Shown: positions 1 to 64,000 of the stretch, piece after piece | Numbering within the stretch: the stretch's first letter is position 1 | How the letters are laid out: the number at the start of each line of letters is the position of its first letter | The notes under the pieces: model-generated | Seen by the model: only the letters and a program-made list of their open reading frames with translations | The model's database searches: none | Told to the model about the DNA's origin: nothing | Origin: Candidatus Zixiibacteriota bacterium | Lineage (GTDB): Bacteria; Zixibacteria; MSB-5A5; UM-FILTER-46-8 | Length of the DNA stretch: 64,000 nucleotides | Assembly (NCBI GenBank): GCA_014730175.1 | Contig: WJIR01000314.1 | Span: 92-64,091 of the forward strand | Reading direction: 5' to 3' | Position numbers and translations under genes: made by a program

Positions 1-348
1 TTTTTCCTGCCGGAAAATAGGACATATATAATAACATTTTACAACCGGTTCTTTAGCGCCTAAAGAATGCTCTATATACGCCCTCACCACACCGGCCGTT
101 CCCTCCGGTCTGAGGGTTAAGCTCCTTCCGCCCAGATCGTCAAAGGTGTACATTTCCTTGGACACGATGTCGGTCGCCTCACCTATACTTCTGGCAAAAA
201 GCTCGGTATGTTCAAAAACCGGGATTCGTATCTCCTGATAGTTATATTGCTGCATAATTTCCCGGATTTTACTTTCCATGAACTGCCAGAGATATATCTC
301 CGGGGGGAGTATGTCGTCGGTTCCTTTTATCCTTTTAATCGATTCCAT
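1..348 (-). CDS. hisS: histidyl-tRNA synthetase, N-terminal fragment (gene continues off the left edge)
   Basis: Reverse-complement translation from the ATG at 346-348 gives MESIKRIKGTDDILPPEIYLWQFMESKIREIMQQYNYQEIRIPVFEHTELFARSIGEATDIVSKEMYTFDDLGGRSLTLRPEGTAGVVRA…, which matches the conserved HisS N-terminus (…RGxxDxLP…WQ…YGYxEIRxPIxExTxLFxRxIGExTDxVxKEMYTFxDRxGxSLTLRPEGTA…). It is absent from the ORF track only because it is open at the window edge. Confidence 0.8.
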   Translation of the reverse strand, partial: MESIKRIKGTDDILPPEIYLWQFMESKIREIMQQYNYQEIRIPVFEHTELFARSIGEATDIVSKEMYTFDDLGGRSLTLRPEGTAGVVRAYIEHSLGAKEPVVKCYYICPIFRQEK

Positions 349-400
349 AATTTTAAATTATCGGGCGCCTTTGTTTAAGTCAACAATATTCGGGACAAAT

Positions 401-784
401 TCAGATAGCTTTTCGTAATTGAACATTCCATAATCTTACAAGTATTATCGCTAAAGCTATCCCCAATACATCAGCAGCAAAATCCAAAAATTCCATTTCC
501 CTGTTGGGAACAAAATACTGATGAAACTCATCGATTGCGGCGAAAATCATTCCGTATACGAACACTATCCAAATAACCGGAATTCTCATATTCGTCTTAA
601 TTGCCGCGAATGCCTTATACCAAAAGATGCCAAAAACGAAATACGCTCCGACATGCATTACTTTATCGCCTAAATCGATGCCTAAATCCTGAGTTGGCAG
701 TTGAGGCTGCGATGATATATATGTAATAAATCCTGCGTAAGATAACGCAACCACAAACCAGAAGGTTGCCCTTTTGTCAATCAC
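401..784 (-). CDS. VanZ-like integral membrane protein
   Basis: 127 aa with four predicted TM segments and a GDKVMHVGAYFVFG motif that resembles the VanZ family DKxxH…Y signature. Confidence 0.5.
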   Translation of the reverse strand: MIDKRATFWFVVALSYAGFITYISSQPQLPTQDLGIDLGDKVMHVGAYFVFGIFWYKAFAAIKTNMRIPVIWIVFVYGMIFAAIDEFHQYFVPNREMEFLDFAADVLGIALAIILVRLWNVQLRKAI

Positions 785-1093
785 GTGTCCTGTACAATTT
801 ATTATGGTTATTATATCTATAATTCGGGATCGGGGATTGTCTCTTTATTTTATCGATTTAATACAAGACGGGAATAAATCCATCTTTTAAACAGGTGACC
901 GACGGGCGCGACGAAGCATTCTTTTTTGAAGTTTTGAGAAAGTTTCGCTCTCACCCGACGGCTTTGCTCCTCTAGAACGAGCGTAAAAATAGACAACTAA
1001 ATGTGGTTGTCAAGAGGTTTTGTTCCTGTTTTAGATAGTAATATGCATTACAATATACTGGTAATTACGGTAAAAGCCCCCCTTTGTAGTACT

Positions 1094-1405
1094 TTAGCAG
1101 CTACATCCACCGCTGTTGCCGATATTTATCTGAAATCCCTTGCCCCTCAAAGGATCGTCGACATATTCGATTTTGATATCGCCAGCCGGCTTAACCTGTT
1201 CGTAGAGAACAGGATCGATGTATGCGGTTATGCCATTTGATTCTAATTCCTTCAATCCTTCTTTGGACTCATCCAGAGCCATTCCCATACTGGGACCGCC
1301 TCATCCGAATCCGCTGGCGAAGATAATAAGATGTTTGCCTTTAGCTCTATCGCTCTGTAGAACCTTTTGAATTTCTTCGCTGGCTTTGTCTGTTATATTA
1401 ATCAT
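1094..1405 (-). CDS. HesB/IscA-like iron-sulfur cluster assembly protein; candidate selenoprotein with an in-frame TGA (Sec) at 1301..1303
   Basis: The track ORF 1094..1288 (MGMALDE…GKGFQINIGNSGGCSC) is only the C-terminal part. Reading upstream in the same frame through a TGA at 1301-1303 reaches an ATG at 1403-1405 preceded by a strong RBS (AAAGGAGAG). The full product is MINITDKASEEIQKVLQSDRAKGKHLIIFASGFG-U-GGPSMGMALDE…GGCSC (103 aa), i.e. the IscA/HesB fold with the first conserved Cys (GCSG position) replaced by the TGA codon. A small hairpin CCCAGUAUGGG begins 6 nt after the UGA. Confidence 0.55.
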
Positions 1406-1773
1406 TAATAGCTCTCCTTTCCAAACTTAGTTCTAATATCCCCCATTCGTTTATAAGATTATATAAACCGCCATTTGATTCAAAACAAATACAAATTTTA
1501 TAATTGTTCCCTTCGTTCCGAAATCTCGCGGAATAATTAAAGTTTCTAAATCCGTCTGGCTCTACAAATATCATCGACTGAATTTTGACAAAAACAACCT
1601 AAGCCGTTTGAACCGTTTTGTTTTGTACTTGCGTGTGGGAAATTATGTATTATATAGTAAATGGATATCTTCTTAGGGATATTAGATGAAGCCTGATACC
1701 AATTAAATTTGTATCTTTCTCAATGAGGATGGGTTATAGTAGTCTTTAAAATAGCAAATGAAACGGAGGAAAC

Positions 1774-3825
1774 ATGAGAAAATTGGCGGAAAGTGTAGCT
1801 CTGGGGGTGATGGTTGCATTTTTACTGCAGCTTTTCTTCGCCGGAACCTATCTTAATGCGGCTGAAGGAGATAATCAGGATCCGAAAAACAGAATCGGCG
1901 CTCTCGGTTTTGAACCTTCAGAAGAAGAAATTAAACTTTTCGAGGAATTAGATAAGCAGCCGCCTCCGCCGTTGCTGTTGGACGATGAGCGTTGGGATTG
2001 GCGCGAAAATAGCGGCGTTACTCCCGTGAAAAACCAGGGCGATTGCGGTTCCTGCTGGGCATTTGCTGGAGTGGGAGCGTTTGAATCAGCGATTATTATT
2101 GCGGATTCGGTCGAATGGGATTTGTCCGAGCAGCAGGTGGTGGACTGTAACCTGTATGGCGGAAGCTGTAATGGCGGCTCGGCTCATTATGCCTATAATC
2201 TCTTCTTCACCACCGGTGCGGTTGAGGAAGAATGCTATCCATACCGAGCTCAGGATATGAACTGCGGTCAGGATAGTTGTGTTACCATGGTTTTCCTTGA
2301 CGATGCGGAGAGTGTTCCTAACAATGTGGAATCTATCAAAAACTCATTGATTAATGGCCCCGTATCATCGACATTCACTGTTTTCGATGGTTTCCACTGG
2401 GACTGCTATGACGGTCCGGACAATGAACCTTCCAACCATGCAATCGTAATCGTAGGTTGGGATGATAATATGTGCGGTGATGGCGCCTGGATATGCAAAA
2501 ATAGCTGGGGAGCGAGTTGGGGAGACGACGGTTACTTCTATATACCTTATTACTCCTGCGGAATGGGGAGATTTACCCAGAGACCGATTTACAACTCCAA
2601 TTACCCGGTTTTAACTTACAGTCTGGAGAATATTGAGGTTAATGTTGAAGAAGGCGGCCAATCCACCGATATTCTGCAACTGGGAAACACCGGTGAACGC
2701 GCCCTTTATTTCGCTATCGATTTAGCTCCGTCCTCGATTGTTGACTCATTCGGTTATTACTGGCTGCATTCCGATACTACCGGAGGTCCTGTTTACGACT
2801 GGGTTGATATCACCCAAGAAGGTCAGATAATAGAATTTTCGGGAAATCCTTCTTATGGTAATTCCGGTCATCTTCCGCTGGGATTCAATTTCAATTATTA
2901 TGGAAACAACTACAACAGTATTTGTGTCTGCTCGAATGGATGGGCTTCTTTTACCGATAGCACATCCAGTTCCAGCTATGCGCGGCATTTCCCCGAGGAT
3001 GCCGATCCCAATAATGTTATAGCGCCATTCTGGGCAAATCTCGTTCCGAATCCCGACTCCAATGCCAATATCTATTTTTATACCAATAATTCCGATTCGG
3101 CCGTTATATCCTGGGTGGATATCCCGGATGGATTGCATGATGGCAAATATACATTCCAGATCGTATTGGTCAAACCCAATACGGTTGTTCTTCAATATGA
3201 ATCTATGGATCCCAACGGTCCTCTTGACCTGGCTTCCACCGGGATGGAAAATGCTACAGGGACAGTCGGACTCGAGGTGGCTTATCATGAGCCGTTCACC
3301 ACTGACGGCAAGGCAGTGAAATTTATTTTGGGTACTCCACCCGGCGAGTTCGATTGGTTATCAACGGATATCGATGACGGTGTTGTGCCGCTTGGAGGAT
3401 TCCTGGATGTAAGCGTAACATGTGATGCCGGAGACCATCCTGCGGGGATCTATCGCGGTGTGCTTGAATTGTACTGTAACGATCCGTATGCAAAGCATGT
3501 ATATATTCCGGTTAATATGTATGTTGGCGCGGCAACCGTGGATGAAGATGGAGCAATTCCTTACAAAGTATCATTGCAGCAAAACTACCCCAATCCGTTC
3601 AACGCAAGCACGGAGATAACGTATTCGCTAACAACCGGATCCGAGGTCTGTTTGGAAGTTTACAACCTTTTAGGCCAGAAAGTTGAAACGCTAATCGATT
3701 CCAAGCAGAATACCGGATATCATTCGGTCAACTGGGATGCTTCTGAGTATGCATCGGGCATATACCTGTATAAACTTACGGTCAACGATCAGGTGTACAG
3801 AAAGCGTATGACACTGCTGAAATAG
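1774..3825 (+). CDS. secreted papain-family (C1) cysteine peptidase with a T9SS C-terminal sorting domain
   Basis: Has an N-terminal signal peptide and the active-site motif QGDCGSCWAFAGVGAFES (papain Cys box). The C-terminal ~80 aa, LQQNYPNPFNASTEITYSL…GIYLYKLTVNDQVYRKRMTLLK, is a typical Por/T9SS type-A sorting domain. Confidence 0.9.
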   Translation: MRKLAESVALGVMVAFLLQLFFAGTYLNAAEGDNQDPKNRIGALGFEPSEEEIKLFEELDKQPPPPLLLDDERWDWRENSGVTPVKNQGDCGSCWAFAGVGAFESAIIIADSVEWDLSEQQVVDCNLYGGSCNGGSAHYAYNLFFTTGAVEEECYPYRAQDMNCGQDSCVTMVFLDDAESVPNNVESIKNSLINGPVSSTFTVFDGFHWDCYDGPDNEPSNHAIVIVGWDDNMCGDGAWICKNSWGASWGDDGYFYIPYYSCGMGRFTQRPIYNSNYPVLTYSLENIEVNVEEGGQSTDILQLGNTGERALYFAIDLAPSSIVDSFGYYWLHSDTTGGPVYDWVDITQEGQIIEFSGNPSYGNSGHLPLGFNFNYYGNNYNSICVCSNGWASFTDSTSSSSYARHFPEDADPNNVIAPFWANLVPNPDSNANIYFYTNNSDSAVISWVDIPDGLHDGKYTFQIVLVKPNTVVLQYESMDPNGPLDLASTGMENATGTVGLEVAYHEPFTTDGKAVKFILGTPPGEFDWLSTDIDDGVVPLGGFLDVSVTCDAGDHPAGIYRGVLELYCNDPYAKHVYIPVNMYVGAATVDEDGAIPYKVSLQQNYPNPFNASTEITYSLTTGSEVCLEVYNLLGQKVETLIDSKQNTGYHSVNWDASEYASGIYLYKLTVNDQVYRKRMTLLK

Positions 3826-3917
3826 TTGTTAGCTATTAGTTTTTAGTTGTTAGAAGTAACAGCGGCATGTTTAGCCCCGCTTAAGAGTGGGGATATCTAT
3901 GTGATGACAATATCGTG

Positions 3918-3955
3918 CAAGGCATACGTCCCCGTATGCCTTGTTTATTCTTTCC
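3918..3955 (+). terminator. intrinsic terminator downstream of the C1 peptidase gene
   Basis: An 11 bp perfect stem CAAGGCATACG / CGTATGCCTTG with a TCCC loop, followed by TTTATTCTTTCC. Confidence 0.6.
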
Positions 3956-4172
3956 TTTAACTCGCCCCGATTTATGGCGGGAATCCGACGACAGGATGAA
4001 GATTTTACATAGGATTCGAATTTAGACGACTCTTCAAGGTGAAATCATCAAGGACGGACTCCATCCTTTTGATGCCATCAATGCGTTGGATTACCGTTAT
4101 GATCGAAAAAAACCCACAGATTCAGGCGCAAGTCACGCGATATTGTGAATAAATTTTCGTCCCATATTTAAC

Positions 4173-4200
4173 TTGACTTTTGTATAATAAAAACTATAAT
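4173..4200 (+). promoter_or_regulatory. sigma-70-like promoter upstream of pth
   Basis: TTGACT, a 16 nt spacer, then TATAAT, ending 17 nt before the pth start codon. Confidence 0.4.
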
Positions 4201-4216
4201 AAGGGTTTATCGTGGA

Positions 4217-4837
4217 ATGACTATGAAAAACGCTCTTTTACAACCGGATATAAAATTAGTTGCCGGATTAGGTAATCCCGGAAACAAATACAGTTTTACG
4301 CGGCATAATGCCGGCTTTATGGCTATCGACAGGTTCGCTGCCAGGCATGGCGTTGAGATGGAGCAGGTTAATCCTGATTACGAGTTAGCCGAATTTTCGC
4401 TAAAGGGCAGGAAAATCAGGCTGCTGAAACCGCTCAAATTCATGAATAACAGCGGATTAGCTGTGGCTCGAATCAAGAAAAAATACGATCTGTTACCAGA
4501 GGAGATACTGCTCGTATCAGATGACGTTTACATACCTTTGGGGAAAATCAGAATACGAAAGAGCGGTTCCGATGGCGGTCATAGAGGTTTGGGATCGGTA
4601 ATCGAAGAGATTGAGAGCAGGAATTTTCCCCGGGTCAGGTTTGGGATAGGTCCCAGCGATGAGGGTGTTCTTCTGGAGGATTTTGTATTACAGGATTTTC
4701 GAAAAGTGGAGGAAGAATTGCTCCATAGATCGCTGGATAAAGCTGTGAAACTGCTTGATTCGATAATTTACAGAGGAATTGATTCCGCGATAGGTACTTA
4801 TACAGTCGCAAAAAAAGACGAAATAATAAATAGTTAA
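4217..4837 (+). CDS. pth: peptidyl-tRNA hydrolase
   Basis: The N-terminus LVAGLGNPGNKYSFTRHNAGFMAIDRFA is the canonical Pth signature. Confidence 0.9.
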   Translation: MTMKNALLQPDIKLVAGLGNPGNKYSFTRHNAGFMAIDRFAARHGVEMEQVNPDYELAEFSLKGRKIRLLKPLKFMNNSGLAVARIKKKYDLLPEEILLVSDDVYIPLGKIRIRKSGSDGGHRGLGSVIEEIESRNFPRVRFGIGPSDEGVLLEDFVLQDFRKVEEELLHRSLDKAVKLLDSIIYRGIDSAIGTYTVAKKDEIINS

Positions 4838-4903
4838 TATAGTGAGTAATTGCTCCTTGCCTGTCAGTTTTGGCAGGCCGTACAGACCGAAAGGAGGTGA
4901 AAA

Positions 4904-5530
4904 TTGAAAAAGTACGAGACTACATTTGTTCTTGATGCCGGTGTTGACACCGCCTTAATTGATAGCGAAATCGGTAATTTAGAGAAGATTATCACCGAAA
5001 ATGGTGGTAAGGTATTGAAGGTGGAAAAGTGGGGCGTAAAGCGTTTTGCTTATGAACTGAAAAAGCGGCATCAGGGTAATTATTTCCATGTCAAATTCGA
5101 AGGAACGGGGGAGCTTCCCGGATTACTTAATCGTCATTTCCAAATCGATGAACATGTTCTTCGCCATCTTACCGTGGTTAGCGAAGAAGTAGGCGGAATG
5201 GAAGGGGCGCTGGAAAGAGAGCGCACGGGGGCGAGCGAGAAAAAGACCACATCGTCCCAATCCTCTGATGAGCACTCTCGGCCAACAGAGGAGGTGAAAC
5301 CGAAGGCTGAGCCGTCGGGTAGCACCGAAGAACCGAATACGGCATCAGCCGAGGATACGGGTGCAACGGAGGTAACTTCGTCGCCTTCGGAAACCGAAGA
5401 AAAGGCGAAACCTGATACAGAGAGCGAAGAGGTGGAAACGGCGTCTACGGTAACTTCTGAAGATGAAGATCTTAAAAGAGAAGCCGATCCCGATTCGATA
5501 AATGAAGAAACAGAGGAGAAGCCGGATTAG
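4904..5530 (+). CDS. rpsF: 30S ribosomal protein S6 with a long acidic, Ser/Thr/Glu-rich C-terminal extension
   Basis: The first ~100 aa (MKKYETTFVLDAGV…KVEKWGVKRFAYELKKRHQGNYFHVKFEG) are S6. The last ~100 aa are low-complexity and rich in E, S, T and D. Confidence 0.9.
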   Translation: MKKYETTFVLDAGVDTALIDSEIGNLEKIITENGGKVLKVEKWGVKRFAYELKKRHQGNYFHVKFEGTGELPGLLNRHFQIDEHVLRHLTVVSEEVGGMEGALERERTGASEKKTTSSQSSDEHSRPTEEVKPKAEPSGSTEEPNTASAEDTGATEVTSSPSETEEKAKPDTESEEVETASTVTSEDEDLKREADPDSINEETEEKPD

Positions 5531-5572
5531 TTATCATATTAGATGTAATAAGTTAGTTGTAGAAGGAGACTA

Positions 5573-5839
5573 ATGAGGATTCAAAGAACCGATTCGAGGC
5601 GGCTTAAACTCAGCTATACGGGACAGAGGCGGAAGATCTGTCGATTCTGCGAGAATAAAGCCGATTATATCGATTATAAAGAAGATAGATTGCTTCGTCG
5701 ATTCGTGAATGATCGCGGCAAGATAATTCCTCGTCGCGTCTCGGGAAATTGTGCGAAGCATCAAAGGCAATTAACAAAAGCGATCAAGCGAGCCAGACAG
5801 CTCGGGATGATCGCCTACACCCCAGAGGTGTTCGATTAG
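5573..5839 (+). CDS. rpsR: 30S ribosomal protein S18
   Basis: RKICRFCENKADYIDYKEDRLLRRFVNDRGKIIPRRVSGNCAKHQRQLTKAIKRARQLGMIAY is the S18 signature; an AAGGAGA RBS lies upstream. Confidence 0.9.
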   Translation: MRIQRTDSRRLKLSYTGQRRKICRFCENKADYIDYKEDRLLRRFVNDRGKIIPRRVSGNCAKHQRQLTKAIKRARQLGMIAYTPEVFD

Positions 5840-5842
5840 AGA

Positions 5843-6787
5843 ATGAATTCTATACCGACGGAAGCCGGAGTAAACAGGCATCAGATAAAACCGGAACTCA
5901 CTTCCTTCGCGGTGGCGATAATAGCGGTCAACTCCGCATTGGTCGGCATCCCCGTTGTGAATTACGTCTTAGGTATACTCGGAGTTGCCTGTTATCCTTA
6001 TTTATTCGTTACCGAACGCAAGAATCTGGCTATGGTTTTGGCTGTGGGTACGCTGATAATCGCTTCGATTGTCAGCGGTCTGACAGGTATGTTCTCACTG
6101 CTGTTGTCGGTGACATTACCCGGTATTGCGATCGGTTGGGCAATGAAGTCCGACCGAACGGCGGGTGAGGCTATCATATTAGGTTTCCTGCCTGCATTCG
6201 TGATCATGCTGTTTTTCCTGATAAACAGAGCGGAATTGGAAGCGGTATTGGTTTTGGCAATCGATGAGGGTATCGCTCAGATGACGACGCTTCCGGGATT
6301 CCTCGAAGATACGGAATCTATGCAGGAATCGCTACATTCATTCGGTAAAACGATATTTATGATTATGCCCTCATTGATATTGCTCTCCGGTTTGTTCAAT
6401 TCATTCATCGGTTATCTGATTGCCTCTAAAATCCTGAGAAAACGGGATTACGAAGTTCCAACCATACCGCACTTCACGAGATGGAAGCCCAATTACAATC
6501 TGGTTTGGTTGTTCATAGCCGGGCTGTTTATTTCTGTGATCGGAGTGGAGGGAACCAAAGCTGTGGGCTGGAACATACTGGTTTTCACCGGTATCATTTA
6601 TTTTGTAATCGGATTGGCTGTTGTTGAGAATTTCTTTATGAAGGCAAAAATGCCTGTATTCTTTAAGATACTTTTTTACATTGGAATTTTATTCGCGCAG
6701 CTTTTTTCGTTAGTTGTACTCGCTGGCGTCGGACTTTTCGATAGTTGGTTCAATTTCCGAAACCGAGGTTCGGCGACTACCGTTTAA
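5843..6787 (+). CDS. polytopic membrane protein, DUF2232/YybS-like
   Basis: 314 aa with about eight TM segments, and it sits between rpsR and rplI where Firmicutes have yybS. The family assignment is positional and architectural only. Confidence 0.45.
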   Translation: MNSIPTEAGVNRHQIKPELTSFAVAIIAVNSALVGIPVVNYVLGILGVACYPYLFVTERKNLAMVLAVGTLIIASIVSGLTGMFSLLLSVTLPGIAIGWAMKSDRTAGEAIILGFLPAFVIMLFFLINRAELEAVLVLAIDEGIAQMTTLPGFLEDTESMQESLHSFGKTIFMIMPSLILLSGLFNSFIGYLIASKILRKRDYEVPTIPHFTRWKPNYNLVWLFIAGLFISVIGVEGTKAVGWNILVFTGIIYFVIGLAVVENFFMKAKMPVFFKILFYIGILFAQLFSLVVLAGVGLFDSWFNFRNRGSATTV

Positions 6788-6803
6788 GTTTTAGGAGTAG
6801 TTA

Positions 6804-7268
6804 ATGAAAGTAATTCTAAAAGACGATATAGACACTCTGGGACAGGTTGGGGAGATTGTGGAGGTCAAGGATGGTTACGCCAGGAATTTTCTTATTCCGC
6901 GCAACCTGGCTATCCCGGCAACCAAGGGCAATGTGAAATCAATCGATGAGATCCACCATCAGAAGACCGTCAGGGATAATAAAAAGAAGAAAGAAGCGGA
7001 GAAACTCAGGGATGCGATCGAGAAGACATCCTGTACGGCAGAAGTGCTGGTGGGAGAAGAGGATCGTGTTTTCGGCTCCGTTACCACATACAACATAGTC
7101 GATATGTTGAAGGAAAAAGGATTCGATATCGACAGACACAATGTCCTCCTGGAGGAACCGATAAAGTCTCTCGGTGTTTATACTGTCCCCATCAAGATTG
7201 AAAAGGACCTCATTGCAAATCTCAAAGTATGGGTAGTAAAAAAGGGGAGCGCTGAAGAAGAGGAGTAA
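6804..7268 (+). CDS. rplI: 50S ribosomal protein L9
   Basis: MKVILKDDIDTLGQVGEIVEVKDGYARNFLIPRNLAIPATKGN is the L9 N-domain signature. Confidence 0.9.
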   Translation: MKVILKDDIDTLGQVGEIVEVKDGYARNFLIPRNLAIPATKGNVKSIDEIHHQKTVRDNKKKKEAEKLRDAIEKTSCTAEVLVGEEDRVFGSVTTYNIVDMLKEKGFDIDRHNVLLEEPIKSLGVYTVPIKIEKDLIANLKVWVVKKGSAEEEE

Positions 7269-7273
7269 ACCTA

Positions 7274-9091
7274 ATGGCTCTCACTTATTGCGATGGTAAG
7301 AGACTCAGAAATGTATTGCTTGCCTGCAGCAATTGGCTATCTACCAAAACAGAGGATTTGAACGCTATAAATGTTTTCCCGGTTGCCGATGGTGATACCG
7401 GTACGAATATGGCGGTTACGCTTCGTACCACAGCTTCTGCCGTAGAAAATATGGATAGGGTAGACTTAAGCGATGTAGCGGATACAATGGCATCTTCGTC
7501 TCTACTTGGCGCCCGCGGCAATTCCGGAGTTATACTATCTCAGTATTTAAGGGGTTTTGCGGCGGCTTTGAAGGGGCGGAAGAAAGTCTATGCAGATGAT
7601 CTCGCAATCGCATTTCAAGAGGGAACCAGGTCTGCATACGAGGCTATCGAATCGCCGCGCGAGGGTACCATACTCACGATCTTCCGGGAAACCGGGGAGC
7701 ATTTTAAGAAATGGACCGGTAAGACCAATGATCTTCTGGAGCTTATGGAGTCGTCCCTTGAGAAGGCGAAAAATTCATTAGCGGAGACCAAGTACAAATT
7801 GGAATCTTTGATGGATGCCAACGTCGTCGATGCCGGCGGTCAGGGATTTGTACACATGTTGGAAGCGGTAGTCGGATACATTAAAAACGGAACGATACCT
7901 AAAAGCGAATCGCCCGAATCGCAGTCGACCGAAGTACCGATGCATCATGCCAGGCCTGATAAACGCTTCTGCTGCGAGTTTATGTTAGTAAGTGACAATG
8001 ATAAAGCTAATATAATAAAGGCGAAATTGAGAGAAATGGGTAATTCTCTAATCGTCGCCGCCAGCGAAACGTGTAATAACGATTATCTTCATAAAGTCCA
8101 TATACATGCAGATGAGTATCGAGCGATCGAGTCCACTATCGGTGAATTCGGCAACATAACCCACCGCAAAGTGGACGATATGCTTAAACAACACCGTAGC
8201 ATTACTATGATTAAACCCGGTCGTTCGTCTTCGGTTTCGACTAAAACGGTGCGAATCGTGACGGACTCAACCGCTGATTTGCCGCCCGCAGTTGTCGATG
8301 AGTACGATATATCGGTAGTTCCACTGAAAGTGCTGTTCGGGACGGAAGAGTATGCAGACGGCGTGGATCTAACCCCGGATTCCTTTTTGGAAAAACTCTC
8401 GACTAATAATACATTCCCGAAGACTTCCCAGCCGGCTTCGGAGGAATTCAGGCAGCAGTATGAGACTCTGTTGGAAAGCGGCTCCACGGAAGATGTAGTC
8501 TCAATACACCTTTCATCCAAATTATCCGGCACGTTCAATTCCGCGTTGCAGGGGAGGAAGAATCTATCTTCTCCTGATAGAGTATCGGTATTCGATTCCA
8601 AAACCGCGTCTCTGGGAATGGGGATGATGGTTGTGGAGGCCGCGAGATTGGCTCGAGAAGGCAGGGGCAAGAAGGAGATACTAAATCGTTTGACGGAGAT
8701 ACAAAACAGAAGCAGCATATATTTCACCATTGATACTTTTGAATTCCTTATCAAAGGTGGAAGAGTAGGTAAAGCCAGAGGATTTATCGGCGAGCTGCTT
8801 AATGTTAAGCCGATACTAAAAGTTGTTGATGGCGAGATTGTACCGGTTGACAAGGTTCGTGGCAAGGAGAAACTGGTTGATACGGTCATTGCGCTGCTGA
8901 AGAAGGATATCGAGGATTATAAGAAGGTACGGTTCGCCGTCGGTATGTCTAATGCGGATATAAACGATTTGGTTGATGGATTGCACGCCGAATTCGCAGT
9001 CAAGCCCGAATTAATATTTGATTTAGGTCCGGTAATAGCATCTCATACAGGTCCGGGCGCCTGGGGAGTGTATTACCAAAATGAAAAATAA
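7274..9091 (+). CDS. DAK2-domain (DhaL-like) / DegV-domain fusion protein (YloV-like)
   Basis: The N-terminus has the DGDTGTNMAVTL motif (Dak2/DhaL). The C-terminal half has DegV hallmarks (IVTDSTADLP, GMGMMVVEAARLAREG). Confidence 0.75.
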   Translation: MALTYCDGKRLRNVLLACSNWLSTKTEDLNAINVFPVADGDTGTNMAVTLRTTASAVENMDRVDLSDVADTMASSSLLGARGNSGVILSQYLRGFAAALKGRKKVYADDLAIAFQEGTRSAYEAIESPREGTILTIFRETGEHFKKWTGKTNDLLELMESSLEKAKNSLAETKYKLESLMDANVVDAGGQGFVHMLEAVVGYIKNGTIPKSESPESQSTEVPMHHARPDKRFCCEFMLVSDNDKANIIKAKLREMGNSLIVAASETCNNDYLHKVHIHADEYRAIESTIGEFGNITHRKVDDMLKQHRSITMIKPGRSSSVSTKTVRIVTDSTADLPPAVVDEYDISVVPLKVLFGTEEYADGVDLTPDSFLEKLSTNNTFPKTSQPASEEFRQQYETLLESGSTEDVVSIHLSSKLSGTFNSALQGRKNLSSPDRVSVFDSKTASLGMGMMVVEAARLAREGRGKKEILNRLTEIQNRSSIYFTIDTFEFLIKGGRVGKARGFIGELLNVKPILKVVDGEIVPVDKVRGKEKLVDTVIALLKKDIEDYKKVRFAVGMSNADINDLVDGLHAEFAVKPELIFDLGPVIASHTGPGAWGVYYQNEK

Positions 9092-9105
9092 GGTATAAAT
9101 AACAA

Positions 9106-9600
9106 ATGGAAATGGTAAAAGCACAGATTAACGGATTGGCGTTGGACGCTTCCACGAATTCTCCGGTGGTTATATTAGCTCCCGAGGAATCGCAGAAAAT
9201 CCTGCCGATATGGATCGGTCATTACGAGGCCTGGGCGATCGGAATGGAACTCTCCGGAGTCCCATCGAAACGTCCGCTAACTCACGATCTTTTAGCTTCG
9301 GTCATTTCCTCTATCGGTGGTAAAGTCGATAGGATCGAGATTACCGAGTTGAAAGAACAGACCTTTTACGCTAAAATTCATATCGCCAAAAACGGGGACG
9401 AGGTGATCAAGGTCGATGCGCGCCCGTCGGATTCGATAGCGCTCGCTTTGAAAACCAAAGCCCCAATTTTTATTAACAGTGAACTTCTTACGCTTTCCCC
9501 CGAACAACGGGAATCGCAGGGATTGCCAAAGAACGAAGAATCCTTGAAGGAAAGATTGAGAAGAATTAATCCGGAAGATTTCGGTAAGTACTCGCTTTAA
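9106..9600 (+). CDS. bifunctional nuclease family (DUF151/BFN) protein
   Basis: Has the conserved ILAPEESQKILPIWIGHYEAWAIGMELSG…PLTHDL block of BFN-domain proteins. Confidence 0.55.
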   Translation: MEMVKAQINGLALDASTNSPVVILAPEESQKILPIWIGHYEAWAIGMELSGVPSKRPLTHDLLASVISSIGGKVDRIEITELKEQTFYAKIHIAKNGDEVIKVDARPSDSIALALKTKAPIFINSELLTLSPEQRESQGLPKNEESLKERLRRINPEDFGKYSL

Positions 9601-9618
9601 TCCGGGAGTAGACACAGG

Positions 9619-11439
9619 GTGAAAAAGAATATACCCCCAATCAAATTGAGATATCGTCTCTTGGTGTCATTGATATGTTTGCTGCTTTCAGGCGCGACGG
9701 TGATGTCACAGAATAGCGCGGACGCAGTTTTCAAGCAAGCGGTTGACAGCTTCGAAAATAAAAATTACTCCCGGGCGGCGGAGCTTTTCGATAAGCTTTT
9801 GACCGACTATCCGATGGAGACGAGGTTCTCGATTTTCTGGTTTATGAAGGCGCGCTCTCATCATAAGCTGGGAGATCTCGAGCTGGCGGAGAAGGAATTT
9901 GAGGATTTTATAAGTGAATTCCCGTATTCGCGATACATAGGGGAAGCATTGCTTCTGCTGGGTGATATTCGGTTCCAGCAGAATGACCCATTTGGCGCAG
10001 CATATTATTACATCCAGGCCTATGACAGACTGGATGATTCCGCTTTACAGGAAAAGGCGAGAATCTCTTTGAGTAATGTTATAGAAGTTCATATATCACT
10101 GGCGAGGTTGAATGATCTCGCGACCAGGGCCGATAATTATCAGCTATCTGCGGAGATGCACTACCTAAAAGCGAAGCGAGAGATTAGGGAGAAGCGATTT
10201 GAAAAAGCTGCGGAAACGATTTCCCGACTGAGGGAGAAATACTCCAACAGCGAATACGCTTTGCGAGCCCAAGAATTGGAACTCGGAAAATCAAGGGAAG
10301 ATCCCGATCTGCTCAGGATTGGACTTTTAATCCCATTGTCCGGCAGATATTCAGAATATGGCATTGATATGTTGAGGGGGATAAAGCTTGCCCTGGAGGA
10401 TTTCAACACTGCAGATACCTCCACGGAGGTTGAGTTGGAGGTGTACGATAATCTGGGAACATCAATAAACACCGTTGAGGGCACCAAGGAGTTAATCGAA
10501 TCGGGTGTTGATGTTATCATCGGACCGCTTCAGAGCGAAAACGCTTTCGCTGCTGCCGTGATATGCCAATATGAAAACGTGCCGTTGGTGGTTCCGGCAG
10601 CTTCGGGTAAAGGTATTGCAGCGGTCGGGAGAAGTATTTTTCAACTCAGTCCCGATTCCGAATATATCGGGAAACGGATAGCGAATTACGCAATCATTAA
10701 GCTTGGTCTTGAACAATTCGGTATCATAACTCCCAATGATGCTTATGGAGAGGATGTTTCTGCTACGTTTGTTCAAGAGGTGAAACGACTGAATGGCGAG
10801 GTGATAAAGATTGCTTTCTATCAGCGCGGCATGACCGATTTCAGGAGACCGTTGACCGAAATCAAGGAAGTTTTGACCAAGGATATCGAGCAGCTTTTGG
10901 AGGAAGGATTAGCGGATTCATCTTTATATGCAAATCCTAAACGACCCGAAGAGCTCTTACCCAAATATGAATGGCCTGTTCGGTTGGATGGTCTTTTTAT
11001 TCCGGGATTCGCAGACGAAGTTGCTATGATCGCTCCTCAGGTGGTATTCGGGCAGATGGAAACCACGTTGCTGGGCGCGGAGGGATGGTCGGATCCCGAT
11101 GTTCTCAAGAGCGCGAAGGGATATCTTGACGGCGCTGTTTTTGCAACCGATTTCTACCCGTTTCCAAAAGCGCCCCGATGGTCTCGTTTTTCCGCGCGAT
11201 TTCAAAATCAGTACGGAATCAGCCCCGGGAGAGTTGCGGGCTTAAGCTACGATGCGGCGATGATATTATTGACAACTGTTGGTGAAATCGGTAATCATAA
11301 TGTTACGCATGGATTGAATAAAATTGAGGATTACAAGGGCGTCAGCGGAGATGTCACCTTTAAATCAATGGGCGGTTTAAATAGCGAAGTTATGTATTGT
11401 AAAATAGTAGGCGACGAAGTTGTGCGTCTAAATGAATAA
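9619..11439 (+). CDS. periplasmic TPR-repeat + type-I periplasmic-binding-fold protein (LpoA-like architecture)
   Basis: Signal peptide, an N-terminal TPR region, and a C-terminal Leu/Ile/Val-binding-protein-like domain (LLIPLSGRYSEYGIDMLRGIKLALEDFN…). Confidence 0.5.
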   Translation: MKKNIPPIKLRYRLLVSLICLLLSGATVMSQNSADAVFKQAVDSFENKNYSRAAELFDKLLTDYPMETRFSIFWFMKARSHHKLGDLELAEKEFEDFISEFPYSRYIGEALLLLGDIRFQQNDPFGAAYYYIQAYDRLDDSALQEKARISLSNVIEVHISLARLNDLATRADNYQLSAEMHYLKAKREIREKRFEKAAETISRLREKYSNSEYALRAQELELGKSREDPDLLRIGLLIPLSGRYSEYGIDMLRGIKLALEDFNTADTSTEVELEVYDNLGTSINTVEGTKELIESGVDVIIGPLQSENAFAAAVICQYENVPLVVPAASGKGIAAVGRSIFQLSPDSEYIGKRIANYAIIKLGLEQFGIITPNDAYGEDVSATFVQEVKRLNGEVIKIAFYQRGMTDFRRPLTEIKEVLTKDIEQLLEEGLADSSLYANPKRPEELLPKYEWPVRLDGLFIPGFADEVAMIAPQVVFGQMETTLLGAEGWSDPDVLKSAKGYLDGAVFATDFYPFPKAPRWSRFSARFQNQYGISPGRVAGLSYDAAMILLTTVGEIGNHNVTHGLNKIEDYKGVSGDVTFKSMGGLNSEVMYCKIVGDEVVRLNE

Positions 11440-11456
11440 TTGGCTTTGGGAATAAA

Positions 11457-11672
11457 ATGGCAAAGGGCAAGGATAAAAAATCGTTATTAAAGATTAAGAT
11501 CGGTGATCAGGTTAAGGAAGTTAGCTACGAAGAGCTGGCTCTCTCCAACAATTTGGCGACCGAAGCGCTGGTGGCGATTCTGGTCGAGAAGGGTATCATC
11601 GATCCTGAAGAGTATTTAAAAAAGATGCAAAATGTCCGCAAAGAAAGATATCGAGACGAATCGGAATTCTAA
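11457..11672 (+). CDS. small hypothetical protein
   Basis: 71 aa ORF with a plausible start; its 3' end overlaps the next ORF in a different frame. No recognisable family. Confidence 0.3.
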   Translation: MAKGKDKKSLLKIKIGDQVKEVSYEELALSNNLATEALVAILVEKGIIDPEEYLKKMQNVRKERYRDESEF

Positions 11673-12111
11673 CGACAATGCTGTTGCATGGGTTAATCAC
11701 CCCGCTGCCGTAAGCCGGAAACGCACCCTGATAGTCAGCATCTTTCTTTTAATTATTTTCGCGACGGTATACTTAACTACTCATAGTCCTCTGCTGACTG
11801 TTGTGGCTGTAATAATTATGGTTGGATCTTTGTCTTCATTTTATGTTCCCACCAAATATACTATGAATCAGGACGGCGTGGAGATAAGAAGCTTCTCCGG
11901 CATCAAAACCTATAATTGGAGTAGATTCCGAAGCTTCTACCCGGATAGTAACGGTGTTTTCCTGTCTCCTTTTGTTAAACCATCGAGGCTCGAAAATTTC
12001 AGAGGAGTTTATTTGAGGTTTTCGGATAACAGAGATGAAGTTATGGACTTTGTGACGGCAATGATATCAAAGGATGATCCGAAGGATGGAGGCGAAAATG
12101 TCTCTTCGTGA
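11632..12111 (+). CDS. hypothetical membrane protein (two TM segments plus a soluble domain)
   Basis: 159 aa with two hydrophobic helices followed by a beta-rich domain. It overlaps both neighbouring ORFs. Confidence 0.4.
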   Translation: MSAKKDIETNRNSNDNAVAWVNHPAAVSRKRTLIVSIFLLIIFATVYLTTHSPLLTVVAVIIMVGSLSSFYVPTKYTMNQDGVEIRSFSGIKTYNWSRFRSFYPDSNGVFLSPFVKPSRLENFRGVYLRFSDNRDEVMDFVTAMISKDDPKDGGENVSS

Positions 12112-12505
12112 TATCTTTCGAGACGGGCAACCTCCGGTTGATCCCAATGACAAAATTGCCGAACACGAGCATCAGGCTCTCCATAAGCTCGCCGCCAAAG
12201 TAATCGAATGGAAAATGGCTGTGCCGGCTATTATGTTCTTGGAGTCGATCAAACCGCTTAACTGGATCGGTTCACAGGCAATGGTATTTTTCGAACCGTT
12301 CGTACATGCCATGTTCTCCTTTAAGGACTACGATGTTTTGCAGAAAACGCTGGAGAAGCGTGAGTCGGTAGAGGTTCTCATACAGAAGATCGAAAAACTT
12401 GACTCCGAGGCTTACGAAAAGGAAAGGGCGCTAAAGAAGGAAAAGAAAAAGGGCAAGAAAGGATTCTGGGCAAGGTTCAAACGAAAAAAGGATAAAAACG
12501 CATAA
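12074..12505 (+). CDS. hypothetical protein with a Lys-rich C-terminal tail
   Basis: 143 aa with an amphipathic/hydrophobic centre and a KKEKKKGKKGFWARFKRKKDK tail. Confidence 0.35.
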   Translation: MIRRMEAKMSLRDIFRDGQPPVDPNDKIAEHEHQALHKLAAKVIEWKMAVPAIMFLESIKPLNWIGSQAMVFFEPFVHAMFSFKDYDVLQKTLEKRESVEVLIQKIEKLDSEAYEKERALKKEKKKGKKGFWARFKRKKDKNA

Positions 12506-12604
12506 CATTTGCATAGATTAATTACTGATATTATATTCTGTAACATTAGATTATATGATTGCTAGTTTCTTTATCGGTTCTGTTTTTTATGAGGTATTGG
12601 TATT

Positions 12605-13321
12605 ATGGAAAAAGTCTCTTTGTTCGTCGACGGTTCAAATATGTTCTATTCGCAAAGAGAGTTAGGTTGGCACTTTGAATACAATAAAATACTCCGGCAT
12701 TTCACTAAGGGGAAAGAGTTAGTAAACGCTTTCTATTATACCGGATACGATGGTGATTTCGGTTCCGAACGGGAGGATTTCTTTAAAGCATTGATGAGAA
12801 TGGGATTCACGGTTCGCGTAAAGAAAATCAAGAGTATGTGGGATAAGCGTGCTAACCGTGAAGTCGTGAAATCTAACCTGGATATCGAAATTGTAATTGA
12901 CATGTTCAACACTATTAATTTGTATGACACCGCAATTCTCTTTTCCGGCGACGGGGATTTTGAGAGAGCGGTTGAACTGCTTCGTAGTCGAGGGCGAAAA
13001 GTAATTGTGGTTGCGGTAGATACCATGACAGCCCTGGAATTGCGCAATGCCGTAGGACACAACTTTATAAATCTAAGAGAGATGCAGGAAGAGTTCGAAA
13101 AAATTCGCTCAAGGGCGAATAACAATCAGCGTGATTATAATTCGGACAACGACCGCTACGATGATTATCGGGACTGCACCAAAGAGGAGCAGCGAGATTC
13201 CTCCGAAGCCGATGCGGACGTAAAGGCACAGTCTAAGAAGAACGGAGAAAAAAATATTAAGGACTGGGTCTTTGTAAGAGGATTTAACAGCGGCTATTCA
13301 AGAAATAGTTCATCCGATTAG
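12605..13321 (+). CDS. NYN-domain (LabA-like, PIN-like) protein with a low-complexity C-terminal tail
   Basis: VSLFVDGSNMFY…ILFSGDGDFERAVELL…VIVVAV is the NYN/LabA signature; the C-terminal ~70 aa are a D/R/N-rich charged tail. Confidence 0.7.
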   Translation: MEKVSLFVDGSNMFYSQRELGWHFEYNKILRHFTKGKELVNAFYYTGYDGDFGSEREDFFKALMRMGFTVRVKKIKSMWDKRANREVVKSNLDIEIVIDMFNTINLYDTAILFSGDGDFERAVELLRSRGRKVIVVAVDTMTALELRNAVGHNFINLREMQEEFEKIRSRANNNQRDYNSDNDRYDDYRDCTKEEQRDSSEADADVKAQSKKNGEKNIKDWVFVRGFNSGYSRNSSSD

Positions 13322-13359
13322 CTTAAGAATTGGAATAAAATATTGTTTTGGGATAGAAT

Positions 13360-15207
13360 ATGACTAAAAAGAAGCCTGAAGACATTAAAGTAATTTTAGC
13401 CACCGATTGCGGCTCCACTACAACCAAGGCGATTCTAATCGAATATCGAGACGGGGAATACCGTCTCATCGTTCGTGGTGAAGCGCCTACGACGGTCGAA
13501 GCTCCATTCGAGGATGTAACGATGGGAGTGCTGAATGCTATCGCCGAGGTGGAGGAGTTATCGGGAAGAAAAATACTGGATGAAGAACACAGGATAATGT
13601 CGCCGGCAAAAGATAACACCGGCACGGATATCTACATTTCCACATCATCGGCGGGAGGGGGACTGCAGATGATGGTGGCGGGAGTGGTGCGTTCGATGAC
13701 AGCGGAATCAGCCGAACGCGCGGCATTGGGCGCCGGCGCAATCGTGATGGATGTGATAGCTTCCAATGATAAACGTCTGCCCCATCAGCAGATCGAAAGG
13801 ATACGTCATCTCAGACCGGATATGATTCTGCTATCCGGAGGTATCGATGGGGGAACCACCACCCATGTGGCGGAACTCGCTGAACTTATATCCGCTGCGG
13901 ACCCCAAGCCTCGGCTCGGTTCCGGTTACAATCTTCCGGTGATTTACGCCGGTAATAACAAGGCGCGTGAAGCTGTTAAGGAAGCGCTTGAGGAAAAGGT
14001 TGCTCTTGATATCGTCGAAAACATTCGACCGGTGCTTGAAAGGGAAAACCTGCTGCCCGCCCGCGAGAAAATCCACGATCTGTTCATGGAACATGTGATG
14101 GCTCAGGCTCCCGGTTACTCCAAGCTAATGGGATGGGCACACGCTCCGATTATGCCGACTCCCGGCGCGGTTGGTTTGATTATTAAGACTATTGCGGATA
14201 TCGAGAAAATTGACGCTGTCGGTGTGGATATAGGCGGCGCTACGACTGACGTCTTCTCGGTCTTTCAGGGAATATTCAATCGGACGGTTTCCGCTAATTT
14301 GGGAATGAGTTATTCCGTATCCAATGTCTTCGCCGAAGCTGGATTGGAAAATGTTATGAGGTGGGTGCCGTTTGATCTGGACGAACGTGATCTTCGTAAT
14401 CGAGTCAAAAACAAAATGATAAGACCTACCACTATTCCGCAGTCTCTCAGCGAACTGGTTTTTGAACAAGCTATCGCCAAAGAAGCTTTGAGGCTGGCGT
14501 TTATTCAGCACAAGAATTTCGCTACCGTGTTAAAGGGGATTCAGCAGCAGAGAACCATCGCAGACGCTTTCGATCAAACAGTCGGCGGACAGACCCTGGT
14601 TGATATGATGTCCCTGAACATGTTAATCGGCTCGGGTGGTGTGTTGTCACACGCGCCCCGCAGACAGCAGTCCGCTCTGATGATGATGGACGCTTTCCTT
14701 CCGGAGGGGATTACCCGCCTGGCGGTTGATTCGATTTTTATGATGCCCCAGCTGGGTGTACTCTCCACGATTCACGAGCAGGCAGCAACCGAGGTGTTCA
14801 ACAAGGACTGTCTGATTCATCTGGGAACCTGTATAGCGCCGACCGGCGAGTTCAAGGGCGACGGCACCGTGCTTACATATAAGTTTAAGCTTCCCGATGG
14901 AACCGTGGAGGAAGGTGAGCTTTCCTCCGGAGAAATTAAACTGATAAAGGCCGGAATCGACGAAAAATCCTCGCTTCCCGTAAAAGCGAAAGCTTCTCTG
15001 GAACCGGCAAAATCACTCGACTTAGGTGAAGGAAAAGGACACAGGACCGAAACCGAAGTTTCCGGCGGCGTGGTTGGGATCATACTCGATGGGCGCGGAC
15101 GCCCCTTTAAGCTGCCTGAGGATGAGAAGACGCGGGTAACAAAACTCAAGGAATGGATGCATGCCCTGGATATCTATGATAAGGATTTACTCGAGGAACT
15201 GGCATAA
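13360..15207 (+). CDS. ASKHA-superfamily ATPase, GlmL/MutL-like (glutamate-mutase accessory protein family)
   Basis: The N-terminus VILATDCGSTTTKAILIE matches the D-x-G-S-T-x-T-K phosphate-1 motif of GlmL-type acetate/sugar-kinase-fold proteins. At 615 aa it is longer than classical GlmL. Confidence 0.45.
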   Translation: MTKKKPEDIKVILATDCGSTTTKAILIEYRDGEYRLIVRGEAPTTVEAPFEDVTMGVLNAIAEVEELSGRKILDEEHRIMSPAKDNTGTDIYISTSSAGGGLQMMVAGVVRSMTAESAERAALGAGAIVMDVIASNDKRLPHQQIERIRHLRPDMILLSGGIDGGTTTHVAELAELISAADPKPRLGSGYNLPVIYAGNNKAREAVKEALEEKVALDIVENIRPVLERENLLPAREKIHDLFMEHVMAQAPGYSKLMGWAHAPIMPTPGAVGLIIKTIADIEKIDAVGVDIGGATTDVFSVFQGIFNRTVSANLGMSYSVSNVFAEAGLENVMRWVPFDLDERDLRNRVKNKMIRPTTIPQSLSELVFEQAIAKEALRLAFIQHKNFATVLKGIQQQRTIADAFDQTVGGQTLVDMMSLNMLIGSGGVLSHAPRRQQSALMMMDAFLPEGITRLAVDSIFMMPQLGVLSTIHEQAATEVFNKDCLIHLGTCIAPTGEFKGDGTVLTYKFKLPDGTVEEGELSSGEIKLIKAGIDEKSSLPVKAKASLEPAKSLDLGEGKGHRTETEVSGGVVGIILDGRGRPFKLPEDEKTRVTKLKEWMHALDIYDKDLLEELA

Positions 15208-15678
15208 ATGGAAATAGAGGATTTCCGAACACTCTATACTTATAACCTGAAATTCGTGCCCACTGTTATTGACTCACTCAAACAGGTGGACTGGGATAGA
15301 ATTGTTAACGAAAGGGTCTGTGGATGGGGATCGGTTCGCAATCTGATTGTCCATACAGTCGGTGCGGAGGAGTTCTGGTTCAGTAAAGTGCTTCAGGGCG
15401 GCCAGCATGAAACTCTCACGGAAGCATCTTTTAACAGCGCTGAAGAACTCGGTAAACGTTGGGAAGAGGTTATCGGGAAGTCCATTGATTACATTGATAC
15501 ACTGAGTAAGGAGGACTTGTCGGAAAACCGTAACGTCCGCTGGGAAACGGGCGAGTTGACCTGCAGAGTCGAGGAGATTCTAATTCACGTTTACACGCAT
15601 ACGGTTCATCATCGCGGTCAGATGGTGATGGCTATCAGGCAGATGGGCGGAGAACCGAGCGAGATCGATATATTATGA
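15208..15678 (+). CDS. DinB/YfiT-like (DinB_2) family protein
   Basis: Has the C-terminal HHRGQ metal-binding motif (HTVHHRGQMVMAIRQ). Its start codon directly abuts the stop of the upstream GlmL-like gene. Confidence 0.6.
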   Translation: MEIEDFRTLYTYNLKFVPTVIDSLKQVDWDRIVNERVCGWGSVRNLIVHTVGAEEFWFSKVLQGGQHETLTEASFNSAEELGKRWEEVIGKSIDYIDTLSKEDLSENRNVRWETGELTCRVEEILIHVYTHTVHHRGQMVMAIRQMGGEPSEIDIL

Positions 15679-16067
15679 TTGGAGATCTTCCGACCTTAAC
15701 GGAGAATTTTAAAGGGCAATTGGATAAAATCATTAGAGGATATGAACCGCTGAAACTTATATGTTCGGTTCCTATGCCCGAGGGGATGTTAACGAATTTT
15801 TGGACCTGGATTTGATTATAATAAAGGTGCGGAGAAAAGACTGACTGATAACATTCTGGATGTGTTAAATTGTCTCGATAGCACCATTGACATTCAACCT
15901 CTTGATTATACTCCGAGTGAGAATGGATTGATGAAACGACGTGAGAACGAATTTAGCCTGACCGCTTTCGAGGAAGGTGTTGTGGTATATGAAAGAGAAC
16001 AATAGCATTAATGCCGCGGAATTGTGGATTAGACAGGCAGAAATTAATGAAGGACTGGGTAAGTAGA
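15676..16067 (+). pseudogene. decayed nucleotidyltransferase (MNT-type) / HEPN toxin-antitoxin pair
   Basis: Three reading frames give MIGDLPTLTENFKGQLDKIIRGYEPLKL / YMFGSYARGDVNEFLDLDLIIIKVRRKD* / LTDNILDVLNCLDSTIDIQPLDYTPSENGLMKRRENEFSLTAFEEGVVVYEREQ*. This is a nucleotidyltransferase (GSxARG motif) broken by at least two frameshifts. It is followed by a 25-codon HEPN N-terminal remnant (…AAELWIRQAEINEGLGK*). The whole is paralogous to the intact pair at 62377..63091. Confidence 0.55.
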
Positions 16068-16100
16068 AAATAATGTTTTTACATAAAATGAGGTGAATAT

Positions 16101-17228
16101 ATGGCTCATGCTTATACACCGGGTTTAAAAGTAACGGAAAAGGCACAGATATCCAAGAAACGAATACTTCCTTTAAAAGGCGAGGTTGTCGTTAATGAAG
16201 GGGATACGGTTGAGCCGGATACCGTAGTCGCCAGAACCGAACTTCCGGGAACAGTGGAACCGATGAATGTGGCTAATGTTCTCGGTATTCCGCCCGAGGA
16301 TGTAAACGACTGCATGCTCAAGCAGGTTGGCGATCATGTGGAACAAGGTGAAATAATCGCAAAATCGAAATCGTTTTTTGGTCTTTTTACGTCAACCTGT
16401 AAAGCTAAAATCGACGGTAAGATCGAAAACGTCTCCTCTGTCACAGGTCAGGTATTGCTCAGGGGAGCGCCGGTACCGGTTGAAGTGAAGGCTTATATAA
16501 AGGGTGAGGTTTTTAAAACCATACCGGATGAAGGTGTTGAGGTGAGGACCTGGGGAGCCTTTGCCCAGGGGATTTTTGGTATCGGCGGTGAAACCCATGG
16601 CAAATTGAAAATTGTCTCCTCGGATCCGCACGCAATCCTGGACGAAAAGGATATCACGCCTGAGTTAAAAGACCAAATTATCGTCGGTGGTTCGCTGGTT
16701 ACCGCCTCGGCATTAAAAAAAGCGATCTCAGAAGGCGTCAGAGGGATCGTTGTCGGCGGATTCAACGATAAAGACCTCAGGGATTTTCTCGGATACGATC
16801 TGGGTGTAGCAATCACCGGAAACGAAGATAAAGGTATTACGCTGGTTGTCACAGAGGGATTCGGAGAGATAGCTATGGCGGAACATACATACGGCCTTTT
16901 GAAATCGAAAGAGGGTCAACTTGCTTGCAACAACGGCGCAACACAAATAAGAGCCGGCGTCATCAGACCGGAGGTTGTGATACCGTACGAAGGCGATATC
17001 CACGCCAAGCACGAAGAGGAGGAGGTCGCGAGTCAGGGCCTGGAGGTTGGTTCCCCGATTCGGGTTATTCGCCATCCTTACTTCGGTAAAATCGGAAAGG
17101 TAAGCGATCTCCCATCGCCGCTGCAGAAATTGGAGTCCGAATCGAGGGCTCGCGTGCTCGAAGTTGAATTTGAGGACGAAGGCAAGGTGATTGTACCCAG
17201 AGCGAATGTCGAGCTACTCGAAGACTGA
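16101..17228 (+). CDS. hypothetical protein with an N-terminal barrel-sandwich-hybrid (RnfC/NqrA-N-like) domain
   Basis: The N-terminus PLKGEVVVNEGDTVEPDTVVA…MLKQVGDHVEQGEIIAKS resembles the BSH/lipoyl-like fold of RnfC/NqrA N-termini. The remaining ~250 aa match nothing I recognise. Confidence 0.35.
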   Translation: MAHAYTPGLKVTEKAQISKKRILPLKGEVVVNEGDTVEPDTVVARTELPGTVEPMNVANVLGIPPEDVNDCMLKQVGDHVEQGEIIAKSKSFFGLFTSTCKAKIDGKIENVSSVTGQVLLRGAPVPVEVKAYIKGEVFKTIPDEGVEVRTWGAFAQGIFGIGGETHGKLKIVSSDPHAILDEKDITPELKDQIIVGGSLVTASALKKAISEGVRGIVVGGFNDKDLRDFLGYDLGVAITGNEDKGITLVVTEGFGEIAMAEHTYGLLKSKEGQLACNNGATQIRAGVIRPEVVIPYEGDIHAKHEEEEVASQGLEVGSPIRVIRHPYFGKIGKVSDLPSPLQKLESESRARVLEVEFEDEGKVIVPRANVELLED

Positions 17229-17252
17229 TCTAATCGTGTATATTCGTCAGCA

Positions 17253-17280
17253 AGCGGGACATTCTTGTCCCGCTTTTTAT
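17253..17280. terminator. bidirectional intrinsic terminator between convergent genes
   Basis: AGCGGGACA-TTCT-TGTCCCGCT followed by TTTTAT, between the + gene ending at 17228 and mscS (-) ending at 17385. Confidence 0.6.
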
Positions 17281-17384
17281 ATGATGTAACCGATGCTGGT
17301 AATCCATTAATCCCGCTGTATGTGTAACGTTTTACGGAATTGGTTCGACCTTCAGGCCTGCACGATTTCATCCATGCAACGAAC

Positions 17385-18281
17385 TCAATTCTGCTCTTGC
17401 TCATTCATGTTTACGAATAAAGGAGGCGCCTGTCCATCTTTATCCTGTCCCGGGTAAAGGGTAACGTGCGGAAATGGAATCTCTATATTATTCTCATCGA
17501 AAGCTCGTTTTAACCTGCGGTTAAATTCCCTTGCTACGCCCCACTGTTTTATCGGTTTGGTTTTAGTTCGGGCTTTGATTACGACCGCCGAGTCCGCAAA
17601 TTTATCGAGTCCCAGAATTTCGATCGGTTCAAGTATGTCGGATTTATAATCCGGATCGTTGCGAAGATCTTCGTCCACCGCTTTGATGACCTTAATCACT
17701 TCATCCACATCCTCTCGATAAGCAACTCCAATATCGAATACAAACCTTGAGTAATCCTTAGTCATGTTAGTTACAACATCAATCAATCCATTCCGTACGT
17801 AGTGCACATTGCCGGCTAAATCCCGCAGCACCGTCATACGCAAATCCACGCTTTCCACGATACCGCCTTTACCGCCAATCTGCACCACATCCCCTACACG
17901 TATTTCATCCTCAAGCAAGATAAAAAAGCCGCTGATAATATCCTGCACCAGATGCTGAGCTCCGAATCCAAGCGCTACGCCGACTACACCTGCGGCAGCC
18001 AGTATAGGTCCCACCTCGATACCGAATTCACCCAGTATCATTATAATGGAGGTTATGAATATCGAGATTCCGAACACGTAACGGAGGAGGGAGCTTAAGG
18101 TGTCGGCTCTTTTTTTGAATTCGCCTTCCGAATCCCGCTTAAGGAATACCGAGAAAATTCTGTTGGAAACTATTTTTGCAATTTTGAGAGCGATCAGAGT
18201 GAGGACAACAATAAACGCTATTCGCAACCCGCTCGCTAATAACCAATCGACAATAGGATCGAGATACTGTTTTATTTCCAT
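17385..18281 (-). CDS. mscS: small-conductance mechanosensitive channel (MscS family)
   Basis: Has three N-terminal TM helices and the MscS core AAAGVVGVALGFGAQHLVQDIISGFFILLEDEIRVGDVV. Confidence 0.85.
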   Translation of the reverse strand: MEIKQYLDPIVDWLLASGLRIAFIVVLTLIALKIAKIVSNRIFSVFLKRDSEGEFKKRADTLSSLLRYVFGISIFITSIIMILGEFGIEVGPILAAAGVVGVALGFGAQHLVQDIISGFFILLEDEIRVGDVVQIGGKGGIVESVDLRMTVLRDLAGNVHYVRNGLIDVVTNMTKDYSRFVFDIGVAYREDVDEVIKVIKAVDEDLRNDPDYKSDILEPIEILGLDKFADSAVVIKARTKTKPIKQWGVAREFNRRLKRAFDENNIEIPFPHVTLYPGQDKDGQAPPLFVNMNEQEQN

Positions 18282-18481
18282 TGTTACTCCTTGAATTTAT
18301 ATACCCATAATTGACAGGAGAAAAACTGAATGAATCATCAGCTATAATATTACTATCAGGACTTTTATTAGGAAATAAATAAATTCGCTTTATTGTTCCA
18401 CATCAGAAACCAAAGAGAAGAACTCAACTATTTTAAAGAATGGATATTTTCAAATTTCGGATGGAATAACCGAAGTCAACG

Positions 18482-20317
18482 TCAGGATATACTTCTTAAG
18501 TTTCTGCGGACGTCGTCGATTATCAGCGATTCGGGGAATTTATTGATAATCCTCTGGTAGATTGCGGCGGCTTTCTCTTCTTTATTCAATTGATTCTTGT
18601 ACAAATCCGCGAGTTCAAAAAGCACTTGCGGTACATAATAGGAGTTTGGATGTTTTTCCTCGAACGATTCCATCAAACGCACCGCCTGATCATAATCTTT
18701 CCTTTCCACGTTTAAATCGATTGTTTTCAGATACGATGCTTCTTTGATGATATTGTTGGAGGTCTCCATGCTTATTTCACTGAATAGAGATTCCGCTTCA
18801 TCGAAATGTTCGATATTGCGCTTAAAATCAGCTTTTGCGAAATTCAGCAATCCGAGTGAATCAAAACTAACCTGCTCGATCAGGTCTAACAACAGCAGGC
18901 AATCATTTGCGAACTTACCGGAGGGATAATCGAAAATGTATCGCATGCCGATTAACGAAGCCCTGTCGAAATTACCCAGGTAAAATTCCATCTGCGTTAT
19001 CTTAAACATAAGCTCTTCTTCGGCTTCATCGAAATTCGCCGCATCGATTGTCGAATAGATTTGCAGCGCGCTATCTATGTTCTCTGTAAAAAACTGGATA
19101 TCTCCCAGACGAATTCTTGCATATACTTCATGCTTACTTCCGGGCGCCAGTTGTCTGACTTCCCCAAAATGCGATTCCGCATTGTCGAAGTGGTTTTCAT
19201 CAAAGGCATATTCTCCGAGCCGGATATGCGATTGTACTTTTATATGCCGCTCATCGCTTTCATCTATGATTGCCCTGTGAACGGCTTTAGCCTCGTCAAT
19301 GTCTCCCTTGCCCTCGTAAGCTTCTGCAATTATCTGTCTGCATCTCCAGTAATAAGGGGAATTATCCTCATAAGTACCGATGATATAATCCGCTCCTCGG
19401 ATAGCCAGTGCGTATTGTTGGTCCTCAATGCAGTCGGATAGAAAGGAAATTAGCTGCCTTCCCCTGTGCTCGGTAATCCTATCATACTCGATATATGATT
19501 CCAATGCTTTATCGTTTTCATCAGCCAATCTATAAGCATTGGCGAGAATAACGAATTTTACTTCGTTTTCAGGATACCTTTCAGCGGTCTTCTCCAGCGC
19601 CGTTAGAATATCTTTGCGATCTTCAGCGCTTTCAAAAATCGACTTGATTCGATTGTTAGCCATAGAAACTCTGGTTGGCTGTTTGATCGCCATCAGCAGG
19701 TGTTCAGAGGCGGCTTGATCGTATCTGCCGAGGATCTCGTAAATGTTAGCAAGTTCCATAGCGAAGCGGTCTTCCTGATCGGAAAACTCCCTTCCGGAAA
19801 GATAGACATCAATCGCCTCCTGCATTATCCCGTTACGCAAATACTCGCCTGCTACATCTCGATACTTTTCCTCGCTGTCAGGTAAAGTCTCCAGCGCGGC
19901 GTTCAGTATCTCCGATGCTTTCTGATCCTCCTCTTTCAAAAAAAGAGCCTTGGCTTGAATAAGATATCCCCTGGTGGAATCGGGAAAATCATTGATATAA
20001 CTCTTACTAAAGGTAAGTAGAGAATCATATTCCTTGAGGTTTTCCATCGCCTCAATCAAAAGATCGACTACTCGACTGTGATTTCCGTATTTTCTGGTTT
20101 CATAGAGCGGCAGCAGGAATTCGATGGCTTCCTCGTTTTTCCCCTGCTGGATTAATCTACGGGCATGCCCGGTTTTACCGTCATCGAAAACCGGCGGACC
20201 CCAGTCGAATTGCATCTGTGCATTTGAATTCGCCCCGATACCGAGGTACACAATGCAAATTGCAAAAAGGATTAGATATTTGGATATTGAATAACTCATT
20301 TGATTTGCCGCCGCCAT
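18482..20317 (-). CDS. periplasmic TPR-repeat protein
   Basis: Signal peptide followed by a repetitive TPR-like helical architecture throughout. Confidence 0.65.
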   Translation of the reverse strand: MAAANQMSYSISKYLILFAICIVYLGIGANSNAQMQFDWGPPVFDDGKTGHARRLIQQGKNEEAIEFLLPLYETRKYGNHSRVVDLLIEAMENLKEYDSLLTFSKSYINDFPDSTRGYLIQAKALFLKEEDQKASEILNAALETLPDSEEKYRDVAGEYLRNGIMQEAIDVYLSGREFSDQEDRFAMELANIYEILGRYDQAASEHLLMAIKQPTRVSMANNRIKSIFESAEDRKDILTALEKTAERYPENEVKFVILANAYRLADENDKALESYIEYDRITEHRGRQLISFLSDCIEDQQYALAIRGADYIIGTYEDNSPYYWRCRQIIAEAYEGKGDIDEAKAVHRAIIDESDERHIKVQSHIRLGEYAFDENHFDNAESHFGEVRQLAPGSKHEVYARIRLGDIQFFTENIDSALQIYSTIDAANFDEAEEELMFKITQMEFYLGNFDRASLIGMRYIFDYPSGKFANDCLLLLDLIEQVSFDSLGLLNFAKADFKRNIEHFDEAESLFSEISMETSNNIIKEASYLKTIDLNVERKDYDQAVRLMESFEEKHPNSYYVPQVLFELADLYKNQLNKEEKAAAIYQRIINKFPESLIIDDVRRNLRSIS

Positions 20318-20325
20318 TAATTTAC

Positions 20326-23300
20326 CTATTGGATCGAACGTTGCTGTGTTAACTTGTCGGATAATGAGTTGATATATGCTTTTATCATCTGCCGGTACTC
20401 CAGCGGATAATCCTCATTTAATGCTTCCTGCAGCCTCTTTAGATTCCCATGAATATCCGATTCGGTGCTCGCCAAACCATCGGGACCGAGACGCATGATA
20501 TCATCCCCGGCTTCCGCCTTTCTTTCTTCTTTGTATCCTTGTGTCTGTAACGATTTCTGGGCATCGAGCAGACGGGTAAGAATTCTCTCCTGGCGCATGA
20601 GGGTGTTGCGATTTACCATTCCCCTTTCAAAATCGTCAACAACTTCTCTCATTTCCTCGCCCATATCGTCGAGTCTGCCAAGTCTGCCTTCGGAACCTTC
20701 TTCGCTTTCCTGTAGCAGTTGTCTCAGACCTTCTTTGATTGCCTCCTGTTCGGCAGCCATTCTCGCCATAGCATCGCTTTGCGATGATGAGCGGCGCAAT
20801 TGCTGGGCGAGTTCAGAAGTTTTGGCATTCAGGGAACGTTGCTGTCCGGCAAGCGCCGAAAGTTGCCCCTGACTCGATGGCGACTGATTGTTTGGACGCT
20901 GGCAAGCTCCGCCGCTGCACATACCTCCCTGATTCGCCTGCTTTAATAGCTGAAGAAGTCTGAAACCAACTCTGTTAAGATACTTCAACGCATCTTCCTG
21001 TGACACCGATGCCGCCTTGTTTTTTGTCTCCAGTTTGCGTGATGCATCCTGCATTTTTCCCGCAGCTATCGCCAGCTCATTCGACATCGCTGGACCGATT
21101 CTCGGTTCCATCTTATATAAACTGTCGAGATCCACTCTAATTTTCAGTGCCTTCTGGCTAAGGTTATGTTGAGGGGGAGCGATTTCTCTGATTGTGCTAT
21201 CCCGAGGCGACAGAAGAGCTAAATCGTCAAAAAGGGTCTCCTGATTTTGTGATACATACAATACATCGTTGAACGCCTTGCGCGCGATTCTCACCATCTC
21301 CTGATTCTGACCGGATTGCATCTGCTGCCACATCGATTCCATACTGGATGCCAGCTGACTGAGTTTCTGGCTGGCGCTCTGGCAGCTCCCGGAACATGCA
21401 TTTTTGTTTCCCTGCTTCATCTGCTCAGAAGCCTGCTGCATATCCTCGCGCAAACCGGAACTATCCGCCTGCTGTTTCAACTGAGCTAAATCCTCCTCGG
21501 GCATAACCGGTGTTTCCTCATTGAAATCCTGCATCTTATCCAGCCCTTCGTTGAACGATTCCAAATCCTCGGATACGTTATCCTGCTGCTCCGCAAGACG
21601 CTCCATTTCCGACTGGCTTTCTGTGTCTTCCAGGCTCTTCTCGATGTTTTCCTGCTCATCCTTCATTTTATTCGCAAGCTGCCTTAGCTGGTCAAACTTC
21701 TGTTCCGCTCTCAAACGCTTGAGCATATCCAGTGTCTTTTCCAGCTTCTCCAGATACTCCTCTTGTGAAAACTCCAGATTTTCCAACGCTTCTTTTAGCT
21801 GATTTTGATCCAGTTTCTCCATCGCTTCCTGCAATTTTCTTAACGCTTCCATCAACTCCGGCGAGTTTATCTCCTCGAGCAGCTCAGAAATCCTCTGCGA
21901 TTTTTCCAGTATCTCCATCGAGTTCAGCTTGTTTTGCTCAGCTGACTCCTGATTCTTCTGAATGCTTTCCTTTATGTCATCAAGAGCCTGGTTTATCGCA
22001 TTTTGCTTGTCGATAGCTTCTTGTACACGCTTGTTTTTCTCCCAATCAGACTCTTTGAGGCGCATCATCTCCCGACGGATTTCTTCTACTTCGCGGTTCA
22101 GCTTGTCCTGATTGGCAACCGCCTTCTCGATGTCCGTTATATTTTCTTCCCTTCGGGTGTCATAGCCGGTTAGGATCTCATCGACGGATGGAAATCTTAT
22201 GCTATAACGTCGGCTCTCCGCTTTTTTGTATCCTGAATAACGATCATTATCGGTGATCGTGACATAGTATGTAGCTTCATCGCCCGGTATTAATCCTAAT
22301 CCGGTTATATCCCACCGGTGGTTCACAGCTATATCCTGCTCATTTTTCATGCTAAGTGGTATTTCTGCGGTACGCACCGGCTGTTCTATTCCTGATGATT
22401 TAACCTGATATGTGAGGTTCAGTTTGTTAAATCCAAAATCGTCCCTCGCTGAAATCAGCAATGGCAACTCTTTGACATCTCCAATAACAATATCCTCACC
22501 CGGTTGAATTATCTCTACTTCGGGATTTGCATCCGGCAATGCATAGATATTGTAAGTAATCGGATCGGGATTGGTTAGACCATCCGCATCCGCAATCTCA
22601 ATATGATAATTATCATCGGACTTTATCCGAAAGTCAACCGCAGCGGTATTGTCCTTGATTTCCAGTGGCATCTCTCCAGCGCTCTCGAATACAAGCTTCC
22701 CCGTTTCAAGCAATTTATTCGATTCGATTGTCAGTGTAACATTCGTGCCCGGAAGAGCGGTGATATTACCATCGTTTTCATCAATGATAGAAGGAGGTAA
22801 TCCGGTGTAGTTAGGATAAACCAGCTTTTGCTTTAAGTCGATAATCCTCGGTTTATTCACCACCGAAACGGTGTAACGTGGACTCCGGATGTCGGAACTT
22901 ACCAGATAGTAATCAAAGGATTGATTCACCTTCTTCATCTGTATCGAAAAAGCTGCTCCCGCCAGAGCTGAATCCGAAAGCCCTTCGCTTTCAACCGACT
23001 TCATAGGCATGGAATGAAGATTCTCATCATCGGCATAAGCCCAAAGGAATTTAACCTCTTCCGGTTTGACCTTTCCGTTAGTGATTTCCTTATTAGCTAT
23101 AAACGAAGCCCCGATCGTGATATCATCGCCCTTAAGTATCTCCGTATTACCGGGTATTGCAGCTATACTGAATGGATCAGGCTTATCGAATTTAACCGAA
23201 GGATTGGAGAAATCCTTTAATGCATATAGAAAACCAGACGGATAAATAACAGCTATTATCAGTACCGCTACTATCAAACCTGATGCCCACTTAACTCGGG

Positions 23301-23760
23301 TCAGCAGCTCCCTCTTATCAAGACACCTGTTGAAATTAACCCCAGCGCAGCGTTCCGAAGCATAATCGGTGGCTGCCCGGATAAACTCCAGAGAATACCC
23401 TTCAGGATTATCATCCAGATTCCTCTTCAATTCCACCGAAGCCGAAAGCGTGTCCTTTAACTCCGGATGGTATATTTCCACCCGGCGCGCAAGAAATGAA
23501 TAATTAGTTCTCTTGACCAGCGGATAAATAACCCATATTCCCAGCGATAAAGCGATCACCGTTACCACTGAAATGATGTATATAGATTTCTGAGCTGGTG
23601 TTAGCTCAAATGCTCCCGATAGGAAAACCGCTACCGCGGCTATAAGGGCAATTACGCCCAATATCAGGGCGAAACCTCCGATGGAACGCAGGAAGCGGTT
23701 TAGGCGATCCATCATACTGAATTTTCTGTAAATGTTAGAGTTGCTATTCTTCATATTCAT
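20326..23760 (-). CDS. large (1144 aa) membrane-anchored protein with Ig-like beta domains and a long Gln/Glu-rich coiled coil (DUF4175-like architecture)
   Basis: Two N-terminal TM helices, a ~400 aa beta-rich region, a ~350 aa Q/E/K-rich heptad-like segment (…NQALDDIKESIQKNQESAEQNKL…) and Cys-rich patches (CSGSCQSAS; GGMCSGGACQRP). The DUF4175 label is a guess from the architecture, not a demonstrated match. Confidence 0.5.
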   Translation of the reverse strand: MNMKNSNSNIYRKFSMMDRLNRFLRSIGGFALILGVIALIAAVAVFLSGAFELTPAQKSIYIISVVTVIALSLGIWVIYPLVKRTNYSFLARRVEIYHPELKDTLSASVELKRNLDDNPEGYSLEFIRAATDYASERCAGVNFNRCLDKRELLTRVKWASGLIVAVLIIAVIYPSGFLYALKDFSNPSVKFDKPDPFSIAAIPGNTEILKGDDITIGASFIANKEITNGKVKPEEVKFLWAYADDENLHSMPMKSVESEGLSDSALAGAAFSIQMKKVNQSFDYYLVSSDIRSPRYTVSVVNKPRIIDLKQKLVYPNYTGLPPSIIDENDGNITALPGTNVTLTIESNKLLETGKLVFESAGEMPLEIKDNTAAVDFRIKSDDNYHIEIADADGLTNPDPITYNIYALPDANPEVEIIQPGEDIVIGDVKELPLLISARDDFGFNKLNLTYQVKSSGIEQPVRTAEIPLSMKNEQDIAVNHRWDITGLGLIPGDEATYYVTITDNDRYSGYKKAESRRYSIRFPSVDEILTGYDTRREENITDIEKAVANQDKLNREVEEIRREMMRLKESDWEKNKRVQEAIDKQNAINQALDDIKESIQKNQESAEQNKLNSMEILEKSQRISELLEEINSPELMEALRKLQEAMEKLDQNQLKEALENLEFSQEEYLEKLEKTLDMLKRLRAEQKFDQLRQLANKMKDEQENIEKSLEDTESQSEMERLAEQQDNVSEDLESFNEGLDKMQDFNEETPVMPEEDLAQLKQQADSSGLREDMQQASEQMKQGNKNACSGSCQSASQKLSQLASSMESMWQQMQSGQNQEMVRIARKAFNDVLYVSQNQETLFDDLALLSPRDSTIREIAPPQHNLSQKALKIRVDLDSLYKMEPRIGPAMSNELAIAAGKMQDASRKLETKNKAASVSQEDALKYLNRVGFRLLQLLKQANQGGMCSGGACQRPNNQSPSSQGQLSALAGQQRSLNAKTSELAQQLRRSSSQSDAMARMAAEQEAIKEGLRQLLQESEEGSEGRLGRLDDMGEEMREVVDDFERGMVNRNTLMRQERILTRLLDAQKSLQTQGYKEERKAEAGDDIMRLGPDGLASTESDIHGNLKRLQEALNEDYPLEYRQMIKAYINSLSDKLTQQRSIQ

Positions 23761-24469
23761 AATCTGTCTGTGTCAAAGTATAAATGATTAAATTGGTTCC
23801 CATTTTTAACGCTGCTTCGCGCTTCTCAGGGGGATCGTGGTGGACTTCATAGTCTTCCCAGCCATCGCCGATATCGGATTCATAAGCATAAAAAGCCACC
23901 AGCCTGCCATCCAAAAACATTCCGAATCCCTGAGCCGGTTTTTCGTCATGTTTATGAATTTTGGGTACTCCATTGGGAAAATCATAGTAACAGTGATAAA
24001 TCTCGTGATTGAAAGGCAATTCCACGAGTTCCGATTCCGGCAATATTCGTTTTAACTCCCTTCTCAAGGAAGCATCCAGTCCGTATGAATCATTGGCGAA
24101 CAAAAAACCACCGGCTCGGAAATATCTTCTCAATGCATCGATTTGCTCATCGGTAAATTTGATATTACCGTGCCCGGTTAGAAAAACGAAAGGATAATTG
24201 AAAAGTCGATCATCTTCCGGCGGGATTTTCACATCGCGATCGGAAACCTCAACATTAGTATTCTCCCGCAGGAATTGGTGCATATTGGGTATAGCTGATC
24301 TCCCCCAATACCAATCACCTCCACCTCCGTACTTCAGACGCGCGATTGTAAAACTGTCCCCGGTTACCTGACCCAAAGAGGTCGATTCGACCGGAAGGAA
24401 AACACCGATGAGAATTATTAGTATTGTAGTATATCTATACACCTTTTCCATCTTTCGGTTTATACGCAT
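23744..24469 (-). CDS. DUF4159-like protein with an N-terminal signal/anchor
   Basis: 241 aa with a hydrophobic N-terminus and the motifs LKYGGGGDWYW and FVFLTGHG that I associate with DUF4159 (ThuA/class-I glutamine amidotransferase-like fold). It overlaps the downstream 1144-aa gene by 17 nt. The family call is from memory only. Confidence 0.35.
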   Translation of the reverse strand: MRINRKMEKVYRYTTILIILIGVFLPVESTSLGQVTGDSFTIARLKYGGGGDWYWGRSAIPNMHQFLRENTNVEVSDRDVKIPPEDDRLFNYPFVFLTGHGNIKFTDEQIDALRRYFRAGGFLFANDSYGLDASLRRELKRILPESELVELPFNHEIYHCYYDFPNGVPKIHKHDEKPAQGFGMFLDGRLVAFYAYESDIGDGWEDYEVHHDPPEKREAALKMGTNLIIYTLTQTDYEYEE

Positions 24470-24543
24470 CAGTCTTTATATTGATCATTCTTTATTAACG
24501 TTTTTTGTCTGACATTGTTCGTTTTTATAAGAGAAAGTTCTTG

Positions 24544-24572
24544 TTGTTAATTGACCGGGTTTATTCTATAAT
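24544..24572 (+). promoter_or_regulatory. sigma-70-like promoter (TTGTTA-N17-TATAAT) in the divergent region upstream of the Mop gene
   Basis: Perfect -10 hexamer at 24567-24572 and a -35-like TTGTTA at 24544-24549; it would give a ~165 nt leader before the Mop start at 24739. Confidence 0.35.
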
Positions 24573-24738
24573 ATTCCCAATTCGTGGCAATGGAAAAATT
24601 AATATTACATAAATTAAATCCCTGACAAAACTGAATAGCCTGAAGGAGCGATTAAAAGCGCATCCTGAATGAAATCGGCACCAGAAGGATCACCTTACCT
24701 ATTCATTATAAACTACACACTTATTCAGAGGAGAAATC

Positions 24739-24948
24739 ATGAAATACGGCGCAAGAAATCAATTAAGAGGAAAGATTTCCAGGATCAAAAAAGGAGATAT
24801 CATGTGCCAGGTTACTCTTGATATCCCTGCCGATTCGGTTATGAATTCGGTAATGACCGTGGAATCTTTGGAAGATCTGGGAATAAAAGAGGGCGATAAC
24901 GTTAAGATTGTCGTGAAAGCTATAAATGTGTTGTTGGTAAGGGAATAG
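24739..24948 (+). CDS. molybdate-binding Mop / TOBE-domain protein (molbindin)
   Basis: 69 aa with the TOBE pattern NxLxGKISxIKKGD…VTLDI…VKIVVKAINVLL. Confidence 0.7.
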   Translation: MKYGARNQLRGKISRIKKGDIMCQVTLDIPADSVMNSVMTVESLEDLGIKEGDNVKIVVKAINVLLVRE

Positions 24949-24979
24949 TCATTTAGGAAAGAGACTTCGACACACAAAC

Positions 24980-25495
24980 ATGAAATCATTATTAAGTCCT
25001 GATGATGGATTCTCTCCGCGGATCAGGAAGTATTTTTCATTGATGGAAGACGTTCGGCGAAGAACCATCGAATATGTGCAGTCACTTAACGCAGAACAAC
25101 TTTCATGGTACCCAAACACCAAAATTGAATCTATAGGCACCCTGCTACTGCATATCGCGGCTGTGGAAATTTCATATATTCAGGAGGATATAATGAAGCG
25201 TCCGATGGGAGAAGAATGGAAAATAGCTTTTCCCATTCGATTCAATATTCCTCAAATTACGGGTAAGGAACTGAGTTATTTCACAGACAAACTCGATGGA
25301 ATCCGAGCGGAAAGCAGAAGGATTCTGTGGGGATATAGCGATAGCGACCTTGATATGACAATCACACCCTTGGAACCTGCGCCGGGGAATGAAGATGTAA
25401 GTTATTCCCTTGAATGGATCTTATATCACTTGATCGAGCATGAAGCTCATCATCGGGGACAGATTGCGCTGATGAAACGGCTGCTCCCGTATTGA
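24980..25495 (+). CDS. DinB/YfiT-like (DinB_2) family protein
   Basis: Has the C-terminal HLIEHEAHHRGQIALMKRL motif; it is a paralog of the gene at 15208..15678. Confidence 0.6.
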   Translation: MKSLLSPDDGFSPRIRKYFSLMEDVRRRTIEYVQSLNAEQLSWYPNTKIESIGTLLLHIAAVEISYIQEDIMKRPMGEEWKIAFPIRFNIPQITGKELSYFTDKLDGIRAESRRILWGYSDSDLDMTITPLEPAPGNEDVSYSLEWILYHLIEHEAHHRGQIALMKRLLPY

Positions 25496-25507
25496 CCTAT
25501 AGAAAAA

Positions 25508-25581
25508 AGCCACCGAGGGGAGTCGCACCCCTGACCTGCTGATTACGAATCAGCTGCTCTGGCCATCTGAGCTACGGTGGC
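25508..25581 (-). tRNA. tRNA-Thr (anticodon CGT)
   Basis: Reverse complement GCCACCG-TA-GCTC-AGATGGCCA-GAGC-A-GCTGA-TTCGTAA-TCAGC-AGGTC-AGGGG-TGCGACT-CCCCT-CGGTGGC-T folds as a cloverleaf with anticodon CGT. The T-loop reads TGCGACT, i.e. G at position 55 where U is nearly universal. Confidence 0.75.
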
Positions 25582-25675
25582 GGTTAAGTTCGATTCAAAT
25601 TCCCCAAAATATTATTTCGGCTAATTTGTGGCAACAAATTTATTCCTCATTAATAAAAATGTCATTCATATATAT

Positions 25676-25704
25676 TTGACATCTTCAGATTGCTAATATA
25701 TTAT
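25676..25704 (+). promoter_or_regulatory. near-consensus sigma-70 promoter for tRNA-Leu
   Basis: TTGACA, a 17 nt spacer, then TATTAT, ending 17 nt upstream of the mature tRNA-Leu 5' end. Confidence 0.45.
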
Positions 25705-25721
25705 ATTGCCTTCGTATTACA

Positions 25722-25803
25722 GCGAGAGTGGCGGAATTGGCAGACGCGCCGGACTTAGGATCCGGTCCTTCACGGGGTGGGGGTTCGAGTCCCCCCTTTC
25801 GCA
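25722..25803 (+). tRNA. tRNA-Leu (anticodon TAG), class II with a long variable arm
   Basis: Acceptor stem GCGAGAG/CTTTCGC (one G·U pair), anticodon arm CCGGA-CTTAGGA-TCCGG, a long variable arm, T-arm GGGGG-TTCGAGT-CCCCC and discriminator A. Confidence 0.85.
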
Positions 25804-25934
25804 TTTCATCTAACCTTTCGATAGCCATTCTAACAAACATCCGCGAGTTCAATTCGGTGCTTTTCTGATTATTTGGACCGGGGTAGCCGAATATCGATTG
25901 CGGTAGTTTTCGCACCACTACTGAAAAGGGACAG

Positions 25935-27257
25935 CTACTTCACCAGCAACATCCGTTTGGTCTCGAAATAACCGGGGGTCATTAGCCGGTATAGATATTC
26001 ACCGCTTGCCAGCCCATTAGCTCTAAAGTTCAAAGTATACGAACCGGCATCGAGAATTCCATCATAGACTTTACATACCTCTTTGCCGAGGATATTATAC
26101 AGCCTTATACTGACGGGAGAGCGCCTGGGAACATTAAGTCCTATGGTGGTTGATTCATTGAATGGATTGGGATAATTTTGTCGTAAGCTAAATCCTGTCG
26201 AAATCGAAGCATCCGCCGATGGATTAGAACGACTCCAGATCGAACCGCCCTCCGGTCTCTCATTCAATTCTATAATCTCAACTTGATCCAAATCCGAGGT
26301 GCCCAATCCACGCTCTTCCGCTCGCTGTAGCGTCGGTTCGGCCATTGACGCCGAGAAAGTGGGATCATGTTTTTCGAGTAGATTGGCGCAATATGCGTCA
26401 GTTGCCACAATATCCCCGCAGATTATAATTCTGTCCGTATTGACCAGTACAGTCTCTTCATGAATCACAGGCCCAAATATCGTCATCAGGACTCTGGCGT
26501 CAACTATATTCAACTCGGGTCTGATCAATCCCGCTATTTCCGCCACCTCCTCCCTTAGAAACTGGCTGTGGTTGGCATGTATAAATAGCCGGGTGCCGGT
26601 TCTATTTGAGCCGGTGACTGCTCCGACATGGTTTTTGATAGCACAAGTCAAGTCAGCCTGGAAATGCTTTTTTAGATTGCAGAGGTTTATGATTATTGGC
26701 GCATCATAAACCTCCGAATATACCTCGAAATCTGGTCTTTCCTGATCCCAGGAAGGATGTCTTACATTGTAGGGATTCGAAAAAGCTATCAACTCCCCGC
26801 CTGCTTGCGGAACGATCTCATCCAAATTGAGGAAGGGGTAAACGATTTGCGGCGGTCTCCATCCCTGGTCGCCAACATATACTGTACCGTTAGTTGTGCT
26901 TACTACCGACATTATCAATTCGGTGAGAAAATCGGGATCGGTCGATGCCGGGTAGTACTGATCAGTCAGAAAATTAGGTTTTATTAGAACATCCTGATCC
27001 GAGTTAATCAGCCGACCCAATCCACCTATCGCGGTTAAGCCGGTAGCGAGCATATTATTGATGTCAGTGCCTTTGACGCATACCAATACAGGTTTACCCT
27101 CAGGTGTCACAAAGGGATTGGGCAAGCCGACTCTGGGATAAAGGGAAGGATTCAACTTACTTAGAGCTCCAACCGGATTCGCTAAAGTGAAAGCCGAAGC
27201 CATCCCGCCGGATAGCGACTTTATAAATGTTCGTCTGGATTGCGATGAATCATTCAA
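25935..27257 (-). CDS. DUF362-domain protein with an N-terminal twin-arginine (Tat) signal and a T9SS C-terminal sorting domain
   Basis: N-terminus MNDSSQSRRTFIKSLSGGMASAFTLA (SRRxFIK Tat motif); DUF362-like core (…LIKPNF…, …AIKNHVGAV…R…H); the C-terminus LRQNYPNPFNESTTIGL…GEYLYRLMTPGYFETKRMLLVK is a type-A T9SS sorting domain. Confidence 0.6.
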   Translation of the reverse strand: MNDSSQSRRTFIKSLSGGMASAFTLANPVGALSKLNPSLYPRVGLPNPFVTPEGKPVLVCVKGTDINNMLATGLTAIGGLGRLINSDQDVLIKPNFLTDQYYPASTDPDFLTELIMSVVSTTNGTVYVGDQGWRPPQIVYPFLNLDEIVPQAGGELIAFSNPYNVRHPSWDQERPDFEVYSEVYDAPIIINLCNLKKHFQADLTCAIKNHVGAVTGSNRTGTRLFIHANHSQFLREEVAEIAGLIRPELNIVDARVLMTIFGPVIHEETVLVNTDRIIICGDIVATDAYCANLLEKHDPTFSASMAEPTLQRAEERGLGTSDLDQVEIIELNERPEGGSIWSRSNPSADASISTGFSLRQNYPNPFNESTTIGLNVPRRSPVSIRLYNILGKEVCKVYDGILDAGSYTLNFRANGLASGEYLYRLMTPGYFETKRMLLVK

Positions 27258-27342
27258 GTTTGCACCTGCATTATTCTAATTACCGTACACATAGGAACCC
27301 ATTATACAGTTTGAATGTTAATTAGGTCCCGGAGACCAACAT

Positions 27343-28671
27343 TTATTTAACCAACGTCATTGATTTCGTTTCCATTATTCCCGGCGCCGATAAACGATAG
27401 AAATATTTACCGCTGGGTAAGCCGTTGGCGTTGAAGGTTACCGTGTGGGAACCGGCGTGATAAATATCATGTGTTATTGTCGTAACCTCCTTTCCTAACA
27501 TATCATATAGTCTGATATCAATGGGCGCGCTCCGACGCGTCTTGAACCTGATAGACGTGGTTGCATTAAATGGATTCGGATAATTCTGCTCCAGAGCAAT
27601 TGCATCGGGTACGCCGTTCAAATCCGAGTAATGCGGCTTTGAGGATATAGAACCGCCTATAGGTTGTTCGGGAAGTTCGATAATCTCAACATCATCCAAA
27701 CTCGATACACCCAATCCCAGCTCTATCGCCCTATCTATTGTTGGTTCTATCATCTCCGCATCGAAAGTAGGATCGTATTCTTGCATCACCTGTGCGCAAT
27801 ACAAGTCGGTCGCAATTATATCGCCACAGAGAATAAGTAAGTTGGCATCGGCGAGAATTGTGTCCTCATTTGGAGTAGGTCCATAAATTGTCATGATGGT
27901 GCGGGCATCCACAATACATAACTCCGGATTAACCAATCCTGCTAATTCCGCTATATCCTGAAAAAGATGTTCATCGTTGTTCTCATGTATATATGAACGC
28001 GTACCTACTCGATATGGACCATTGACGGTCCCAACATGATTTTTCAGGCAGCATGTCAATTTGGCGTGTTCGCGGCCATGTCTCTTTAGCGTCGGCATAT
28101 TGATAACGATCGATGAATCATATATATCGCTCCAAACTTCAAAATCCGGCTTCTGAGGATGCCATGATAGCCTTCTGACATTATAAGTTTGTTCAAACAT
28201 CACCGGCACACCTCCGGCCTGACTTACAATCCCTTCGACATCAAGGTAGGGATATACTATATCGGCAGGGAGATATCCCTGATCCCCTACCTTAATTGAG
28301 CCCGAAGATACCTGCTTTATTACTTGTATCACCTCGACAATCGCTTCCAGCGACGTTGTTGTGGGATAGTACTGGTCAACCACAAAATTCGGATTTATGA
28401 GACAATCCTGATTTCCGTCGAAAAGCAAATCCAATCCGCCCAATGCACTTAAACCGGTATGCAGCATGGCTCTTAAATCAGTGCCTTTGACCGCTGCTAA
28501 AATCGGCTTGCCTTCATTGTTTACAAACGGATTCGGGATTCGCTCCCGTGGTCCCACGGTTTTACCGCTTGCGGCAAAAATATAGCTGTAAGGATGAAAT
28601 GCAATTAGAGATGCCGCTCCTCCGGACAGGATTTTCAGAAAATCCCTCCTGGAATTAGATTTGTTCCACAT
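27343..28671 (-). CDS. DUF362-domain protein with a Tat signal and T9SS sorting domain (tandem paralog of the gene at 25935..27257)
   Basis: N-terminus MWNKSNSRRDFLKILSGGAASLIAF (a textbook SRRxFLK motif) and the same DUF362 core; the C-terminus LEQNYPNPFNATTSIRF…GKYFYRLSAPGIMETKSMTLVK is a T9SS sorting domain. Roughly 45-50% identical to the neighbouring gene by eye. Confidence 0.6.
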   Translation of the reverse strand: MWNKSNSRRDFLKILSGGAASLIAFHPYSYIFAASGKTVGPRERIPNPFVNNEGKPILAAVKGTDLRAMLHTGLSALGGLDLLFDGNQDCLINPNFVVDQYYPTTTSLEAIVEVIQVIKQVSSGSIKVGDQGYLPADIVYPYLDVEGIVSQAGGVPVMFEQTYNVRRLSWHPQKPDFEVWSDIYDSSIVINMPTLKRHGREHAKLTCCLKNHVGTVNGPYRVGTRSYIHENNDEHLFQDIAELAGLVNPELCIVDARTIMTIYGPTPNEDTILADANLLILCGDIIATDLYCAQVMQEYDPTFDAEMIEPTIDRAIELGLGVSSLDDVEIIELPEQPIGGSISSKPHYSDLNGVPDAIALEQNYPNPFNATTSIRFKTRRSAPIDIRLYDMLGKEVTTITHDIYHAGSHTVTFNANGLPSGKYFYRLSAPGIMETKSMTLVK

Positions 28672-29070
28672 GTAAACCTCATGTTTTTATTATTACATTT
28701 GTTAGACGTTTCATTCGGTGTCTTAAACCACGCGGATTTCAAATAGGAGATATTATCAGTATACATCAACAACACGAAAGGAGATAAATTCTTAACACCC
28801 GGAACAGGTATCTCCCGTATGTATCATTGCGTCGGGGATGATTACCAATATCCCTATTAATTCGCTATAGGATAGCAAATGTCTCCGCTAAAAAATAGCA
28901 ATTTAGTCTAACGGAGAACTACCTTCGCAGACCGCTACGATATGAATTTTTCAAATAACATCTTTGTCTGAAAAGAAAAGGAAGCTGACAAAGGATCGAA
29001 TCAATGCATCACAACTATAGTAGTTTTGCTAAAGATAAAATGGATTCCTGTTTTGTCAAGAAATTTTAGA

Positions 29071-29242
29071 TGAATAATTCGGGTTTGAATTATTCATAAA
29101 AAACATTAATTCGTAGCCGAAGGTTTGTCCATCGGTAGCTCAAGTGAATTAGAATATTTACAGACTGTAATTGAGAATTACAAAGAAATGCCGGAAGCGC
29201 AAGGCTTCCGCTGCCGGTGACTAAATTTATGAATAATACAGG
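29071..29242 (+). repeat. MITE-like repeat, copy A (partly degraded, with a duplicated terminus at the left junction)
   Basis: About 90% identical over ~150 bp to copy B at 36213..36366, including the internal hairpin GGAAGC-GCAAG-GCTTCC. The left end reads TGAATAATTCGGGTT directly abutting GAATTATTCATAAA, and the right end reads TTTATGAATAATACAGG. Confidence 0.6.
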
Positions 29243-29617
29243 CTAAATCCGAAGAATGTACGCAAATCAGAATCCTTAAACCGGCGGGATAACCGGCTCG
29301 GCAGGAATCCAATCTCGAGATCGCTCCGGATATTAATCCGGATGGGAAGTGACTATCGGATACTGAAGAATATCCCGAGATGCACTGCTGAAGATGGAAA
29401 AAAACGATTTCTGTAGATGATGATGAAAAATGGGGTTGACAAATACCAATATGATTTATATGCATTTATAGTGGGCTGTTTCGGGTCCCATAGTGATTCG
29501 CCTCTTCCTGGAAGGAGTTCATAGGGCATATACCCGGAAGCCAGAAGCGGATAACATACTTTTCGAGCGATAATACTAAGAACGATTTCGAAGGAGATCT
29601 CTGAACTCTAACAGCTA

Positions 29618-30238
29618 ATGATTCATATGCCAAAATCTTATTCCATACCATCAGCGATTGTGCTTGCAGCAGGGGAAGGATCAAGGATAGGAAAACCCAA
29701 AGCCATTCTTGAGATAAACGGACGTTTCTTTATTGAACGCGTCATCGACACTCTTATTCTGGCGGGAATCGATAATATAACGGTTGTGTTGGGCGCCGAG
29801 GCGGATAAGATTAAATCGATGACAGACTTGTCAATCGTTAATACCGTCATAAATGAGAACTATACCAACGGACAGTTTAGCTCGCTCCAAGCCGGTCTGA
29901 GCAATCTCAAAGCCGAAGGTGATCTAATCGTGTTCCCGGTTGATCACCCTCTTGTGGAGCCGGATACGGTTATGCAGTTACTGGATTCGGCTACCGAGCC
30001 CAGTAACACCAAGGCGGTCGTTCCGGTATTCAATGGCAAAAAGGGACATCCGGTTTTATTGACCAAATCAATGGTGAGGAAGGTACAGAAGGCAGCGAAT
30101 GGAGAAACTCTCCGAGATATTCTTTGGAACCATCCTTCCGCTGTTAAGCAAATTGGAGTCGATGATCCCGGAATACTTCAGAACATTGATACCGTCGAAG
30201 ACTATCAAGGTTTAATTCTAAAAGCGAGTGAAAATTAG
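29618..30238 (+). CDS. MobA-like NTP transferase (molybdenum cofactor nucleotidyltransferase MobA/MocA family)
   Basis: The N-terminus SAIVLAAGEGSRIGKPKAILEINGRFFIERVIDTL is the MobA-like GT-A nucleotidyltransferase signature. Confidence 0.65.
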   Translation: MIHMPKSYSIPSAIVLAAGEGSRIGKPKAILEINGRFFIERVIDTLILAGIDNITVVLGAEADKIKSMTDLSIVNTVINENYTNGQFSSLQAGLSNLKAEGDLIVFPVDHPLVEPDTVMQLLDSATEPSNTKAVVPVFNGKKGHPVLLTKSMVRKVQKAANGETLRDILWNHPSAVKQIGVDDPGILQNIDTVEDYQGLILKASEN

Positions 30239-30408
30239 GGGAACAACTTTATTCCTTATGAAAGGTATACCCGACAGCCCTGAATATTCCTACTTGTCGA
30301 AGTTCATTCCGGCGCGTACGGAGCTGACATCGGAGTGCGACGGTTTAAGAAGCAGGCGGAAGGCTTTGTCCTTCTACATATATTCTCCCTAAGAAAGAGA
30401 ATAGACCA

Positions 30409-31734
30409 TTGTCGATAGAGGAGGACTCTATGAAAGGCTTTTTTCAATTCGATAGCGTCGGCGCCACTTACGGAAAGGAAATTATCGGGGGTTTAACCAC
30501 CTTTGTAACGACCGCATATATTATCGTTGTCAATCCCGCTATTCTGGAAGCTGCCGGGATTCCCCGCGGTCCTTCGATGGTCGCTACTATCTTAACCGCC
30601 GTATTCGGCACCTTGCTGATGGGCATTTATGCAAAGCGTCCGTTCGCTATTGCGCCATACATGGGCGAGAATGCTTTTATCGCCTATACGGTTTGTGGAG
30701 TTTTAGGATATTCCTGGCAGACAGCCCTTGGCGCCATTTTCATCAGCGGCGTTGCTTTCACCTTACTCACACTGGTTGGGGCGAGAAAATATCTGGCGGA
30801 ATCGATACCTTTCAGCCTCAAGAACGCATTTTCTGTTGGGATCGGCTTATTCCTCACATTTATTGGATTGAATGAGACAGGAATTGTGGAACTGGGAGTT
30901 CCGGGCGCGCCTGTCACCTTCGGTAATATTGCATCGACGAACGTGATAATCGCCATTATCGGACTAATGCTGATAACCATTTTTCTATTGAAACGAATTC
31001 CCGGCGGAATGCTCTTAGGTATCATCGGCGCCGCAATTTTAGCCTTCATTCTTAAAACCGCTCCATTGCCCGAGAAAATAATCTCCATGCCCCCGGACAT
31101 TACGGAAATCTTGTTTCATCTCGATATAAAAGGCGCTCTCACCTGGGGATTTTTCTCGGTTATCCTGACGGTTTTCGTTATGGACTTTGTCGATACCATG
31201 GGTACATTAATCGGAGTATCTTCCCTGGCAGGATTGTTGGACAAGGATGGAAACCTTCCGGAGATAGAAAAACCGATGCTGGTCGATTCCACCAGCACTA
31301 TCTTAGCATCTTTCCTGGGAACCACTACCGCCGGATGCTACATTGAATCAGCCGCCGGTATAAACGCCGGCGCCCGTACCGGATTCGCCTCGATAGTTAC
31401 CGGCTTGCTGTTTTTACTGGCTTTGTTTTTCGCCCCATTTTTGACGGCGATACCACCGGAAGCCTACGGACCCGCGCTTATCGTTGTCGGCTTCATCATG
31501 TTCAAACCGATCACCGGCATTAAGTTCGATGATTTCAGCGAACTTATCCCTGGGGCGTTGACCATAACGCTTATGTCATTCACTTTCAACATCGGAATCG
31601 GGATGACTGCCGGCTTCATCTTTTACCCCTTACTGAAGCTGTTAACCGGTAAAGCAAGAGAGATACATCCGGGAATGTATATACTTTTTGTACTCTCATT
31701 GCTATTCTACATTTTCTATCCTTATGGCGGGTAG
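30409..31734 (+). CDS. NCS2-family purine permease (AzgA/PbuG-like guanine/hypoxanthine/adenine transporter)
   Basis: Has 12-14 TM segments and an N-terminus …GKEIIGGLTTFVTTAYIIVVNPAIL… typical of the AzgA subfamily. Confidence 0.85.
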   Translation: MSIEEDSMKGFFQFDSVGATYGKEIIGGLTTFVTTAYIIVVNPAILEAAGIPRGPSMVATILTAVFGTLLMGIYAKRPFAIAPYMGENAFIAYTVCGVLGYSWQTALGAIFISGVAFTLLTLVGARKYLAESIPFSLKNAFSVGIGLFLTFIGLNETGIVELGVPGAPVTFGNIASTNVIIAIIGLMLITIFLLKRIPGGMLLGIIGAAILAFILKTAPLPEKIISMPPDITEILFHLDIKGALTWGFFSVILTVFVMDFVDTMGTLIGVSSLAGLLDKDGNLPEIEKPMLVDSTSTILASFLGTTTAGCYIESAAGINAGARTGFASIVTGLLFLLALFFAPFLTAIPPEAYGPALIVVGFIMFKPITGIKFDDFSELIPGALTITLMSFTFNIGIGMTAGFIFYPLLKLLTGKAREIHPGMYILFVLSLLFYIFYPYGG

Positions 31735-31933
31735 AGGTTAGATTTAGTAGAATCGCTCTTCATTGCATACCGGTGGTCAGCGCTCCAGCGCTGACACGGA
31801 TTCGCGGCGATTATTTATTAACGGTCATTAGTTCGGAATTCGCTTAACTCACCATTTGATTGAAAGGACCAAACTAACTATTGCATCAAGAATTGTTTTG
31901 GGGTAATTTAGATACTCACCAAAGGAGGAAATT

Positions 31934-33679
31934 ATGAGCGAAAATCCTTTTGCCAGAAGAAATAAAAAAGAGATTGCGGAATTGGTTCATGTAGCGTCCG
32001 GAAGAAATCCGGCAGACCTCTGTCTTGATAACGCCAGGATTGTTAACGTGTATTCAGGTGAGGTTATAGAAGGCTCCGTTGCCGTTTACGGAGATAGAAT
32101 TGCCGGGGTGGGACCTGATTATGACGCCCGAGAGAGAGTCGATCTGGAGGGAGCATATATAGCTCCCGGATTTATCGATGCTCACTTCCATCTGGAATCA
32201 TCCATGGTTACAGTACCGGAGTTTACGCGCGCGGTCCTTCCTCTCGGTACTACTTCAGCTGTTGCCGATCCGCATGAGATCGCCAATGTATTCGGCTACA
32301 ACGGTATCAGGTTCATGCTGGAGTCTTCTAAATATAATCCGATGAACGTATTTTTCACCATGCCGTCCTGCGTTCCGGCAACCAGCATGGAGACATCGGG
32401 CGCGGAGATGGAAGCATTCGATCTCTACCCGTTTCTCCGGGAAAAATGGGTGGTGGGATTGGGCGAGGTGATGAACTACCCCGGTGTCCTGAAGGGTGAT
32501 CCCGACACACTTGATAAAATCGCTATCTATTCGGAAAAGCGTTTGGAGGGACACGCTCCCGGTTTGTCCGGTAAGCAACTCGCCGGTTACATCTCGACCG
32601 GTATAAGCTCCGATCACGAGGCTACCACAATAGAGGAAGCCCGCGAGAAATTAAGGCTGGGTATGTATGTTATGATAAGGGAAGGTTCTGCGGCAAAGAA
32701 CCTGATTGATCTCCTTCCATTGGTAACCTGCGAGAACAAATCGCGATTTATGCTGGTAACCGATGATCACAATCCGGTGGATATCATCAGACATGGTCAC
32801 ATGGATGGAGTGGTGCGTAAAGCGATAAAAAACGGCTTGGAGCCGATCACTGCCATACAGCTTGCCACACTTAATCCGGCGGAGTATTTCGGTTTGCGTG
32901 ATCTGGGGGCAATCGCTCCCGGTAAGTTGGCTGACCTGATCGTCTTCAACAACTTCGAAGACATCAAGATTCACGCCGTTTATAAGAATGGTTCATTGGT
33001 TGCGCGAAAAGGAAAACCGGTTTATGTCGATCCTCCGCGACCTCGTCCGGCGCTACGGAGTTCTGTAAATATTAAATGGCTCGAGGGAGGTGAATTCGAG
33101 TATCCCGCGGGTAAAGGTAAATGCCGTGTCATGAAGATAATACCGGAACAGATCGTTACCGACACTTTGCTGGTGGAGCCTAAAATCGAAGACGGCAAAA
33201 TCGTCTCGGATGTGGATAATGATATCTTGAAGGTCTGCGTAATTGAACGTCATACCGCTTCCGGCCGCATAGGCAAAGGATTGGTGCAAGGGTTCGGTAT
33301 TAAAACCGGCGCAGTCGCCAGCACAGTTGCCCATGATTCCCACAACATCATCGTGGTCGGAGTCAGTGATGAGGATATAGCTCGAGCGGTAGTTCGCCTT
33401 AACAAAATCGGCGGCGGAATCTCCGTTATCAAGAATGGTAAACCGCTGGAGGAGTTGGAACTGCCGATAGCGGGGTTGATGTCGGAACGCCCATTGTTGG
33501 TGGTTGCCGAAAAAATAGAGAGGATCACCAAGGCAATAAAAGAGCTCGGATCGTCATTGGATGACCCGCTGATGACCCTCAGCTTTTTGGCGTTACCGGT
33601 TATTCCCAAACTTAAACTCACCGACAGGGGCCTGGTTAATGTGGACACTTTCGATTATGTAAATCTCTTCGAAGCATAA
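31934..33679 (+). CDS. ade: adenine deaminase
   Basis: Amidohydrolase-superfamily N-terminus NARIVNVYSGEVIEGSVAVYGDRIAGVG…GAYIAPGFIDAHFHLESSMV and an overall length and layout matching Ade. Confidence 0.85.
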   Translation: MSENPFARRNKKEIAELVHVASGRNPADLCLDNARIVNVYSGEVIEGSVAVYGDRIAGVGPDYDARERVDLEGAYIAPGFIDAHFHLESSMVTVPEFTRAVLPLGTTSAVADPHEIANVFGYNGIRFMLESSKYNPMNVFFTMPSCVPATSMETSGAEMEAFDLYPFLREKWVVGLGEVMNYPGVLKGDPDTLDKIAIYSEKRLEGHAPGLSGKQLAGYISTGISSDHEATTIEEAREKLRLGMYVMIREGSAAKNLIDLLPLVTCENKSRFMLVTDDHNPVDIIRHGHMDGVVRKAIKNGLEPITAIQLATLNPAEYFGLRDLGAIAPGKLADLIVFNNFEDIKIHAVYKNGSLVARKGKPVYVDPPRPRPALRSSVNIKWLEGGEFEYPAGKGKCRVMKIIPEQIVTDTLLVEPKIEDGKIVSDVDNDILKVCVIERHTASGRIGKGLVQGFGIKTGAVASTVAHDSHNIIVVGVSDEDIARAVVRLNKIGGGISVIKNGKPLEELELPIAGLMSERPLLVVAEKIERITKAIKELGSSLDDPLMTLSFLALPVIPKLKLTDRGLVNVDTFDYVNLFEA

Positions 33680-33720
33680 GCAAAGTTTGGACATTTGTCG
33701 AGGATACATTCAAAACAACT

Positions 33721-35751
33721 ATGAAAAAGCTGTGCCTGTTATTAACAATAATCTGTATTGCCTGTCCTGACGCACAGGCAAAAAGAAAAATCACTTTCAA
33801 TGATTTATTCGCTTATCCCATGGTCGGGGATTTTAGATTATCACCCAATGGTAGTAAGATAGCTTTCGTGCTGACCGAACATGATACGCTTACAGGAGAA
33901 TCCCATTCGAGCATTCACATCGTAGATTCCCATGGCGGTAAACCGCGGAAACTTACTAATCGCATCGAACACGTTTCTAATGTCAGGTGGTCACCGAACG
34001 GGAATTGTATATTATTCATTTCCAATAGGGATACCGATAGTAATCAAGCCTGGCGGATAAATATCGATGGCGGTGAATCGGCACGGGTCACTTCAATTTC
34101 CACAGGAGTATCCAACGCGGAATGGTTTCCGGATGGTCAAAGGATACTGTTCACGTCGAATGTTTTCCCCGGCTGCCCGACAGACAGTTGTAACCAGGCG
34201 GAACAAAAGAAGCGGGATGAAAGGCAAACAAGCGGGATGCTCTATGACAAGCTTCCCTTTCGTCATTATAATCACTGGCTCGGAGACAAAGTCGGGCATC
34301 TGATCGTTCACGATTTGAGGGACGGAAGCTATAAGGACATCACGCCGGAAGAAGTAGAAGTCCCTCCTTTCGCCCTCGCCGGATCGCCTTACTACTCGAT
34401 TCATCCTGACGGAGAGCATATCAGCTTCGTAACCAATACCGACAGCAATCTCGCTTTGAGCACCAACAACGACATCTTTATTCTCAACCTGCGGGATAGC
34501 AGCTTGACAAGACTTACCGAAAACGAAGGTAATGATACATCACCGGTGTATTCGCCAAATGGACGTTACTTAGCCTATCTTTCGATGTCGCGCCCTGGAT
34601 ACGAATCGGACAGGCGAAGGCTGTTGATTTATGATATCGGGAAAAGGGAATTGCGAGATCTCACACCCGATTTTCATCTTTCGGTCGGCGGCATCCGTTG
34701 GGCTCCTGATTCAAAGGATATCTACTTCTCCGCGATAGAACGTGGAGGTAACTCACTTTTTAAAGTTTCCATTGGCGGCGGTAAGATTCAACGAATTCTC
34801 GACGGAACGGTACGATGGAATTATCAAGTATTCCCCGATGATAGAAGAATAGCATACATCCAAATAATGCCGGATCGTCCGGCGGAGCTTTTTGTGTATG
34901 ATACCAAAGACGAGACGGAAGCCCGCCTTACGTATTACACCGAGGAGCCATTCAGCCATATAAATATAGAACCTGCTCAGAACTTCTGGTTCAAGGGCGC
35001 TGACGATGTTCGAATTCAAGGCTATCTGACTCTCCCTACCGATTTCGATCCCGATAATAAGTATCCCTTGGTTCTTTTAATCCACGGAGGTCCCCAATGG
35101 ACCTGGTTGGATGAATTCAACTTTTACGGTTGGAATAAATACCTGGTAGCGGCGCAAGGCTATGCTGTTGCACAGATCGATCCCCACGGGAGTGTAGGTT
35201 ACGGGCAGGAATTCACCGATGCTGTCAGCGGTGACTGGGGCGGCAAGGACTACACCGATTTGATGCTCGGGATCGATTTCCTGATCAATAAACATGATTT
35301 TATCGATGGAAGCCGCTTAGCTGCTATGGGACGTTCTTATGGCGGATTCATGGTCAACTGGATTGCCGGGCAAACCGATCGCTTCAAATGCCTGGTTTGT
35401 GTTGATGGATTATTCGACCATGTTTTTGCTTATCTCACAACCGAAGAACTCTGGTTCCCCGAATGGGAATTCAATGGAACTCCATGGGAAAATCCTGACC
35501 TGTATATAGAACGCTCGCCTTCGACTTATTTGAATAATATTAGGACACCGATTTTGTTTGTACATGGGCAAAAGGACTACCGCGTAGATATCAGCCAGGC
35601 ATTAAGCGGTTTCACTGCCCTGCAGAGGAAGGGAGTAGATTCGCAGTTACTTTATTTCCCCAATGAAGGACATAGCATCCATCAAATGAAAAACCTGGAA
35701 TATTTCTACGAAGTGCAATTTGATTGGTTGGCGAAATACTTGAAGGAATAA
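33721..35751 (+). CDS. S9-family serine peptidase (prolyl oligopeptidase / acylaminoacyl peptidase type) with an N-terminal beta-propeller
   Basis: Signal peptide, TolB-like propeller repeats (WSPNGNCILF, YSPNGRYLAY), and a C-terminal alpha/beta-hydrolase domain with GRSYGGFM (GxSxGG) and a catalytic His near the C-terminus. Confidence 0.85.
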   Translation: MKKLCLLLTIICIACPDAQAKRKITFNDLFAYPMVGDFRLSPNGSKIAFVLTEHDTLTGESHSSIHIVDSHGGKPRKLTNRIEHVSNVRWSPNGNCILFISNRDTDSNQAWRINIDGGESARVTSISTGVSNAEWFPDGQRILFTSNVFPGCPTDSCNQAEQKKRDERQTSGMLYDKLPFRHYNHWLGDKVGHLIVHDLRDGSYKDITPEEVEVPPFALAGSPYYSIHPDGEHISFVTNTDSNLALSTNNDIFILNLRDSSLTRLTENEGNDTSPVYSPNGRYLAYLSMSRPGYESDRRRLLIYDIGKRELRDLTPDFHLSVGGIRWAPDSKDIYFSAIERGGNSLFKVSIGGGKIQRILDGTVRWNYQVFPDDRRIAYIQIMPDRPAELFVYDTKDETEARLTYYTEEPFSHINIEPAQNFWFKGADDVRIQGYLTLPTDFDPDNKYPLVLLIHGGPQWTWLDEFNFYGWNKYLVAAQGYAVAQIDPHGSVGYGQEFTDAVSGDWGGKDYTDLMLGIDFLINKHDFIDGSRLAAMGRSYGGFMVNWIAGQTDRFKCLVCVDGLFDHVFAYLTTEELWFPEWEFNGTPWENPDLYIERSPSTYLNNIRTPILFVHGQKDYRVDISQALSGFTALQRKGVDSQLLYFPNEGHSIHQMKNLEYFYEVQFDWLAKYLKE

Positions 35752-36146
35752 AAGCAATTAAGATCCTTCCTTAGGCGTAAAACGAAAAAAGCCCTTCAAT
35801 TCCCCAAGAATACCCAATTCTCGTTCGATTCTACTGTGCAATTAATGGACAGTTTTAACATAATATATGCAAAGCAATGCGCACATCGGGTATAAATTTA
35901 GACTATTTTATATGAGTATTTTCTGCGCGCAAAAAGACGGTAGCCTACTTGCTTAATATTCAATAGGTTATAAAAACCCATTAAAAGTGGCGATGAGAAC
36001 TGATTTGGCATAGATATTGCTCATTTATTGAACTGGAAAAGGTAGTACTGGTAGAGTAAAATCACTGATCAGTCAATTTCTAACATGTAATATCTTTTCA
36101 CTGGTAGTAGTAGCAACGGGTATAGTCCCTTATGCCCTTTGGGAGA

Positions 36147-36192
36147 GTGACCGTGTGAAGAACCTCAACTTTACGCGGTCACTTATTTTTTT
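36147..36192 (+). terminator. terminator-like hairpin plus T-tract in an ORF-free region
   Basis: GTGACCG…(22 nt loop)…CGGTCAC followed by TTATTTTTTT. The loop is large, so this is tentative. Confidence 0.3.
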
Positions 36193-36212
36193 GGCTATAT
36201 TTTTAACCCGTA

Positions 36213-36366
36213 TTATTCATAAAAAACACTAATTCGTAGCCGAAGGCTTGTCCTTCGGTAGCTCTAGTGAATTAGAATATTTACAGACTGTAATTGAAGA
36301 TTCCAAAGAAATACTGGAAGCGCAAGGCTTCCGCTACCGGTGACTAAATTTATGAATAATCCGGGT
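36213..36366 (+). repeat. MITE-like repeat, copy B (best preserved), with ~20 bp terminal inverted repeats
   Basis: The ends are inverted repeats: AACCCGTATTATTCATAAA … TTTATGAATAATCCGGGTT. Internal hairpins are CCGAAGG-CTTGT-CCTTCGG and GGAAGC-GCAAG-GCTTCC. The right TIR overlaps the stop codon of the TonB-receptor-like gene. Confidence 0.65.
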
Positions 36367-38660
36367 TAGAACTCGATTGATAATCCAAAGTTGGGCAGGA
36401 ACGGAAGCTGGCTAATCGGCGAACGTTCAAGGTATTCCCGATCATATACATAGCTATATACATTTTCTCTATTCATAACATTTATGCCTTCAAGATAAAC
36501 ATTCCAGTCCGTTTGCGCCCATTGAAAATCGTATGAAATCCGTAAATCCAGTCGGCTGTAGAAGGGATACCGAACCCCATTAATCTCACCCCAAACCGGT
36601 ATCCATGGCGTGTCCTCGGAATTTACTCCCGGTTTTCTATCTACCACTTCGGTATACGGATAGCCGGAGCCATAACGATAATGACTCGATATCTCCCAGT
36701 TGTGCGAAATCCTGGCGCTCAAACCCATTGTAAATGAATGTCTTTGATCGTAATTGGGACTGTAGTCTCCCAATGGCGTCTTAAGCTTCGCCTCGGAAAG
36801 CGAGTAGTATGCATAACCATTCAACCAATGCCTGTCATCACTTATAACCGACAATTCCAGCCCTTTAACCCCACCTTCGCCTATGTTTTCCGGAATCAGG
36901 GAATCAGGGGGATTATTATATATAAGATTATCCAGATACTTGTGGTAAAGACTTAGATGAATTTGCCAGTTGCGTTCAGTCTTATATTCGAGATCGAAAA
37001 TATTATGAATTGCTCTCTCGGGGGCAATTTCCGGATTTCGCTGCAATTCCGGAAGGTAGTTCTTTTCCAAAAAGGCGGTATAGGTCGGCGGTTGATAGTA
37101 GATACCGCCAAAGTAGCCGATGTTAAACCTCTCGGTCGGATCAAATACTATCCCCCATCGGGGCGATGCCGTTAAATGATTCGTTAATCCTCCACCGGAA
37201 AACCTGTATCCATGATAAAGCGAGAAATTGCCCGGAAGGTAAAACTCCCCGGATATATAGGATGACCATTTCAAAAAAGACTCATTGATATGAAAATGCT
37301 CCTGAATAGGGCGTACATCCGGGCTGTCCGGCGGACGTTCTTCATCCAGGCTATCCGGAAAACCATAACCGTCCCAATTGACCTGCTCGGTAGAGTATGC
37401 CCCCAGATAACCGACTTTAAACTCTCCTATATCGCTCAAGAAAGTCAACTCGCCTTTTAGCGCGCTTTCCTGTATCAAGCTGTTGTAATTGGCATCGATA
37501 TCGCCATCGAGATTCAAATTCCTCTTCTCGTGTATATGATAAATTTTATGGTCAAGGATTATTCCCTTGTTTTGAAGCGATTTCCAATTGATACAAGCGC
37601 CGCTGGAGTACCCGTCATTGAGCGCAATGGCATTATACGATCTGTCATCCTCCTCGCTCTTCTTCTGGTTAAACCGGAATCCTTCTCCGTTGTACCATCC
37701 GGCAGCATAAAACTGGTTTTTGCTCTTCATTCCAATTGAAAGCTTTCCATAAACATCGTAGAAATGCGGGTAGATGCTGTAAGTGTCTTCATTCTTCAGA
37801 AAAAGATCATAAAAGGTACGTCGGAGTGAAAGAAGGTATGAATTTTGGGACGAACCAATGGGACCTTCAATAATACCGTTTGCCGCTAATGTATTCAGGT
37901 CAAAGAACGGTCTATGCTTTTTTTTTGCGCCGTCACGATACTTAATGTCTAAAACCGCCGACAGGCGTCCTCCATATTCAGCAGGATAGCCTCCCGGATA
38001 TAAGTGTATCCCTTTAACCAAATTGGGATTGAATGCGGACAGTACTCCCAGAGCGCGATAGGGATTATAAGCCGGAACATCATCGACAAATACAATATTG
38101 TGTTCCGGTCCATTACCACGTACATACATCTTCGACGAAAAATCGGAGCGCGATTTAACCTGTGGCATTTCTTGCACTTGCCTGAGAAGATCATCTACCA
38201 TGCCGGGATGATCCGATAATTCCTGTACATTCACGCGCTGAGCTGTTTGCCCAATATCGGGGCGAGTCGGTTTGTCGCTGCTTCCGGTCACTTTTACTTC
38301 CGCCATCGGCAGCGGAGCTTCGGTCAGATATATATTTAGGGGAATCGCATTCCCGCTGGTGATTTCTACCTGATTGTGCCGCGATTTATAACCTATCAGG
38401 TCAGCCTTTATCGTATATTTGCCATCGGATTCGATATTCAGTCGGTATTCGCCCGATTCATTTGAAATTGTTTTGTATTCGGTTCCCTCAGCTTCAACCA
38501 CTGCATAGGCTATCGGCTCTCCGCTATTAGCGCTGAAAATCCTGCCATATATTAACGCGGCATCAGCAATATTTGATAAAAAAGCGATAGATAAGAATAA
38601 AAGTACAAAACTGAGAACAACCTTTGCGTAGTCATTATGCATGTTTATAATTCTTTTCAC
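36366..38660 (-). CDS. TonB-dependent-receptor-like outer membrane protein with an N-terminal carboxypeptidase-regulatory-like domain
   Basis: Signal peptide; a CarbopepD_reg-like beta sandwich (IYGRIFSANSGEPIAYAVVEAEGTEYKTISNESGEYRL); a plug/barrel-sized remainder ending in the aromatic terminal residue …LSIEF. Confidence 0.7.
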   Translation of the reverse strand: MKRIINMHNDYAKVVLSFVLLFLSIAFLSNIADAALIYGRIFSANSGEPIAYAVVEAEGTEYKTISNESGEYRLNIESDGKYTIKADLIGYKSRHNQVEITSGNAIPLNIYLTEAPLPMAEVKVTGSSDKPTRPDIGQTAQRVNVQELSDHPGMVDDLLRQVQEMPQVKSRSDFSSKMYVRGNGPEHNIVFVDDVPAYNPYRALGVLSAFNPNLVKGIHLYPGGYPAEYGGRLSAVLDIKYRDGAKKKHRPFFDLNTLAANGIIEGPIGSSQNSYLLSLRRTFYDLFLKNEDTYSIYPHFYDVYGKLSIGMKSKNQFYAAGWYNGEGFRFNQKKSEEDDRSYNAIALNDGYSSGACINWKSLQNKGIILDHKIYHIHEKRNLNLDGDIDANYNSLIQESALKGELTFLSDIGEFKVGYLGAYSTEQVNWDGYGFPDSLDEERPPDSPDVRPIQEHFHINESFLKWSSYISGEFYLPGNFSLYHGYRFSGGGLTNHLTASPRWGIVFDPTERFNIGYFGGIYYQPPTYTAFLEKNYLPELQRNPEIAPERAIHNIFDLEYKTERNWQIHLSLYHKYLDNLIYNNPPDSLIPENIGEGGVKGLELSVISDDRHWLNGYAYYSLSEAKLKTPLGDYSPNYDQRHSFTMGLSARISHNWEISSHYRYGSGYPYTEVVDRKPGVNSEDTPWIPVWGEINGVRYPFYSRLDLRISYDFQWAQTDWNVYLEGINVMNRENVYSYVYDREYLERSPISQLPFLPNFGLSIEF

Positions 38661-38854
38661 CTCAATTAGTTACAGAAGAATTTATTGGTTTCCCCCTATA
38701 ACAGCGCAAAGCCCATACCGTAGCTGCCCTTTTCTTGAGCGTTGTATCTTCTTGTATTCGAGGGGATTATGGTTGATGTCGAAGGGTCGGTAATTGAACG
38801 GCTCTCGATGATGCAGTTATACTGCAATCAGTTGCATGGCTCAGCTCGCATAGT

Positions 38855-39009
38855 TCATTAATACCAATAATCCGTAGTCGAAGGCTTGTCCTTCGGGGAT
38901 TATCATGTAGGCGCGTCGATCTTACTTTCTCATTCAACGCCCTAAAGTGGGTAATGAAACAAACTGCAGGGCTTCTGCTATCAGCTACGAAGTTTGCGAA
39001 TAATACAGG
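38855..39009 (+). repeat. MITE-like repeat, copy C (divergent full-length copy)
   Basis: Shares AATCCGTAGTCGAAGGCTTGTCCTTCGG near the 5' end and GGCTTCTGCTATCAGCTACGAAGTTTGCGAATAATACAGG at the 3' end with copies A and B. The length and orientation are the same. Confidence 0.5.
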
Positions 39010-39302
39010 ATCGATATCTATCAGATTGTTTGCATCATCTAAGCGCCCTACTTCAGGTTATGACTCATAAGTCGATAATAGCATTAGGGATTGGAGCTAC
39101 CGATTATTATAGGATTTTGCTCCATTGAATAAGGATTTAGTTATTTGACAGGTTGTAGTATGTATACTATTAAGCGCCCTTCACAAATCCGATCAATATT
39201 AACATCACCACCAAATAAATGGCAGACCATTCACCTCAAACTGAGATATTCGGGCTTAACTCCGATTTTCATCGATTATGAAGGGAGGATGAGTAAAAAG
39301 TT

Positions 39303-39890
39303 ATGAATACGCCTATAGTGGTATTCCGATGTGATTTCATCAAAACCGATAATGGCAGGATTGATAGGGCTCAGAAATGCATGGAGCTTGCTTTATGTTT
39401 AAGGGAGAATTATGGAATTAACAGTAGATTCATAGTTCAGGACCTCAATGGTGAACCGCCGCCGGTACTCGAACACAAATTCGCAGTTCATTTGATACCG
39501 CCATTTATGAATTGGGAAGGAACAGCTTCCAAAATCATAAAAAAACTATCTCCGGAGCTATTGATCGTAAATCTCGATGTACCGGTGGGGAGTTTTATGA
39601 ACCTCTTAGCCCGAAGATGTCCCCTGCTTAAAACAATCAACATTGATGCTAAGGGCAACGGAAGTGAGTATTCTCCAATCCGGGTCAATTCCAGCAATAG
39701 ATTTTCAAAATTCGTATTCAAACTTGATAATGAAGCGAATGTAAAAGAAGCGGCGGGTGCAATCAATAGCATAATATTCGATAAACAGATTGAGAAAAAA
39801 AGGATTGATACCGATAAAGTAAAGAGACGGATGATCTTCGCTGCGGCGGGATTATCTGGTGAACTCCGACAGCTCAGAAAGATGAAGTAA
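39303..39890 (+). CDS. hypothetical protein resembling the N-terminal (Rossmann) half of SpsG/PseG-type GT-B enzymes
   Basis: IVVFRCDFIKTDNGRIDRAQKCMELALCLRE resembles the PseG/SpsG N-terminus (…FRxDxSxxIGxGHxMRCLxLAxxL). At 195 aa it lacks a C-terminal GT-B domain. Confidence 0.35.
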   Translation: MNTPIVVFRCDFIKTDNGRIDRAQKCMELALCLRENYGINSRFIVQDLNGEPPPVLEHKFAVHLIPPFMNWEGTASKIIKKLSPELLIVNLDVPVGSFMNLLARRCPLLKTINIDAKGNGSEYSPIRVNSSNRFSKFVFKLDNEANVKEAAGAINSIIFDKQIEKKRIDTDKVKRRMIFAAAGLSGELRQLRKMK

Positions 39891-39891
39891 T

Positions 39892-40800
39892 TTGGAAGTA
39901 TGCGAGATGGACTCAAGCTCCGGAAAATATTCAAAATGCCGATTTGTGGTTATAGCCGATAGCTTCAGCCGGGATTTGCTCCGGAAGTATCTTGAAAGCC
40001 AGGGATTATTGGTTATTGCGCTGGATAGCGGTACTCCGTGGACTGAAATAATAAAGAAAGTTAAGTTACACCACGCAACATCTCTGGTAACCGTAAACTG
40101 CAGTCATATCAATTCGGCTCCGAAAAATGAGCTGAATGATATCCAATGGCTAAACCTTCACTTCGGTAAGTTACCGGACTACAAGGGGAAAATGCCGGTT
40201 CAACGAGCTATCTTAAACGGAGAAATGGAGATAGGCATCACCCTTCACACCATTGATATGGCAAAATCCTGTATCGGCATTGTCGATGTCGCCACCACGC
40301 CGATTTTCAGAGAGGACACGGCGGCATCCCTTTACAGCAGATGTTCGGAAATCGCAGAACGAATGATTAAGAAGCATTCATACAGCTTGATAAACTGCGC
40401 CATTCTCGAAAGTCAAAGGATCGCATTTGAGAGTAGAAATTGGTCAGAAGGGATTCCTCTGCCCGATAGAATAAATTGGGAAAAAACAGCCCATAATATC
40501 TACAACCTGATTAGAGCATTCAATCTACCCGCATACGGTGCAAAGAGCTCGTTGCGTGGCGCCGGGATAACCATCTGGTCATCAGAAATTGCCAGTCCTT
40601 TCAATCCCGAAGTTTCGCCCGGGATGATTTTGGATATCGGCGAAGATATGCACTTGGAGGTTGCTACCGGCAGCGGTATCCTACGGCTTCTTGATTTCGC
40701 TTTCGATGAGGATATTAAGCCCTCACCAGGGGATTGTTTTAGCAGTGATAAAGACTATTTTTCGCCATTTAATGAAAGGATTCCTGTTTGCGCAAATTGA
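39892..40800 (+). CDS. formyltransferase-family protein (Fmt/ArnA-N-like; sugar N-formyltransferase candidate)
   Basis: Has the core NLHFGKLPDYKGKMPVQRAILNGEMEIGITLHTIDMAKSCIGIVD, i.e. the formyltransferase catalytic Asn/His/Asp region (HxSLLPxxRG…G…TGVTxH…D-GxI). It sits in a sugar-modification operon. Confidence 0.7.
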   Translation: MEVCEMDSSSGKYSKCRFVVIADSFSRDLLRKYLESQGLLVIALDSGTPWTEIIKKVKLHHATSLVTVNCSHINSAPKNELNDIQWLNLHFGKLPDYKGKMPVQRAILNGEMEIGITLHTIDMAKSCIGIVDVATTPIFREDTAASLYSRCSEIAERMIKKHSYSLINCAILESQRIAFESRNWSEGIPLPDRINWEKTAHNIYNLIRAFNLPAYGAKSSLRGAGITIWSSEIASPFNPEVSPGMILDIGEDMHLEVATGSGILRLLDFAFDEDIKPSPGDCFSSDKDYFSPFNERIPVCAN

Positions 40801-42149
40801 GATTGTCAGCGCCGGACACTACGAATTCGAATCGGAGGAAACCGACCGGCGAAACACTTCCACCGAAATATAGCGGCAGACCTGCAGGGGAAAAGCGCTT
40901 TTTCAATCGCATGAATCAGGTTGACCGGTCGTTGATCGAAGAGTGCAATGAATTGCTCAGGTCCAATAGCATCGGCGCCGGTTTGAAGATCAGAAAGTTG
41001 GAAAGCCACCTGACAGAATCCTTTCAGGTGCCGTATGCCAGAGCCGTCATCACCGGGGCGGCGGCGCTTCACTTGATACTGCTGTCTCAGGATATCGGAT
41101 TCGGTGATGAAGTAATAATCTCCGCGCTTTCCCCGCCGTATCTTGCCAATTGCATAGTGCAGTCAGGAGCTAAGCCGATTTTGCTCGATGTGAAATCCAA
41201 TGGTTTCAACATGGATCCTGAACGAATTGAGCCTGCAATTACACCGAATACTCGAGCTATCGTGGTGGTGCATTCGGGCGGAGTTCCAAGCGATCCGGAG
41301 ACGATCTACAGAATCGGCGCGAAGCATGATCTTCGCATTATCGAGGACGCATCACTGGCAGTGGGAAGCGAGTACAAGGGGAAGAAAATCGGTAGTTTCG
41401 GAAATTTCACTTATTTTTCGCTATCCAAAATGCAAAAGGGAGGACTCTGCCCGGGAGGCGTGATTATCGGTGCCGAGAGTGATGCTTTCGACAATATCGA
41501 CAGAATGCTTAATGATGGGATCGATTTCCGTACGCTTCAATCAGCCGGGGCTGATTGCGAAATTGCTTGCTGCGGCTACGAGTACGCTTCCAACGATTTA
41601 GCTGCCGCAATCTTCCTGCATCAATTTATGAAATTGGAGGAACTTATCGGAGCAAGGAAGAAACATGCAAAACATTATGAGCAAGAGCTGAGGGAAATTG
41701 AGGGTTTGGTTTTGCCTGAGGAGAAACCAGGTAATCGAAATAGCTGGTTTAATTACCCGGTAATAGTTGACCATACGATTTATCCATTAAGCAAAACTGA
41801 TCTCCGGGATTACCTCGTAGCTGAAAATTTGGAAATAGAATCGGAAGTTATTAAGCCGTTGCATTTACATAAATATTATAGAAACAGGTTTGGATATTCT
41901 GCCGGGGATTTTCCAAATGCCGAGAATAACTGGAATAATTCGATTTTTCTTCCGACTAATCCCGGTTTAAAGGATAAAGATATCTCGGATATAGTGACGG
42001 CATTGAAGAGGATATTGAAATATTATAGAATTCAGAATCGGAGGAGACATGATATCGGTACTTATACAGACGGAGATAGAATCAAAGAATTCGCCGAACC
42101 TCTGCATGCACCCAATTTTGGGACGTCCGATAATAGAGCTGATTATTGA
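40788..42149 (+). CDS. DegT/DnrJ/EryC1/StrS-family PLP-dependent sugar aminotransferase (SpsC-like)
   Basis: GDEVIISALSPPYLANCIVQSGAKPILLDV…HSGGVPSD…IIEDASLAVGSEYKGKKIGSFGNFTYFSLSKMQKGGL places the PLP Lys in SLSK. The first ~40 codons overlap the upstream gene, so the real start is probably the Met at about 40911. The C-terminal 33 codons overlap the next gene. Confidence 0.75.
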   Translation: MRKLRLSAPDTTNSNRRKPTGETLPPKYSGRPAGEKRFFNRMNQVDRSLIEECNELLRSNSIGAGLKIRKLESHLTESFQVPYARAVITGAAALHLILLSQDIGFGDEVIISALSPPYLANCIVQSGAKPILLDVKSNGFNMDPERIEPAITPNTRAIVVVHSGGVPSDPETIYRIGAKHDLRIIEDASLAVGSEYKGKKIGSFGNFTYFSLSKMQKGGLCPGGVIIGAESDAFDNIDRMLNDGIDFRTLQSAGADCEIACCGYEYASNDLAAAIFLHQFMKLEELIGARKKHAKHYEQELREIEGLVLPEEKPGNRNSWFNYPVIVDHTIYPLSKTDLRDYLVAENLEIESEVIKPLHLHKYYRNRFGYSAGDFPNAENNWNNSIFLPTNPGLKDKDISDIVTALKRILKYYRIQNRRRHDIGTYTDGDRIKEFAEPLHAPNFGTSDNRADY

Positions 42150-42792
42150 AAGGCTACGATCTTGTAATGGAATTGATAGAATAGTTGTCGTTGGCGGCCG
42201 TTCGGAGGAGTATGACGAACTCCAATCATTGTGCGATATTCTTGATGTTCCTATCTATCGCGAAGACGATTATGGAATGCTGAGGAAACTGTATAATGCT
42301 TCCAAGAGCTTTGATAGTGAAGCGATGGTCAGAGTTTTAGCTAATTACCCCTTGGTGGACCCTAACCTCGTAGATGATGTCGTTAATCTCTATTTGAATA
42401 ACAGGAAGAAGTACGATTATTGCAGCAATATTAATCCGCGGACATTTCCGAGGGGCCTTGAGGTAGAGTTGTATCCGGTTCAGACCATGGAGAAACTTTT
42501 CAACTGCTGTGATGATAACCTCTCTATGGACGAGTATCCGAAAGTCCTGCTGAAGAATCCCGAGGAGTTCCGGATCGGGAATGTATCCGATGGGATTAAT
42601 CGTTCGATGATGCGTTGGGTGGTTGAGAATCTCGATGATATAAAGTTTGTCACCGAAATATACAAAGCGCTTTACAGTCCGGGAGACTGTTTCGGTAGAG
42701 ATGAGGTCTTCAGACTATTAAGAGAGCATCCGGAACTGATGGCGATAAATGCCGAAGAAAAGACAACAGGTGTCAAACTAAAAAACGCTTAA
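42049..42792 (+). CDS. SpsF/PseF-like cytidylyltransferase (acylneuraminate cytidylyltransferase family)
   Basis: …ANYPLVDPNLVDDVV…RTFPRGLEVELY…MRWVVENLDDIKFVTEIY lines up with SpsF (…CPLIDPEVIDRV…RTYPRGLDTEVF…LRWTVDTEEDLEFVRAIY). Confidence 0.7.
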   Translation: MISVLIQTEIESKNSPNLCMHPILGRPIIELIIERLRSCNGIDRIVVVGGRSEEYDELQSLCDILDVPIYREDDYGMLRKLYNASKSFDSEAMVRVLANYPLVDPNLVDDVVNLYLNNRKKYDYCSNINPRTFPRGLEVELYPVQTMEKLFNCCDDNLSMDEYPKVLLKNPEEFRIGNVSDGINRSMMRWVVENLDDIKFVTEIYKALYSPGDCFGRDEVFRLLREHPELMAINAEEKTTGVKLKNA

Positions 42793-42846
42793 GGCTGTGT
42801 TTATATTTCCGACTATATAAAAGAAGGTTTTATTGGAGGGATGTGG

Positions 42847-42890
42847 GGCGGAAGCGGAGCCCGGCGGCTCCGCTTCTTTGTCTCCGCCAA
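42847..42890 (+). terminator. intrinsic terminator after the sugar-modification genes
   Basis: GAAGCGGAGCC-CGGC-GGCTCCGCTTC, an 11 bp perfect stem, followed by TTTGTCTCC; the outer GGCGG…CCGCC extends the stem. Confidence 0.55.
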
Positions 42891-43156
42891 GTACGATATA
42901 AATCCCTCGATTGTAAGAATATTGTAATATCCGGGTAGTTCAAAATAAACCAAATTTGCAAGCACTTTCAACAATTGAACATTCAAATGCCGCGTTCTTC
43001 AGTCGAAAAACAATATACGGTTTCCGGAGGACCCGGAATAATCAACGGAATTTTAAGGAATATAGAAATTTGGTGGGAATTATCTCAAAGAATATATAAA
43101 AATCACTATGTTCTGTCGAAAGGGACTTTCAAACTAAAAAATAGTGGCGGGTAAAC

Positions 43157-44572
43157 ATGATTAAAGAGAATTTGCTATTGTTAAGGCGTCTACATTTAGC
43201 GGCAGACCTAACACTGACAGCTCTGGCATTCTGCATTAGCTTCCTTATATTTTTCACAATCGATTCAAATCCTTACGGTGTACTTCAGGACTTTCAAGCT
43301 AACCTTCATTTATTGATCCTGATCATACCGTTGTGGTTGGTCTTTCTGATTAAATCCCCTAAAGCGTATGAATACAGGATGAAGTCGTACCCATTTATCC
43401 TTATGGAAGCGCTTAAGCCCTGCTTGATGGCTTCTGGAGTCTTAATCGGATATTTGATGCTTACCGGTGAATTGGTTCCGATTCGAAACCATATTATTCT
43501 ATTTATTATTTTAGACATTTTATTCCTACAATTGTTCAGGCGGTTCATTCAGCGCATGTTGCAGCATTTCCGCATGCGCGGTAATAATCAGAAAAATATC
43601 CTGATAGTCGGTACCGGCAGGCAAGCATGCGAGTTTTTCGATTTAGCCAAAGCCAACAGCCAATGGGGTATTAACGTATTAGGTTTTGTTTCGGAAAATG
43701 GTGATCGTCCGTATAACGGTAAGTCAAGCCTGGTGATCGATAAATTACCGAACCTCTCACATATTTTAAACCGCAATCCCGTGGATGAAGTCTATATAGG
43801 GCTTCCGATGAAGTCGTTTCATAAGGTGGAGGATGTTATCGCTCAGTGCAGGGAGCAAGGAATAACGGCGCATGTTGCTACCGAATTCTCCAATACTCCG
43901 GTTCCTTATCTTTCCAGTGATCTCCTTGGAGCGCCGGTACTCAGCTTTTATTCCGTATCCCGCAAGATAACTCCGGTATTCTGCAAGAGGGTTCTGGATA
44001 TAATTGCGTCAGGGATACTTCTAATTCTCCTGGCGCCAGTCTTTGCGCTGGTTGCAATTGCAATAAAAATCGACTCCAGAGGACCTGTATTTTATCGGTG
44101 GAGAGTGGTTGGACACAATCGCAAAGCGTTTACCGGCTACAAATTTCGCAGTATGGTAACAAATGCTGACGAGATAAAAGTTAAACTGATGGAAAAAAAC
44201 GAAATGAAGGGCGTTGTTTTCAAAATGAAAAGTGACCCGCGTATAACGTTTGTCGGAAGATTCCTGCGCAAGTATTCTATCGATGAACTTCCACAATTGT
44301 ATAATGTCTTCAAAGGCGACATGTCGCTGGTCGGACCTCGCCCACCGCTGCAAACAGAAGTAGAAAGTTTCGCGAACTGGCATCGAAGAAAACTATCGGT
44401 CAAGCCGGGTATTACATGCCTATGGCAGGTCTCGGGAAGAAATCGTATAAACAATTTCGATGACTGGGTCAAACTCGACCTGGAGTATATCGATAAATGG
44501 TCACTATGGTTGGATTTCAAGATATTAGCTCGCACTATCCCCGCGGTGTTTACCGGTAAAGGGGCGAGTTAA
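43157..44572 (+). CDS. polyprenyl-phosphate sugar-1-phosphate transferase (WbaP/WcaJ/EpsL 'bacterial sugar transferase' family)
   Basis: Has N-terminal TM helices, a Rossmann-like linker, and the C-terminal catalytic domain …RWRVVGHNRKAFTGYKFRSMVTNAD…PRITFVGRFLRKYSIDELPQLYNVFKGDMSLVGPRPP. Confidence 0.85.
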   Translation: MIKENLLLLRRLHLAADLTLTALAFCISFLIFFTIDSNPYGVLQDFQANLHLLILIIPLWLVFLIKSPKAYEYRMKSYPFILMEALKPCLMASGVLIGYLMLTGELVPIRNHIILFIILDILFLQLFRRFIQRMLQHFRMRGNNQKNILIVGTGRQACEFFDLAKANSQWGINVLGFVSENGDRPYNGKSSLVIDKLPNLSHILNRNPVDEVYIGLPMKSFHKVEDVIAQCREQGITAHVATEFSNTPVPYLSSDLLGAPVLSFYSVSRKITPVFCKRVLDIIASGILLILLAPVFALVAIAIKIDSRGPVFYRWRVVGHNRKAFTGYKFRSMVTNADEIKVKLMEKNEMKGVVFKMKSDPRITFVGRFLRKYSIDELPQLYNVFKGDMSLVGPRPPLQTEVESFANWHRRKLSVKPGITCLWQVSGRNRINNFDDWVKLDLEYIDKWSLWLDFKILARTIPAVFTGKGAS

Positions 44573-44599
44573 CGGTTCGATATTGCCAGTCATTGCCTG

Positions 44600-45769
44600 T
44601 TAAATTATCATTGCAAAATAACTTGAAACTATACCAGCCGCTCTGGCGTACGCGCCCGGCTCTCCCAATAACTCACGGATTTTAAGCGCATTGTTTCGTG
44701 CCTCCTGCCAGGCCGTTCCATCGGTAAACAGCGGCAAGAGCGCATTATACAGGTTTCCGGGATGAGCATCATTCTGTATGAATTCCGGAACCGCTCGTCT
44801 TTCAGCAATTAGATTCACCATAGCGATATATTTCACTCGCACCATGACGCGGGCTATAGCGTAGGTCATCAAGCTGGTTTTGTACATGACGACCTGCGGC
44901 GTGCCATGAAGCGCAGCTTCGACCGTCGTAGTTCCGCTGGTCACCAGGGCGGCATCGGAGGCGAACAAAACATCCGATGAATTCCTTTTTATGATTACAG
45001 GATTGACCGTTCTAAAACTGCTTGTGTTTTCAAACTCATCAATGTTCACATTCGATGACAATGCTATTATTGTTTTCAGTCCTGTAATATCCTTCGCCAG
45101 TAGAGAAGCTGTCCGCAGCATGGTTGGCAGTATCTTTTCAACTTCCTGCTTCCGCGAACCGGGAAACAGACCCAAGGTGGGTGAGTTATTGTCAATCCCT
45201 CGAGAATGTAAAAGAGATATTTTCTTCTCTGCCCTCTGATGCTCGTTTAGCAGAGGGATTCTTTCAACCAAAGGATGTCCAACATATTCAACATCAACGC
45301 CGTGTTGTTTATAGAATTCTTTCTCGAAGGGGAAAATCGTGATCATCTTTTCGGTATATTTTCTGATATCATTCACCCGGCCGGTGCGCCACGCCCAGAC
45401 CTGTGGGCTGATGAAATATATCACTTTGATTCCCAAAGGATGAATCGCTTTCGCTAATCTCAGATTGAAGCCTGAATAATCGACGATTATAACCAGGCTT
45501 ATATCGTTTCCCCGAATATGCTTAACGGTTCTATCCAGCAGTTTCTTGAAGCGGTATAGATTAGCGATTACACCGCCGAATCCCATGACGGAATAATCGC
45601 GATAGTCCTCGATTATTTCAACGCCGGCTGTACGCATTTTATCCCCGCCCATGCCGGTCATTACGATGTCGGGATGAAGCTTCCTGAGCTCCTCCGCCAA
45701 ACCGGCAGCATGCATATCCCCCGATGCTTCTCCAGCGCTGATGTAGATTCTGGGTGGTTTATTTATCAC
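44600..45769 (-). CDS. lpxB: lipid-A-disaccharide synthase
   Basis: PRIYISAGEASGDMHAAGLAEELRKLHPDIVMTGMGGDKM is the LpxB N-terminal signature. Confidence 0.9.
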   Translation of the reverse strand: MINKPPRIYISAGEASGDMHAAGLAEELRKLHPDIVMTGMGGDKMRTAGVEIIEDYRDYSVMGFGGVIANLYRFKKLLDRTVKHIRGNDISLVIIVDYSGFNLRLAKAIHPLGIKVIYFISPQVWAWRTGRVNDIRKYTEKMITIFPFEKEFYKQHGVDVEYVGHPLVERIPLLNEHQRAEKKISLLHSRGIDNNSPTLGLFPGSRKQEVEKILPTMLRTASLLAKDITGLKTIIALSSNVNIDEFENTSSFRTVNPVIIKRNSSDVLFASDAALVTSGTTTVEAALHGTPQVVMYKTSLMTYAIARVMVRVKYIAMVNLIAERRAVPEFIQNDAHPGNLYNALLPLFTDGTAWQEARNNALKIRELLGEPGAYARAAGIVSSYFAMII

Positions 45770-45915
45770 AGTACATTCAATATCTTGACATCACAATTTG
45801 TGATTTCAAAAATGCTGTTTCTTCATCAGACAGTTGGATCATAAAATCTTGAGGAAAGCGTTCAATGCTCCTCTTGACTGTCTGTATTACCTTGATTTCT
45901 CAGACATAATTGCAT

Positions 45916-46890
45916 TTACGGAACTCTCGGTAATAGATCGATAATCTCCGAAGCCACTCTTAACGCCCTCAGCCCTGCTTCCCCATCAACTTGCGGTCGA
46001 GTATTATTCTTGATCGAATTAATGAAATCCTTGATCTCCGCTTCGAGCATATCCACCGCCTCTATTTCAGGATGGATGATTTCAATCGATTTCCCCTCGA
46101 TACCGGAAGGAATTCTAAAGATAGGAGCGACTTCGCCCCTCGTATCCGATGTTTCCTTTAGAAGATAGACCTCCGATTTGCGTTCGGCAAAATCTATCGC
46201 GATATATCCTGCCTTCTGGAATATCCTCATCTTACGCATGGGATGAGCGGAGATACGCGAGGCGGTAACATTGGCGGTGCATCCGGAAGGAAATTCTAAC
46301 CGGACATTGGCGATATCAGAGGTTTCAGTAATCACCGGCGCGCCGGCGCATCGTATTTCCGACGGCTCCTCGCCGATCATCGTCAGGATTATATCGATAT
46401 CATGGATCATCAGGTCAAGGATCACATCAACTTCGATACCGCGTCCGGCAAATTGCGTCAGGCGGTGCGATTCGATGAATAAAGGTTTATCTACATATTT
46501 TCTGGCGGCGGTAAATGCGGGATTAAATCTCTCGATATGCCCCACCTGAAGTATGACGCCTTTTTTTCTCGCCGCTTCTACAAGCTCCTCAGCCTGTCTA
46601 ACCGTGGTCGTTATCGGCTTTTCGATCAGCAAGTGTTTTCCGGCTTCGATTGCTTTCATCCCGATATCGAAATGCGATGTCGTGGGGGTGGCGATAGATA
46701 TGGCGTTGCATTCTGTTAGAGCCTCATCAAGGCTGTTGAACGAATTGAGGGCGCATTCCTCCGCTACCTTCTCGCTTTTCTGTTTGTCGATATCATAAAC
46801 ACCCGCCAGTTCACAGCCATCGGCTTTGATATATTTAGCTACATGGCTGCTGCCAAGATGCCCAACTCCTATCACAGCGGTCTTTATCAT
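45916..46890 (-). CDS. Gfo/Idh/MocA-family NAD-dependent oxidoreductase (candidate UDP-GlcNAc 3-dehydrogenase GnnA)
   Basis: IKTAVIGVGHLGSSHVAKY… Rossmann N-terminus and the overall Gfo/Idh/MocA layout. It lies between lpxA and lpxB, the genomic position of gnnA in organisms whose lipid A is built on GlcN3N. Confidence 0.7.
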   Translation of the reverse strand: MIKTAVIGVGHLGSSHVAKYIKADGCELAGVYDIDKQKSEKVAEECALNSFNSLDEALTECNAISIATPTTSHFDIGMKAIEAGKHLLIEKPITTTVRQAEELVEAARKKGVILQVGHIERFNPAFTAARKYVDKPLFIESHRLTQFAGRGIEVDVILDLMIHDIDIILTMIGEEPSEIRCAGAPVITETSDIANVRLEFPSGCTANVTASRISAHPMRKMRIFQKAGYIAIDFAERKSEVYLLKETSDTRGEVAPIFRIPSGIEGKSIEIIHPEIEAVDMLEAEIKDFINSIKNNTRPQVDGEAGLRALRVASEIIDLLPRVP

Positions 46891-47663
46891 TATTTTATGA
46901 TACCCCTTCTTGAGCGGGCGATGAAGTCCAGTATGGTTTTTATCTCTTCTGTTAGAGGAAGTTCTTCCTGAATTTTCTTTACGGCATCGGATGTGTTATA
47001 AGGAGAGTTGAATAAAATTCTGAAAGCTGACTTGATAATGTCTATTGATTCTTTTGAGAAACCGCGTCGTTCAAGCCCGATCCTGTTGACTGAGGCAATC
47101 TTGAGAGGATATCCCATGGCGATTCCGTATGGAACCATGTCCATGGTCGCTCGGTAGCCGCCGCCAATCATGGAATGAGCGCCTACACTAACGAACTGAT
47201 GCAGAGCTGTCACACCTCCGATAATGGCATAATCATGGATGTGAACGTGACCTCCCATCTGAACCGTATTCGCCAGTATCACGTTTTTGCCAAGATGACA
47301 ATCATGAGCGACATGTACATACGCCATTAAGAGCGAATTATCGCCTACACAGGTAAGGCGGCTTTCTTCGGTGGCGCGATTGATGGTAACGTATTCTCTG
47401 ATGGTTACGTTATTTCCGATTTTAACCTCGGATTCCTCGCCCTCAAATTTAAGATCCTGAGGCTCGGTACCGATTACAGCGCCAGGACTTATCTTGCAGT
47501 TTTCGCCAATTGTAGTGTTGTCGGTTATTATAGCGTGGGCGGCGATGCTGGTGCCCTTTCCGATTTTAACCGGTCCTTCAATGATAGAATAGGGACCGAC
47601 AGTAACATCATTGGCGAGTTCAGCGTCGCTGCTAACAATTGCGGTTTTATGAATATCTGTCAT
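46890..47663 (-). CDS. lpxA: UDP-N-acetylglucosamine O-acyltransferase
   Basis: Left-handed beta-helix hexapeptide repeats throughout, an LpxA-like N-terminus MTDIHKTAIVSSDAELANDVTVGPYSII, and a C-terminal helical domain. Confidence 0.9.
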   Translation of the reverse strand: MTDIHKTAIVSSDAELANDVTVGPYSIIEGPVKIGKGTSIAAHAIITDNTTIGENCKISPGAVIGTEPQDLKFEGEESEVKIGNNVTIREYVTINRATEESRLTCVGDNSLLMAYVHVAHDCHLGKNVILANTVQMGGHVHIHDYAIIGGVTALHQFVSVGAHSMIGGGYRATMDMVPYGIAMGYPLKIASVNRIGLERRGFSKESIDIIKSAFRILFNSPYNTSDAVKKIQEELPLTEEIKTILDFIARSRRGIIK

Positions 47664-47666
47664 ATC

Positions 47667-49070
47667 TTATTGCTTATCTTTTTCTCTGTCCACTACTGCG
47701 GCTTTAAGAATCCCCTCGGCGGCAACCTCACCATCCACGTAAGCCGCGCCAACGAATTTACACAATCCATGGCGATACCTGGCTAACGTAATGTCGCAGA
47801 TCAAAGCGTCGCCAGGAACCACCTGCCTGCGGAATTTTATACTTTCGATAGCGGTAAAGATAGGCCACATTTTTTCCGGTTCGTCAAGCATATTCATCAG
47901 TAGTAGAGCGCCCGCCTGCGCCATAGCTTCCACCACCAGAACTCCGGGCATAATAGGCTTGGGCGGGAAATGCCCCTGGAAATAACCTTCGTTTATCGTT
48001 ACGTTTTTCAGAGTAACGATCCTCTCACCGGCAACCATATTTACTACCCTATCAACCAGCAGGAACGGAAAGCGATGAGGTAAGAATTTCATAATGGCTT
48101 CGATGTCCATCAGATATTCGCCCCTAACCGGCTCGGTCTGATAACGCTTGGTGAGTTTCTTTATGTCCCGTTCCTTTTTGAGTATCTTCGCCAGTTCCAC
48201 GTTAGCGGCATGTCCCGAACGAGCTGCCAGAACATGCGCCTTAAGCGGCATTCCCAGCAAAGCCAGATCACCAATAAGGTCAACTACTTTGTGCCGGACG
48301 AGCTCGTTCGGAAAGCGAAGCTGGACATCGTTGACGATTCCATCTTTACCGACGAAAACGTCCTCCTCAATTCCGAAGACTCCCCGCAGTCTGCTTAAAT
48401 CTACCGCTTCGGGGTCATCGCAGACTATGATCGCATTATCCAGCGTTCCGCCTTTGATTAGTCCGTTCTTTTTCAACTCCTCTACCTCATGGAGGAAGCA
48501 GAAAGTACGAGCGGAGGCGAATTCATCCACGAATTCCTCATCGAGATCTACCAATGATGTGTACTGGGTTCCCAAAGCCGGCGACTTATAGTCCACCATA
48601 AACGTGATCCTGAATTCATCCGATGGAACCACCACCAAATCAACGCCGCGATCTTTTTCGGAATAGGTAATCGGCTTGTCTATCACCAGGTAATTCTTAT
48701 GATGGTCCTGTTCTACGATATCTGCATCCAGCAATACGTCCACATAGGGTTTGGAGGAGCCATCTGTAACGGGAGGTTCGTTAGCATTGAGCGTCACTAT
48801 TACATTATCTATTTGCAGCCCGGCTAACGCGGCAAGTACATGTTCCACGGTATGTACTTCAACCTTATTTTTAGCCAAAGTGGTACCACGCGTGATATCC
48901 ACCACATTGTCGATATGCGCCGGGATCTCCGGACTGCCCTCAATGTCTTCCCGGACAAAAATGATACCGTGGTTTATCGGCGCTGGTTTGAAAGTTATGG
49001 TACACTGATTGCCGGTATGTAATCCGATACCTGATAGCGACACCGGTTTTTTTATGGTTCTCTGTTTCAT
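47667..49070 (-). CDS. lpxC/fabZ: bifunctional UDP-3-O-acyl-GlcNAc deacetylase / 3-hydroxyacyl-ACP dehydratase (LpxC/FabZ fusion)
   Basis: The N-terminus MKQRTIKKPVSLSGIGLHTGNQCTITFKPAP is LpxC. The C-terminus LPHRFPFLLVDRVV…EGYFQGHFPPKPIMPGVLVVEAMAQ is the FabZ hot-dog domain. Confidence 0.9.
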   Translation of the reverse strand: MKQRTIKKPVSLSGIGLHTGNQCTITFKPAPINHGIIFVREDIEGSPEIPAHIDNVVDITRGTTLAKNKVEVHTVEHVLAALAGLQIDNVIVTLNANEPPVTDGSSKPYVDVLLDADIVEQDHHKNYLVIDKPITYSEKDRGVDLVVVPSDEFRITFMVDYKSPALGTQYTSLVDLDEEFVDEFASARTFCFLHEVEELKKNGLIKGGTLDNAIIVCDDPEAVDLSRLRGVFGIEEDVFVGKDGIVNDVQLRFPNELVRHKVVDLIGDLALLGMPLKAHVLAARSGHAANVELAKILKKERDIKKLTKRYQTEPVRGEYLMDIEAIMKFLPHRFPFLLVDRVVNMVAGERIVTLKNVTINEGYFQGHFPPKPIMPGVLVVEAMAQAGALLLMNMLDEPEKMWPIFTAIESIKFRRQVVPGDALICDITLARYRHGLCKFVGAAYVDGEVAAEGILKAAVVDREKDKQ

Positions 49071-49094
49071 TCTCTATCTCTCCTGCGATATCTT

Positions 49095-50630
49095 TCAACT
49101 CCACAGATTACGATCCAGGGCTCGATACTGAATCGCCTCGGAAATATGTTCGGGGGCGATACTCTCAACGCCGGATATATCCGCGATAGTGCGGCTTACT
49201 TTGAGTATCCTGTCGTAAGCTCTCGCGGATAATCCCAGCCGATTTATCGCCACTCGCAGTAAATTAGCTGATTTATCATCGATTGGACAGTAGTTTCTTA
49301 AATCTTTTGAACCCATGTGGGCATTACAGAAAATAACCGGGCGGTCAGCAAAACGTTTTAGCTGGATATCCCGGGCTTTGTTTACCCTTTCACGAATTTC
49401 AACGGAACGTTCTCCTGACGGCGCCGCTGTCAGTTCTTTCAGCTTTACTGCCGGTACTTCTATGTGAATATCAATCCTGTCAAGTAATGGCCCCGAAATG
49501 CGGGAACGGTATCGTTCGATAGCTCCGGTGGAACATTTGCATTCGTGGGAATTGTCGCCATAGTATCCACAGGGGCAGGGATTCATGGCGGCTGCCAGCA
49601 TGAATCGCGAGGGATAACTAAGAGTCATCACGGCCCTGGAGATAGTCACTTTTCCGTCTTCCAGCGGTTGACGCATCATATCCAGAACGCTTTTCTTATA
49701 CTCTGCCAGTTCATCGAGAAATAGTACGCCATGATGTGCCAATGATACTTCGCCCGGCTTGGGATAAACGCCGCCGCCGATCAATCCTGCATCGGAGATC
49801 GTATGATGTGGCGCGCGGAATGGACGCGTAGCAAGCAATGCTTCGCCGTCCTTCAGCGTCCCCGCTACCGAATGGATTTTGGTAGTGTCTAATGCCTCCT
49901 CCAGAGATAGCCTGGGGAGTATCCCCGGAATCCTGCGAGCCAGCATCGTTTTGCCCGATCCCGGCGGACCTATCATAAGGATATTATGCCCTCCCGCGGC
50001 CGCAACCTCCAGCGCTCGTTTGGCATGGATTTGGCCCTTTACGTCCGAAAAGTCCTCTGCATAGATGCTGGCTTCCTCGAAAAGTCTGTTTATATCCACT
50101 GTAAACGGCTGAATTGATTCGCCGTTTTCAAGGAAATTTATGGTCTGCGCCAGGCTGTCAACCGGAAAGACCGGAACTCCCTCGGCGATAGCCGCTTCGG
50201 CAGCATTGCCCTTGGGCACGATGAGCTTTTTACTCCTATCCTCTCTTAATTTCATCGCCATCGGCAGCACACCGTTTATTTCGCGTAATTTGCCATCTAA
50301 TGACAATTCCCCCAGAAACACGAATTCATCAAAATCATCCCTCCGTATCTGACCGGTAGCCGCCAGTATCCCCACCGCCATCGGCAAATCGAAAGCCGTC
50401 CCCATCTTTTTGATATCCGCAGGAGCCAGATTAACGGTGATTTTTTTCGAAGGAAAATAAAAACCTGAATTACGTATCGCCGCCTTTACTCTGTCCTTGG
50501 ATTCCTTAACGGCGGTTTCCGGCAAACCAACGGTAGTAAAAGCCGGTAACTGAGGAGATATGTCTGTTTCTACGCCAACGATATAGGCATCTATCCCGAC
50601 AACTGCGGAGGAATGGACTATTGACAGCAC
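49095..50630 (-). CDS. yifB: YifB/ComM-family Mg-chelatase-like AAA+ ATPase
   Basis: N-terminal Lon-like domain (MLSIVHSSAVVGIDAYIVGVE), a Walker A box LMIGPPGSGKTMLA, and the overall YifB layout. Confidence 0.9.
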   Translation of the reverse strand: MLSIVHSSAVVGIDAYIVGVETDISPQLPAFTTVGLPETAVKESKDRVKAAIRNSGFYFPSKKITVNLAPADIKKMGTAFDLPMAVGILAATGQIRRDDFDEFVFLGELSLDGKLREINGVLPMAMKLREDRSKKLIVPKGNAAEAAIAEGVPVFPVDSLAQTINFLENGESIQPFTVDINRLFEEASIYAEDFSDVKGQIHAKRALEVAAAGGHNILMIGPPGSGKTMLARRIPGILPRLSLEEALDTTKIHSVAGTLKDGEALLATRPFRAPHHTISDAGLIGGGVYPKPGEVSLAHHGVLFLDELAEYKKSVLDMMRQPLEDGKVTISRAVMTLSYPSRFMLAAAMNPCPCGYYGDNSHECKCSTGAIERYRSRISGPLLDRIDIHIEVPAVKLKELTAAPSGERSVEIRERVNKARDIQLKRFADRPVIFCNAHMGSKDLRNYCPIDDKSANLLRVAINRLGLSARAYDRILKVSRTIADISGVESIAPEHISEAIQYRALDRNLWS

Positions 50631-50899
50631 GTTGTTTAAACTTCCTTTTAATGAACATTTAAAATTATAACTTGATAAGTTATCTGTTTTGTGCTGTCAA
50701 GTCAATAAATTTAGCTAATCGAATCCTGATTGGTATGCGCCACGACCTGTCCACTAAAACAGGTAAAGGTCGGTTCCGAATATAGCGAGATCCGACATCG
50801 TTTACCGGCATAAAATCTTCCTCATATTCGTCGCAACTATTACCGCTTATCCTCGTAATCTATTATATTGAATCTCGAATAATCGGTAAACTGGTTAAA

Positions 50900-51703
50900 A
50901 TGAGGAGTCGTCCGATGAAACGTTTCTTGTTAGTATCTCTTACTATAATGTTCTTACTTGCGGGTGTGCAAAATTGCCTGAGCATGGGGAAACATAAAGG
51001 CTCCGGCAATGTAGCCGCCGAGGTCCGGGAATTTAAAAATGTTCACGGAGTTGAGCTGGATACCTTCGCCGACCTGGATATTAGAATAGGCGATAAAAAT
51101 GAGCTTCGTATCGAAGCCGAGGATAACCTGATCGAATATTTCGAAACCGAAATCGAAGACGGGATCCTACAGATAGGAACCAAAGACAATGTTAATATCC
51201 ATACTACGAAGGATGTCAATTTATTCCTTACCTTAAAGAAGCTCGATACGGTCGTAATATCCAGCAGCGGAGATATAAGCGCGCCTGATATCAACTCGAA
51301 TACATTTCAACTGGTGATAAACAGCTCCGGTGATTATGAGATGGGTGATTTAAATGCTGATAAGGTAGAAATCGTCATAAACAGCTCCGGCGATGCGAAG
51401 ATCAGTACGCTCAACGCGGACAGAATCGATATTGTTCTTAGTAGCTCCGGAGACCTGGAGATAGCGGATGGTAAAATCGACAAGCAGGATATTTTCATCA
51501 GCAGTTCGGGAGATTACAAGGCGCTGAAACTCGATAGTAAAGTCGCTGACGTACATATCAGCAGCAGCGGCGACGCCCATATAAAGGTCACGCATGAACT
51601 TAATGCTCAACTTTCCAGCAGCGGCGGCGTTCGCTACGCCGGTGATCCCAGAATTGACCAGGTAATCACATCCTCCGGCGAAATCCGTCGCGCGGGATGG
51701 TAA
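50900..51703 (+). CDS. lipoprotein with a head-GIN/DUF2807-type repeat domain (putative adhesin-like beta-helix)
   Basis: Lipobox …LLAGVQNC, then seven repeats spaced about 20 aa apart, each centred on (I/L)(S/N)SSGD (ISSSGDIS, INSSGDYE, INSSGDAK, LSSSGDLE, ISSSGDYK, ISSSGDAH, LSSSGGVR). Confidence 0.5.
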   Translation: MRSRPMKRFLLVSLTIMFLLAGVQNCLSMGKHKGSGNVAAEVREFKNVHGVELDTFADLDIRIGDKNELRIEAEDNLIEYFETEIEDGILQIGTKDNVNIHTTKDVNLFLTLKKLDTVVISSSGDISAPDINSNTFQLVINSSGDYEMGDLNADKVEIVINSSGDAKISTLNADRIDIVLSSSGDLEIADGKIDKQDIFISSSGDYKALKLDSKVADVHISSSGDAHIKVTHELNAQLSSSGGVRYAGDPRIDQVITSSGEIRRAGW

Positions 51704-51809
51704 ACGAGAACCTGATGCTATTTAGATGGTCAACCACTATCAGCGGTATTTGTGAATTTTATTGCTTATATAGACAAGACCTTTACACAGCTTGACTGTA
51801 TATTACTCG

Positions 51810-51887
51810 AATTATTCCATTGACAATTACATCGGGTCTGTTTGTATTAAATTAACTAATTAATTAGCTACGCTAATTATTCCATTG
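51810..51887 (+). promoter_or_regulatory. candidate operator upstream of the Phd/YefM gene: 13 bp direct repeats flanking a 12 bp perfect palindrome
   Basis: AATTATTCCATTG occurs at 51810-51822 and 51875-51887; the perfect palindrome CTAATTAATTAG is at 51856-51867. Confidence 0.4.
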
Positions 51888-52189
51888 TGTCCATGACAAA
51901 AAAAGTTAAACGCAAAATAACTAAATCCGTATCCGCGCTTAACGCCCGCACTCATTTCGGTGAGATATTGGAACGCGCCGGAAGCGGTCAGGAACGCTTC
52001 CTCATTTATCGGAAAGGAGAACCGACCGCTGTCATCTTGGGCATAGAGGATTTTCTGGAGAACATTACCGACGATCCGGAAGTATTCCGAAAAGCCCACC
52101 TTAAGGCAAAAGGGGCGAAACTGGATCAACTCACGATGGACGAAATTGATCGTGAGGTTACCGAAGTCCGACGTAACACCAACGAGTAA
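51887..52189 (+). CDS. Phd/YefM-family type II antitoxin (apparently orphan)
   Basis: SALNARTHFGEILERAG…ERFLIYRKGEPTAVILGIEDF matches the Phd/YefM fold signature. The track start at 51887 is GTG; an ATG lies at 51893. No toxin ORF follows. Confidence 0.55.
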   Translation: MSMTKKVKRKITKSVSALNARTHFGEILERAGSGQERFLIYRKGEPTAVILGIEDFLENITDDPEVFRKAHLKAKGAKLDQLTMDEIDREVTEVRRNTNE

Positions 52190-52215
52190 GCGATGGCTCG
52201 CTTGATTCCGGATCT

Positions 52216-54369
52216 CTACAACTCCCCAATCCCAAACTTAATCCCGATTCGCTTCGCCTCGCGCGGCGCAAGGATCAGTTTCCAGTTCGGCATCAGTACC
52301 GAAGACTGGTAAACCTTCTCAAATCCTCCTTCCGATAACGATACCGTATGGATAGGAAATAGCCACAAATCAGCCTCGGAGGATAGTTCGAATCTGCATT
52401 CGGTATTTAGATAAGTATCCTTGATTCCGTAAACTTCAACATCGGAAAGTTGATGAACGCTGGACAGATTACGAGGCTTCACCTTGCGGCCTGCTACGAA
52501 ATAATACCTGTCCGCCGACTCCCCGTCCAGCATGGAGAGATTACATTCACAGCCAAACCATAGCGGCAGTTTCTTATCACATCCGCTGGCAAGAGTGTAC
52601 TCTATTTCCACCGATGCGGAATCATTGGGAACTGTTATCACCTTTCTAACCGTGAGTTGACAAGTCCCATCCTCACAGCCGACTGTGCCCTCCCGGCTTA
52701 GGATTATCCTTAAGCTTTCTTCATCCCCATCGGTTTCCAGAAGGTATTCGCCCTCAACGAAATCACCATATTCATTGTAGTCGCAGGCAGAAAATTTCTC
52801 CAAAGTGGTAGTTGGAGATAGAAAATGGTCTATCAGGAATGTCCGCCGGTAACTATCGTAATGAAGTAGTTTCTCCAATCCCTTTTCCTTGGACTGGATC
52901 ATATCATGTATACTGGCAGCATCGTCTTTCGCAGGTTTCTTGGTGAGATTCTCAAGTATCTGACGGTGATACGCTTCCTCACGTCTGGTTACAGTATTCA
53001 GGAAATTAAATGGATTCTTTTTGTAATCTAATTCGTAAATCGTTCCGCCCCGCAACGGCGACAGGTATATATTGATATGCGGTGTCTCGACGATAAACTC
53101 ATCATTTCCGTCGCGATCGATATCGAATTTATTAGTCTCTATCCAGGTGGAGTTGTTATGCACCACCTTATCCACCAACTTATCGGCGGCAATCAGATGT
53201 TGATATACCGAAGAACGCAGGTTATTCAGATATAATCCTCCGAAAACCCCGTGCCAGTAGGAATCGTTGCATTGCCCCGCAAATTTCTCCCGATTAGCTT
53301 CATCTAAAACGGATAGATTCTGTGATTTGGTCGTATTGTTCCGCGCTTGCTTTATCTTACGGTCTATCCATAACATCTTTTTGTTTAGATTGTTAGCCTC
53401 GGGATACTTGGAAAGAAAATTCCGCCAGAATCCACCCCGGACGAAAATTCCATACTTATCCATCAATCCGTCTTCTTCCAACTGCTTTTCAAAATCCTGA
53501 TACTGGACAGTAGCGCGCGCCGGTAATGACCATTCCATCATCTCGGCGTAAGACGCGGTCGGCAGATATACATTCCCCTTTGGTTTAATCGAATTTATAA
53601 CCTCGCTGAAATGAGCTGTCCGGATTATGTCGCTGCATTTAAGAATGGTTTCGATAAAATTCGGAAGCCATTTCTTTTCGTAACAAAGTTTATGAGTGCC
53701 AGGCCAGATACCGAATTTCTCGGCATCATCAGCATAAACAATTACCGGATTCCCCGCTTTGTTGCACAATTGCATGAGATGGTCGACAGTTTCCGGTATA
53801 TCTTTGAATGGAATGGAGTATCTCAAGAATTTACTGGAAGGAAATATCCTGACGATACTTCCGGTCTCCTCAGCGATATAATATCCATCGAGTTGATGAT
53901 CCTGCAGTCCGGCATATCGAAAATGATTATCATCCACAACCACATATTCAATCCCCGCTTTGCTCAAAGATGCCGGAAGGTGAGGTTCCCATACCCGCTC
54001 GGCAAGCCACATTCCGGTTGGTTTGGCTCCGGCGCGGTTCTCCAGCGTTTCACTCAACATCTTGATTTGCTCCACCTTGTCCTCATCCGGAATAATCGCC
54101 AGAACCGGTTCGTAATACCCTCCGGATAAAAGCTCCAACTGTCCCCGCTCCACCATTTCTTTAATCATTTTGATATGATCGGGGAAATGCCTTTCTATCC
54201 ACTCAAATAAAATACCGCTGTAATGCAGGCATAATTTAAACTGGGGATATTCATAAAATGCGGATAAGCAAGGATGATAGCAGCGTTTATATGAATCTGC
54301 GAAAACGAAATCAAAATTGCCCACCGGCTGATGGGCATGTATGGCAAATACAAATTTTACCGTATTCAT
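52216..54369 (-). CDS. glycoside hydrolase family 57 alpha-glucan-active enzyme (alpha-amylase / branching-enzyme type)
   Basis: The N-terminus VKFVFAIHAHQPVGNF (GH57 region I, HxHQP) and the 717 aa size are typical of GH57. Confidence 0.85.
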   Translation of the reverse strand: MNTVKFVFAIHAHQPVGNFDFVFADSYKRCYHPCLSAFYEYPQFKLCLHYSGILFEWIERHFPDHIKMIKEMVERGQLELLSGGYYEPVLAIIPDEDKVEQIKMLSETLENRAGAKPTGMWLAERVWEPHLPASLSKAGIEYVVVDDNHFRYAGLQDHQLDGYYIAEETGSIVRIFPSSKFLRYSIPFKDIPETVDHLMQLCNKAGNPVIVYADDAEKFGIWPGTHKLCYEKKWLPNFIETILKCSDIIRTAHFSEVINSIKPKGNVYLPTASYAEMMEWSLPARATVQYQDFEKQLEEDGLMDKYGIFVRGGFWRNFLSKYPEANNLNKKMLWIDRKIKQARNNTTKSQNLSVLDEANREKFAGQCNDSYWHGVFGGLYLNNLRSSVYQHLIAADKLVDKVVHNNSTWIETNKFDIDRDGNDEFIVETPHINIYLSPLRGGTIYELDYKKNPFNFLNTVTRREEAYHRQILENLTKKPAKDDAASIHDMIQSKEKGLEKLLHYDSYRRTFLIDHFLSPTTTLEKFSACDYNEYGDFVEGEYLLETDGDEESLRIILSREGTVGCEDGTCQLTVRKVITVPNDSASVEIEYTLASGCDKKLPLWFGCECNLSMLDGESADRYYFVAGRKVKPRNLSSVHQLSDVEVYGIKDTYLNTECRFELSSEADLWLFPIHTVSLSEGGFEKVYQSSVLMPNWKLILAPREAKRIGIKFGIGEL

Positions 54370-55268
54370 TAGAATATCTCCAGATGGATATATTTCTTCG
54401 GATTCTTTTTGATGTCAAGAATTAGGCTGTCCAAATCCTCGGAAGTCTTTTTCAAGCTATTATATAATTCCTGTTCATCGGAAAGCATTGTGCCCAATGT
54501 ATTATCTTTAGAATTCAGTTTGTTGCTTATCTGCTTAAAGTTATCGGAAATCTCGGATAGTTTATCGGTCAGTTCTAACAGTTTCACCGATGCGCTATCC
54601 AGATTACTCACGGTATTTGTAAACTTCGCTTCGTTGCTATCAACAAAAGTTCTAAGTTGATCTGCCGAGTAAGATAAATCCGTAACCGTTTTCCTCAGTG
54701 GCTTCTTGGTGTCATCCAGCAAGGAACGGGTTTCACGTGTTACCTTTAGGAGATTGTCGATAATCTCGGTGACCTTAGTGGTTGCCTGCTCGGTTCCGAT
54801 CGTTCCGGCGATAGTCCGTATCAGTTCCCTGATTTCATCGATCCCCCGCCCCATCATCCCCATCACTTCAGGAATGCCGGTATCATAGAATCCCTTTGAG
54901 GGTGTGCTAAGATTGAGGAGTGTATCGGACTGCCCCGGTTTGATCTGTATAAACCGCTCACCCATCAAACCTATGTTCATGATGGTGAATTCCGCATCCC
55001 TCTTTAACACGACATCTTTAGTTAAGTTAAATGTAACCAAAACCCTTCCCTCTTTGATATCGATCTTCTTCACCTCTCCCTTGTCCACACCCAGCACCCC
55101 AACCGGATCGCCGACATCAAGAGAACCTACTTCGGGAAACCAGACTTGATGTTGATACCTTTCAACATTGAATTTATATTCCTTGAGCCACATGATGGCA
55201 TAACCCAAAATGATGATAGCTAAGAATATAACTATCCCTACCCTTAACTCGATTTTCCTACTACTCAT
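54369..55268 (-). CDS. MlaD/Mce-family protein (MCE domain plus a C-terminal coiled coil)
   Basis: N-terminal TM anchor, an MCE-like beta barrel (…GVLGVDKGEVKKIDIKEGRVLVTFNL…), and a C-terminal helical region. Confidence 0.6.
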   Translation of the reverse strand: MSSRKIELRVGIVIFLAIIILGYAIMWLKEYKFNVERYQHQVWFPEVGSLDVGDPVGVLGVDKGEVKKIDIKEGRVLVTFNLTKDVVLKRDAEFTIMNIGLMGERFIQIKPGQSDTLLNLSTPSKGFYDTGIPEVMGMMGRGIDEIRELIRTIAGTIGTEQATTKVTEIIDNLLKVTRETRSLLDDTKKPLRKTVTDLSYSADQLRTFVDSNEAKFTNTVSNLDSASVKLLELTDKLSEISDNFKQISNKLNSKDNTLGTMLSDEQELYNSLKKTSEDLDSLILDIKKNPKKYIHLEIF

Positions 55269-55283
55269 ATTATTGTATCTTCT

Positions 55284-55763
55284 TTACTTCTCTGCTAATA
55301 AATTAGAAAACTCTACCTGTTCTGAATGCGGGGTGTCCTGACAATATATATCGGTGAGATTCCGCTTCAGCTTCATAATAAAATCAATTTCGTCATCACT
55401 GAGATATATATAAGGCAATAGCTTACGCCTGTTTTCGCGAGGATATATTCCCCCCAGATTAAGCGTTTTTATACTGCCCCCGGATTCGTAATAAACCTTT
55501 AGATCTTCCAGCGACGAGAACAATACCGCCACTCTCTCCGTCTCCGATTCACCGAGACTATTCTTGACCGCCTCCTCTGGAGTGATAATACTGGTCATTA
55601 TATCCCCCGGTACCGCATCGCAGTAAATCTGCCGGGATTCGGAATCGTTAGCGAATTTCTCAGATACGCCGATAACTCTCTTAGCGCTTATAAACGGCAG
55701 CCATCCATGTATGAACTGGGCATGAATAAATTTCTCGTCAACTCTGAAAAACACAGTTTTCAT
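55284..55763 (-). CDS. PTS EIIB component, mannose/fructose/sorbose family
   Basis: FFRVDEKFIHAQFIHGW…VIGVSEKFANDSESRQIYCDAVPGDIMTSII matches the EIIB-Man RIDDRLIHGQV… signature, including the phospho-His context. Confidence 0.7.
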   Translation of the reverse strand: MKTVFFRVDEKFIHAQFIHGWLPFISAKRVIGVSEKFANDSESRQIYCDAVPGDIMTSIITPEEAVKNSLGESETERVAVLFSSLEDLKVYYESGGSIKTLNLGGIYPRENRRKLLPYIYLSDDEIDFIMKLKRNLTDIYCQDTPHSEQVEFSNLLAEK

Positions 55764-56145
55764 TAGCTTCTACTCTCAATCCCGCGTTTCCCGGCATCTC
55801 TTACCAGACTTTCCAAATCATCTGCCGGGAACCTCTCCCTTTTAGTCAGAAAAGAAAGAAGCATCGGTAGATTGACGCCAGTAACAATTCTTACATTTTT
55901 GTTGCGTATCGCCAATAATTTAGCGGCTTTCCAGCAACTGGACCCGAATAAATCAATGAAGATAAAAATTGAGGCGCAGTCCTGATAATCTCTGAATATC
56001 TCCTGCAAACGTGCTTCGATCTCATCGGGACCCGCGTCGATATTGCTAATGGCGTAGAAGTGTTCCCGTTTACCGATCATCCCCTCTACGGCATCTTTCA
56101 ATGCTTCGCCCACCGCTCCATGAGCGAATATGATTCCCGGAATTA
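55763..56145 (-). CDS. PTS EIIA component, mannose family (conserved N-terminus extends upstream of the track's GTG; probable non-ATG start)
   Basis: The track ORF (55763..56113, GTG start) encodes GAVGEALKDAVEGMIGKREHFYAISNIDAGPDE…DLFGSSC… (EIIA-Man). The same frame upstream, with no ATG, GTG or TTG, reads …E-I-I-P-G-I-I-F-A-H-G, matching the conserved MIGIIIATHG N-terminus that holds the phosphorylated His. The only in-frame candidates after the hprK stop are ATA (56143-56145) and ATT (56140-56142). Confidence 0.6.
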
Positions 56146-56150
56146 TTTCG

Positions 56151-57131
56151 TTATTCGATGTCGGCCTCCAAATATCCGGTAGTGCGTTGTTTTCTTTCTA
56201 TTTCATCGGTAAGCCGGCGCGATAACTCAAGGGCAGGATTCTGTCCATATACCCTTAGCATGTGGTTCATAGCAATCACCTCGGATATGACTGTGATATT
56301 TTTGCCGGGAGATACCGGTATCTTTACCATGGGAACTTCAACTCCGAGGATCGAAGTAAACTTATCCTCGATCCCCAACCTTTCGTACTGAGCTTTCTCA
56401 TCCCATATCTCCAGTCTTACCAAAACCTCAATCCTCTTCTGCATCCGAATCGAACGGATTCCGAACAACCTCTCTATATTGATAATTCCGATTCCCCGCA
56501 CCTCCATATGATGTCCCAGCATCTCCGTACCGGAACCCATAATGAGAGTCGGGGATTTACGTCTGATTTGAACAATATCGTCAGCCACCAAACGGTGACC
56601 GCGTTCAACTAAGTCCAGCGCGCATTCGGACTTACCTATCCCTGACCGCCCCGTGTATAGCAATCCCACGCCATACACATCCACCAGCGTGCCATGAATC
56701 GATGTCCGCGGCGCGAAAACATAGTCCAGAAATGCCGAATACCTGTATGTGAATTCCAGAGTATTTAAACGAGTTCCCAATACCGCAGTGTTAGTCTCCA
56801 TTGCGGTCTCTATCAACTCCTTCGGAGGTAGATTTCCCTTGGTTATTATCAGCACCGGCACATTGAAGGAAAAAAGCTGTCTTAATACTGCCTTCAAACG
56901 CTCGGAGCTTAGGCTTTTCATGTAGGTATGCTCGGTTTCGCCCAGAATCTGAGACCGTTTATGAGCGAATCGTTCAGTAAATCCGGACAAAGCTAAGCCC
57001 GGTCGATGAACTTGATTGTTTACAATACTGTTGTCAAGTCCGCAACCGGGCGTAAATACCGTCAGTTCGAAATAATCCCGACGCTCATTAATTAGCTGTT
57101 CAACTGTTATAGAATCTGTCGAAGGATGCAT
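56151..57131 (-). CDS. hprK: HPr kinase/phosphorylase
   Basis: Has the Walker A box GVGLLYTGRSGIGKSECALDLVERGHRLVADD and the overall HprK layout. Confidence 0.9.
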   Translation of the reverse strand: MHPSTDSITVEQLINERRDYFELTVFTPGCGLDNSIVNNQVHRPGLALSGFTERFAHKRSQILGETEHTYMKSLSSERLKAVLRQLFSFNVPVLIITKGNLPPKELIETAMETNTAVLGTRLNTLEFTYRYSAFLDYVFAPRTSIHGTLVDVYGVGLLYTGRSGIGKSECALDLVERGHRLVADDIVQIRRKSPTLIMGSGTEMLGHHMEVRGIGIINIERLFGIRSIRMQKRIEVLVRLEIWDEKAQYERLGIEDKFTSILGVEVPMVKIPVSPGKNITVISEVIAMNHMLRVYGQNPALELSRRLTDEIERKQRTTGYLEADIE

Positions 57132-57494
57132 CTACTCCTTTTCCCGCTCATTGCCCAGTGGTAAGTCCCAGCTTTCCGCATTTTTTATGGTCTGACCATT
57201 ACGTGGTTTCTTATCCTGAATTTTATCTTTGTGCTTTTTCAGCCTTCCTTCCATCTTAGATACTGATTTCTCCACAGCATTATACATATCAAAGTCATTG
57301 GCGGTCGTATTCAAAAGTGCCCCATGGACTTTTACCGACAACTCGGCATTAACCCGGGATTTCTCCAATGTCAATACCAGATTCCCGTCCAGCATGTTAT
57401 TGAAATACTTCTCGAGTTTCGTAACTTCCTTATTGGCATACTGTTTCAAGTCTTCCGAAATATCAAAATGTCTCGCGGTTATTTTGAGTTGCAT
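57132..57494 (-). CDS. hpf: ribosome hibernation promoting factor (sigma-54 modulation protein family)
   Basis: MQLKITARHFDISEDLKQYANKEVTKLEKYF…VHGALLNTTANDFDMYNAVEKSVSKMEGRLKKHK is the HPF/RaiA signature. Confidence 0.85.
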   Translation of the reverse strand: MQLKITARHFDISEDLKQYANKEVTKLEKYFNNMLDGNLVLTLEKSRVNAELSVKVHGALLNTTANDFDMYNAVEKSVSKMEGRLKKHKDKIQDKKPRNGQTIKNAESWDLPLGNEREKE

Positions 57495-57716
57495 ATCGCC
57501 ACCATCCGATTTTTAGGGTTTTACATTTACCTTTTGCGATTTGGAATTGGTTATACATCACCCTCCATCAAATTAGGTTTATAGTTGTAACGATCAGGCA
57601 GATAAATCATTTATCATTTTAGAGTTAGATTGAAGACCTGTTTGTGAACCGTAGTTTCTTGAAAACTGATATACACCATAAAAATTCGGCAGCAAGCAGA
57701 CTGTTATCCTAAAGAT

Positions 57717-59204
57717 TTACCATACGGTTTCAGCCGGTTGGACTTCCTGCTTGTCTTTATCATCGGAATTCGATGCACTCTCCTTCATCGATTCTTTCTC
57801 CTTATCGGCGCGCTTCCTGAAACGGGCAGGCATGATCTTTAACTCTTCCCTATACTTACTAACTGTCCGGCGCGCTATTTTTATTCCTTTTTCGTCTAAA
57901 ATCTTCTTAATTTTTTGATCGGGCAATGGACGCTTGGAATCTTCTTCACTTATTATCTGAGCTATTAGTTGCTTGACATTCCTCTTCGAGAGTTCCTCGC
58001 CATCATCGGTTGATACGCCGGAATTGAAGAAATATTTAATCTCGAATACACCCATTGGAGTCTGAACGTATTTACCATTAGCTACACGAGACACCGTCGA
58101 TGTATCCACCTCGATCTCCTCGGCTATATCTTCCATTCTTAGAGGTTTGAGATGAGATTCGCCATGTTCAAAGAACTCCTTTTGAGCTTCTACTATCGCT
58201 CTCATTGTTTTAAGCATCGTGGAACGACGTTGATTTATGGCGGATAGAAACCAGCGTGCCTGATTCAGTTTCTCTTTTATATATTTCTGGGTTTCTTCGC
58301 CTTTTTTATCATCCTTTTTTAAATAATCGCGATAAGCGTTACTCACTTTTAACCTGGGCATATTCTTATCATTATAAATTATAACGAATTCATCATCTAT
58401 TCGTTCCACGATTAGGTCGGGGACAATAGCTACCGCAGGAGCGGAAAACCTCCCCATCGCTGGTTCAGGCGCTAATTGCTTTATATCTTCAAATGCCGCA
58501 TCTATTCTATCCTGCGGGACCTTTAATAATCGTGCCAATTGACTATGGCTTAATTTATCCAGCCGATCAAAATAATTCGCTACTATAATATAGGGAAGAG
58601 TTCCTACCATCTCCTTATTGTTCATCTGGATCAGTAACGATTCCTTCAGGTTCCGGGCTCCCACGCCAGGCGGATCGAAACCCTGTATTACGCTCAGCAC
58701 CCTCCAAACCTGCAATTCGTCCACCGAGAGGGCTTCTGCGATTTCATCCACATCGCAGGTCAAGAATCCGGCTTCATCGAGGTTACCGATAATAAAGCGC
58801 CCGATAAGTTTCTCATTATCATTGAGTTGAGCGTAAGATAGCTGGTCGTTTAGATGCTCGTACAGATTCTTTTCCGAAGCGGGGATTTGACTTTCGTAAT
58901 CTTCGCCTTCCTCATTATTACCCCGCCATTTCGGCGCATTAATCTCGTGATCCTCCCCAAAATACGTCTCCCAATCGATTTTATCCAGTTCCGGATCGGT
59001 GGATTCTTCTTCCTGTGAGGAATCAAGCTCAGCATCGGTTTCGTCAATATTGATCTCTTCCTCTAACATCGGATTTGCCGAAAGCTCCTGTCTAAGAATT
59101 TGCTCCAGTTTCAAAATCGGAACCTGCAGCATATTCAGAGACTGAATCATCTGCGGCGCCAGAGTTAACTGTTGCTTAAGTTGTTGACGCTGCGATAATT
59201 TCAT
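57717..59204 (-). CDS. rpoN: RNA polymerase sigma-54 factor
   Basis: Region I MKLSQRQQLKQQLTLAPQMIQSLNMLQVPILKLEQ, an acidic region II, and the C-terminal RpoN box ARRTVSKYRE. Confidence 0.9.
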   Translation of the reverse strand: MKLSQRQQLKQQLTLAPQMIQSLNMLQVPILKLEQILRQELSANPMLEEEINIDETDAELDSSQEEESTDPELDKIDWETYFGEDHEINAPKWRGNNEEGEDYESQIPASEKNLYEHLNDQLSYAQLNDNEKLIGRFIIGNLDEAGFLTCDVDEIAEALSVDELQVWRVLSVIQGFDPPGVGARNLKESLLIQMNNKEMVGTLPYIIVANYFDRLDKLSHSQLARLLKVPQDRIDAAFEDIKQLAPEPAMGRFSAPAVAIVPDLIVERIDDEFVIIYNDKNMPRLKVSNAYRDYLKKDDKKGEETQKYIKEKLNQARWFLSAINQRRSTMLKTMRAIVEAQKEFFEHGESHLKPLRMEDIAEEIEVDTSTVSRVANGKYVQTPMGVFEIKYFFNSGVSTDDGEELSKRNVKQLIAQIISEEDSKRPLPDQKIKKILDEKGIKIARRTVSKYREELKIMPARFRKRADKEKESMKESASNSDDKDKQEVQPAETVW

Positions 59205-59845
59205 CTCTCCCCCCTGATATGATAGAATTGTTGCTTAATAGAATTATCGGTAACAATTATTGTGTGATAATTGAGTGCTTCCGGTCTATCCCAAATTGTA
59301 TAATCGATGATCATTAATGTATTCAAATCCAATTGTGAGTTGCTTCTCCATTTGGTCCTATATATAATTTAGCAAAAATTAAGCAATTGTCAACAAAAAT
59401 ACATTTCTAATGCGCAATCTGGTAAATTACTTGCTTGTAGAATCCTAATCTACCGAGTTATTGATCGAAAACAGGGAATATCCGGTTCAAATCAGAAGAC
59501 GATTGTCGTTTCTCTTTTAATCTGCATAATTTACAAATAATTTGATTCGGAAGCTACAAATAAAGGAATTTATGAATAGTACAGGTTAGGTCATAAAATA
59601 TCAATTTAGTGCAATTAATTTTAATTCTCCTAAAAGCTATCAGACTCATCAAGCCGCTGCTTGGTCATATCGGTAACATGAATTACATTATCCGATTCAA
59701 TAGAAGTACAATCATTTTCTCCAAACCTGCTCATTGAGATTCCGTTTTTGAATAGATCATTTAGCATTGAACTGCCTTTAATTAAGAAAGTGCTTCGGCT
59801 TGTTTGTATCTTGACTATTCTCAATAGGATAGTTATCTTTATCTT

Positions 59846-60724
59846 ATGGCAAAACTAAGAGATTATGTCATCGCTTGCAGGCCAGCCCAATGGGTTAAAA
59901 ACGGTCTTGTGTTTGCTGGGTTGATTTTTGCAGTTAAGTTTACCAATCCAACGCTGGTTGCGCGAGCTATCGTTGCGTTTATAGCATTCAGCTTCTTATC
60001 AAGCGCTGTTTATTTATACAATGATATTCAGGATCGAGAGTTTGACCGGGCTCATCCCAAGAAAAAAAACCGTCCTATTGCAGCCGGAAGAATCCCTATA
60101 TGGAGCGCATACTTATTGTCATTTGTGTTGGCGGTACTTTCCCTTTCGGTTTGCTTCTATATTAACAATCCCCTGGGCATCATCGCCTTATCATATATGA
60201 TTATGAATATCCTTTATTCGCAATTCTTGAAACAGATTGTTATTCTGGATGTCATGATTATTGCCATCGGTTTTGTCCTGAGAGCTGTAGCCGGAGCTTA
60301 TGCGGTAAATGTCTCTATCTCGCCATGGTTGTTAATCAATACAATCCTGCTTGCGCTTTTTCTCGGATTCGGAAAAAGACGTTACGAAGTCGTACTTCTG
60401 GATGCAAATAAAACTAATCACCGTAAAATACTGGATCAATACAGTTTGCCATTTCTGGATCAGATGATATCGGTCACTACAGCATCGTCAGTTGTCATTT
60501 ATGCTATGTACACTATGTCCATCGATGCGAAGTTTGCGGCAAAGAATATGCATCTGGAACTAACGATTCCTTTTGTAGTATATGGAATATTCAGGTATCT
60601 TTATATAGTTTATCATAAAGCGGAGGGAGGATCTCCCACTGAAGCCTTGGTTGCCGATAGACCGATATTGGTAAATATCATCTTGTGGTTGGCTGCAGTT
60701 ATTTTAATCTTTATGTTATCATAA
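59846..60724 (+). CDS. UbiA-family prenyl-phosphate phosphoribosyltransferase-like protein (decaprenyl-phosphate 5-phosphoribosyltransferase / DPPR-synthase-like)
   Basis: Eight to nine TM helices and the motif YLYNDIQDREFDRAHPKKKNRPIAAGRI, which is the NDxxDxxxDRxHPxKxxRPIAxG variant characteristic of the Rv3806c-type subfamily of UbiA enzymes. Confidence 0.7.
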   Translation: MAKLRDYVIACRPAQWVKNGLVFAGLIFAVKFTNPTLVARAIVAFIAFSFLSSAVYLYNDIQDREFDRAHPKKKNRPIAAGRIPIWSAYLLSFVLAVLSLSVCFYINNPLGIIALSYMIMNILYSQFLKQIVILDVMIIAIGFVLRAVAGAYAVNVSISPWLLINTILLALFLGFGKRRYEVVLLDANKTNHRKILDQYSLPFLDQMISVTTASSVVIYAMYTMSIDAKFAAKNMHLELTIPFVVYGIFRYLYIVYHKAEGGSPTEALVADRPILVNIILWLAAVILIFMLS

Positions 60725-60734
60725 AAGGAAGAAA

Positions 60735-61814
60735 ATGAAGAAAGCTAAAGTAGCGGTTTTAAAAACAAAACCGGATTCAGTAATTGAGGATCATATAAAA
60801 CTCGGGAGGATGGCGGGGATTAGCGAATCTTTGGAAAAAGGTAAAACCACCATCCTCAAGGATAATATATCCTGGCATTTTCCTTTCCCGGGAGCAAATA
60901 CCACCCCATGGCAGTTGGAAGGCTGTATCAGGGCGCTGCAGGACGAAGGATACGCCGATCTGGTTGATGTCCATAATGATACCGTAGTGACCGATCCTTA
61001 TAAAGGCGAAAAGCTGAATAAATACGATGTCGTCTACAAGAAATATGATATACCGGTTAAGTATAATTTCAAGAAAGAGGATATCAGGTGGGAACGGTAT
61101 GAACCCGAAGGCGAGATGATCGCGCTGAAGGAAATATATCCTAAGGGAATTTATATACCGGAATTCTTCAGGGATAAGAACATCGTCCACCTGCCCACAG
61201 TGAAATCGCATATCTATACCACCATGACCGGCGCTATGAAAAACGCCTTCGGGGGATTGCTAAATACCCGCCGCCATTATACCCACAGCGTAATCCACGA
61301 AACATTGGTGGACTTACTGACAATCCAAAAGGAGATTCATAGCGGTTTATTCTGTTTCATGGATGGCACCACCGCCGCCTCCGGTCCCGGACCCCGCACC
61401 ATGACTCCGGTGCAAAAGGATGTGATTATGGCATCGGGCGATATGGTAGCGATCGATGCAGTATCGGCTAAAATCATGGGATTCGACCCGATGGAGATTA
61501 AATGTATCCGGCTTGCGCACGACAGGGGATTGGGGATCGGGAATTTCGATGAGATTGAAATCGTGGGCGAGGATGTATCCGATTGGAATTTCAATTTTAC
61601 GGTAGGCGATAATATGCCGTCATTGGTGGGAGACCTGCTCTGGTATTCGCCGCTGAAAGTACTGCAGAAGCTGTTTTTCCACACTCCTTTAGTATACATA
61701 TTTGTTTTCGCTTCGTTCTTTTATCACGATTATCTCTGGTATCCGATAAAAGGACGGCAGATAGTCAATGACTGGCTGAAAACCGAGTGGGGGCAGTTGT
61801 TCGAGAGGTATTAA
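60735..61814 (+). CDS. DUF362-domain protein (cytoplasmic paralog; no signal peptide or sorting domain)
   Basis: …ILKDNISWHFPFP…, …VKSHIYTTMTGAMKNAFGGLLNTRRHYTHSVIHETL…, …GFDPMEIKCIRLAHDRGLG… is the same conserved core as the two Tat/T9SS genes at 25935..28671. Confidence 0.55.
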   Translation: MKKAKVAVLKTKPDSVIEDHIKLGRMAGISESLEKGKTTILKDNISWHFPFPGANTTPWQLEGCIRALQDEGYADLVDVHNDTVVTDPYKGEKLNKYDVVYKKYDIPVKYNFKKEDIRWERYEPEGEMIALKEIYPKGIYIPEFFRDKNIVHLPTVKSHIYTTMTGAMKNAFGGLLNTRRHYTHSVIHETLVDLLTIQKEIHSGLFCFMDGTTAASGPGPRTMTPVQKDVIMASGDMVAIDAVSAKIMGFDPMEIKCIRLAHDRGLGIGNFDEIEIVGEDVSDWNFNFTVGDNMPSLVGDLLWYSPLKVLQKLFFHTPLVYIFVFASFFYHDYLWYPIKGRQIVNDWLKTEWGQLFERY

Positions 61815-61909
61815 AACCAAAGCCAAAGAATGCCCTAAAATGTTGATTATTGTACCCTAATAGGGTAGATTTGTACCGAAATTGGGTACAGATAAGAGGA
61901 TGACAATAA

Positions 61910-62266
61910 ATGATTCAAATTCTTTACATGATAGGCGCGATACTGCTCAATGTTTGTGGACATTCCTTCCTCAAAGCCGGGATGACGCGGGTGGGCCCTA
62001 TAACCGGAAGTTTTCTACATTATGCGTATAATGCGGTTACGACTCCGCTGGTTATATTGGGGCTGTTCAGCTATGTGGCATCGGTAAGTTTATATATGCT
62101 GGTACTCTCCAAAACCGACCTTTCTTTTGCATACCCGCTTTTGATGAGTATCGGGTACGTATTGATTGTGCTGGTTTCATTTTTAATATTCAAAGAGCCA
62201 TTTTCCGCATACAAATGGGTCGGAATCGTATTGATTTTAATCGGGGTGATATTGGTGGGGAGGTAA
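61910..62266 (+). CDS. small 4-TM SMR/EamA-like transporter (ArnE/ArnF-like flippase-subunit architecture)
   Basis: 118 aa with four hydrophobic helices and a small-multidrug-resistance-like fold (…FLKAGMTRVG…, …FAYPLLMSIGYVLIVLVSFLIFKE…). Confidence 0.45.
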   Translation: MIQILYMIGAILLNVCGHSFLKAGMTRVGPITGSFLHYAYNAVTTPLVILGLFSYVASVSLYMLVLSKTDLSFAYPLLMSIGYVLIVLVSFLIFKEPFSAYKWVGIVLILIGVILVGR

Positions 62267-62376
62267 TAAGCAAAATATTCACTAATTATTCATCATATAA
62301 TAATTCTCCACAGGAACACGAGGTAGTTTCCTGATTATAAACGTCAAACCAGAAGCCGCTGTGAATTAGTCTGATA

Positions 62377-62709
62377 ATGGTCAAGGATAAGAAAATACGA
62401 AATCTGATAGAATCGCTGGCGAAGAAGATTGTTGATGCTTATGATCCGCTTAAGATTATTTTGTTCGGATCATATTCCTACGGCAATCCCGACAAAGACA
62501 GCGATATCGATCTTCTAATCATTAAAGAGACTTCCGAAAGACCGATTGATAGGCGTGTGGCGGTTAGCAGTATAATTTCTGATCGTCAGCTTCGGACTCC
62601 TGTTGAGCCGATTGTTCTTACTCCGAACGAGTTAGAGAATAGAATGAGGATCGGTGACCAATTCGTACAGGAGATTTTGGATAAAGGGGATGTCCTGTAT
62701 GAAAAGTGA
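62377..62709 (+). CDS. nucleotidyltransferase-domain antitoxin (MNT-type) of a type II/VII toxin-antitoxin pair
   Basis: KIILFGSYSYGNPDKDSDIDLLII is the polymerase-beta-like nucleotidyltransferase GSx9-13Dx(D/E) motif. Confidence 0.75.
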   Translation: MVKDKKIRNLIESLAKKIVDAYDPLKIILFGSYSYGNPDKDSDIDLLIIKETSERPIDRRVAVSSIISDRQLRTPVEPIVLTPNELENRMRIGDQFVQEILDKGDVLYEK

Positions 62710-63091
62710 GGAATCCAGATATTTCGGTGACTGGTTCAGAATCGGCGCAAAGGAAATCGAGCGAGCCAAAAGATTATTGGAAGACGGCGATCTTGATGCA
62801 GCAGGATTTAATATACAGCAAGCGGTTGAGAAATATATAAAAGGTTACCTTCTGTCCAAAGGATGGGAGCTTCGTAGGATTCACAATCTTGATATACTTT
62901 TAAACGATGCCATGGATTACGAACCTTCGCTCGATGAATATCGTCAGGATTGCATTAAAATAACTCATTATTATGTCGAGGATCGATATCCCTTCACGGT
63001 AGCTTCCGAGTTAACTAAAGAGGAAATCAAGGAGTCGCTGCAAGTCGCTAAGAAGTTAATCAAGAAAATCGTCTCTTTAACTGAAGAATGA
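62654..63091 (+). CDS. HEPN-domain toxin partner of the upstream nucleotidyltransferase
   Basis: An alpha-helical protein with the R-x4-HN motif (ELRRIHNLDIL). The likely true start is the Met at about 62690-62699, overlapping the nucleotidyltransferase stop by a few nucleotides. Confidence 0.7.
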   Translation: MTNSYRRFWIKGMSCMKSEESRYFGDWFRIGAKEIERAKRLLEDGDLDAAGFNIQQAVEKYIKGYLLSKGWELRRIHNLDILLNDAMDYEPSLDEYRQDCIKITHYYVEDRYPFTVASELTKEEIKESLQVAKKLIKKIVSLTEE

Positions 63092-63092
63092 C

Positions 63093-64000
63093 ATGAATGA
63101 AAAGCGCACAGATTATTTGAGATTTTTAGAGCCGGAGATTGTTTCCAAGCTGCAGAGTTTGGAGATGCGCGCTCGACTTGTGGTCGAAGGTTTTATTATC
63201 GGGCTACACCGTTCGCCGTATCACGGTTTTTCGGTGGAGTTCGCCGAACATCGGCAGTACATGCCCGGTGATCCGATCAGGAATATCGATTGGAAAGTTT
63301 ACGGCAAAACCGACCGCTATTATGTAAAGCAATTCGAGGAAGAAACCAACCTTAAATGTTATATCGTGCTGGACTGTTCGGCATCGATGAATTACAGCTC
63401 GAAATCAAAATGGCTGACGAAGTTCGATTATGGGCGTCAACTTGCCGCGTCACTGGCGTATTTAATGCTCAAGCAACAGGATGCGGTGGGGCTTCTGACG
63501 TTCGATGAGAAAATCCGCAGGTTTATTCCAGCTCGCATGGCGCGCCCGCATCTGAATATATTACTGAAAGAGATGGATGCTGCCGAACCTTCTTCGAAAA
63601 CCGATTCCGGATCGGCATTCCACGAACTCGCCGATAGAGTAAAAAGGCGTGGGCTGGTGATAATAATTTCCGATTTGCTGGATGATTACGAGAAGATAAT
63701 ATCCGGCATCAAGCATTTCCGCCATAAGAAACATGAGGTTGTGGTATTCCGGATACTCGATCCGCGCGAGGAGGATTTTAATTTCCCGTTCGAAGCGCGG
63801 TTCAAGGATATGGAGACCGGCGAGATAATCCTCACGAATCCTCATCAGATAAAGGAAGCGTATCAAAAGCAGTTCACCGAATTCACCGAGAACCTGAAAT
63901 CGGAAACTCGGAGGGGGCTGGTTGATTTTAATACGTTCATCACTACCGATACATTCGATAAAGCCCTTTTCTCATACCTGGCGAAACGGGAGAAATTGGG
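63093..64000 (+). CDS. DUF58-family protein (MoxR-associated, vWA-like), 5' portion; continues beyond the window
   Basis: An ORF open from the ATG at 63093 to the window end: MNEKRTDYLRFLEPEIVSKLQSLEMRARLVVEGFIIGLHRSPYHGFSVEFAEHRQYMPGDPIRNIDWKVYGKTDRYYVKQFEEETNLKCYIVLDCSASM…, the DUF58 signature (…FxExRxYxxGDxxRxIDWK…). It is missing from the ORF track because no stop occurs inside the window. Confidence 0.75.
   Translation, partial: MNEKRTDYLRFLEPEIVSKLQSLEMRARLVVEGFIIGLHRSPYHGFSVEFAEHRQYMPGDPIRNIDWKVYGKTDRYYVKQFEEETNLKCYIVLDCSASMNYSSKSKWLTKFDYGRQLAASLAYLMLKQQDAVGLLTFDEKIRRFIPARMARPHLNILLKEMDAAEPSSKTDSGSAFHELADRVKRRGLVIIISDLLDDYEKIISGIKHFRHKKHEVVVFRILDPREEDFNFPFEARFKDMETGEIILTNPHQIKEAYQKQFTEFTENLKSETRRGLVDFNTFITTDTFDKALFSYLAKREKL

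What the first reader, a model, noticed from the sequence alone, without database searches (positions are those of the whole stretch)
1094..1413. HesB/IscA-like gene whose full-length reading requires an in-frame UGA: a selenoprotein candidate
An ordinary ORF caller reports only a 64-aa C-terminal fragment (1094..1288). Upstream in the same frame, across a single TGA at 1301-1303, lies a well-formed 34-codon N-terminus (MINITDKASEEIQKVLQSDRAKGKHLIIFASGFG) with a strong RBS (AAAGGAGAG) and an ATG at 1403-1405. The TGA falls exactly where IscA/HesB proteins carry their first cluster-ligating Cys (G-C-x-G), and the other two Cys are kept at the C-terminus (GGCSC). That is the architecture of the known 'HesB-like selenoprotein' family (TIGR01911). 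A small hairpin, CCCAGUAUGGG with GU in the loop, starts 6 nt after the UGA and is a possible minimal bacterial SECIS. If this is right, the organism uses Sec decoding and may encode other selenoproteins that a standard annotation would mis-call.
Basis: partly seen in the sequence, partly recalled or inferred. Interest (0 to 1): 0.7.

Follow-up and report, generated by a model that had tools for sequence, protein, structure and literature searches.

The report
Mis-annotated HesB/IscA-like selenoprotein gene
This is a small iron-sulfur-carrier-like gene in which an apparent stop codon (UGA) almost certainly encodes selenocysteine, so the database entry is a truncated fragment; this kind of selenoprotein is already known, and the gene is a new, divergent member from a Zixibacteria genome.

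Summary
On the minus strand an ATG (1405) opens a 103-codon frame ending at TAA (1094), interrupted only by TGA at 1303-1301. GenBank lists just the 64-aa tail as a hypothetical protein of a Zixibacteria MAG. All 33 close relatives (40-93% identity) of 35 related loci fetched have TGA at the same codon (G-x-G-U-x-G-P). Ten database proteins and three loci have Cys there. The 34 upstream codons evolve as coding sequence. A 17-nt hairpin, its loop 25 nt after the UGA, stays paired in 96.6% of cells. It has compensatory changes and almost no synonymous variation (Leu CTG 30/30, Glu GAG 29/29). Seven of eight Cys-type genes lack it. It meets the loop, stem, loop-G and spacing criteria of the published bacterial SECIS model. 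The protein has the IscA/HesB fold, with Sec35, Cys101 and Cys103 at the ligand positions. It scores below the cut-offs of both curated selenoprotein models (NF038090 55.8/85; TIGR01911 38.3/66.35), so it is a sister clade with a homologous SECIS. Sec machinery is absent from this contig and could not be checked genome-wide. Verdict: a correct call, a new member of a known kind, of modest interest.

The parts
1094..1405 (-). Complete coding sequence of the HesB/IscA-like selenoprotein: 103 codons plus stop, with Sec at codon 35
   Evidence: sequence and translation; end-to-end match to NF038090 (1-103 vs 1-101 of 101); the same frame is conserved across the TGA in 33 related loci.
1412..1420 (-). 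Ribosome-binding site AAAGGAGAG, 6 nt upstream of the ATG
   Evidence: purine-rich AGGA/GAGG-type motifs lie at the same distance in most homologues, while the 30 nt upstream are otherwise unconserved (33% identity).
1301..1303 (-). In-frame UGA, proposed selenocysteine codon (Sec35), within the motif G-F-G-U-G-G-P
   Evidence: TGA at the aligned codon in L001-L014, L017-L021 and L023-L036. Cys in L015, L016, L022 and in 10 database proteins. Aligns with the GGGCSG cysteine of PDB 2apn and 1nwb.
1283..1295 (-).
   Evidence: fold; 81% of cells paired, with only the CCC/GGG core invariant. Loop begins 10 nt after the UGA, below the 16-37 nt of the bSECIS model. Cys-type genes keep 2-4 of 5 pairs. 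However, Pro is CCC in 25/30 TGA-type genes against 2/8 Cys-type genes.
1265..1281 (-). Hairpin 2, the proposed SECIS: U-GGCUC-UGGAU-GAGUC-C. The 5 bp stem is 1280..1276 with 1270..1266 in the window (6 bp in most homologues). The loop is 1275..1271, with an invariant G at 1274.
   Evidence: 96.6% of cells paired in 29 distinct sequences; pair types GU17/AU9/GC2/UA1 and UA28/CG1; synonymous freeze (GCT 18/19, CTG 30/30, GAG 29/29); lost in 7 of 8 Cys-type genes; same hairpin in the same register in the NF038090 member L045; meets the bSECIS loop, stem, G and spacing criteria.
1097..1105 (-). Codons for Cys101-Ser102-Cys103, the C-terminal C-x-C ligand pair of A-type carriers
   Evidence: C103 is nearly invariant in the clade. 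The C-x-C aligns with the C-G-C of PDB 2apn.
992..1011 (-). Terminator-like hairpin GACAAC-N8-GTTGTC followed by a T-run, about 80 nt after the stop. It suggests a monocistronic unit.
   Evidence: This is a consensus scan only: 3 sites were found in the region against 1.5 expected from shuffles.

Best explanation
Window 1405..1094 (minus strand) is one gene for a 103-residue IscA/HesB-type (A-type iron-sulfur carrier fold) selenoprotein. Translation starts at the ATG at 1405. At the UGA (1303..1301) the ribosome inserts selenocysteine instead of terminating. This is directed by a small mRNA hairpin inside the coding sequence (1281..1265, loop UGGAU beginning 25 nt after the UGA), which would recruit SelB carrying Sec-tRNA(Sec). 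The product carries Sec35 where ordinary A-type carriers have their first cluster-ligating cysteine, and keeps the C-terminal Cys101-x-Cys103 pair. It most likely binds and hands on iron or an Fe-S cluster through a Se/S/S ligand set. Shown here: the frame, the conserved UGA, the Sec/Cys pairing, the coding nature of both halves, the RNA-level constraint on the hairpin and its absence from Cys-type genes, and the fold class. Inferred: that SelB, SelA, SelD and tRNA-Sec exist in this genome, that Sec is what is inserted, and the Fe-S function. The function of HesB-like selenoproteins is still unknown even where the protein has been shown by 75Se labelling (PMC11097638).
For: (1) In-frame TGA at the same codon in all 33 close relatives (40-93% identity) among the 35 related loci from different Zixibacteria- and Ignavibacteria-labelled MAGs and metagenomes. 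(2) Cys at that column in L015, L016, L022 and 10 full-length database proteins. About 40 database entries are C-terminal fragments of 63-75 aa, and 10 carry W there, which is TGA translated with code 4. (3) The upstream 34 codons are coding: identity by codon position is 0.62/0.73/0.41, and an ATG or GTG lies exactly 34 codons before the TGA in 28 of 29. (4) Hairpin 2 is 96.6% paired with compensatory changes; sliding the register drops pairing to 52% or less. Synonymous sites in its codons are almost invariant, whereas the same amino acids elsewhere in the gene use 2-6 codons (Fisher p 1e-7 to 1e-12, not phylogenetically corrected). (5) Control: 7 of 8 Cys-type genes lack hairpin 2. L040 encodes M-A-L-D-E with GCC UUA GAC GAA. 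One gene (L039) keeps it next to UGC, like the remnant SECIS described for the D. hafniense HesB-like protein (PMC1794560). (6) Hairpin 2 fits the published bSECIS model: 5-nt loop, 5-6 bp stem, G at loop position 2, 25-nt spacing. (7) The same hairpin, in the same register, occurs in a TGA-type member of curated family NF038090. (8) Family and fold: end-to-end match to NF038090, UxGP motif, clade profile vs PDB 2apn/1nwb at E about 1e-9 with the Sec column on their Cys, and a model of a Cys-type relative that matches IscA, SufA and DsrR structures. (9) TGA is a normal stop elsewhere in the window.
Against: No selA, selB, selD or tRNA-Sec in the 64-kb window or in any related locus, and the rest of the MAG could not be searched. 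Nor do the Pfam scans of the window's ORFs show any recognisable SelA or SelB domain. In the window's own sequence the minimum-energy fold (-15.5 kcal/mol) uses the 5' arm of hairpin 2 in an extended hairpin 1. The conserved two-hairpin fold is -11.2 kcal/mol, and hairpin 2 alone is only -5.7 kcal/mol, weaker than the -7.5 of the bSECIS model. No Rfam family matches. The protein scores below every curated cut-off. The covariation rests on few independent events, and part of the hairpin's conservation is confounded by the conserved peptide M-A/T-L-D-E-S.
Confidence: 0.9

Rival explanations
1. Pseudogene or sequencing/assembly error: a TGC or TGT Cys codon mutated or was misread as TGA, and the gene is dead or the stop is an artefact.
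For: TGA is one substitution away from TGC or TGT. The sequence comes from a metagenome-assembled genome. GenBank annotates only a 64-aa hypothetical protein.
Against: The same TGA occurs in 33 independently assembled loci spanning 40-93% protein identity, with both halves under purifying selection. A TGA-specific RNA hairpin is also conserved.
Confidence: 0.01
2. The UGA is decoded, but not as selenocysteine: either a reassigned genetic code (UGA = Trp or Gly) or SECIS-independent near-cognate read-through inserting Trp or Cys, with the hairpin acting as a generic read-through stimulator.
For: Sec machinery was not demonstrated. Some pipelines translated these genes with W at the site. Hairpin 2 alone is weak in the window (-5.7 kcal/mol).
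Against: TGA ends 8 of 38 long ORFs in the window, and the window is densely coding under code 11. The homologous residue is Cys at a metal-ligand position, the classic Sec/Cys pair. The hairpin has the loop G and spacing of bacterial SECIS elements. The gene's closest curated family is a selenoprotein family, and HesB-like protein was confirmed as a selenoprotein by 75Se labelling in M. maripaludis (PMC11097638).
Confidence: 0.05
3. Two separate products: translation terminates at the UGA to give a 34-aa peptide, and the 64-aa C-terminal part is made independently from the AUG at 1288, as annotated.
For: In the window two AUG codons follow the UGA closely (codons 40 and 42). Gene callers predict the 64-aa ORF.
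Against: The downstream Met is not conserved: Met at +7 is Leu in 5 of 30, and position +5 is usually Leu, so there is no conserved restart. Neither half is a complete IscA domain on its own. The full-length read aligns end to end with IscA-type proteins and structures. Full-length Cys-type homologues exist as single ORFs.
Confidence: 0.03

Closest known systems
NCBIfam NF038090 (IscA_HesB_Se, IscA/HesB family protein with Sec-containing members)
   Same: Best-scoring family, matched end to end (1-103 vs 1-101 of 101, E 4.6e-15). Same length, same G-U/C-x-G-P-x-L-G-M-A-L-D-E segment, same C-terminal C-x-C. A TGA-type true member (L045 = P0075, 107 bits) has the same two hairpins in the same register after the UGA.
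   Different: The window protein and all 14 clade members tested score below the 85-bit cut-off. The window protein scores 55.8, the best member's E-value is 3.5e-17, and two Cys-type relatives outside the 14 (P0004, P0013) score 52.3 and 48.5. Identity to true members is only 35-39%. The clade has its own signature (ESNGITAYIDP block, longer Cys- and Gly-rich tails) and is found in Zixibacteria- and Ignavibacteria-labelled MAGs.
HesB-like selenoprotein family (TIGR01911; Zhang et al. 2006, PMC1794560; 2026 review PMC13188914)
   Same: A single Sec in a UxGP motif at the position of the first IscA cysteine. Sec/Cys pairs occur within the family, and Sec-to-Cys conversions leave remnant SECIS-like hairpins, as seen here in L039.
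   Different: The TIGR01911 score is 38.3 against a cut-off of 66.35. Published members are mostly from Deltaproteobacteria, Clostridia and methanogens. No Zixibacteria member was found in the searchable literature.
A-type iron-sulfur carriers IscA/SufA/ErpA (Pfam PF01521; PDB 1x0g, 1r94, 2d2a, 2apn, 1nwb)
   Same: Same fold for a Cys-type clade member (Foldseek probability 1.0, TM 0.55-0.67). The three ligand positions align, the first with GGGCSG and the last two with C-G-C.
   Different: Sec replaces the first Cys. The following residues are G-P rather than G-F/L. The Pfam score is 23.2, below the gathering threshold of 26.3. The gene is not next to isc, suf or nif genes.
Bacterial SECIS consensus (bSECISearch model; E. 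coli fdhF type)
   Same: A hairpin within the coding sequence immediately downstream of the UGA, with a small apical loop, G followed by G at loop positions 2-3, and 25-nt spacing.
   Different: The stem is very short (5-6 bp) with no lower stem. It is preceded by a second small hairpin (CCC/GGG) that may stack on it. Its energy alone is -5.7 to -9.2 kcal/mol, mostly weaker than the model's -7.5. No Rfam model covers it.

Membership tests
HesB-like selenoprotein (TIGR01911, UxGP) | In-frame UGA aligned with Cys in homologues (Sec/Cys pair) | tested here: met
   TGA in 33 related loci plus the window; Cys in L015, L016, L022 and 10 database proteins at the same column.
HesB-like selenoprotein (TIGR01911, UxGP) | Sec within a UxGP motif | tested here: met
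   The window reads U-G-G-P. The motif is as listed in PMC13188914 Table 1. G37 and P38 are invariant in the clade.
HesB-like selenoprotein (TIGR01911, UxGP) | HMM score at or above the curated cut-off (66.35 bits) | tested here: not met
   38.3 bits with C substituted for U. All 14 clade members hit the model but weakly, best E 4e-12.
HesB-like selenoprotein (TIGR01911, UxGP) | Sec-decoding machinery (selA, selB, selD, tRNA-Sec) in the same genome | not testable with these tools
   None in the 64-kb window or in the flanks of the 36 related loci held at that point.
HesB-like selenoprotein (TIGR01911, UxGP) | Selenium actually incorporated (75Se labelling or mass spectrometry) | not testable with these tools
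   Shown only for the M. maripaludis homologue (PMC11097638).
NCBIfam NF038090 IscA_HesB_Se | HMM score at or above the curated cut-off (85 bits) | tested here: not met
   55.8 bits for the window protein, although the match is end to end. Cys-type clade members P0004 and P0013 score 52.3 and 48.5. True members P0065, P0069 and P0075 score 107-115.
NCBIfam NF038090 IscA_HesB_Se | Same recoding hairpin downstream of the UGA as in true members | tested here: met
   L045 (P0075): UGA...GCCC-N6-GGGC..GGCUC-UGGAC-GAGCC, in the same register as the window.
A-type Fe-S carrier (IscA/SufA/ErpA, PF01521) | Pfam gathering score (26.3 bits) | tested here: not met
   23.2 bits, covering residues 2-65 only. 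A profile of the clade does reach IscA-type PDB chains at E about 1e-9.
A-type Fe-S carrier (IscA/SufA/ErpA, PF01521) | IscA fold | tested here: met
   AlphaFold model of the 49%-identical Cys-type relative P0004 (pLDDT 79.7). The top 10 Foldseek PDB hits include IscA, SufA, HI1723, Aq_1857 and DsrR.
A-type Fe-S carrier (IscA/SufA/ErpA, PF01521) | Three conserved ligand residues, C...C-x-C | tested here: met
   U35, C101 and C103. The alignment to 2apn places U/C on GGGCSG and the tail on C-G-C. Spatial proximity could not be judged, because the C-terminal tail of the model has pLDDT below 50.
A-type Fe-S carrier (IscA/SufA/ErpA, PF01521) | Binds and transfers Fe or an Fe-S cluster | not testable with these tools
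   Needs biochemistry. There are no isc, suf or nif neighbours to lend context.
Bacterial SECIS (bSECISearch consensus) | 3-9 nt apical loop on a 4-16 bp upper stem | tested here: met
   Hairpin 2 has a 5-nt loop (UGGAU) and 5 bp in the window, 6 bp in most homologues.
Bacterial SECIS (bSECISearch consensus) | G in the first two loop positions, usually followed by G or U | tested here: met
   The loop is U-G-G-A-U. The G at loop position 2 is the synonymous third base of Leu CTG and is invariant in 30/30.
Bacterial SECIS (bSECISearch consensus) | 16-37 nt between the UGA and the apical loop | tested here: met
25 nt for hairpin 2.
Bacterial SECIS (bSECISearch consensus) | Free energy of -7.5 kcal/mol or lower | tested here: inconclusive
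   Hairpin 2 alone is -5.7 kcal/mol in the window, with a mean of -6.7 and a range of -3.6 to -9.2 across homologues. The two-hairpin fold is -11.2 and the MFE of the 48-nt segment is -15.5, but with a different pairing. The result depends on which segment the criterion is applied to.
Bacterial SECIS (bSECISearch consensus) | Binds SelB and is required for read-through | not testable with these tools
   Needs a reporter or binding assay.

The most novel reading that the evidence does not exclude
The window's gene represents an uncurated, Sec-dominant clade of A-type carrier-like proteins in Zixibacteria and related FCB lineages. About 50 of 60 protein clusters at 90% identity carry TGA, and the Cys forms look derived, one with a remnant SECIS. 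On this reading, selenium at the first ligand position is the selected ancestral state of the clade rather than an occasional variant, and the phylum has a Sec-decoding trait that the searchable literature does not report. The clade would then be a compact natural system (103 aa, 17-nt SECIS) for asking what a selenolate ligand does in Fe-S cluster or iron handling.
Probability: 0.35. Interest if true: 0.45.

Novelty: new member of a known kind. Interest (0 to 1): 0.3.

Why it matters
Practically, the public annotation is wrong. The gene is recorded as a 64-aa hypothetical protein, and dozens of relatives appear in databases as fragments or with a spurious Trp. The two curated selenoprotein models miss the whole clade because of their cut-offs, so lowering the cut-off or adding a model would fix many records. 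Biologically, the gene implies that this Zixibacteria organism decodes UGA as Sec, so other selenoprotein genes in its genome are probably mis-called too. It also extends the HesB-like selenoprotein kind to another phylum, with a very small and clearly delimited SECIS. It does not change how recoding or Fe-S carriers are understood. The function of HesB-like selenoproteins remains unknown.

Tried and rejected
(1) Alternative genetic code (UGA = Trp or Gly): rejected, because TGA terminates 8 of 38 long ORFs and the window is densely coding under code 11. Its spacing is 10 nt, its loop is not conserved, and it pairs to a similar degree in Cys-type genes. An accessory role is kept open because of the Pro CCC bias. 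(3) Rfam, at gathering thresholds and in a permissive scan of 1050-1450: no SECIS or other relevant family. (4) Looking up the source contig through the exact 64-aa product: not on record. It was not re-run, because the word-indexed profile search and the two DNA scans already gave enough relatives. (6) Sec machinery: tblastn of E. coli SelA, SelB and SelD against the window and all loci gave no hits at E up to 1e-3. ARAGORN found only ordinary tRNAs. Pfam annotation of the window's long ORFs found only ordinary, non-sel genes. (7) Other selenoprotein genes in the window: TGA-split ORF pairs lying in gaps between long ORFs translate to junk. (8) Ligand geometry from a predicted structure: not obtainable, because the C-terminal tail has pLDDT below 50. 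(9) Literature on Sec use in Zixibacteria: nothing relevant was found.
Full report
OBSERVATION. On the minus strand, an ATG at 1405..1403 follows AAAGGAGAG (1420..1412). It opens a frame that runs to TAA at 1096..1094 and is interrupted only by TGA at 1303..1301, which is codon 35. A mechanical ORF list splits this frame into a 34-aa and a 64-aa ORF. The 64-aa piece is what GenBank holds: hypothetical protein GF315_14320 of a candidate division Zixibacteria MAG, on a 64,399-base contig. The window is therefore essentially that whole contig.

IS THE TGA REAL AND CONSERVED? One scan of 185,579 species genomes and one of JGI metagenomes, using a profile of the read-through protein, returned 35 related loci. 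In all 33 close relatives (40-93% protein identity) the aligned codon is TGA, in the motif G-x-G-*-[GSAN]-G-P. These come from different Zixibacteria- and Ignavibacteria-labelled MAGs and from unbinned contigs. L022 has Cys at that codon, as does the distant L015 (31% identity). So does L016, the contig that encodes database protein P0002.

A profile search of 5.8 billion predicted proteins gave a bimodal picture. About 40 clusters are C-terminal fragments of 63-75 aa, which is what a gene caller produces when it stops at TGA. Ten 'full-length' clusters carry W at the site; P0010 matches the translation of L033, which has TGA there, so these are code-4 translations of TGA. Ten clusters have a genuine Cys.

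TGA is an ordinary stop in this window, ending 8 of 38 long ORFs, and the window is densely coding under the standard code. Sequencing error, pseudogene and reassigned code are therefore all excluded as explanations.

IS THE UPSTREAM PART CODING? Among 29 distinct TGA-type genes, mean pairwise identity in the 34 upstream codons is 0.62, 0.73 and 0.41 at codon positions 1, 2 and 3. The 30 nt before the start show 0.33. An ATG or GTG lies exactly 34 codons before the TGA in 28 of the 29, generally preceded by a purine-rich Shine-Dalgarno motif. The Met that starts the annotated 64-aa fragment is not conserved: it is Leu in 5 of 30. The C-terminal half is therefore not an independent gene.

THE RECODING SIGNAL. 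Two small hairpins follow the UGA.

Only its CCC/GGG core, from the Pro and Gly codons, is invariant, and 81% of cells are paired. Its loop sequence varies between homologues. The loop starts 10 nt after the UGA, and Cys-type genes keep 2-4 of its 5 pairs.

Hairpin 2 (1281..1265, U-GGCUC-UGGAU-GAGUC-C) stays paired in 96.6% of cells across 29 distinct sequences. One pair takes four standard forms (GU 17, AU 9, GC 2, UA 1) and another has a double change (UA 28, CG 1). Sliding the 3' partner by one to three columns drops pairing to between 27% and 52%.

The strongest evidence comes from synonymous sites:
- Leu +9 is CTG in 30/30 genes, while other Leu columns in the same genes use four to six codons.
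- Glu +11 is GAG in 29/29, against GAA 13 / GAG 7 and GAA 25 / GAG 4 at two other Glu columns.
- Ala +8 is GCT in 18/19, while Ala +26 uses all four codons.
Fisher p values range from 1e-7 to 1e-12 and are not corrected for phylogeny.

The control is the Cys-type genes, and seven of eight have lost hairpin 2 (1-3 of 6 pairs). The loss occurs even where the peptide is unchanged: L040 encodes M-A-L-D-E as AUG GCC UUA GAC GAA. One gene, L039, retains a perfect hairpin next to UGC. Zhang et al. described the same kind of remnant SECIS for the D. hafniense HesB-like protein (PMC1794560).

The published bacterial SECIS model requires a 3-9 nt loop, a 4-16 bp stem, G in the first two loop positions, 16-37 nt of spacing and an MFE of -7.5 kcal/mol or lower (PMC13188914). 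Hairpin 2 meets the first four: a 5-nt loop, 5-6 bp, an invariant G at loop position 2 followed by G, and 25 nt of spacing. The energy criterion is inconclusive. Hairpin 2 alone is -5.7 kcal/mol in the window, and the two-hairpin fold is -11.2 kcal/mol. The MFE of the window's segment is -15.5 kcal/mol, but that fold pairs the 5' arm of hairpin 2 into an extended hairpin 1 that homologues do not conserve. Hairpin 1 fails the spacing criterion. It may still contribute, because Pro +3 is CCC in 25/30 TGA-type genes against 2/8 Cys-type genes. Rfam has no matching family.

WHAT THE PROTEIN IS. With C in place of U, the 103-aa product matches NCBIfam NF038090 (IscA_HesB_Se) end to end at 55.8 bits, below its cut-off of 85. 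It scores 38.3 against a cut-off of 66.35 on TIGR01911 (HesB-like selenoprotein), and 23.2 against 26.3 on Pfam PF01521. All 14 clade members tested hit NF038090 best, with E-values no better than 3.5e-17. More distant relatives (P0065, P0069 and the TGA-type P0075) pass the cut-off at 107-115 bits. The window's gene therefore sits in a sister clade just outside the curated family.

That sister relationship is real at the RNA level too. L045, the gene for P0075, has UGA followed by the same two hairpins in the same register (GGCUC-UGGAC-GAGCC). The Sec motif U-G-G-P is the UxGP listed for HesB-like selenoproteins.

A profile of the clade reaches the IscA-type structures 2apn and 1nwb at E about 1e-9. 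The Sec/Cys column falls on their GGGCSG cysteine, and for 2apn the C-terminal C-x-C falls on its C-G-C. An AlphaFold model of the 49%-identical Cys-type relative P0004 has mean pLDDT 79.7. Its top hits include IscA (among them the [2Fe-2S]-bound 1x0g), SufA, HI1723, Aq_1857 and DsrR. The C-terminal tail of the model has low confidence, so the geometry of the ligand triad could not be examined.

CONTEXT. The gene is divergent from a secreted papain-family peptidase (1774-3825) and upstream of a VanZ-like gene (784-401). A terminator-like hairpin lies about 80 nt after its stop. The rest of the contig holds genes for translation (Pth, ribosomal proteins S6 and L9), lipid A synthesis (LpxA, LpxB, LpxC) and regulation (sigma-54, HPr kinase). 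It also carries T9SS-sorted proteins and a TonB-dependent receptor. There are no isc, suf or nif genes, no sel genes and no tRNA-Sec. The flanks of the 36 related loci held at that point contain none either. No other TGA-interrupted gene is evident in the window.

MECHANISM, WITH STATUS OF EACH STEP. Shown: a single ORF across a conserved UGA; a Sec/Cys pair at the first ligand position of an IscA-fold protein; and an RNA hairpin under selection only in TGA-type genes, with bSECIS-like loop, G and spacing. Inferred from the established bacterial pathway (SelD, SelA, tRNA-Sec, SelB): SelB carrying Sec-tRNA(Sec) binds hairpin 2 and delivers Sec at codon 35. Inferred from family membership: the product binds Fe or an Fe-S cluster through Sec35, Cys101 and Cys103, probably as a dimer. 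The function of HesB-like selenoproteins is not known, even in M. maripaludis, where the protein was shown by 75Se labelling and a disruption mutant had no nitrogen-fixation defect (PMC11097638).

COMPARISON AND NOVELTY. HesB-like proteins have been a recognised prokaryotic selenoprotein family since the mid-2000s, with 11 members in Table 1 of Zhang et al. 2006, and they have curated HMMs. This gene has the same architecture, the same motif and a homologous SECIS. It differs in falling below both curated cut-offs, in its lineage and in being mis-annotated. I could find no report of Sec use in Zixibacteria in the searchable literature. It is a new member of a known kind. Whether the genome has Sec machinery remains open.

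VERDICT. Confidence that this is a Sec-encoding HesB/IscA-like gene is about 0.9. Interest is 0.3: it is useful for annotation and as a pointer to a Sec-decoding trait in this phylum, but it would not surprise a specialist.

Noticed in passing
L039:601-939 (ENA ERZ2433807 contig; protein P0004): A Cys-type (UGC) member of the clade retains a perfect hairpin 2 (UGACUC-UGGAU-GAGUCA, 6/6 pairs). This looks like a recent Sec-to-Cys conversion with a remnant SECIS.
   Followed up: partly
Database proteins P0003, P0006, P0008-P0010, P0012, P0015, P0018, P0019, P0021, P0073-P0075: These 'full-length' predicted proteins carry Trp at the Sec position because the source pipelines translated TGA with genetic code 4 on short contigs. 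This systematic artefact hides selenoproteins as W-containing proteins.
   Followed up: partly
L004:1318-1394, L006:5503-5578, L011:1532-1606, L013:5468-5543, L014:5466-5540, L019:1775-1850, L025:855-930, L028:2961-3035, L036:5397-5470: In at least nine related loci a tRNA-His(GUG) gene lies about 70-410 nt (mostly 140-200 nt) downstream of the HesB-like gene. The window lacks this synteny: a VanZ-like gene follows instead.
   Followed up: no
window 1774-3825 (+): A 683-aa papain-family (C1) cysteine peptidase with a T9SS C-terminal sorting domain, divergently oriented from the selenoprotein gene.
   Followed up: partly
window 25935-28671 (-) and 60735-61814 (+): Three DUF362 proteins. Two are tandem paralogues carrying T9SS sorting tails, and the third has no tail.
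   Followed up: no
window 62365-63091 (+): Overlapping small genes for a minimal nucleotidyltransferase (PF01909) and a HEPN-domain protein (PF05168), a typical MNT/HEPN toxin-antitoxin pair. A small SMR/EamA-like transporter ORF lies just upstream, at 61910-62266.
   Followed up: partly
window 1303-1276 (-): In the window, in L001 and in L046, the bases GAG-GC / GAGCC at and just after the UGA can pair with GGCUC, the 5' arm of hairpin 2. This gives an alternative extended hairpin that competes with the conserved SECIS fold (-15.5 vs -11.2 kcal/mol in the window). Most homologues have UGA-AGC and do not conserve it.
   Followed up: partly
window 13360-15207 (+) and 7274-9091 (+): A 615-aa protein matching Pfam 'MutL protein' PF13941 over its full length, and a fused FakA-like Dak2/DegV protein of 605 aa. 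Both are unrelated to the finding.
   Followed up: no

Follow-up and report, generated by a model that had tools for sequence, protein, structure and literature searches.

Results

The 64-kb stretch of DNA analysed here (hereafter, the window) carries two adjacent paralogous genes, each predicted to encode a Tat-type leader, a DUF362 core with a LarA-like fold and a type-A sorting domain for secretion by the type IX system (T9SS). Gene A (25935..27257, minus strand) was called as an ORF of 440 aa with a TTG start, and gene B (27343..28671, minus strand) as an ORF of 442 aa with an ATG start, the latter with Pfam and NCBIfam scores above cut-off. Both start codons are confirmed by Shine-Dalgarno-like ribosome-binding sites, with AGGTG 5 nt upstream of the start of gene A and GAGG 6 nt upstream of that of gene B. 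The DUF362 profile (PF04015, cut-off 24 bits) covers residues 90-291 of A (26385..26990, minus strand; 107.4 bits) and residues 91-293 of B (27793..28401, minus strand; 79.7 bits), upholding the tandem of DUF362 paralogs described in a sequence-only reading of this locus. The core domains of A and B are 53% identical, and the gene A product is 100% identical to a protein annotated from a Zixibacteria metagenome-assembled genome (MAG) (P0001); A, B and all their relatives are known from MAG sequences. DUF362 is a large family without assigned function, comprising 2,659 clusters at 50% identity (E<=1e-10).

A third DUF362 paralog, which the same reading had described as lacking any signal, is indeed present at 60735..61814 (plus strand; PF04015 85.5 bits against the cut-off of 24), flanked by a UbiA prenyltransferase gene on one side and an SMR/EamA-like gene on the other. 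It has neither signal peptide nor C-terminal domain (CTD), and keeps a K-x-H...K-N motif.

The predicted signal peptide of A spans residues 1-31 (MNDSSQSRRTFIKSLSGGMASAFTLANPVGA; 27165..27257, minus strand) and contains the twin-arginine motif SRRTFIK at residues 7-13 (27219..27239, minus strand), while that of B spans residues 1-33 (MWNKSNSRRDFLKILSGGAASLIAFHPYSYIFA; 28573..28671, minus strand) and contains SRRDFLK at residues 7-13 (28633..28653, minus strand). Putative signal peptidase I sites follow V-G-A in A and I-F-A in B, the latter placed by the -3/-1 rule and the former likewise inferred. Both leaders match the Tat consensus, in which S/T-R-R-x-F-L-K precedes an h-region of moderate hydrophobicity (KD12 1.22 in A and 1.87 in B), and residues 18-30 of the A model show pLDDT < 50, as expected of a leader. 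As an internal comparator, the window encodes a papain-like (C1) protease (1774..3825, plus strand; C1 assigned from reading the sequence) that bears a near-identical T9SS sorting domain (CTD HMM 107.5 bits) behind a classical Sec leader without RR, whose KD12 of 2.59 lies above the values of both A and B.

Furthermore, the leader is conserved in the family. R8, R9 and F11 of A are invariant in a 79-sequence alignment with about 43% mean column identity, and RR is found in 113/120 best homologs, the remaining seven being N-truncated. In the leader logo (n=113), RR occupies 113/113 sequences, preceded by S/T at -1 in 96 and followed by F at +2 in 112, L/I at +3 in 100 and K at +4 in 93, with a mean KD of 1.57 in homolog h-regions. 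The motif was kept in 84 of the 109 full-length representatives of 50% identity clusters, besides RK and near-variants, and is held across >15 phyla, down to about 30-40% identity. Two short, low-information Tat models fell below their curated cut-offs: TIGR01409 gave 15.8 bits for B against 16.7 and no match for A, and PF10518 gave 13.4 (A) and 19.0 (B) against 22.7, reaching E<=0.01 in only 9/79 family members. The textbook Tat motifs proposed earlier are thus present and conserved, although the HMM scores stop just short of the cut-offs, and for this reason the Tat assignment rests mainly on family-wide conservation.

At the other end, T9SS type-A sorting domains occupy the extreme C-terminus of both proteins, corresponding to residues 362-440 of A (25938..26174, minus strand; TIGR04183 32 bits, PF18962 29.2 bits) and residues 364-442 of B (27346..27582, minus strand; YPNPFN...SGKYFYRL...KSMTLVK; TIGR04183 38.8 bits, PF18962 35.7 bits). 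All scores exceed the cut-offs of 23 bits (TIGR04183) and 27 bits (PF18962), in agreement with the sorting domains first recognised from the sequence alone, and the tails display the motifs YPNPF, G-x-Y and a terminal K-x-x-x-x-x-K. In the AlphaFold model of A (pLDDT 89.7), the tail is a beta-sandwich with pLDDT > 90, and Foldseek matched it to CTDs of T9SS cargo solved inside the translocon, namely NucA (8glk_D; TM-score by target length 0.65), mirolase (8qb1; 0.64) and RemZ (8gl8_D). Core and CTD of A are joined by a predicted disordered linker at residues 337-352 (26202..26249, minus strand; pLDDT < 50), which is likely the region where the T9SS sortase would remove the CTD. Moreover, the same tail is found on proteins encoded beside DUF362 genes, namely C25 and S8 peptidases, a VWA protein and an LVIVD propeller, in loci from LCP-89, Calditrichota and Zixibacteria. 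Within the DUF362 clade, the T9SS tail was found only in FCB-type and Gemmatimonadota lineages.

These results confirm that a Tat-type leader and a genuine type-A T9SS sorting domain, as judged by sequence, are combined on both A and B. Among CTD-bearing ORFs of the window and the fetched loci, leaders were Tat-type in 16/17 members of the DUF362 clade and in 1/29 other proteins (Fisher p = 2.8e-10); 26 of these 29 lacked any RR motif, and two of the remaining three carried RR in otherwise Sec-like leaders. The single exception led to a second family, PLP aminotransferases (PF00155) with a T9SS tail, in which an [ST]RRxF[LI] leader was present in 113/120. Its gene adjoins DUF362 only in one Gemmatimonadota locus (L020), and it is not a conserved neighbour. 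Co-occurrence of the two signals in the window and the fetched loci thus exceeds chance; the unusualness supposed earlier holds with regard to the searchable literature but not within these phyla, where the pairing is not rare, is fixed across the DUF362 clade and recurs in the PLP aminotransferases. In the clade as a whole, the C-terminus varies between a T9SS tail, a dockerin (PF00404) and a lipobox, while the Tat leader is constant; predicted Tat export is ancestral to the clade, with T9SS tails added in particular lineages.

Regarding the core, structure prediction, advised in the earlier reading as a way to find a cofactor pocket, yielded a LarA-type two-domain alpha/beta fold for A, and the best solved Foldseek matches were all LarA-family nickel-pincer nucleotide (NPN) racemases (E 2e-6 to 1e-4). 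The putative active-site segment of A (HFQADLTCAIKNHVGAVTGSNRTGTRLFIH; 26577..26666, minus strand) contains H198, K208 and H227, invariant in 79/79 members, and motif search and column frequencies placed its counterpart in B at H198...K210...H229 (27985..28080, minus strand), with a two-residue insertion relative to A. In LarA, the aligned residues are His174, Lys184 and His200, which serve as catalytic His, NPN tether and nickel ligand, respectively. In sequence terms this mapping is weak. An hhalign comparison of the two initial alignments (DUF362 A1 vs LarA) was not significant (probability 0.25%), and the best local profile alignment paired all three residues at E = 0.024, its reported probability being 2%. 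A PDB-wide search with the family HMM returned Mar2 as sole match, at the active-site motif and with K208 aligned (E = 0.36). Against five LarA sequences, the best local HMM alignment fell in the active-site segment in 4/5 and aligned K208 in 3/5, with weak scores barely above reversed-sequence controls.

Other LarA features differ. There is no Arg at the position aligned with the phosphate-binding Arg75, where K93-P-N95 fills the loop (K93 is near-invariant, but is replaced by N in B), and His108 falls opposite position 133, which varies (W, Y, G or F) and offers it no conserved counterpart. DUF362 and DUF2088 share one Pfam clan, CL0471 (PMC11770544), and no DUF2088 (Lar_N) match was obtained in A or B at E<=0.01. 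NPN enzymes have often been found through linkage to lar genes; no larB, larC or larE is visible in the window, and a search within 10 kb of the DUF362 gene turned up no lar gene at any of the 65 loci covered. Likewise, no tatA/tatC or T9SS machinery gene (SprA, PorV, PorU, GldK-N) was recognised in the window, which is incompletely annotated against HMM libraries.

Discussion

We propose, from sequence and structural models, that A and B act as enzymes outside the cytoplasm and belong to a distinct clade of DUF362 whose fold is LarA-like. Both export signals are present and conserved, and we infer that both pathways are in fact used, so that A and B probably travel by Tat and then by the T9SS. 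The reading we favour as a whole, held with somewhat more confidence than doubt, is that a cofactor is inserted in the cytoplasm, after which Tat exports the folded enzymes and the T9SS carries them to the surface. The proteins would fold in the cytoplasm, most likely gaining their cofactor there, and the [ST]RRxF[LI]K leader would send them folded through the Tat translocase, with signal peptidase I releasing them into the periplasm. The T9SS would then move the enzyme to the cell surface, where the tail may be cut at the disordered linker, leaving the enzyme surface-attached or released.

That cofactor loading is the reason for Tat is an evenly balanced proposition. The leading candidate would be a cofactor of the nickel-pincer-nucleotide type, bound through K208 and H227 while H198 acts as acid/base, although we regard NPN itself as a tentative and rather unlikely assignment. 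Judging from their nucleotide-dependent chemistry, the NPN-related steps are presumably cytoplasmic; if so, an exported NPN enzyme must be loaded before export. The chemistry would likely be hydride-transfer epimerisation or oxidoreduction, with extracellular substrates of hydroxy-acid or sugar type. In the literature searched, no paper linking NPN with Tat was found.

The evidence should be weighed against other explanations. If the N-termini were ordinary Sec signals with a chance RR in the n-region, A and B would be conventional Sec-exported T9SS cargo, and the sub-threshold Tat HMM scores, the few PF10518 matches in the family and the two unrelated CTD proteins with RR in Sec-like leaders all point that way. 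However, Sec n-regions lack sequence conservation, whereas here the remainder of the leader varies but S/T-R-R-x-F-L/I-K is kept position by position in >100 sequences that are 30-50% identical; hydrophobicity in the h-regions is well below that of the Sec leader carried by the window's T9SS protease, and RR is missing from most other CTD proteins, which together make a Sec origin very improbable. It is almost as improbable that the T9SS makes no use of the C-terminal beta-sandwich and that this is an Ig-like or FlgD-like domain for adhesion or spacing, the enzymes staying periplasmic or membrane-associated after Tat. PF13860 (FlgD_ig) does match many of these tails, the window shows no T9SS machinery, no literature on T9SS in Zixibacteria was found, and relatives in other phyla are Tat lipoproteins that may face the periplasm; against this, two independent T9SS models are exceeded at curated cut-offs, the domain is strictly C-terminal with all three tail motifs, solved structures of cargo CTDs within the translocon match it, it recurs on typical secreted hydrolases in the window and in neighbouring genes, and it is restricted to FCB-type and Gemmatimonadota lineages.

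The reason for Tat is a separate matter. Since the Pfam text notes DUF362 in some iron-sulfur proteins (repeated in PMC5742341), A and B could be iron-sulfur proteins that need Tat on that account, as the sequence-only reading had hinted, but we give this almost no credence. The Pfam text concerns fusions with separate ferredoxin-type domains, which A and B lack; their conserved cysteines are isolated (for example C290, nearly invariant, C205 and C60) and form no cluster motif; and the fold of the A core and the invariant residues point to LarA and the nickel-pincer clan rather than to Fe-S proteins. Of the earlier suggestion of a cofactor-containing Tat substrate, the cofactor rationale thus stays plausible, but iron-sulfur does not. 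It is possible, though not likely, that the Tat-then-T9SS route is real and Tat serves another end, such as another cofactor or metal inserted in the cytoplasm, oligomerisation that must take place there (e.g., into an A/B heteromer) or folding that outpaces Sec. This would fit the lack of lar genes in the window and near the 65 loci, the missing Arg75 and His108 and the weak sequence mapping to LarA. Tandem DUF362 paralogs arose independently in Zixibacteria and Gemmatimonadota, which fits a hetero-oligomer, and single-catalytic-His LarA homologs bind NPN and form octamers (PMC12611868). In addition, aminotransferases of the second family use PLP and are typically dimeric, so Tat use may be general for cofactor-bearing or oligomeric enzymes. 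On the other hand, the three invariant polar residues align, albeit weakly, with precisely those LarA residues that hold NPN and transfer protons, and no other cofactor motif (Cys cluster, Rossmann GxGxxG) is evident in the consensus.

Returning to cytoplasmic loading followed by Tat and T9SS, a more far-reaching version, which we consider doubtful and offer as speculation, would make DUF362 a second LarA-like NPN scaffold and this clade the first extracytoplasmic NPN enzymes, displayed by T9SS (or, in other phyla, by lipid anchor or dockerin) and shuttling hydride on extracellular sugars or hydroxy acids; together with the PLP aminotransferases, Tat-then-T9SS would then be a dedicated route for cofactor enzymes in FCB and Gemmatimonadota. 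If true, cofactor-autonomous chemistry would be available outside the cell, where NAD(P)H is not, and a self-contained hydride-shuttling enzyme in that location would be a catalyst of a new type for extracellular redox or epimerisation reactions. New nickel-pincer enzymes are actively sought, and the apparent conservation of the LarA His/Lys/His positions combined with presumed obligatory folded export provides a concrete, falsifiable cofactor hypothesis for DUF362. The uncultured lineages that carry these proteins come from sediment and soil habitats and are thought to be polymer degraders.

With regard to secretion, reviews state that T9SS substrates enter through Sec, and that the T9SS transports folded proteins across the outer membrane (PMC9251779). 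The conflict drawn earlier between unfolded Sec cargo and folded Tat cargo consequently dissolves: because the T9SS already moves folded proteins, a Tat-then-T9SS route poses no mechanistic difficulty. The T9GPred rule, based on 102 experimentally verified cargos, demands a Sec signal and 'no Tat signal', and A and B fail it through their conserved SRRxF[IL]K and weakly hydrophobic h-region; pipelines of this type would systematically discard Tat-type T9SS cargo. The secretion literature that could be searched yielded no paper describing Tat-dependent T9SS cargo. In this context, two conserved enzyme families with a Tat leader and a T9SS tail imply an undescribed inner-membrane entry into the T9SS.

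Among known systems, classical type-A T9SS cargo (gingipains, NucA, mirolase, RemZ and TIGR04183 hydrolases) resembles A and B in the CTD beta-sandwich, the disordered linker, the enzymatic nature of the cargo and its encoding among other CTD proteins, and differs in its Sec-type N-terminal signal; moreover, unlike the classical hosts, the host of A and B belongs to a non-Bacteroidota candidate phylum. The PLP aminotransferase family shares the Tat leader, the Por_Secre_tail, a cofactor-enzyme character and similar phyla with A and B, but has an unrelated fold and a different cofactor. The Tat-lipoprotein and dockerin relatives of DUF362 possess the same core, Tat leader and extracytoplasmic tethering, their anchor being a lipobox Cys or a dockerin instead of the T9SS tail. 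DUF362-CBM9-dockerin proteins have been described in lignocellulose enrichments and linked to carbohydrate-degrading consortia (PMC5742341), and no CBM9 fusion occurred among the homologs retrieved here.

In the weak alignment with LarA, the DUF362 clade has in common H-x2-A-x2-[ST]-x3-K...H, spaced as His174, Ala177, Ser180 and Lys184, with His200 following after a three-residue gap. LarA has two catalytic histidines, of which A and B appear to keep one, as do the single-His NPN-binding homologs. A and B further belong to another Pfam family (DUF362), with marginal profile-profile similarity and without larBCE linkage, and are predicted to be exported, a signal peptide being absent from the account of the LarA family in PMC11770544. 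The phospholipases of Pseudomonas aeruginosa are examples of proteins that depend on Tat and are then secreted by the type II secretion system (T2SS). Tat-dependent T2SS substrates (PMC4899797) follow the same two-step logic proposed for A and B: Tat takes a folded protein over the inner membrane, and secretion is finished by outer-membrane machinery able to handle folded cargo, which is the T2SS in their case and the T9SS, together with a cleavable CTD, in that of A and B.

Results

Two tandem minus-strand genes, A (25935..27257; 440 aa, TTG start in the ORF listing) and B (27343..28671; 442 aa, ATG start in the ORF listing), lie 85 bp apart on the same strand and encode proteins in which a twin-arginine (Tat) leader, a DUF362 core and a C-terminal type-A T9SS sorting domain (the tail) are combined. 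The DUF362 match reached 107.4 bits in A and 79.7 bits in B (gathering score 24), and the sorting domain was recovered with the Pfam model (29.2 and 35.7 bits, respectively; cut-off 27) and with TIGR04183 of NCBIfam (32 and 38.8 bits; cut-off 23), the latter being the check proposed by the sequence-only reading. Since Shine-Dalgarno-like motifs precede both start codons at proper spacing, the RR-bearing N-termini are the real starts. The tandem pair described in that reading is genuine. Moreover, B is the more divergent copy: the near-invariant K93 (residue numbers follow protein A) of the (I/L)KPN loop is replaced by N, and a 2-residue insertion brings the spacing between the conserved His and Lys to 12, against the usual 10. 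Identical departures were seen in its ortholog P0003. Possibly B acts as a subunit with a specialised or regulatory role.

The third DUF362 paralog anticipated by the same reading is also present (60735..61814), with no domain found in it other than DUF362. This signal-less protein has a hydrophobic C-terminal region and retains the K-x-H...K-N motif, and its gene is flanked by genes for a UbiA-family prenyltransferase (59846..60724) and an SMR/EamA-like small membrane protein (61910..62266). Together, these three genes (59846..62266) may constitute a membrane-associated, lipid-linked pathway.

The chromosomal region around the A/B pair is unremarkable and includes housekeeping genes, the immediate neighbours of the pair encoding a DUF4159 protein, a DinB-family protein, a MobA-like nucleotidyltransferase and a xanthine/uracil permease. 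Two tRNA genes, tRNA-Thr (CGT; 25508..25581, minus strand) and tRNA-Leu (TAG; 25722..25803, plus strand), stand just downstream of A; a genomic island, which these flanking genes could suggest, was rejected, as the pair has a GC content of 0.45-0.47, in line with its surroundings. In the approximately 950 bp upstream of B (28672..29617) neither an ORF of convincing length nor an Rfam match was found; this gap holds a promoter-like site (29059-29032) and a terminator-like hairpin (29210-29192), both on the minus strand. In the closest genome (contig CAZLVS010000008.1, loci L009 and L001), where protein A has a counterpart at 88% identity, the tandem pair recurs in synteny, on a contig that stops about 0.4 kb past its own copy of the pair. 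The phylum label of this lineage varies by submitter, the closest genome being deposited as "uncultured Ignavibacteria", and the window record and homolog P0001, which is 100% identical to protein A, as candidate division Zixibacteria.

Outside the tandem pair itself, no neighbour of A or B was retained beside the gene in other lineages. A tandem pair of the same architecture also occurs in Gemmatimonadota (L020:9914-12805), and in a neighbour-joining tree without bootstrap A groups with B inside Zixibacteria, and the two Gemmatimonadota copies (67% identity) group together. Because each pair groups with itself in this unbootstrapped tree, the tree suggests independent tandem duplications in the two lineages. 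Further T9SS cargo genes surround the DUF362 gene in LCP-89, in Calditrichota and at one Zixibacteria locus. Across these three phyla (L017:5763-14910, L019:5808-15876 and L024:5817-11661) the cluster keeps one order, namely LVIVD-repeat propeller, VWA protein, Tat-DUF362 protein, and C25 gingipain-like or S8 subtilase peptidase, each ending in a T9SS C-terminal domain (CTD).

The Tat leader proved to be a constant feature of the clade. Among the best 120 homologs, 113 carry RRx[F][LI] within the first 60 residues, and the other seven, without an RR motif, are visibly N-truncated fragments. The leader logo reads S/T (96/113), R, R, x, F (112/113), L/I (100/113) and K (93/113). The string S/T-R-R-x-F-L/I-K is the Tat consensus as given in textbooks. 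When 1.84 billion representatives were searched exhaustively with a profile, 151 clusters were recovered at E<=1e-30; the strict motif is present in 84 of the 109 full-length cluster representatives, several further ones having RK or near-variants, and RR is found in all six of those with a T9SS tail. The clade, as judged from species-representative genomes, in which all carriers are MAGs, extends over Zixibacteria, LCP-89, Calditrichota, Gemmatimonadota, Fidelibacterota, Aminicenantes, Acidobacteriota, Thermodesulfobacteriota, Planctomycetota, Myxococcota, Poribacteria and others.

The C-terminus alone varies by lineage, with a T9SS tail in FCB-type phyla and Gemmatimonadota. In most short members a lipobox cysteine directly follows the Tat h-region, and a few members end in a dockerin. 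Since only the C-terminus differs between lineages, Tat export counts as the ancestral state of the clade, with the T9SS tail as a lineage-specific means of reaching the cell surface. A dockerin-bearing form was also seen in a Zixibacteria-labelled MAG (L018:5174-6385), and DUF362-CBM9-dockerin proteins are on record from lignocellulose enrichments (PMC5742341). Furthermore, the lipoprotein-form gene adjoins a DUF6599 gene at 12 loci (L062:11143-12156, and L040, L042, L044-L047, L053, L056, L061, L064 and L069) in Thermodesulfobacteriota, Poribacteria and Schekmanbacteria MAGs. The DUF6599 protein, itself with a lipoprotein-like N-terminus, may be a functional partner of the Tat-lipoprotein DUF362; it is absent from the window.

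Tat leaders are not a general property of T9SS-tailed proteins. In the window and the full set of fetched loci, 46 ORFs end in a T9SS tail; a Tat motif was present in 16 of the 17 that belong to the DUF362 clade, the lone exception being a truncated fragment, and a genuine Tat consensus in one of the remaining 29, two more of which have RR in otherwise Sec-like leaders (Fisher p = 2.8e-10 for the clade versus the others; 1.5e-8 when these two are counted as Tat). The pairing of Tat leader and T9SS tail is a specific association.

The single genuine case outside DUF362 (L020:4989-6509, Gemmatimonadota chromosome CP070758.1) lies 3.4 kb upstream of the tandem DUF362 pair of the same genome; its product scores 172.9 bits as a class I/II PLP aminotransferase and carries a Por_Secre_tail domain. 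Adjacency to DUF362 was seen at that locus alone and the neighbourhood is not conserved, by which the enzyme was dismissed as a functional partner of DUF362. Its best 120 homologs (P0121-P0240) all share the architecture, with [ST]RRxF[LI] in 113; of the seven without the strict motif, six are truncated and one is an RK variant. Two enzyme families that are not related to each other thus show, independently, a fixed Tat-plus-T9SS architecture, and one of them has a known cofactor (PLP). These aminotransferases form a large family, many of its members being labelled histidinol-phosphate aminotransferase by JGI, and occur in Gemmatimonadota, WOR-3, Marinimicrobia and further candidate divisions; an extracellular enzyme of this fold is unexpected in itself.

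The core fold is LarA-like. An AlphaFold model built from a 79-sequence alignment had a mean pLDDT of 89.7, with core and tail above 90 and with the leader and residues 337-352 disordered. The best Foldseek matches of the core in the PDB were exclusively nickel-pincer enzymes of the LarA (lactate racemase) family (7s91, 6d6z [malate racemase], 9eia, 8ezf, 6c1w, 5huq and 2yjg; E 2e-6 to 9e-4, probability 1.00, with modest TM-scores of 0.26-0.43), and those of the tail were T9SS cargo CTDs (8glk_D NucA, 8gl8_D RemZ and 8qb1 mirolase). DUF362 and the LarA domain DUF2088 are members of one Pfam clan (PMC11770544).

At the sequence level the relationship is faint. Protein A had no match in a sequence search against the PDB, and the family HMM matched, among all PDB sequences, Mar2 alone (E = 0.36), with ...KRH...K... 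aligned to ELHYKAGYSGGHK. The invariant polar residues of the 79-sequence alignment are R42, N47, N95, K196, H198, K208, R223, H227, D253 and D282. For comparison, tblastn against plasmids supplied the canonical larA-larB-larC-larE operon of L. plantarum as well as four further LarA genes. The first two alignments (DUF362 clade and LarA) gave a non-significant hhalign result, and global mode a meaningless alignment; local hhalign of a broadened DUF362 profile with LarA residues 41-201 gave E = 0.024, at a probability of 2% by hhalign's own estimate, and placed H198 on His174, K208 on Lys184 and, after a 3-residue gap, H227 on His200. In LarA, His174 serves as a catalytic acid/base, Lys184 tethers the cofactor covalently and His200 is the fourth ligand of the nickel (PMC11770544). 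Direct HMM scores on LarA were barely above reversed-sequence controls, and four of the five LarA sequences aligned best at the same segment.

Discussion

Our data bear out the core idea of the sequence-only reading, namely that Tat and T9SS signals coexist on the DUF362 pair; both are present and conserved. In the route that we propose, the enzyme would fold in the cytoplasm, where it would probably take up its cofactor, and would then be exported in folded form by Tat, released by signal peptidase I (putative sites: A, V-G-A; B, I-F-A), carried across the outer membrane by the T9SS on recognition of the C-terminal domain, and freed of its tail at the disordered linker. We infer the use of both pathways, and consider this routing likely.

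Against it stand two readings in which one of the signals is idle. The leader could be a Sec signal with a chance RR, and the dedicated Tat models, which are short, do score below cut-off (TIGR01409: B 15.8, slightly under 16.7; PF10518: A 13.4 and B 19.0, cut-off 22.7). R8, R9 and F11 are invariant in the 79-sequence alignment (mean column identity 43%), and the remaining leader is variable; the h-region hydrophobicity (KD12) is 1.22 in A and 1.87 in B, versus 2.59 in a T9SS-tailed protein of the window with an RR-less Sec leader (1774..3825, 683 aa), and the mean of the family leaders is 1.57. We regard a chance RR as very improbable. That the tail is unused by the T9SS is scarcely more credible, even if no paper on a T9SS in Zixibacteria or candidate phyla was found in the literature searched. 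The 1774..3825 product, by reading a papain-like cysteine protease, has nearly the same tail as A and B, and its Sec leader and tail show that conventional T9SS cargo exists in this organism.

Why Tat is used is a separate matter. That cofactor loading is the reason has about an even chance, in our judgement; that Tat serves another purpose, for instance oligomerisation or the loading of some other cofactor, is rather doubtful. The iron-sulfur hint of the sequence-only reading derived from Pfam text on fusions that are absent here, and an Fe-S protein was rejected, with neither a Cys cluster motif nor a ferredoxin domain present, leaving this explanation almost no weight; a LarA-like rationale takes its place. 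The identity of the cofactor and the chemistry we likewise infer, and the nickel-pincer nucleotide (NPN) specifically is a tentative candidate, more doubtful than not. In its favour, the motif H-x2-A-x2-[ST]-x3-K has identical spacing in LarA and in the DUF362 clade, and single-catalytic-His LarA homologs bind NPN, with a possible carbohydrate link (PMC12611868). In contrast, Arg75 and His108 of LarA lack a conserved counterpart in the clade, and a search for lar genes came up empty in the window and, at 65 loci, up to 10 kb from the DUF362 gene. A recent hunt for new NPN enzymes, with a His/Lys motif as supporting evidence, led to aldo-keto reductases and not to DUF362 (PMC13524815). The literature searched contained no DUF362-NPN link beyond DUF362 as outgroup, and nothing useful on Npun_F2552 or on the nickel pincer together with twin-arginine.

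The architecture joins known modules in a new way, and it offers a concrete hypothesis for DUF362, a large family of unknown function. Called unusual in the earlier reading, it does fall outside the current definition of T9SS cargo, in a way that is directly testable, but it is fixed and recurrent in these phyla and no one-off. Reviews give T9SS substrates as Sec-dependent, and folded proteins pass through the 36-strand SprA barrel (PMC9251779; PMC5445135), so that the conflict formerly seen between a Tat-exported protein and a system whose cargo is normally unfolded and Sec-exported does not arise. T9GPred recognises cargo by the presence of a Sec signal combined with the lack of a Tat one, a rule built on 102 experimentally verified cargos. 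No report of a Tat-dependent T9SS substrate was found in the literature searched. In brief, a Tat-then-T9SS route is mechanistically plausible, as it would follow the same two-step logic as Tat-then-T2SS.

Follow-up and report, generated by a model that had tools for sequence, protein, structure and literature searches.

A family of miniature inverted-repeat elements with IS1380-type termini in an uncultured bacterial lineage, probably mobilized in trans

Copies of the repeat in the window

The window, by which we mean the whole 64-kb stretch of DNA that was analyzed, carries a TonB-dependent receptor gene on the minus strand (36366-38660) and, directly adjoining it, a short repeated element on the plus strand, copy B, which by direct reading of the sequence occupies positions 36207-36365. 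An earlier note on this DNA had placed the start at 36213, about 8 nt off; the sequence quoted there begins at 36205. Copy B is laid out as TTAA/CCCGTATTATTCATAAA ... TTTATGAATAATCCGGG/TTAG, the slashes marking the junctions with the flanking DNA. Its left terminal inverted repeat, CCCGTATTATTCATAAA (36207-36223), which recurs unchanged at the left end of L044, a metagenomic IS1380-family element, is followed by a first hairpin, H1 (36236-36258), in which the head GTAG precedes the stem and loop CCGAAGG/CTTGT/CCTTCGG. A second hairpin, H2 (36315-36337), reads TGGAAGC/GCAAG/GCTTCCG followed by CTAC and is the inverted counterpart of H1, and the right terminal inverted repeat, TTTATGAATAATCCGGG, closes the element at 36349-36365; all of these coordinates refer to the plus strand. 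On the outside lie the 4-mers TTAA (36203-36206), a target-site duplication that is seen as TTAA on both sides of the orthologous copy in a sister genome described below, and TTAG (36366-36369), the TTA of which is the TAA stop codon of the receptor gene.

The inverted-repeat termini with a single mismatch that had been noticed in copy B are borne out, since the arms, including two outer bases, pair at 18 of 19 positions. Both internal hairpins are likewise present, and the interior holds no open reading frame of more than 31 amino acids, in line with the earlier statement that none is encoded. The predicted fold of copy B has an energy of -55 kcal/mol. Relative to shuffled sequence, z is -6.0 for B, -4.7 for copy A, and only -1.4 for the decayed copy C, which places the inverted-repeat structure of A and B far above chance. 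When H1 is compared with the reverse complement of H2, the two prove to be inverted copies, set apart by the exchange of two base pairs (C-G to G-C and G-C to C-G); with these exchanges each local 7-bp stem stays perfect, and the long hairpin that could form as an alternative acquires C·C, G·G, and C·C mismatches.

Three copies of the repeat, A, B, and C, lie in the same orientation on the plus strand of the window. The earlier note had this orientation right and its count incomplete, as a fourth occurrence, a solo right-end fragment reading GGAAGCTAC...TTTATGAATAGTACAGG and followed by TTAG, is found at 59553-59585 on the plus strand. A profile search gave extents of 29085-29250 for A, 36203-36373 for B, and 38841-39017 for C, all on the plus strand, and 59553-59592 for the fragment, while a repeat finder returned A and B as a pair of 157 nt at 92% identity and both ends as three-copy families. 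As the note had it, A is nearly identical to B (90 to 92%) and C is divergent (57 to 66% identical to the other copies). Copy A (29086-29242, plus strand) has a canonical right end followed by CTAA (29243-29246); its left repeat lacks the first 4 to 5 nt, and the junction is noncanonical. Adjoining it is an inverted end fragment, ATGAATAATTCGGGTT (29070-29085, plus strand), and the junction as a whole (29070-29100) forms an 11-bp perfect palindrome, ATGAATAATTC-GGGTTT-GAATTATTCAT; the fragment could stem either from a short inversion at the junction or from a second, neighboring copy or end of which it is the remnant. The decayed copy C (38845-39009, plus strand) retains an intact H1 but has a degenerate H2 and flanks other than YTAN.

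Copies in a sister genome and their insertion sites

A scan with the H1 motif, run with one genome per species, gave 14 matches, all in a single metagenome-assembled genome, CAZLVS01 (GCA_964563085.1; labeled uncultured Ignavibacteria), which is about 85% identical to the window at the DNA level over syntenic stretches and which we refer to as the sister genome. Twelve of the matches are full-length copies of 163 to 165 bp with unrelated flanks. The remainder comprise short forms with one hairpin, about 90 bp long (L012 and L001), truncated copies, and variants, and the short form L012 has perfect terminal inverted repeats. In total, the sister genome contains at least 16 copies on at least 11 contigs, all of them intergenic. 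Across the family, the element proper is noncoding, lies between genes in every copy, and measures 159 to 165 bp; the terminal repeats are 17 nt long, and copies at unrelated loci begin and end at exactly the same base despite their unrelated flanks. It should be added that one protein encoded in the window has a 100% identical counterpart at NCBI, from a metagenome-assembled genome labeled candidate division Zixibacteria. Two genomes of about 85% identity are here recorded under phylum-level labels that differ, and at least one of these labels, Zixibacteria or Ignavibacteria, is probably wrong.

Comparison of orthologous sites points to mobility. The window carries copy A at a locus where the sister genome lacks the element and has a single TTAA: positions 1-3576 and 3609-6066 of the sister contig L021 align with window positions 25498-29066 and 29263-31735, leaving an empty site of 33 bp with TTAA where the window reads ...CAGG/CTAA. 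Conversely, a copy is present in the sister genome at L013 7317-7487, and the corresponding window site, near 52,060, is empty. Both comparisons are blurred by indels and divergence, and the left junction of copy A is rearranged. Copy B is present at the orthologous position in both genomes (L015 12270-12439 in the sister). It is only 75% identical to this orthologue, B', and 90% identical to copy A, while B' is 89 to 90% identical to other copies in the sister genome (e.g., that on L003). This pattern fits lineage-specific amplification from an ancestral copy or homogenization within each genome. The earlier note would have been refuted by repeats confined to three sites and lacking mobile-element features; there are at least 16 copies in the sister genome, with filled and empty sites.

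The 4-mers outside the termini of the 16 complete copies conform to YTAN and are identical on both sides in 7 of the 16 (permutation P = 0.0017); an inverted arrangement of the 4-mers fits only one copy. The flanks represent direct duplications of a 4-bp target site rather than outer parts of the inverted repeat or duplications of TA alone. In agreement with this, positions 1 and 4 of the flanking 4-mer covary between the two sides, both among copies of the family and among metagenomic elements with the same ends. The flanks differ between sides in the other nine copies, which is expected because the copies have diverged by about 15%, although such unequal flanks leave room for a shorter duplication combined with a strong target preference. 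Several copies supply the TA(A/G) of a flank as the stop codon of a gene; most copies lie downstream of genes, and their orientation relative to neighboring genes has no consistent bias.

Some copies also coincide with breaks in gene order. Synteny between the genomes breaks at window position 38837, a few bases before the left end of copy C (38837-38845), and again, in the sister genome, at a copy truncated to its left end (L015 16796-16842; breakpoint region 16783-16842). Since decayed and truncated copies sit at these breakpoints, the family appears to promote rearrangement. Contigs of the sister species in Logan terminate inside the repeat. A further breakpoint region is found at window positions 31735-31868, where a block encoding a MobA-like protein and a permease adjoins an adenine deaminase gene; the two parts lie on different contigs in the sister genome.

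Termini and parentage

The 17-nt terminus of the family, CCCGGATAATTCATAAA (in pattern form, the element ends read CCCGKATWATTCAYAAA), is also the terminal inverted repeat of metagenomic insertion sequences of about 1.65 to 1.8 kb. A metagenome scan with the terminus alone, TANCCCGGATAATTCAYAAA, matched at least 120 loci. Among the matches listed, inverted pairs of the terminus occur at 37 loci; 19 pairs are of MITE size (137 to 261 bp), 14 pairs are 1655 to 1804 bp apart, and IS1380-like transposase genes are found at 26 loci. These transposases are 33 to 100% identical to one another and share the same ends, which indicates that the terminus is conserved across a deep subgroup of IS1380. The clearest case is an insertion sequence of 1804 bp (L073 338-2141) with perfect 17-bp repeats, 17/17 identical to CCCGGATAATTCATAAA, and CTAG on both sides. 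Its open reading frame of 489 amino acids matches PF13701 with 523 bits and the NCBIfam model NF033539 (IS1380 family transposase; cutoff, 180) with 390.5 bits. Again among the matches listed, the 4 bp on either side are the same in 17 of 34 paired elements (P < 1e-5), with CTAG, TTAA, CTAA, and TTAG among them. An annotated IS1380-family element of Mesorhizobium, at 43% protein identity, has the related repeat CCCGTCTTATGCACGA and the flanks CTAG/CTAG. In two cases, L061 1681-3040 and L108 10016-11375, a 210-bp MITE shares an end with a 1360-bp structure that a third copy of the terminus delimits, which suggests nested or composite arrangements of IS1380-type ends.

The window family thus resembles IS1380-family insertion sequences such as IS1247 and ISEcp1 (and L073, L044, and L107 among those recovered here) in its repeat, which starts with CCCG and is matched 17/17 to CCCGGATAATTCATAAA, and in its 4-bp duplication at CTAG, TTAA, or YTAR, and the two likely share a mechanism, cut-and-paste or copy transposition by a DDE transposase. 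It differs from them in measuring about 160 bp, in lacking a transposase gene, and in having an unrelated interior with two GYAG-headed hairpins. Other MITEs with the IS1380 terminus (L028, L096, L104, L137, and others; 137 to 261 bp) share the repeat, the YTAR flanks, the size class, and the potential to form a long hairpin, but their interiors are unrelated to each other and to that of the window family, and a profile of the window family had no match to them at an E value of ≤1e-3. The transposon piggyBac likewise duplicates a 4-bp target, TTAA, and has 5'-CCC...GGG-3' termini. In contrast to the present family, with its YTAR or YTAN targets, piggyBac and its MITEs are eukaryotic and strictly TTAA specific, and the piggyBac transposases are longer. 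IS1380 transposases have been described as the prokaryotic outgroup of piggyBac (PMC10813416), and IS1247, a member of the IS1380 family, has been reported as 1672 bp long with repeats of 16/13 bp and a duplication of 5 bp (PMC3281130).

Other parents fare less well. The earlier note had proposed an IS630 or IS200/IS605 type; the ends together with the 4-bp YTAR duplication mark the family as IS1380 related instead, as IS630 makes a 2-bp TA duplication and IS200/IS605 elements have neither terminal inverted repeats nor a duplication. An IS630 parent is ruled out by the covariation of the outer positions of the 4-mer and by ends that match IS1380. The known IS630-type MITEs (Correia/NEMIS, RUP, and ERIC) are comparable in being intergenic, 100 to 170 bp long, and bounded by terminal repeats with TA junctions, in having the potential to form RNA hairpins, and in that they can affect transcript stability and termination; however, they combine a TA-only duplication with IS630 ends, whereas here 4 bp are duplicated next to IS1380 ends. 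A derivative of IS200/IS605 (PATE) is ruled out by the presence of both repeats and duplication and by hairpins that are mutually inverted. IS5, which also targets YTAR and duplicates 4 bp (PMC5009759), was considered for that reason and dropped, because the terminus is found on IS1380-family elements and the ends of IS5 differ.

We therefore consider it probable, at roughly 85%, that the repeat is a MITE derived from, and mobilized in trans by, a transposase of the IS1380 family with a DDE active site. The earlier designation as a nonautonomous element of MITE type is upheld by copy number, insertion polymorphism, target-site duplications, and ends that match autonomous insertion sequences. 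In the proposed course of events, an IS1380-family transposase would bind both terminal repeats and cut a YTAR target with a 4-bp stagger, and the element would insert with duplication of the 4-mer. Because either strand of YTAR contains a stop codon, the ends of genes would be frequent and tolerated targets. Beyond the terminus of about 17 nt, no similarity to the recovered insertion sequences was detected, and the interior is not recognizable as a deletion derivative of any of them; the true parent element may simply be unsampled. A tblastn search of the 64-kb window and of some 160 kb of sister-genome DNA turned up no IS1380-family transposase gene; mobilization in trans is thus presumed for this host, and the family is possibly immobile now.

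The pattern of terminal repeat plus hairpin had no match in JGI metagenomes and viral contigs, so the family is apparently confined to a narrow lineage, and a blastn search of PLSDB plasmids with a consensus-like copy was also negative. In this uncultured lineage the family is apparently uncatalogued, yet it is ordinary in kind. The earlier remark that the termini belong to no described family is correct for Rfam but not beyond it: IS1380-family insertion sequences and MITEs with this terminus are widespread in metagenomes. One and the same 17-nt terminus is common to IS1380-family elements with transposases that are about 35% identical and to many unrelated environmental MITE families. With a terminus so widely shared, IS1380-derived MITEs seem to be common and yet barely described. 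In the lineage at hand, the family accounts for three unannotated repeats of the window and for assembly breaks, and its copies mark sites of rearrangement between the sister genomes. More generally, MITEs that duplicate YTAR or TTAA could aid the study of target choice in the IS1380/piggyBac superfamily.

Internal hairpins and competing readings

The hairpins are the part of the element that the IS1380 ends do not account for: no consistent subterminal hairpin was seen in 11 full-length IS1380 elements, and GYAG-headed hairpins are absent from the related insertion sequences and from MITEs with the same terminus. Divergence from the family consensus is 1 to 2% in the stems, 4 to 8% in the loops, about 7% in the terminal repeats, and 14 to 20% in the spacers and center; the hairpins are thus better conserved than any other region, the transposase-binding ends included. 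The conservation of H1 is inflated because the copies were found via the H1 pattern. For H2, where this bias does not apply, the stem still varies less than the loop (P = 0.012). The head is GTAG in the left hairpin and GYAG on the opposite strand in the right one, and both hairpins face inward with a T-rich tail: H1 on the plus strand is followed by GAGTTTAAT, and H2 on the minus strand was flagged as terminator-like, with the tail AGTATTTCTT, the T-tails of both being imperfect.

From inward-facing hairpins with T-rich tails we infer a role in stopping transcription from either side, H1 and H2 acting as putative bidirectional terminators. If they do stop transcription, insertions between genes would be harmless or useful, and the family would be a natural case of a transposon that spreads terminators to gene ends. 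Possibly, the hairpins serve in addition as an extra recognition feature. It is also conceivable, though on balance we doubt it, that H1 and H2 are a captured host module, be it a REP-like unit or an intrinsic terminator, and that the family works as a terminator or insulator that is mobile and acts in both directions. In that case, benefit to the host, or a second protein that binds the hairpins, would have influenced its spread alongside the IS1380 transposase. Solitary GYAG-headed hairpins that differ little from H1 in sequence and belong to no full element occur in the sister genome at L011 1119-1141, L015 9402-9424, L015 17335-17357, and L001 5980-6002. In two of these four, the stem has changed in a compensatory way, to CCGAGGG/CCCTCGG, and T-runs follow, as in intrinsic terminators; one such T-run hairpin stands directly after the stop codon of a gene.

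A quite different reading of the hairpins is that the repeat resembles a REPIN or BIME, in which two inverted REP units are moved as single-stranded DNA by a RAYT, a Y1 HUH transposase, and that the outer repeats are merely the extended stem of the REPIN. We judge this highly improbable. The GTAG/GYAG heads, the loops, which resemble those of published REPs such as GTAGCCCGGATGCAATCCGGG and GTGGGAGGGGGCTTGCCCCCGAT, the arrangement of the units in inverted doublets, and the solitary GYAG hairpins elsewhere in the sister genome all speak for it, and the likeness to REP/REPIN systems with RAYT extends to the extragenic location of GTAG-headed GC palindromes in inverted pairs, whose heads conform to 5' GT[AG]G. 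REPINs, however, have no target-site duplication and no DDE-type repeats, reach hundreds of copies, and need a RAYT gene. In the present family, the ends are sharp and bordered by 4-bp direct repeats, which HUH transposition does not make, the terminus is common to IS1380-family insertion sequences, copies number in the tens and not in the hundreds, and hairpins of this kind are missing from other MITEs that share the repeat. A phmmer search with IS200 TnpA and Escherichia coli RAYT sequences as queries found no RAYT-like ORF in 224 kb, a result that counts as a lead only. The single weak match (E = 0.006) is spurious, as it runs antisense inside an aminotransferase gene where Pfam is blank. 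The window genes include some with Por_Secre_tail domains, and an all-against-all blastp comparison of the ORFs among the loci for multicopy transposase-like ORFs returned only these shared domains.

Nor do we favor the idea, raised in the earlier note, of a structured RNA-forming repeat family, in the form of small RNA genes or cis-regulatory RNAs with the inverted repeats as closing stem, which seems to us very unlikely. The folds are strong (that of B has -55 kcal/mol, with a z of -6.0, as given above), RNAalifold finds more wobble G-U cells than A-C cells on the plus strand, and copy B is kept at the orthologous site in both genomes. Against this, there is no Rfam match, either at gathering thresholds over the window or at an E value of ≤1 over 35700-36400, and compensatory changes between copies are present in none of 33 predicted pairs. 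Folding in both orientations, a check envisaged in the earlier note, gave a difference in energy between plus and minus strands that is not significant (mean, -3.4 kcal/mol; P = 0.07), and the G-U excess in RNAalifold is therefore not borne out as strand-specific structure. Furthermore, the copies have no consistent orientation relative to neighboring genes, B and B' are only 75% identical where the adjacent noncoding stretch is about 98% identical, and presence/absence polymorphism with target-site duplications is the behavior of a DNA-level element. The weakest reading, in which a nonmobile regulatory or terminator module would have been multiplied by recombination or segmental duplication without any transposition, is barely tenable: T-tailed hairpins that look like terminators and the position of most copies downstream of genes agree with it, but it is already largely refuted by the sharp, base-identical boundaries at unrelated loci with unrelated flanks and the 4-bp direct repeats around copies, and it is countered too by the filled and empty orthologous sites and by termini common to transposase-encoding elements. 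A MITE with IS1380 ends remains the reading that we prefer.

A few other features of the two genomes were recorded. Motifs like GGGGATAAGCATGC adjoin several copies of the MITE (in the flanks of the elements on L001, L003, and L007), and the sister genome has other families of short repeats (L015 9715-9735 and 17180-17440), one of them of the CATTGCGAGCGAAGCGAAGCAATCC type. The window contains a pair of 37-nt direct repeats at 22423-22459 and 53580-53616 with 73% identity (TTTGTTAAATCCAAAATCGTCCCTCGCTGAAATCAGC), which may reflect chance or a shared short motif. Two divergent tRNA genes, at 25508-25581 (minus strand) and 25722-25803 (plus strand), are the sole Rfam matches in the window. Lastly, the noncoding stretch upstream of copy B (35822-36197, plus strand), especially 36009-36197, is about 98% identical to its counterpart in the sister genome, compared with about 83% for the flanking genes. 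It has no Rfam match at an E value of ≤1 and no ORF of more than 37 amino acids, and it terminates in a strong hairpin with a T-run (36145-36184, followed by ATTTTTTT); judging from these features, it looks like an unannotated small RNA gene.
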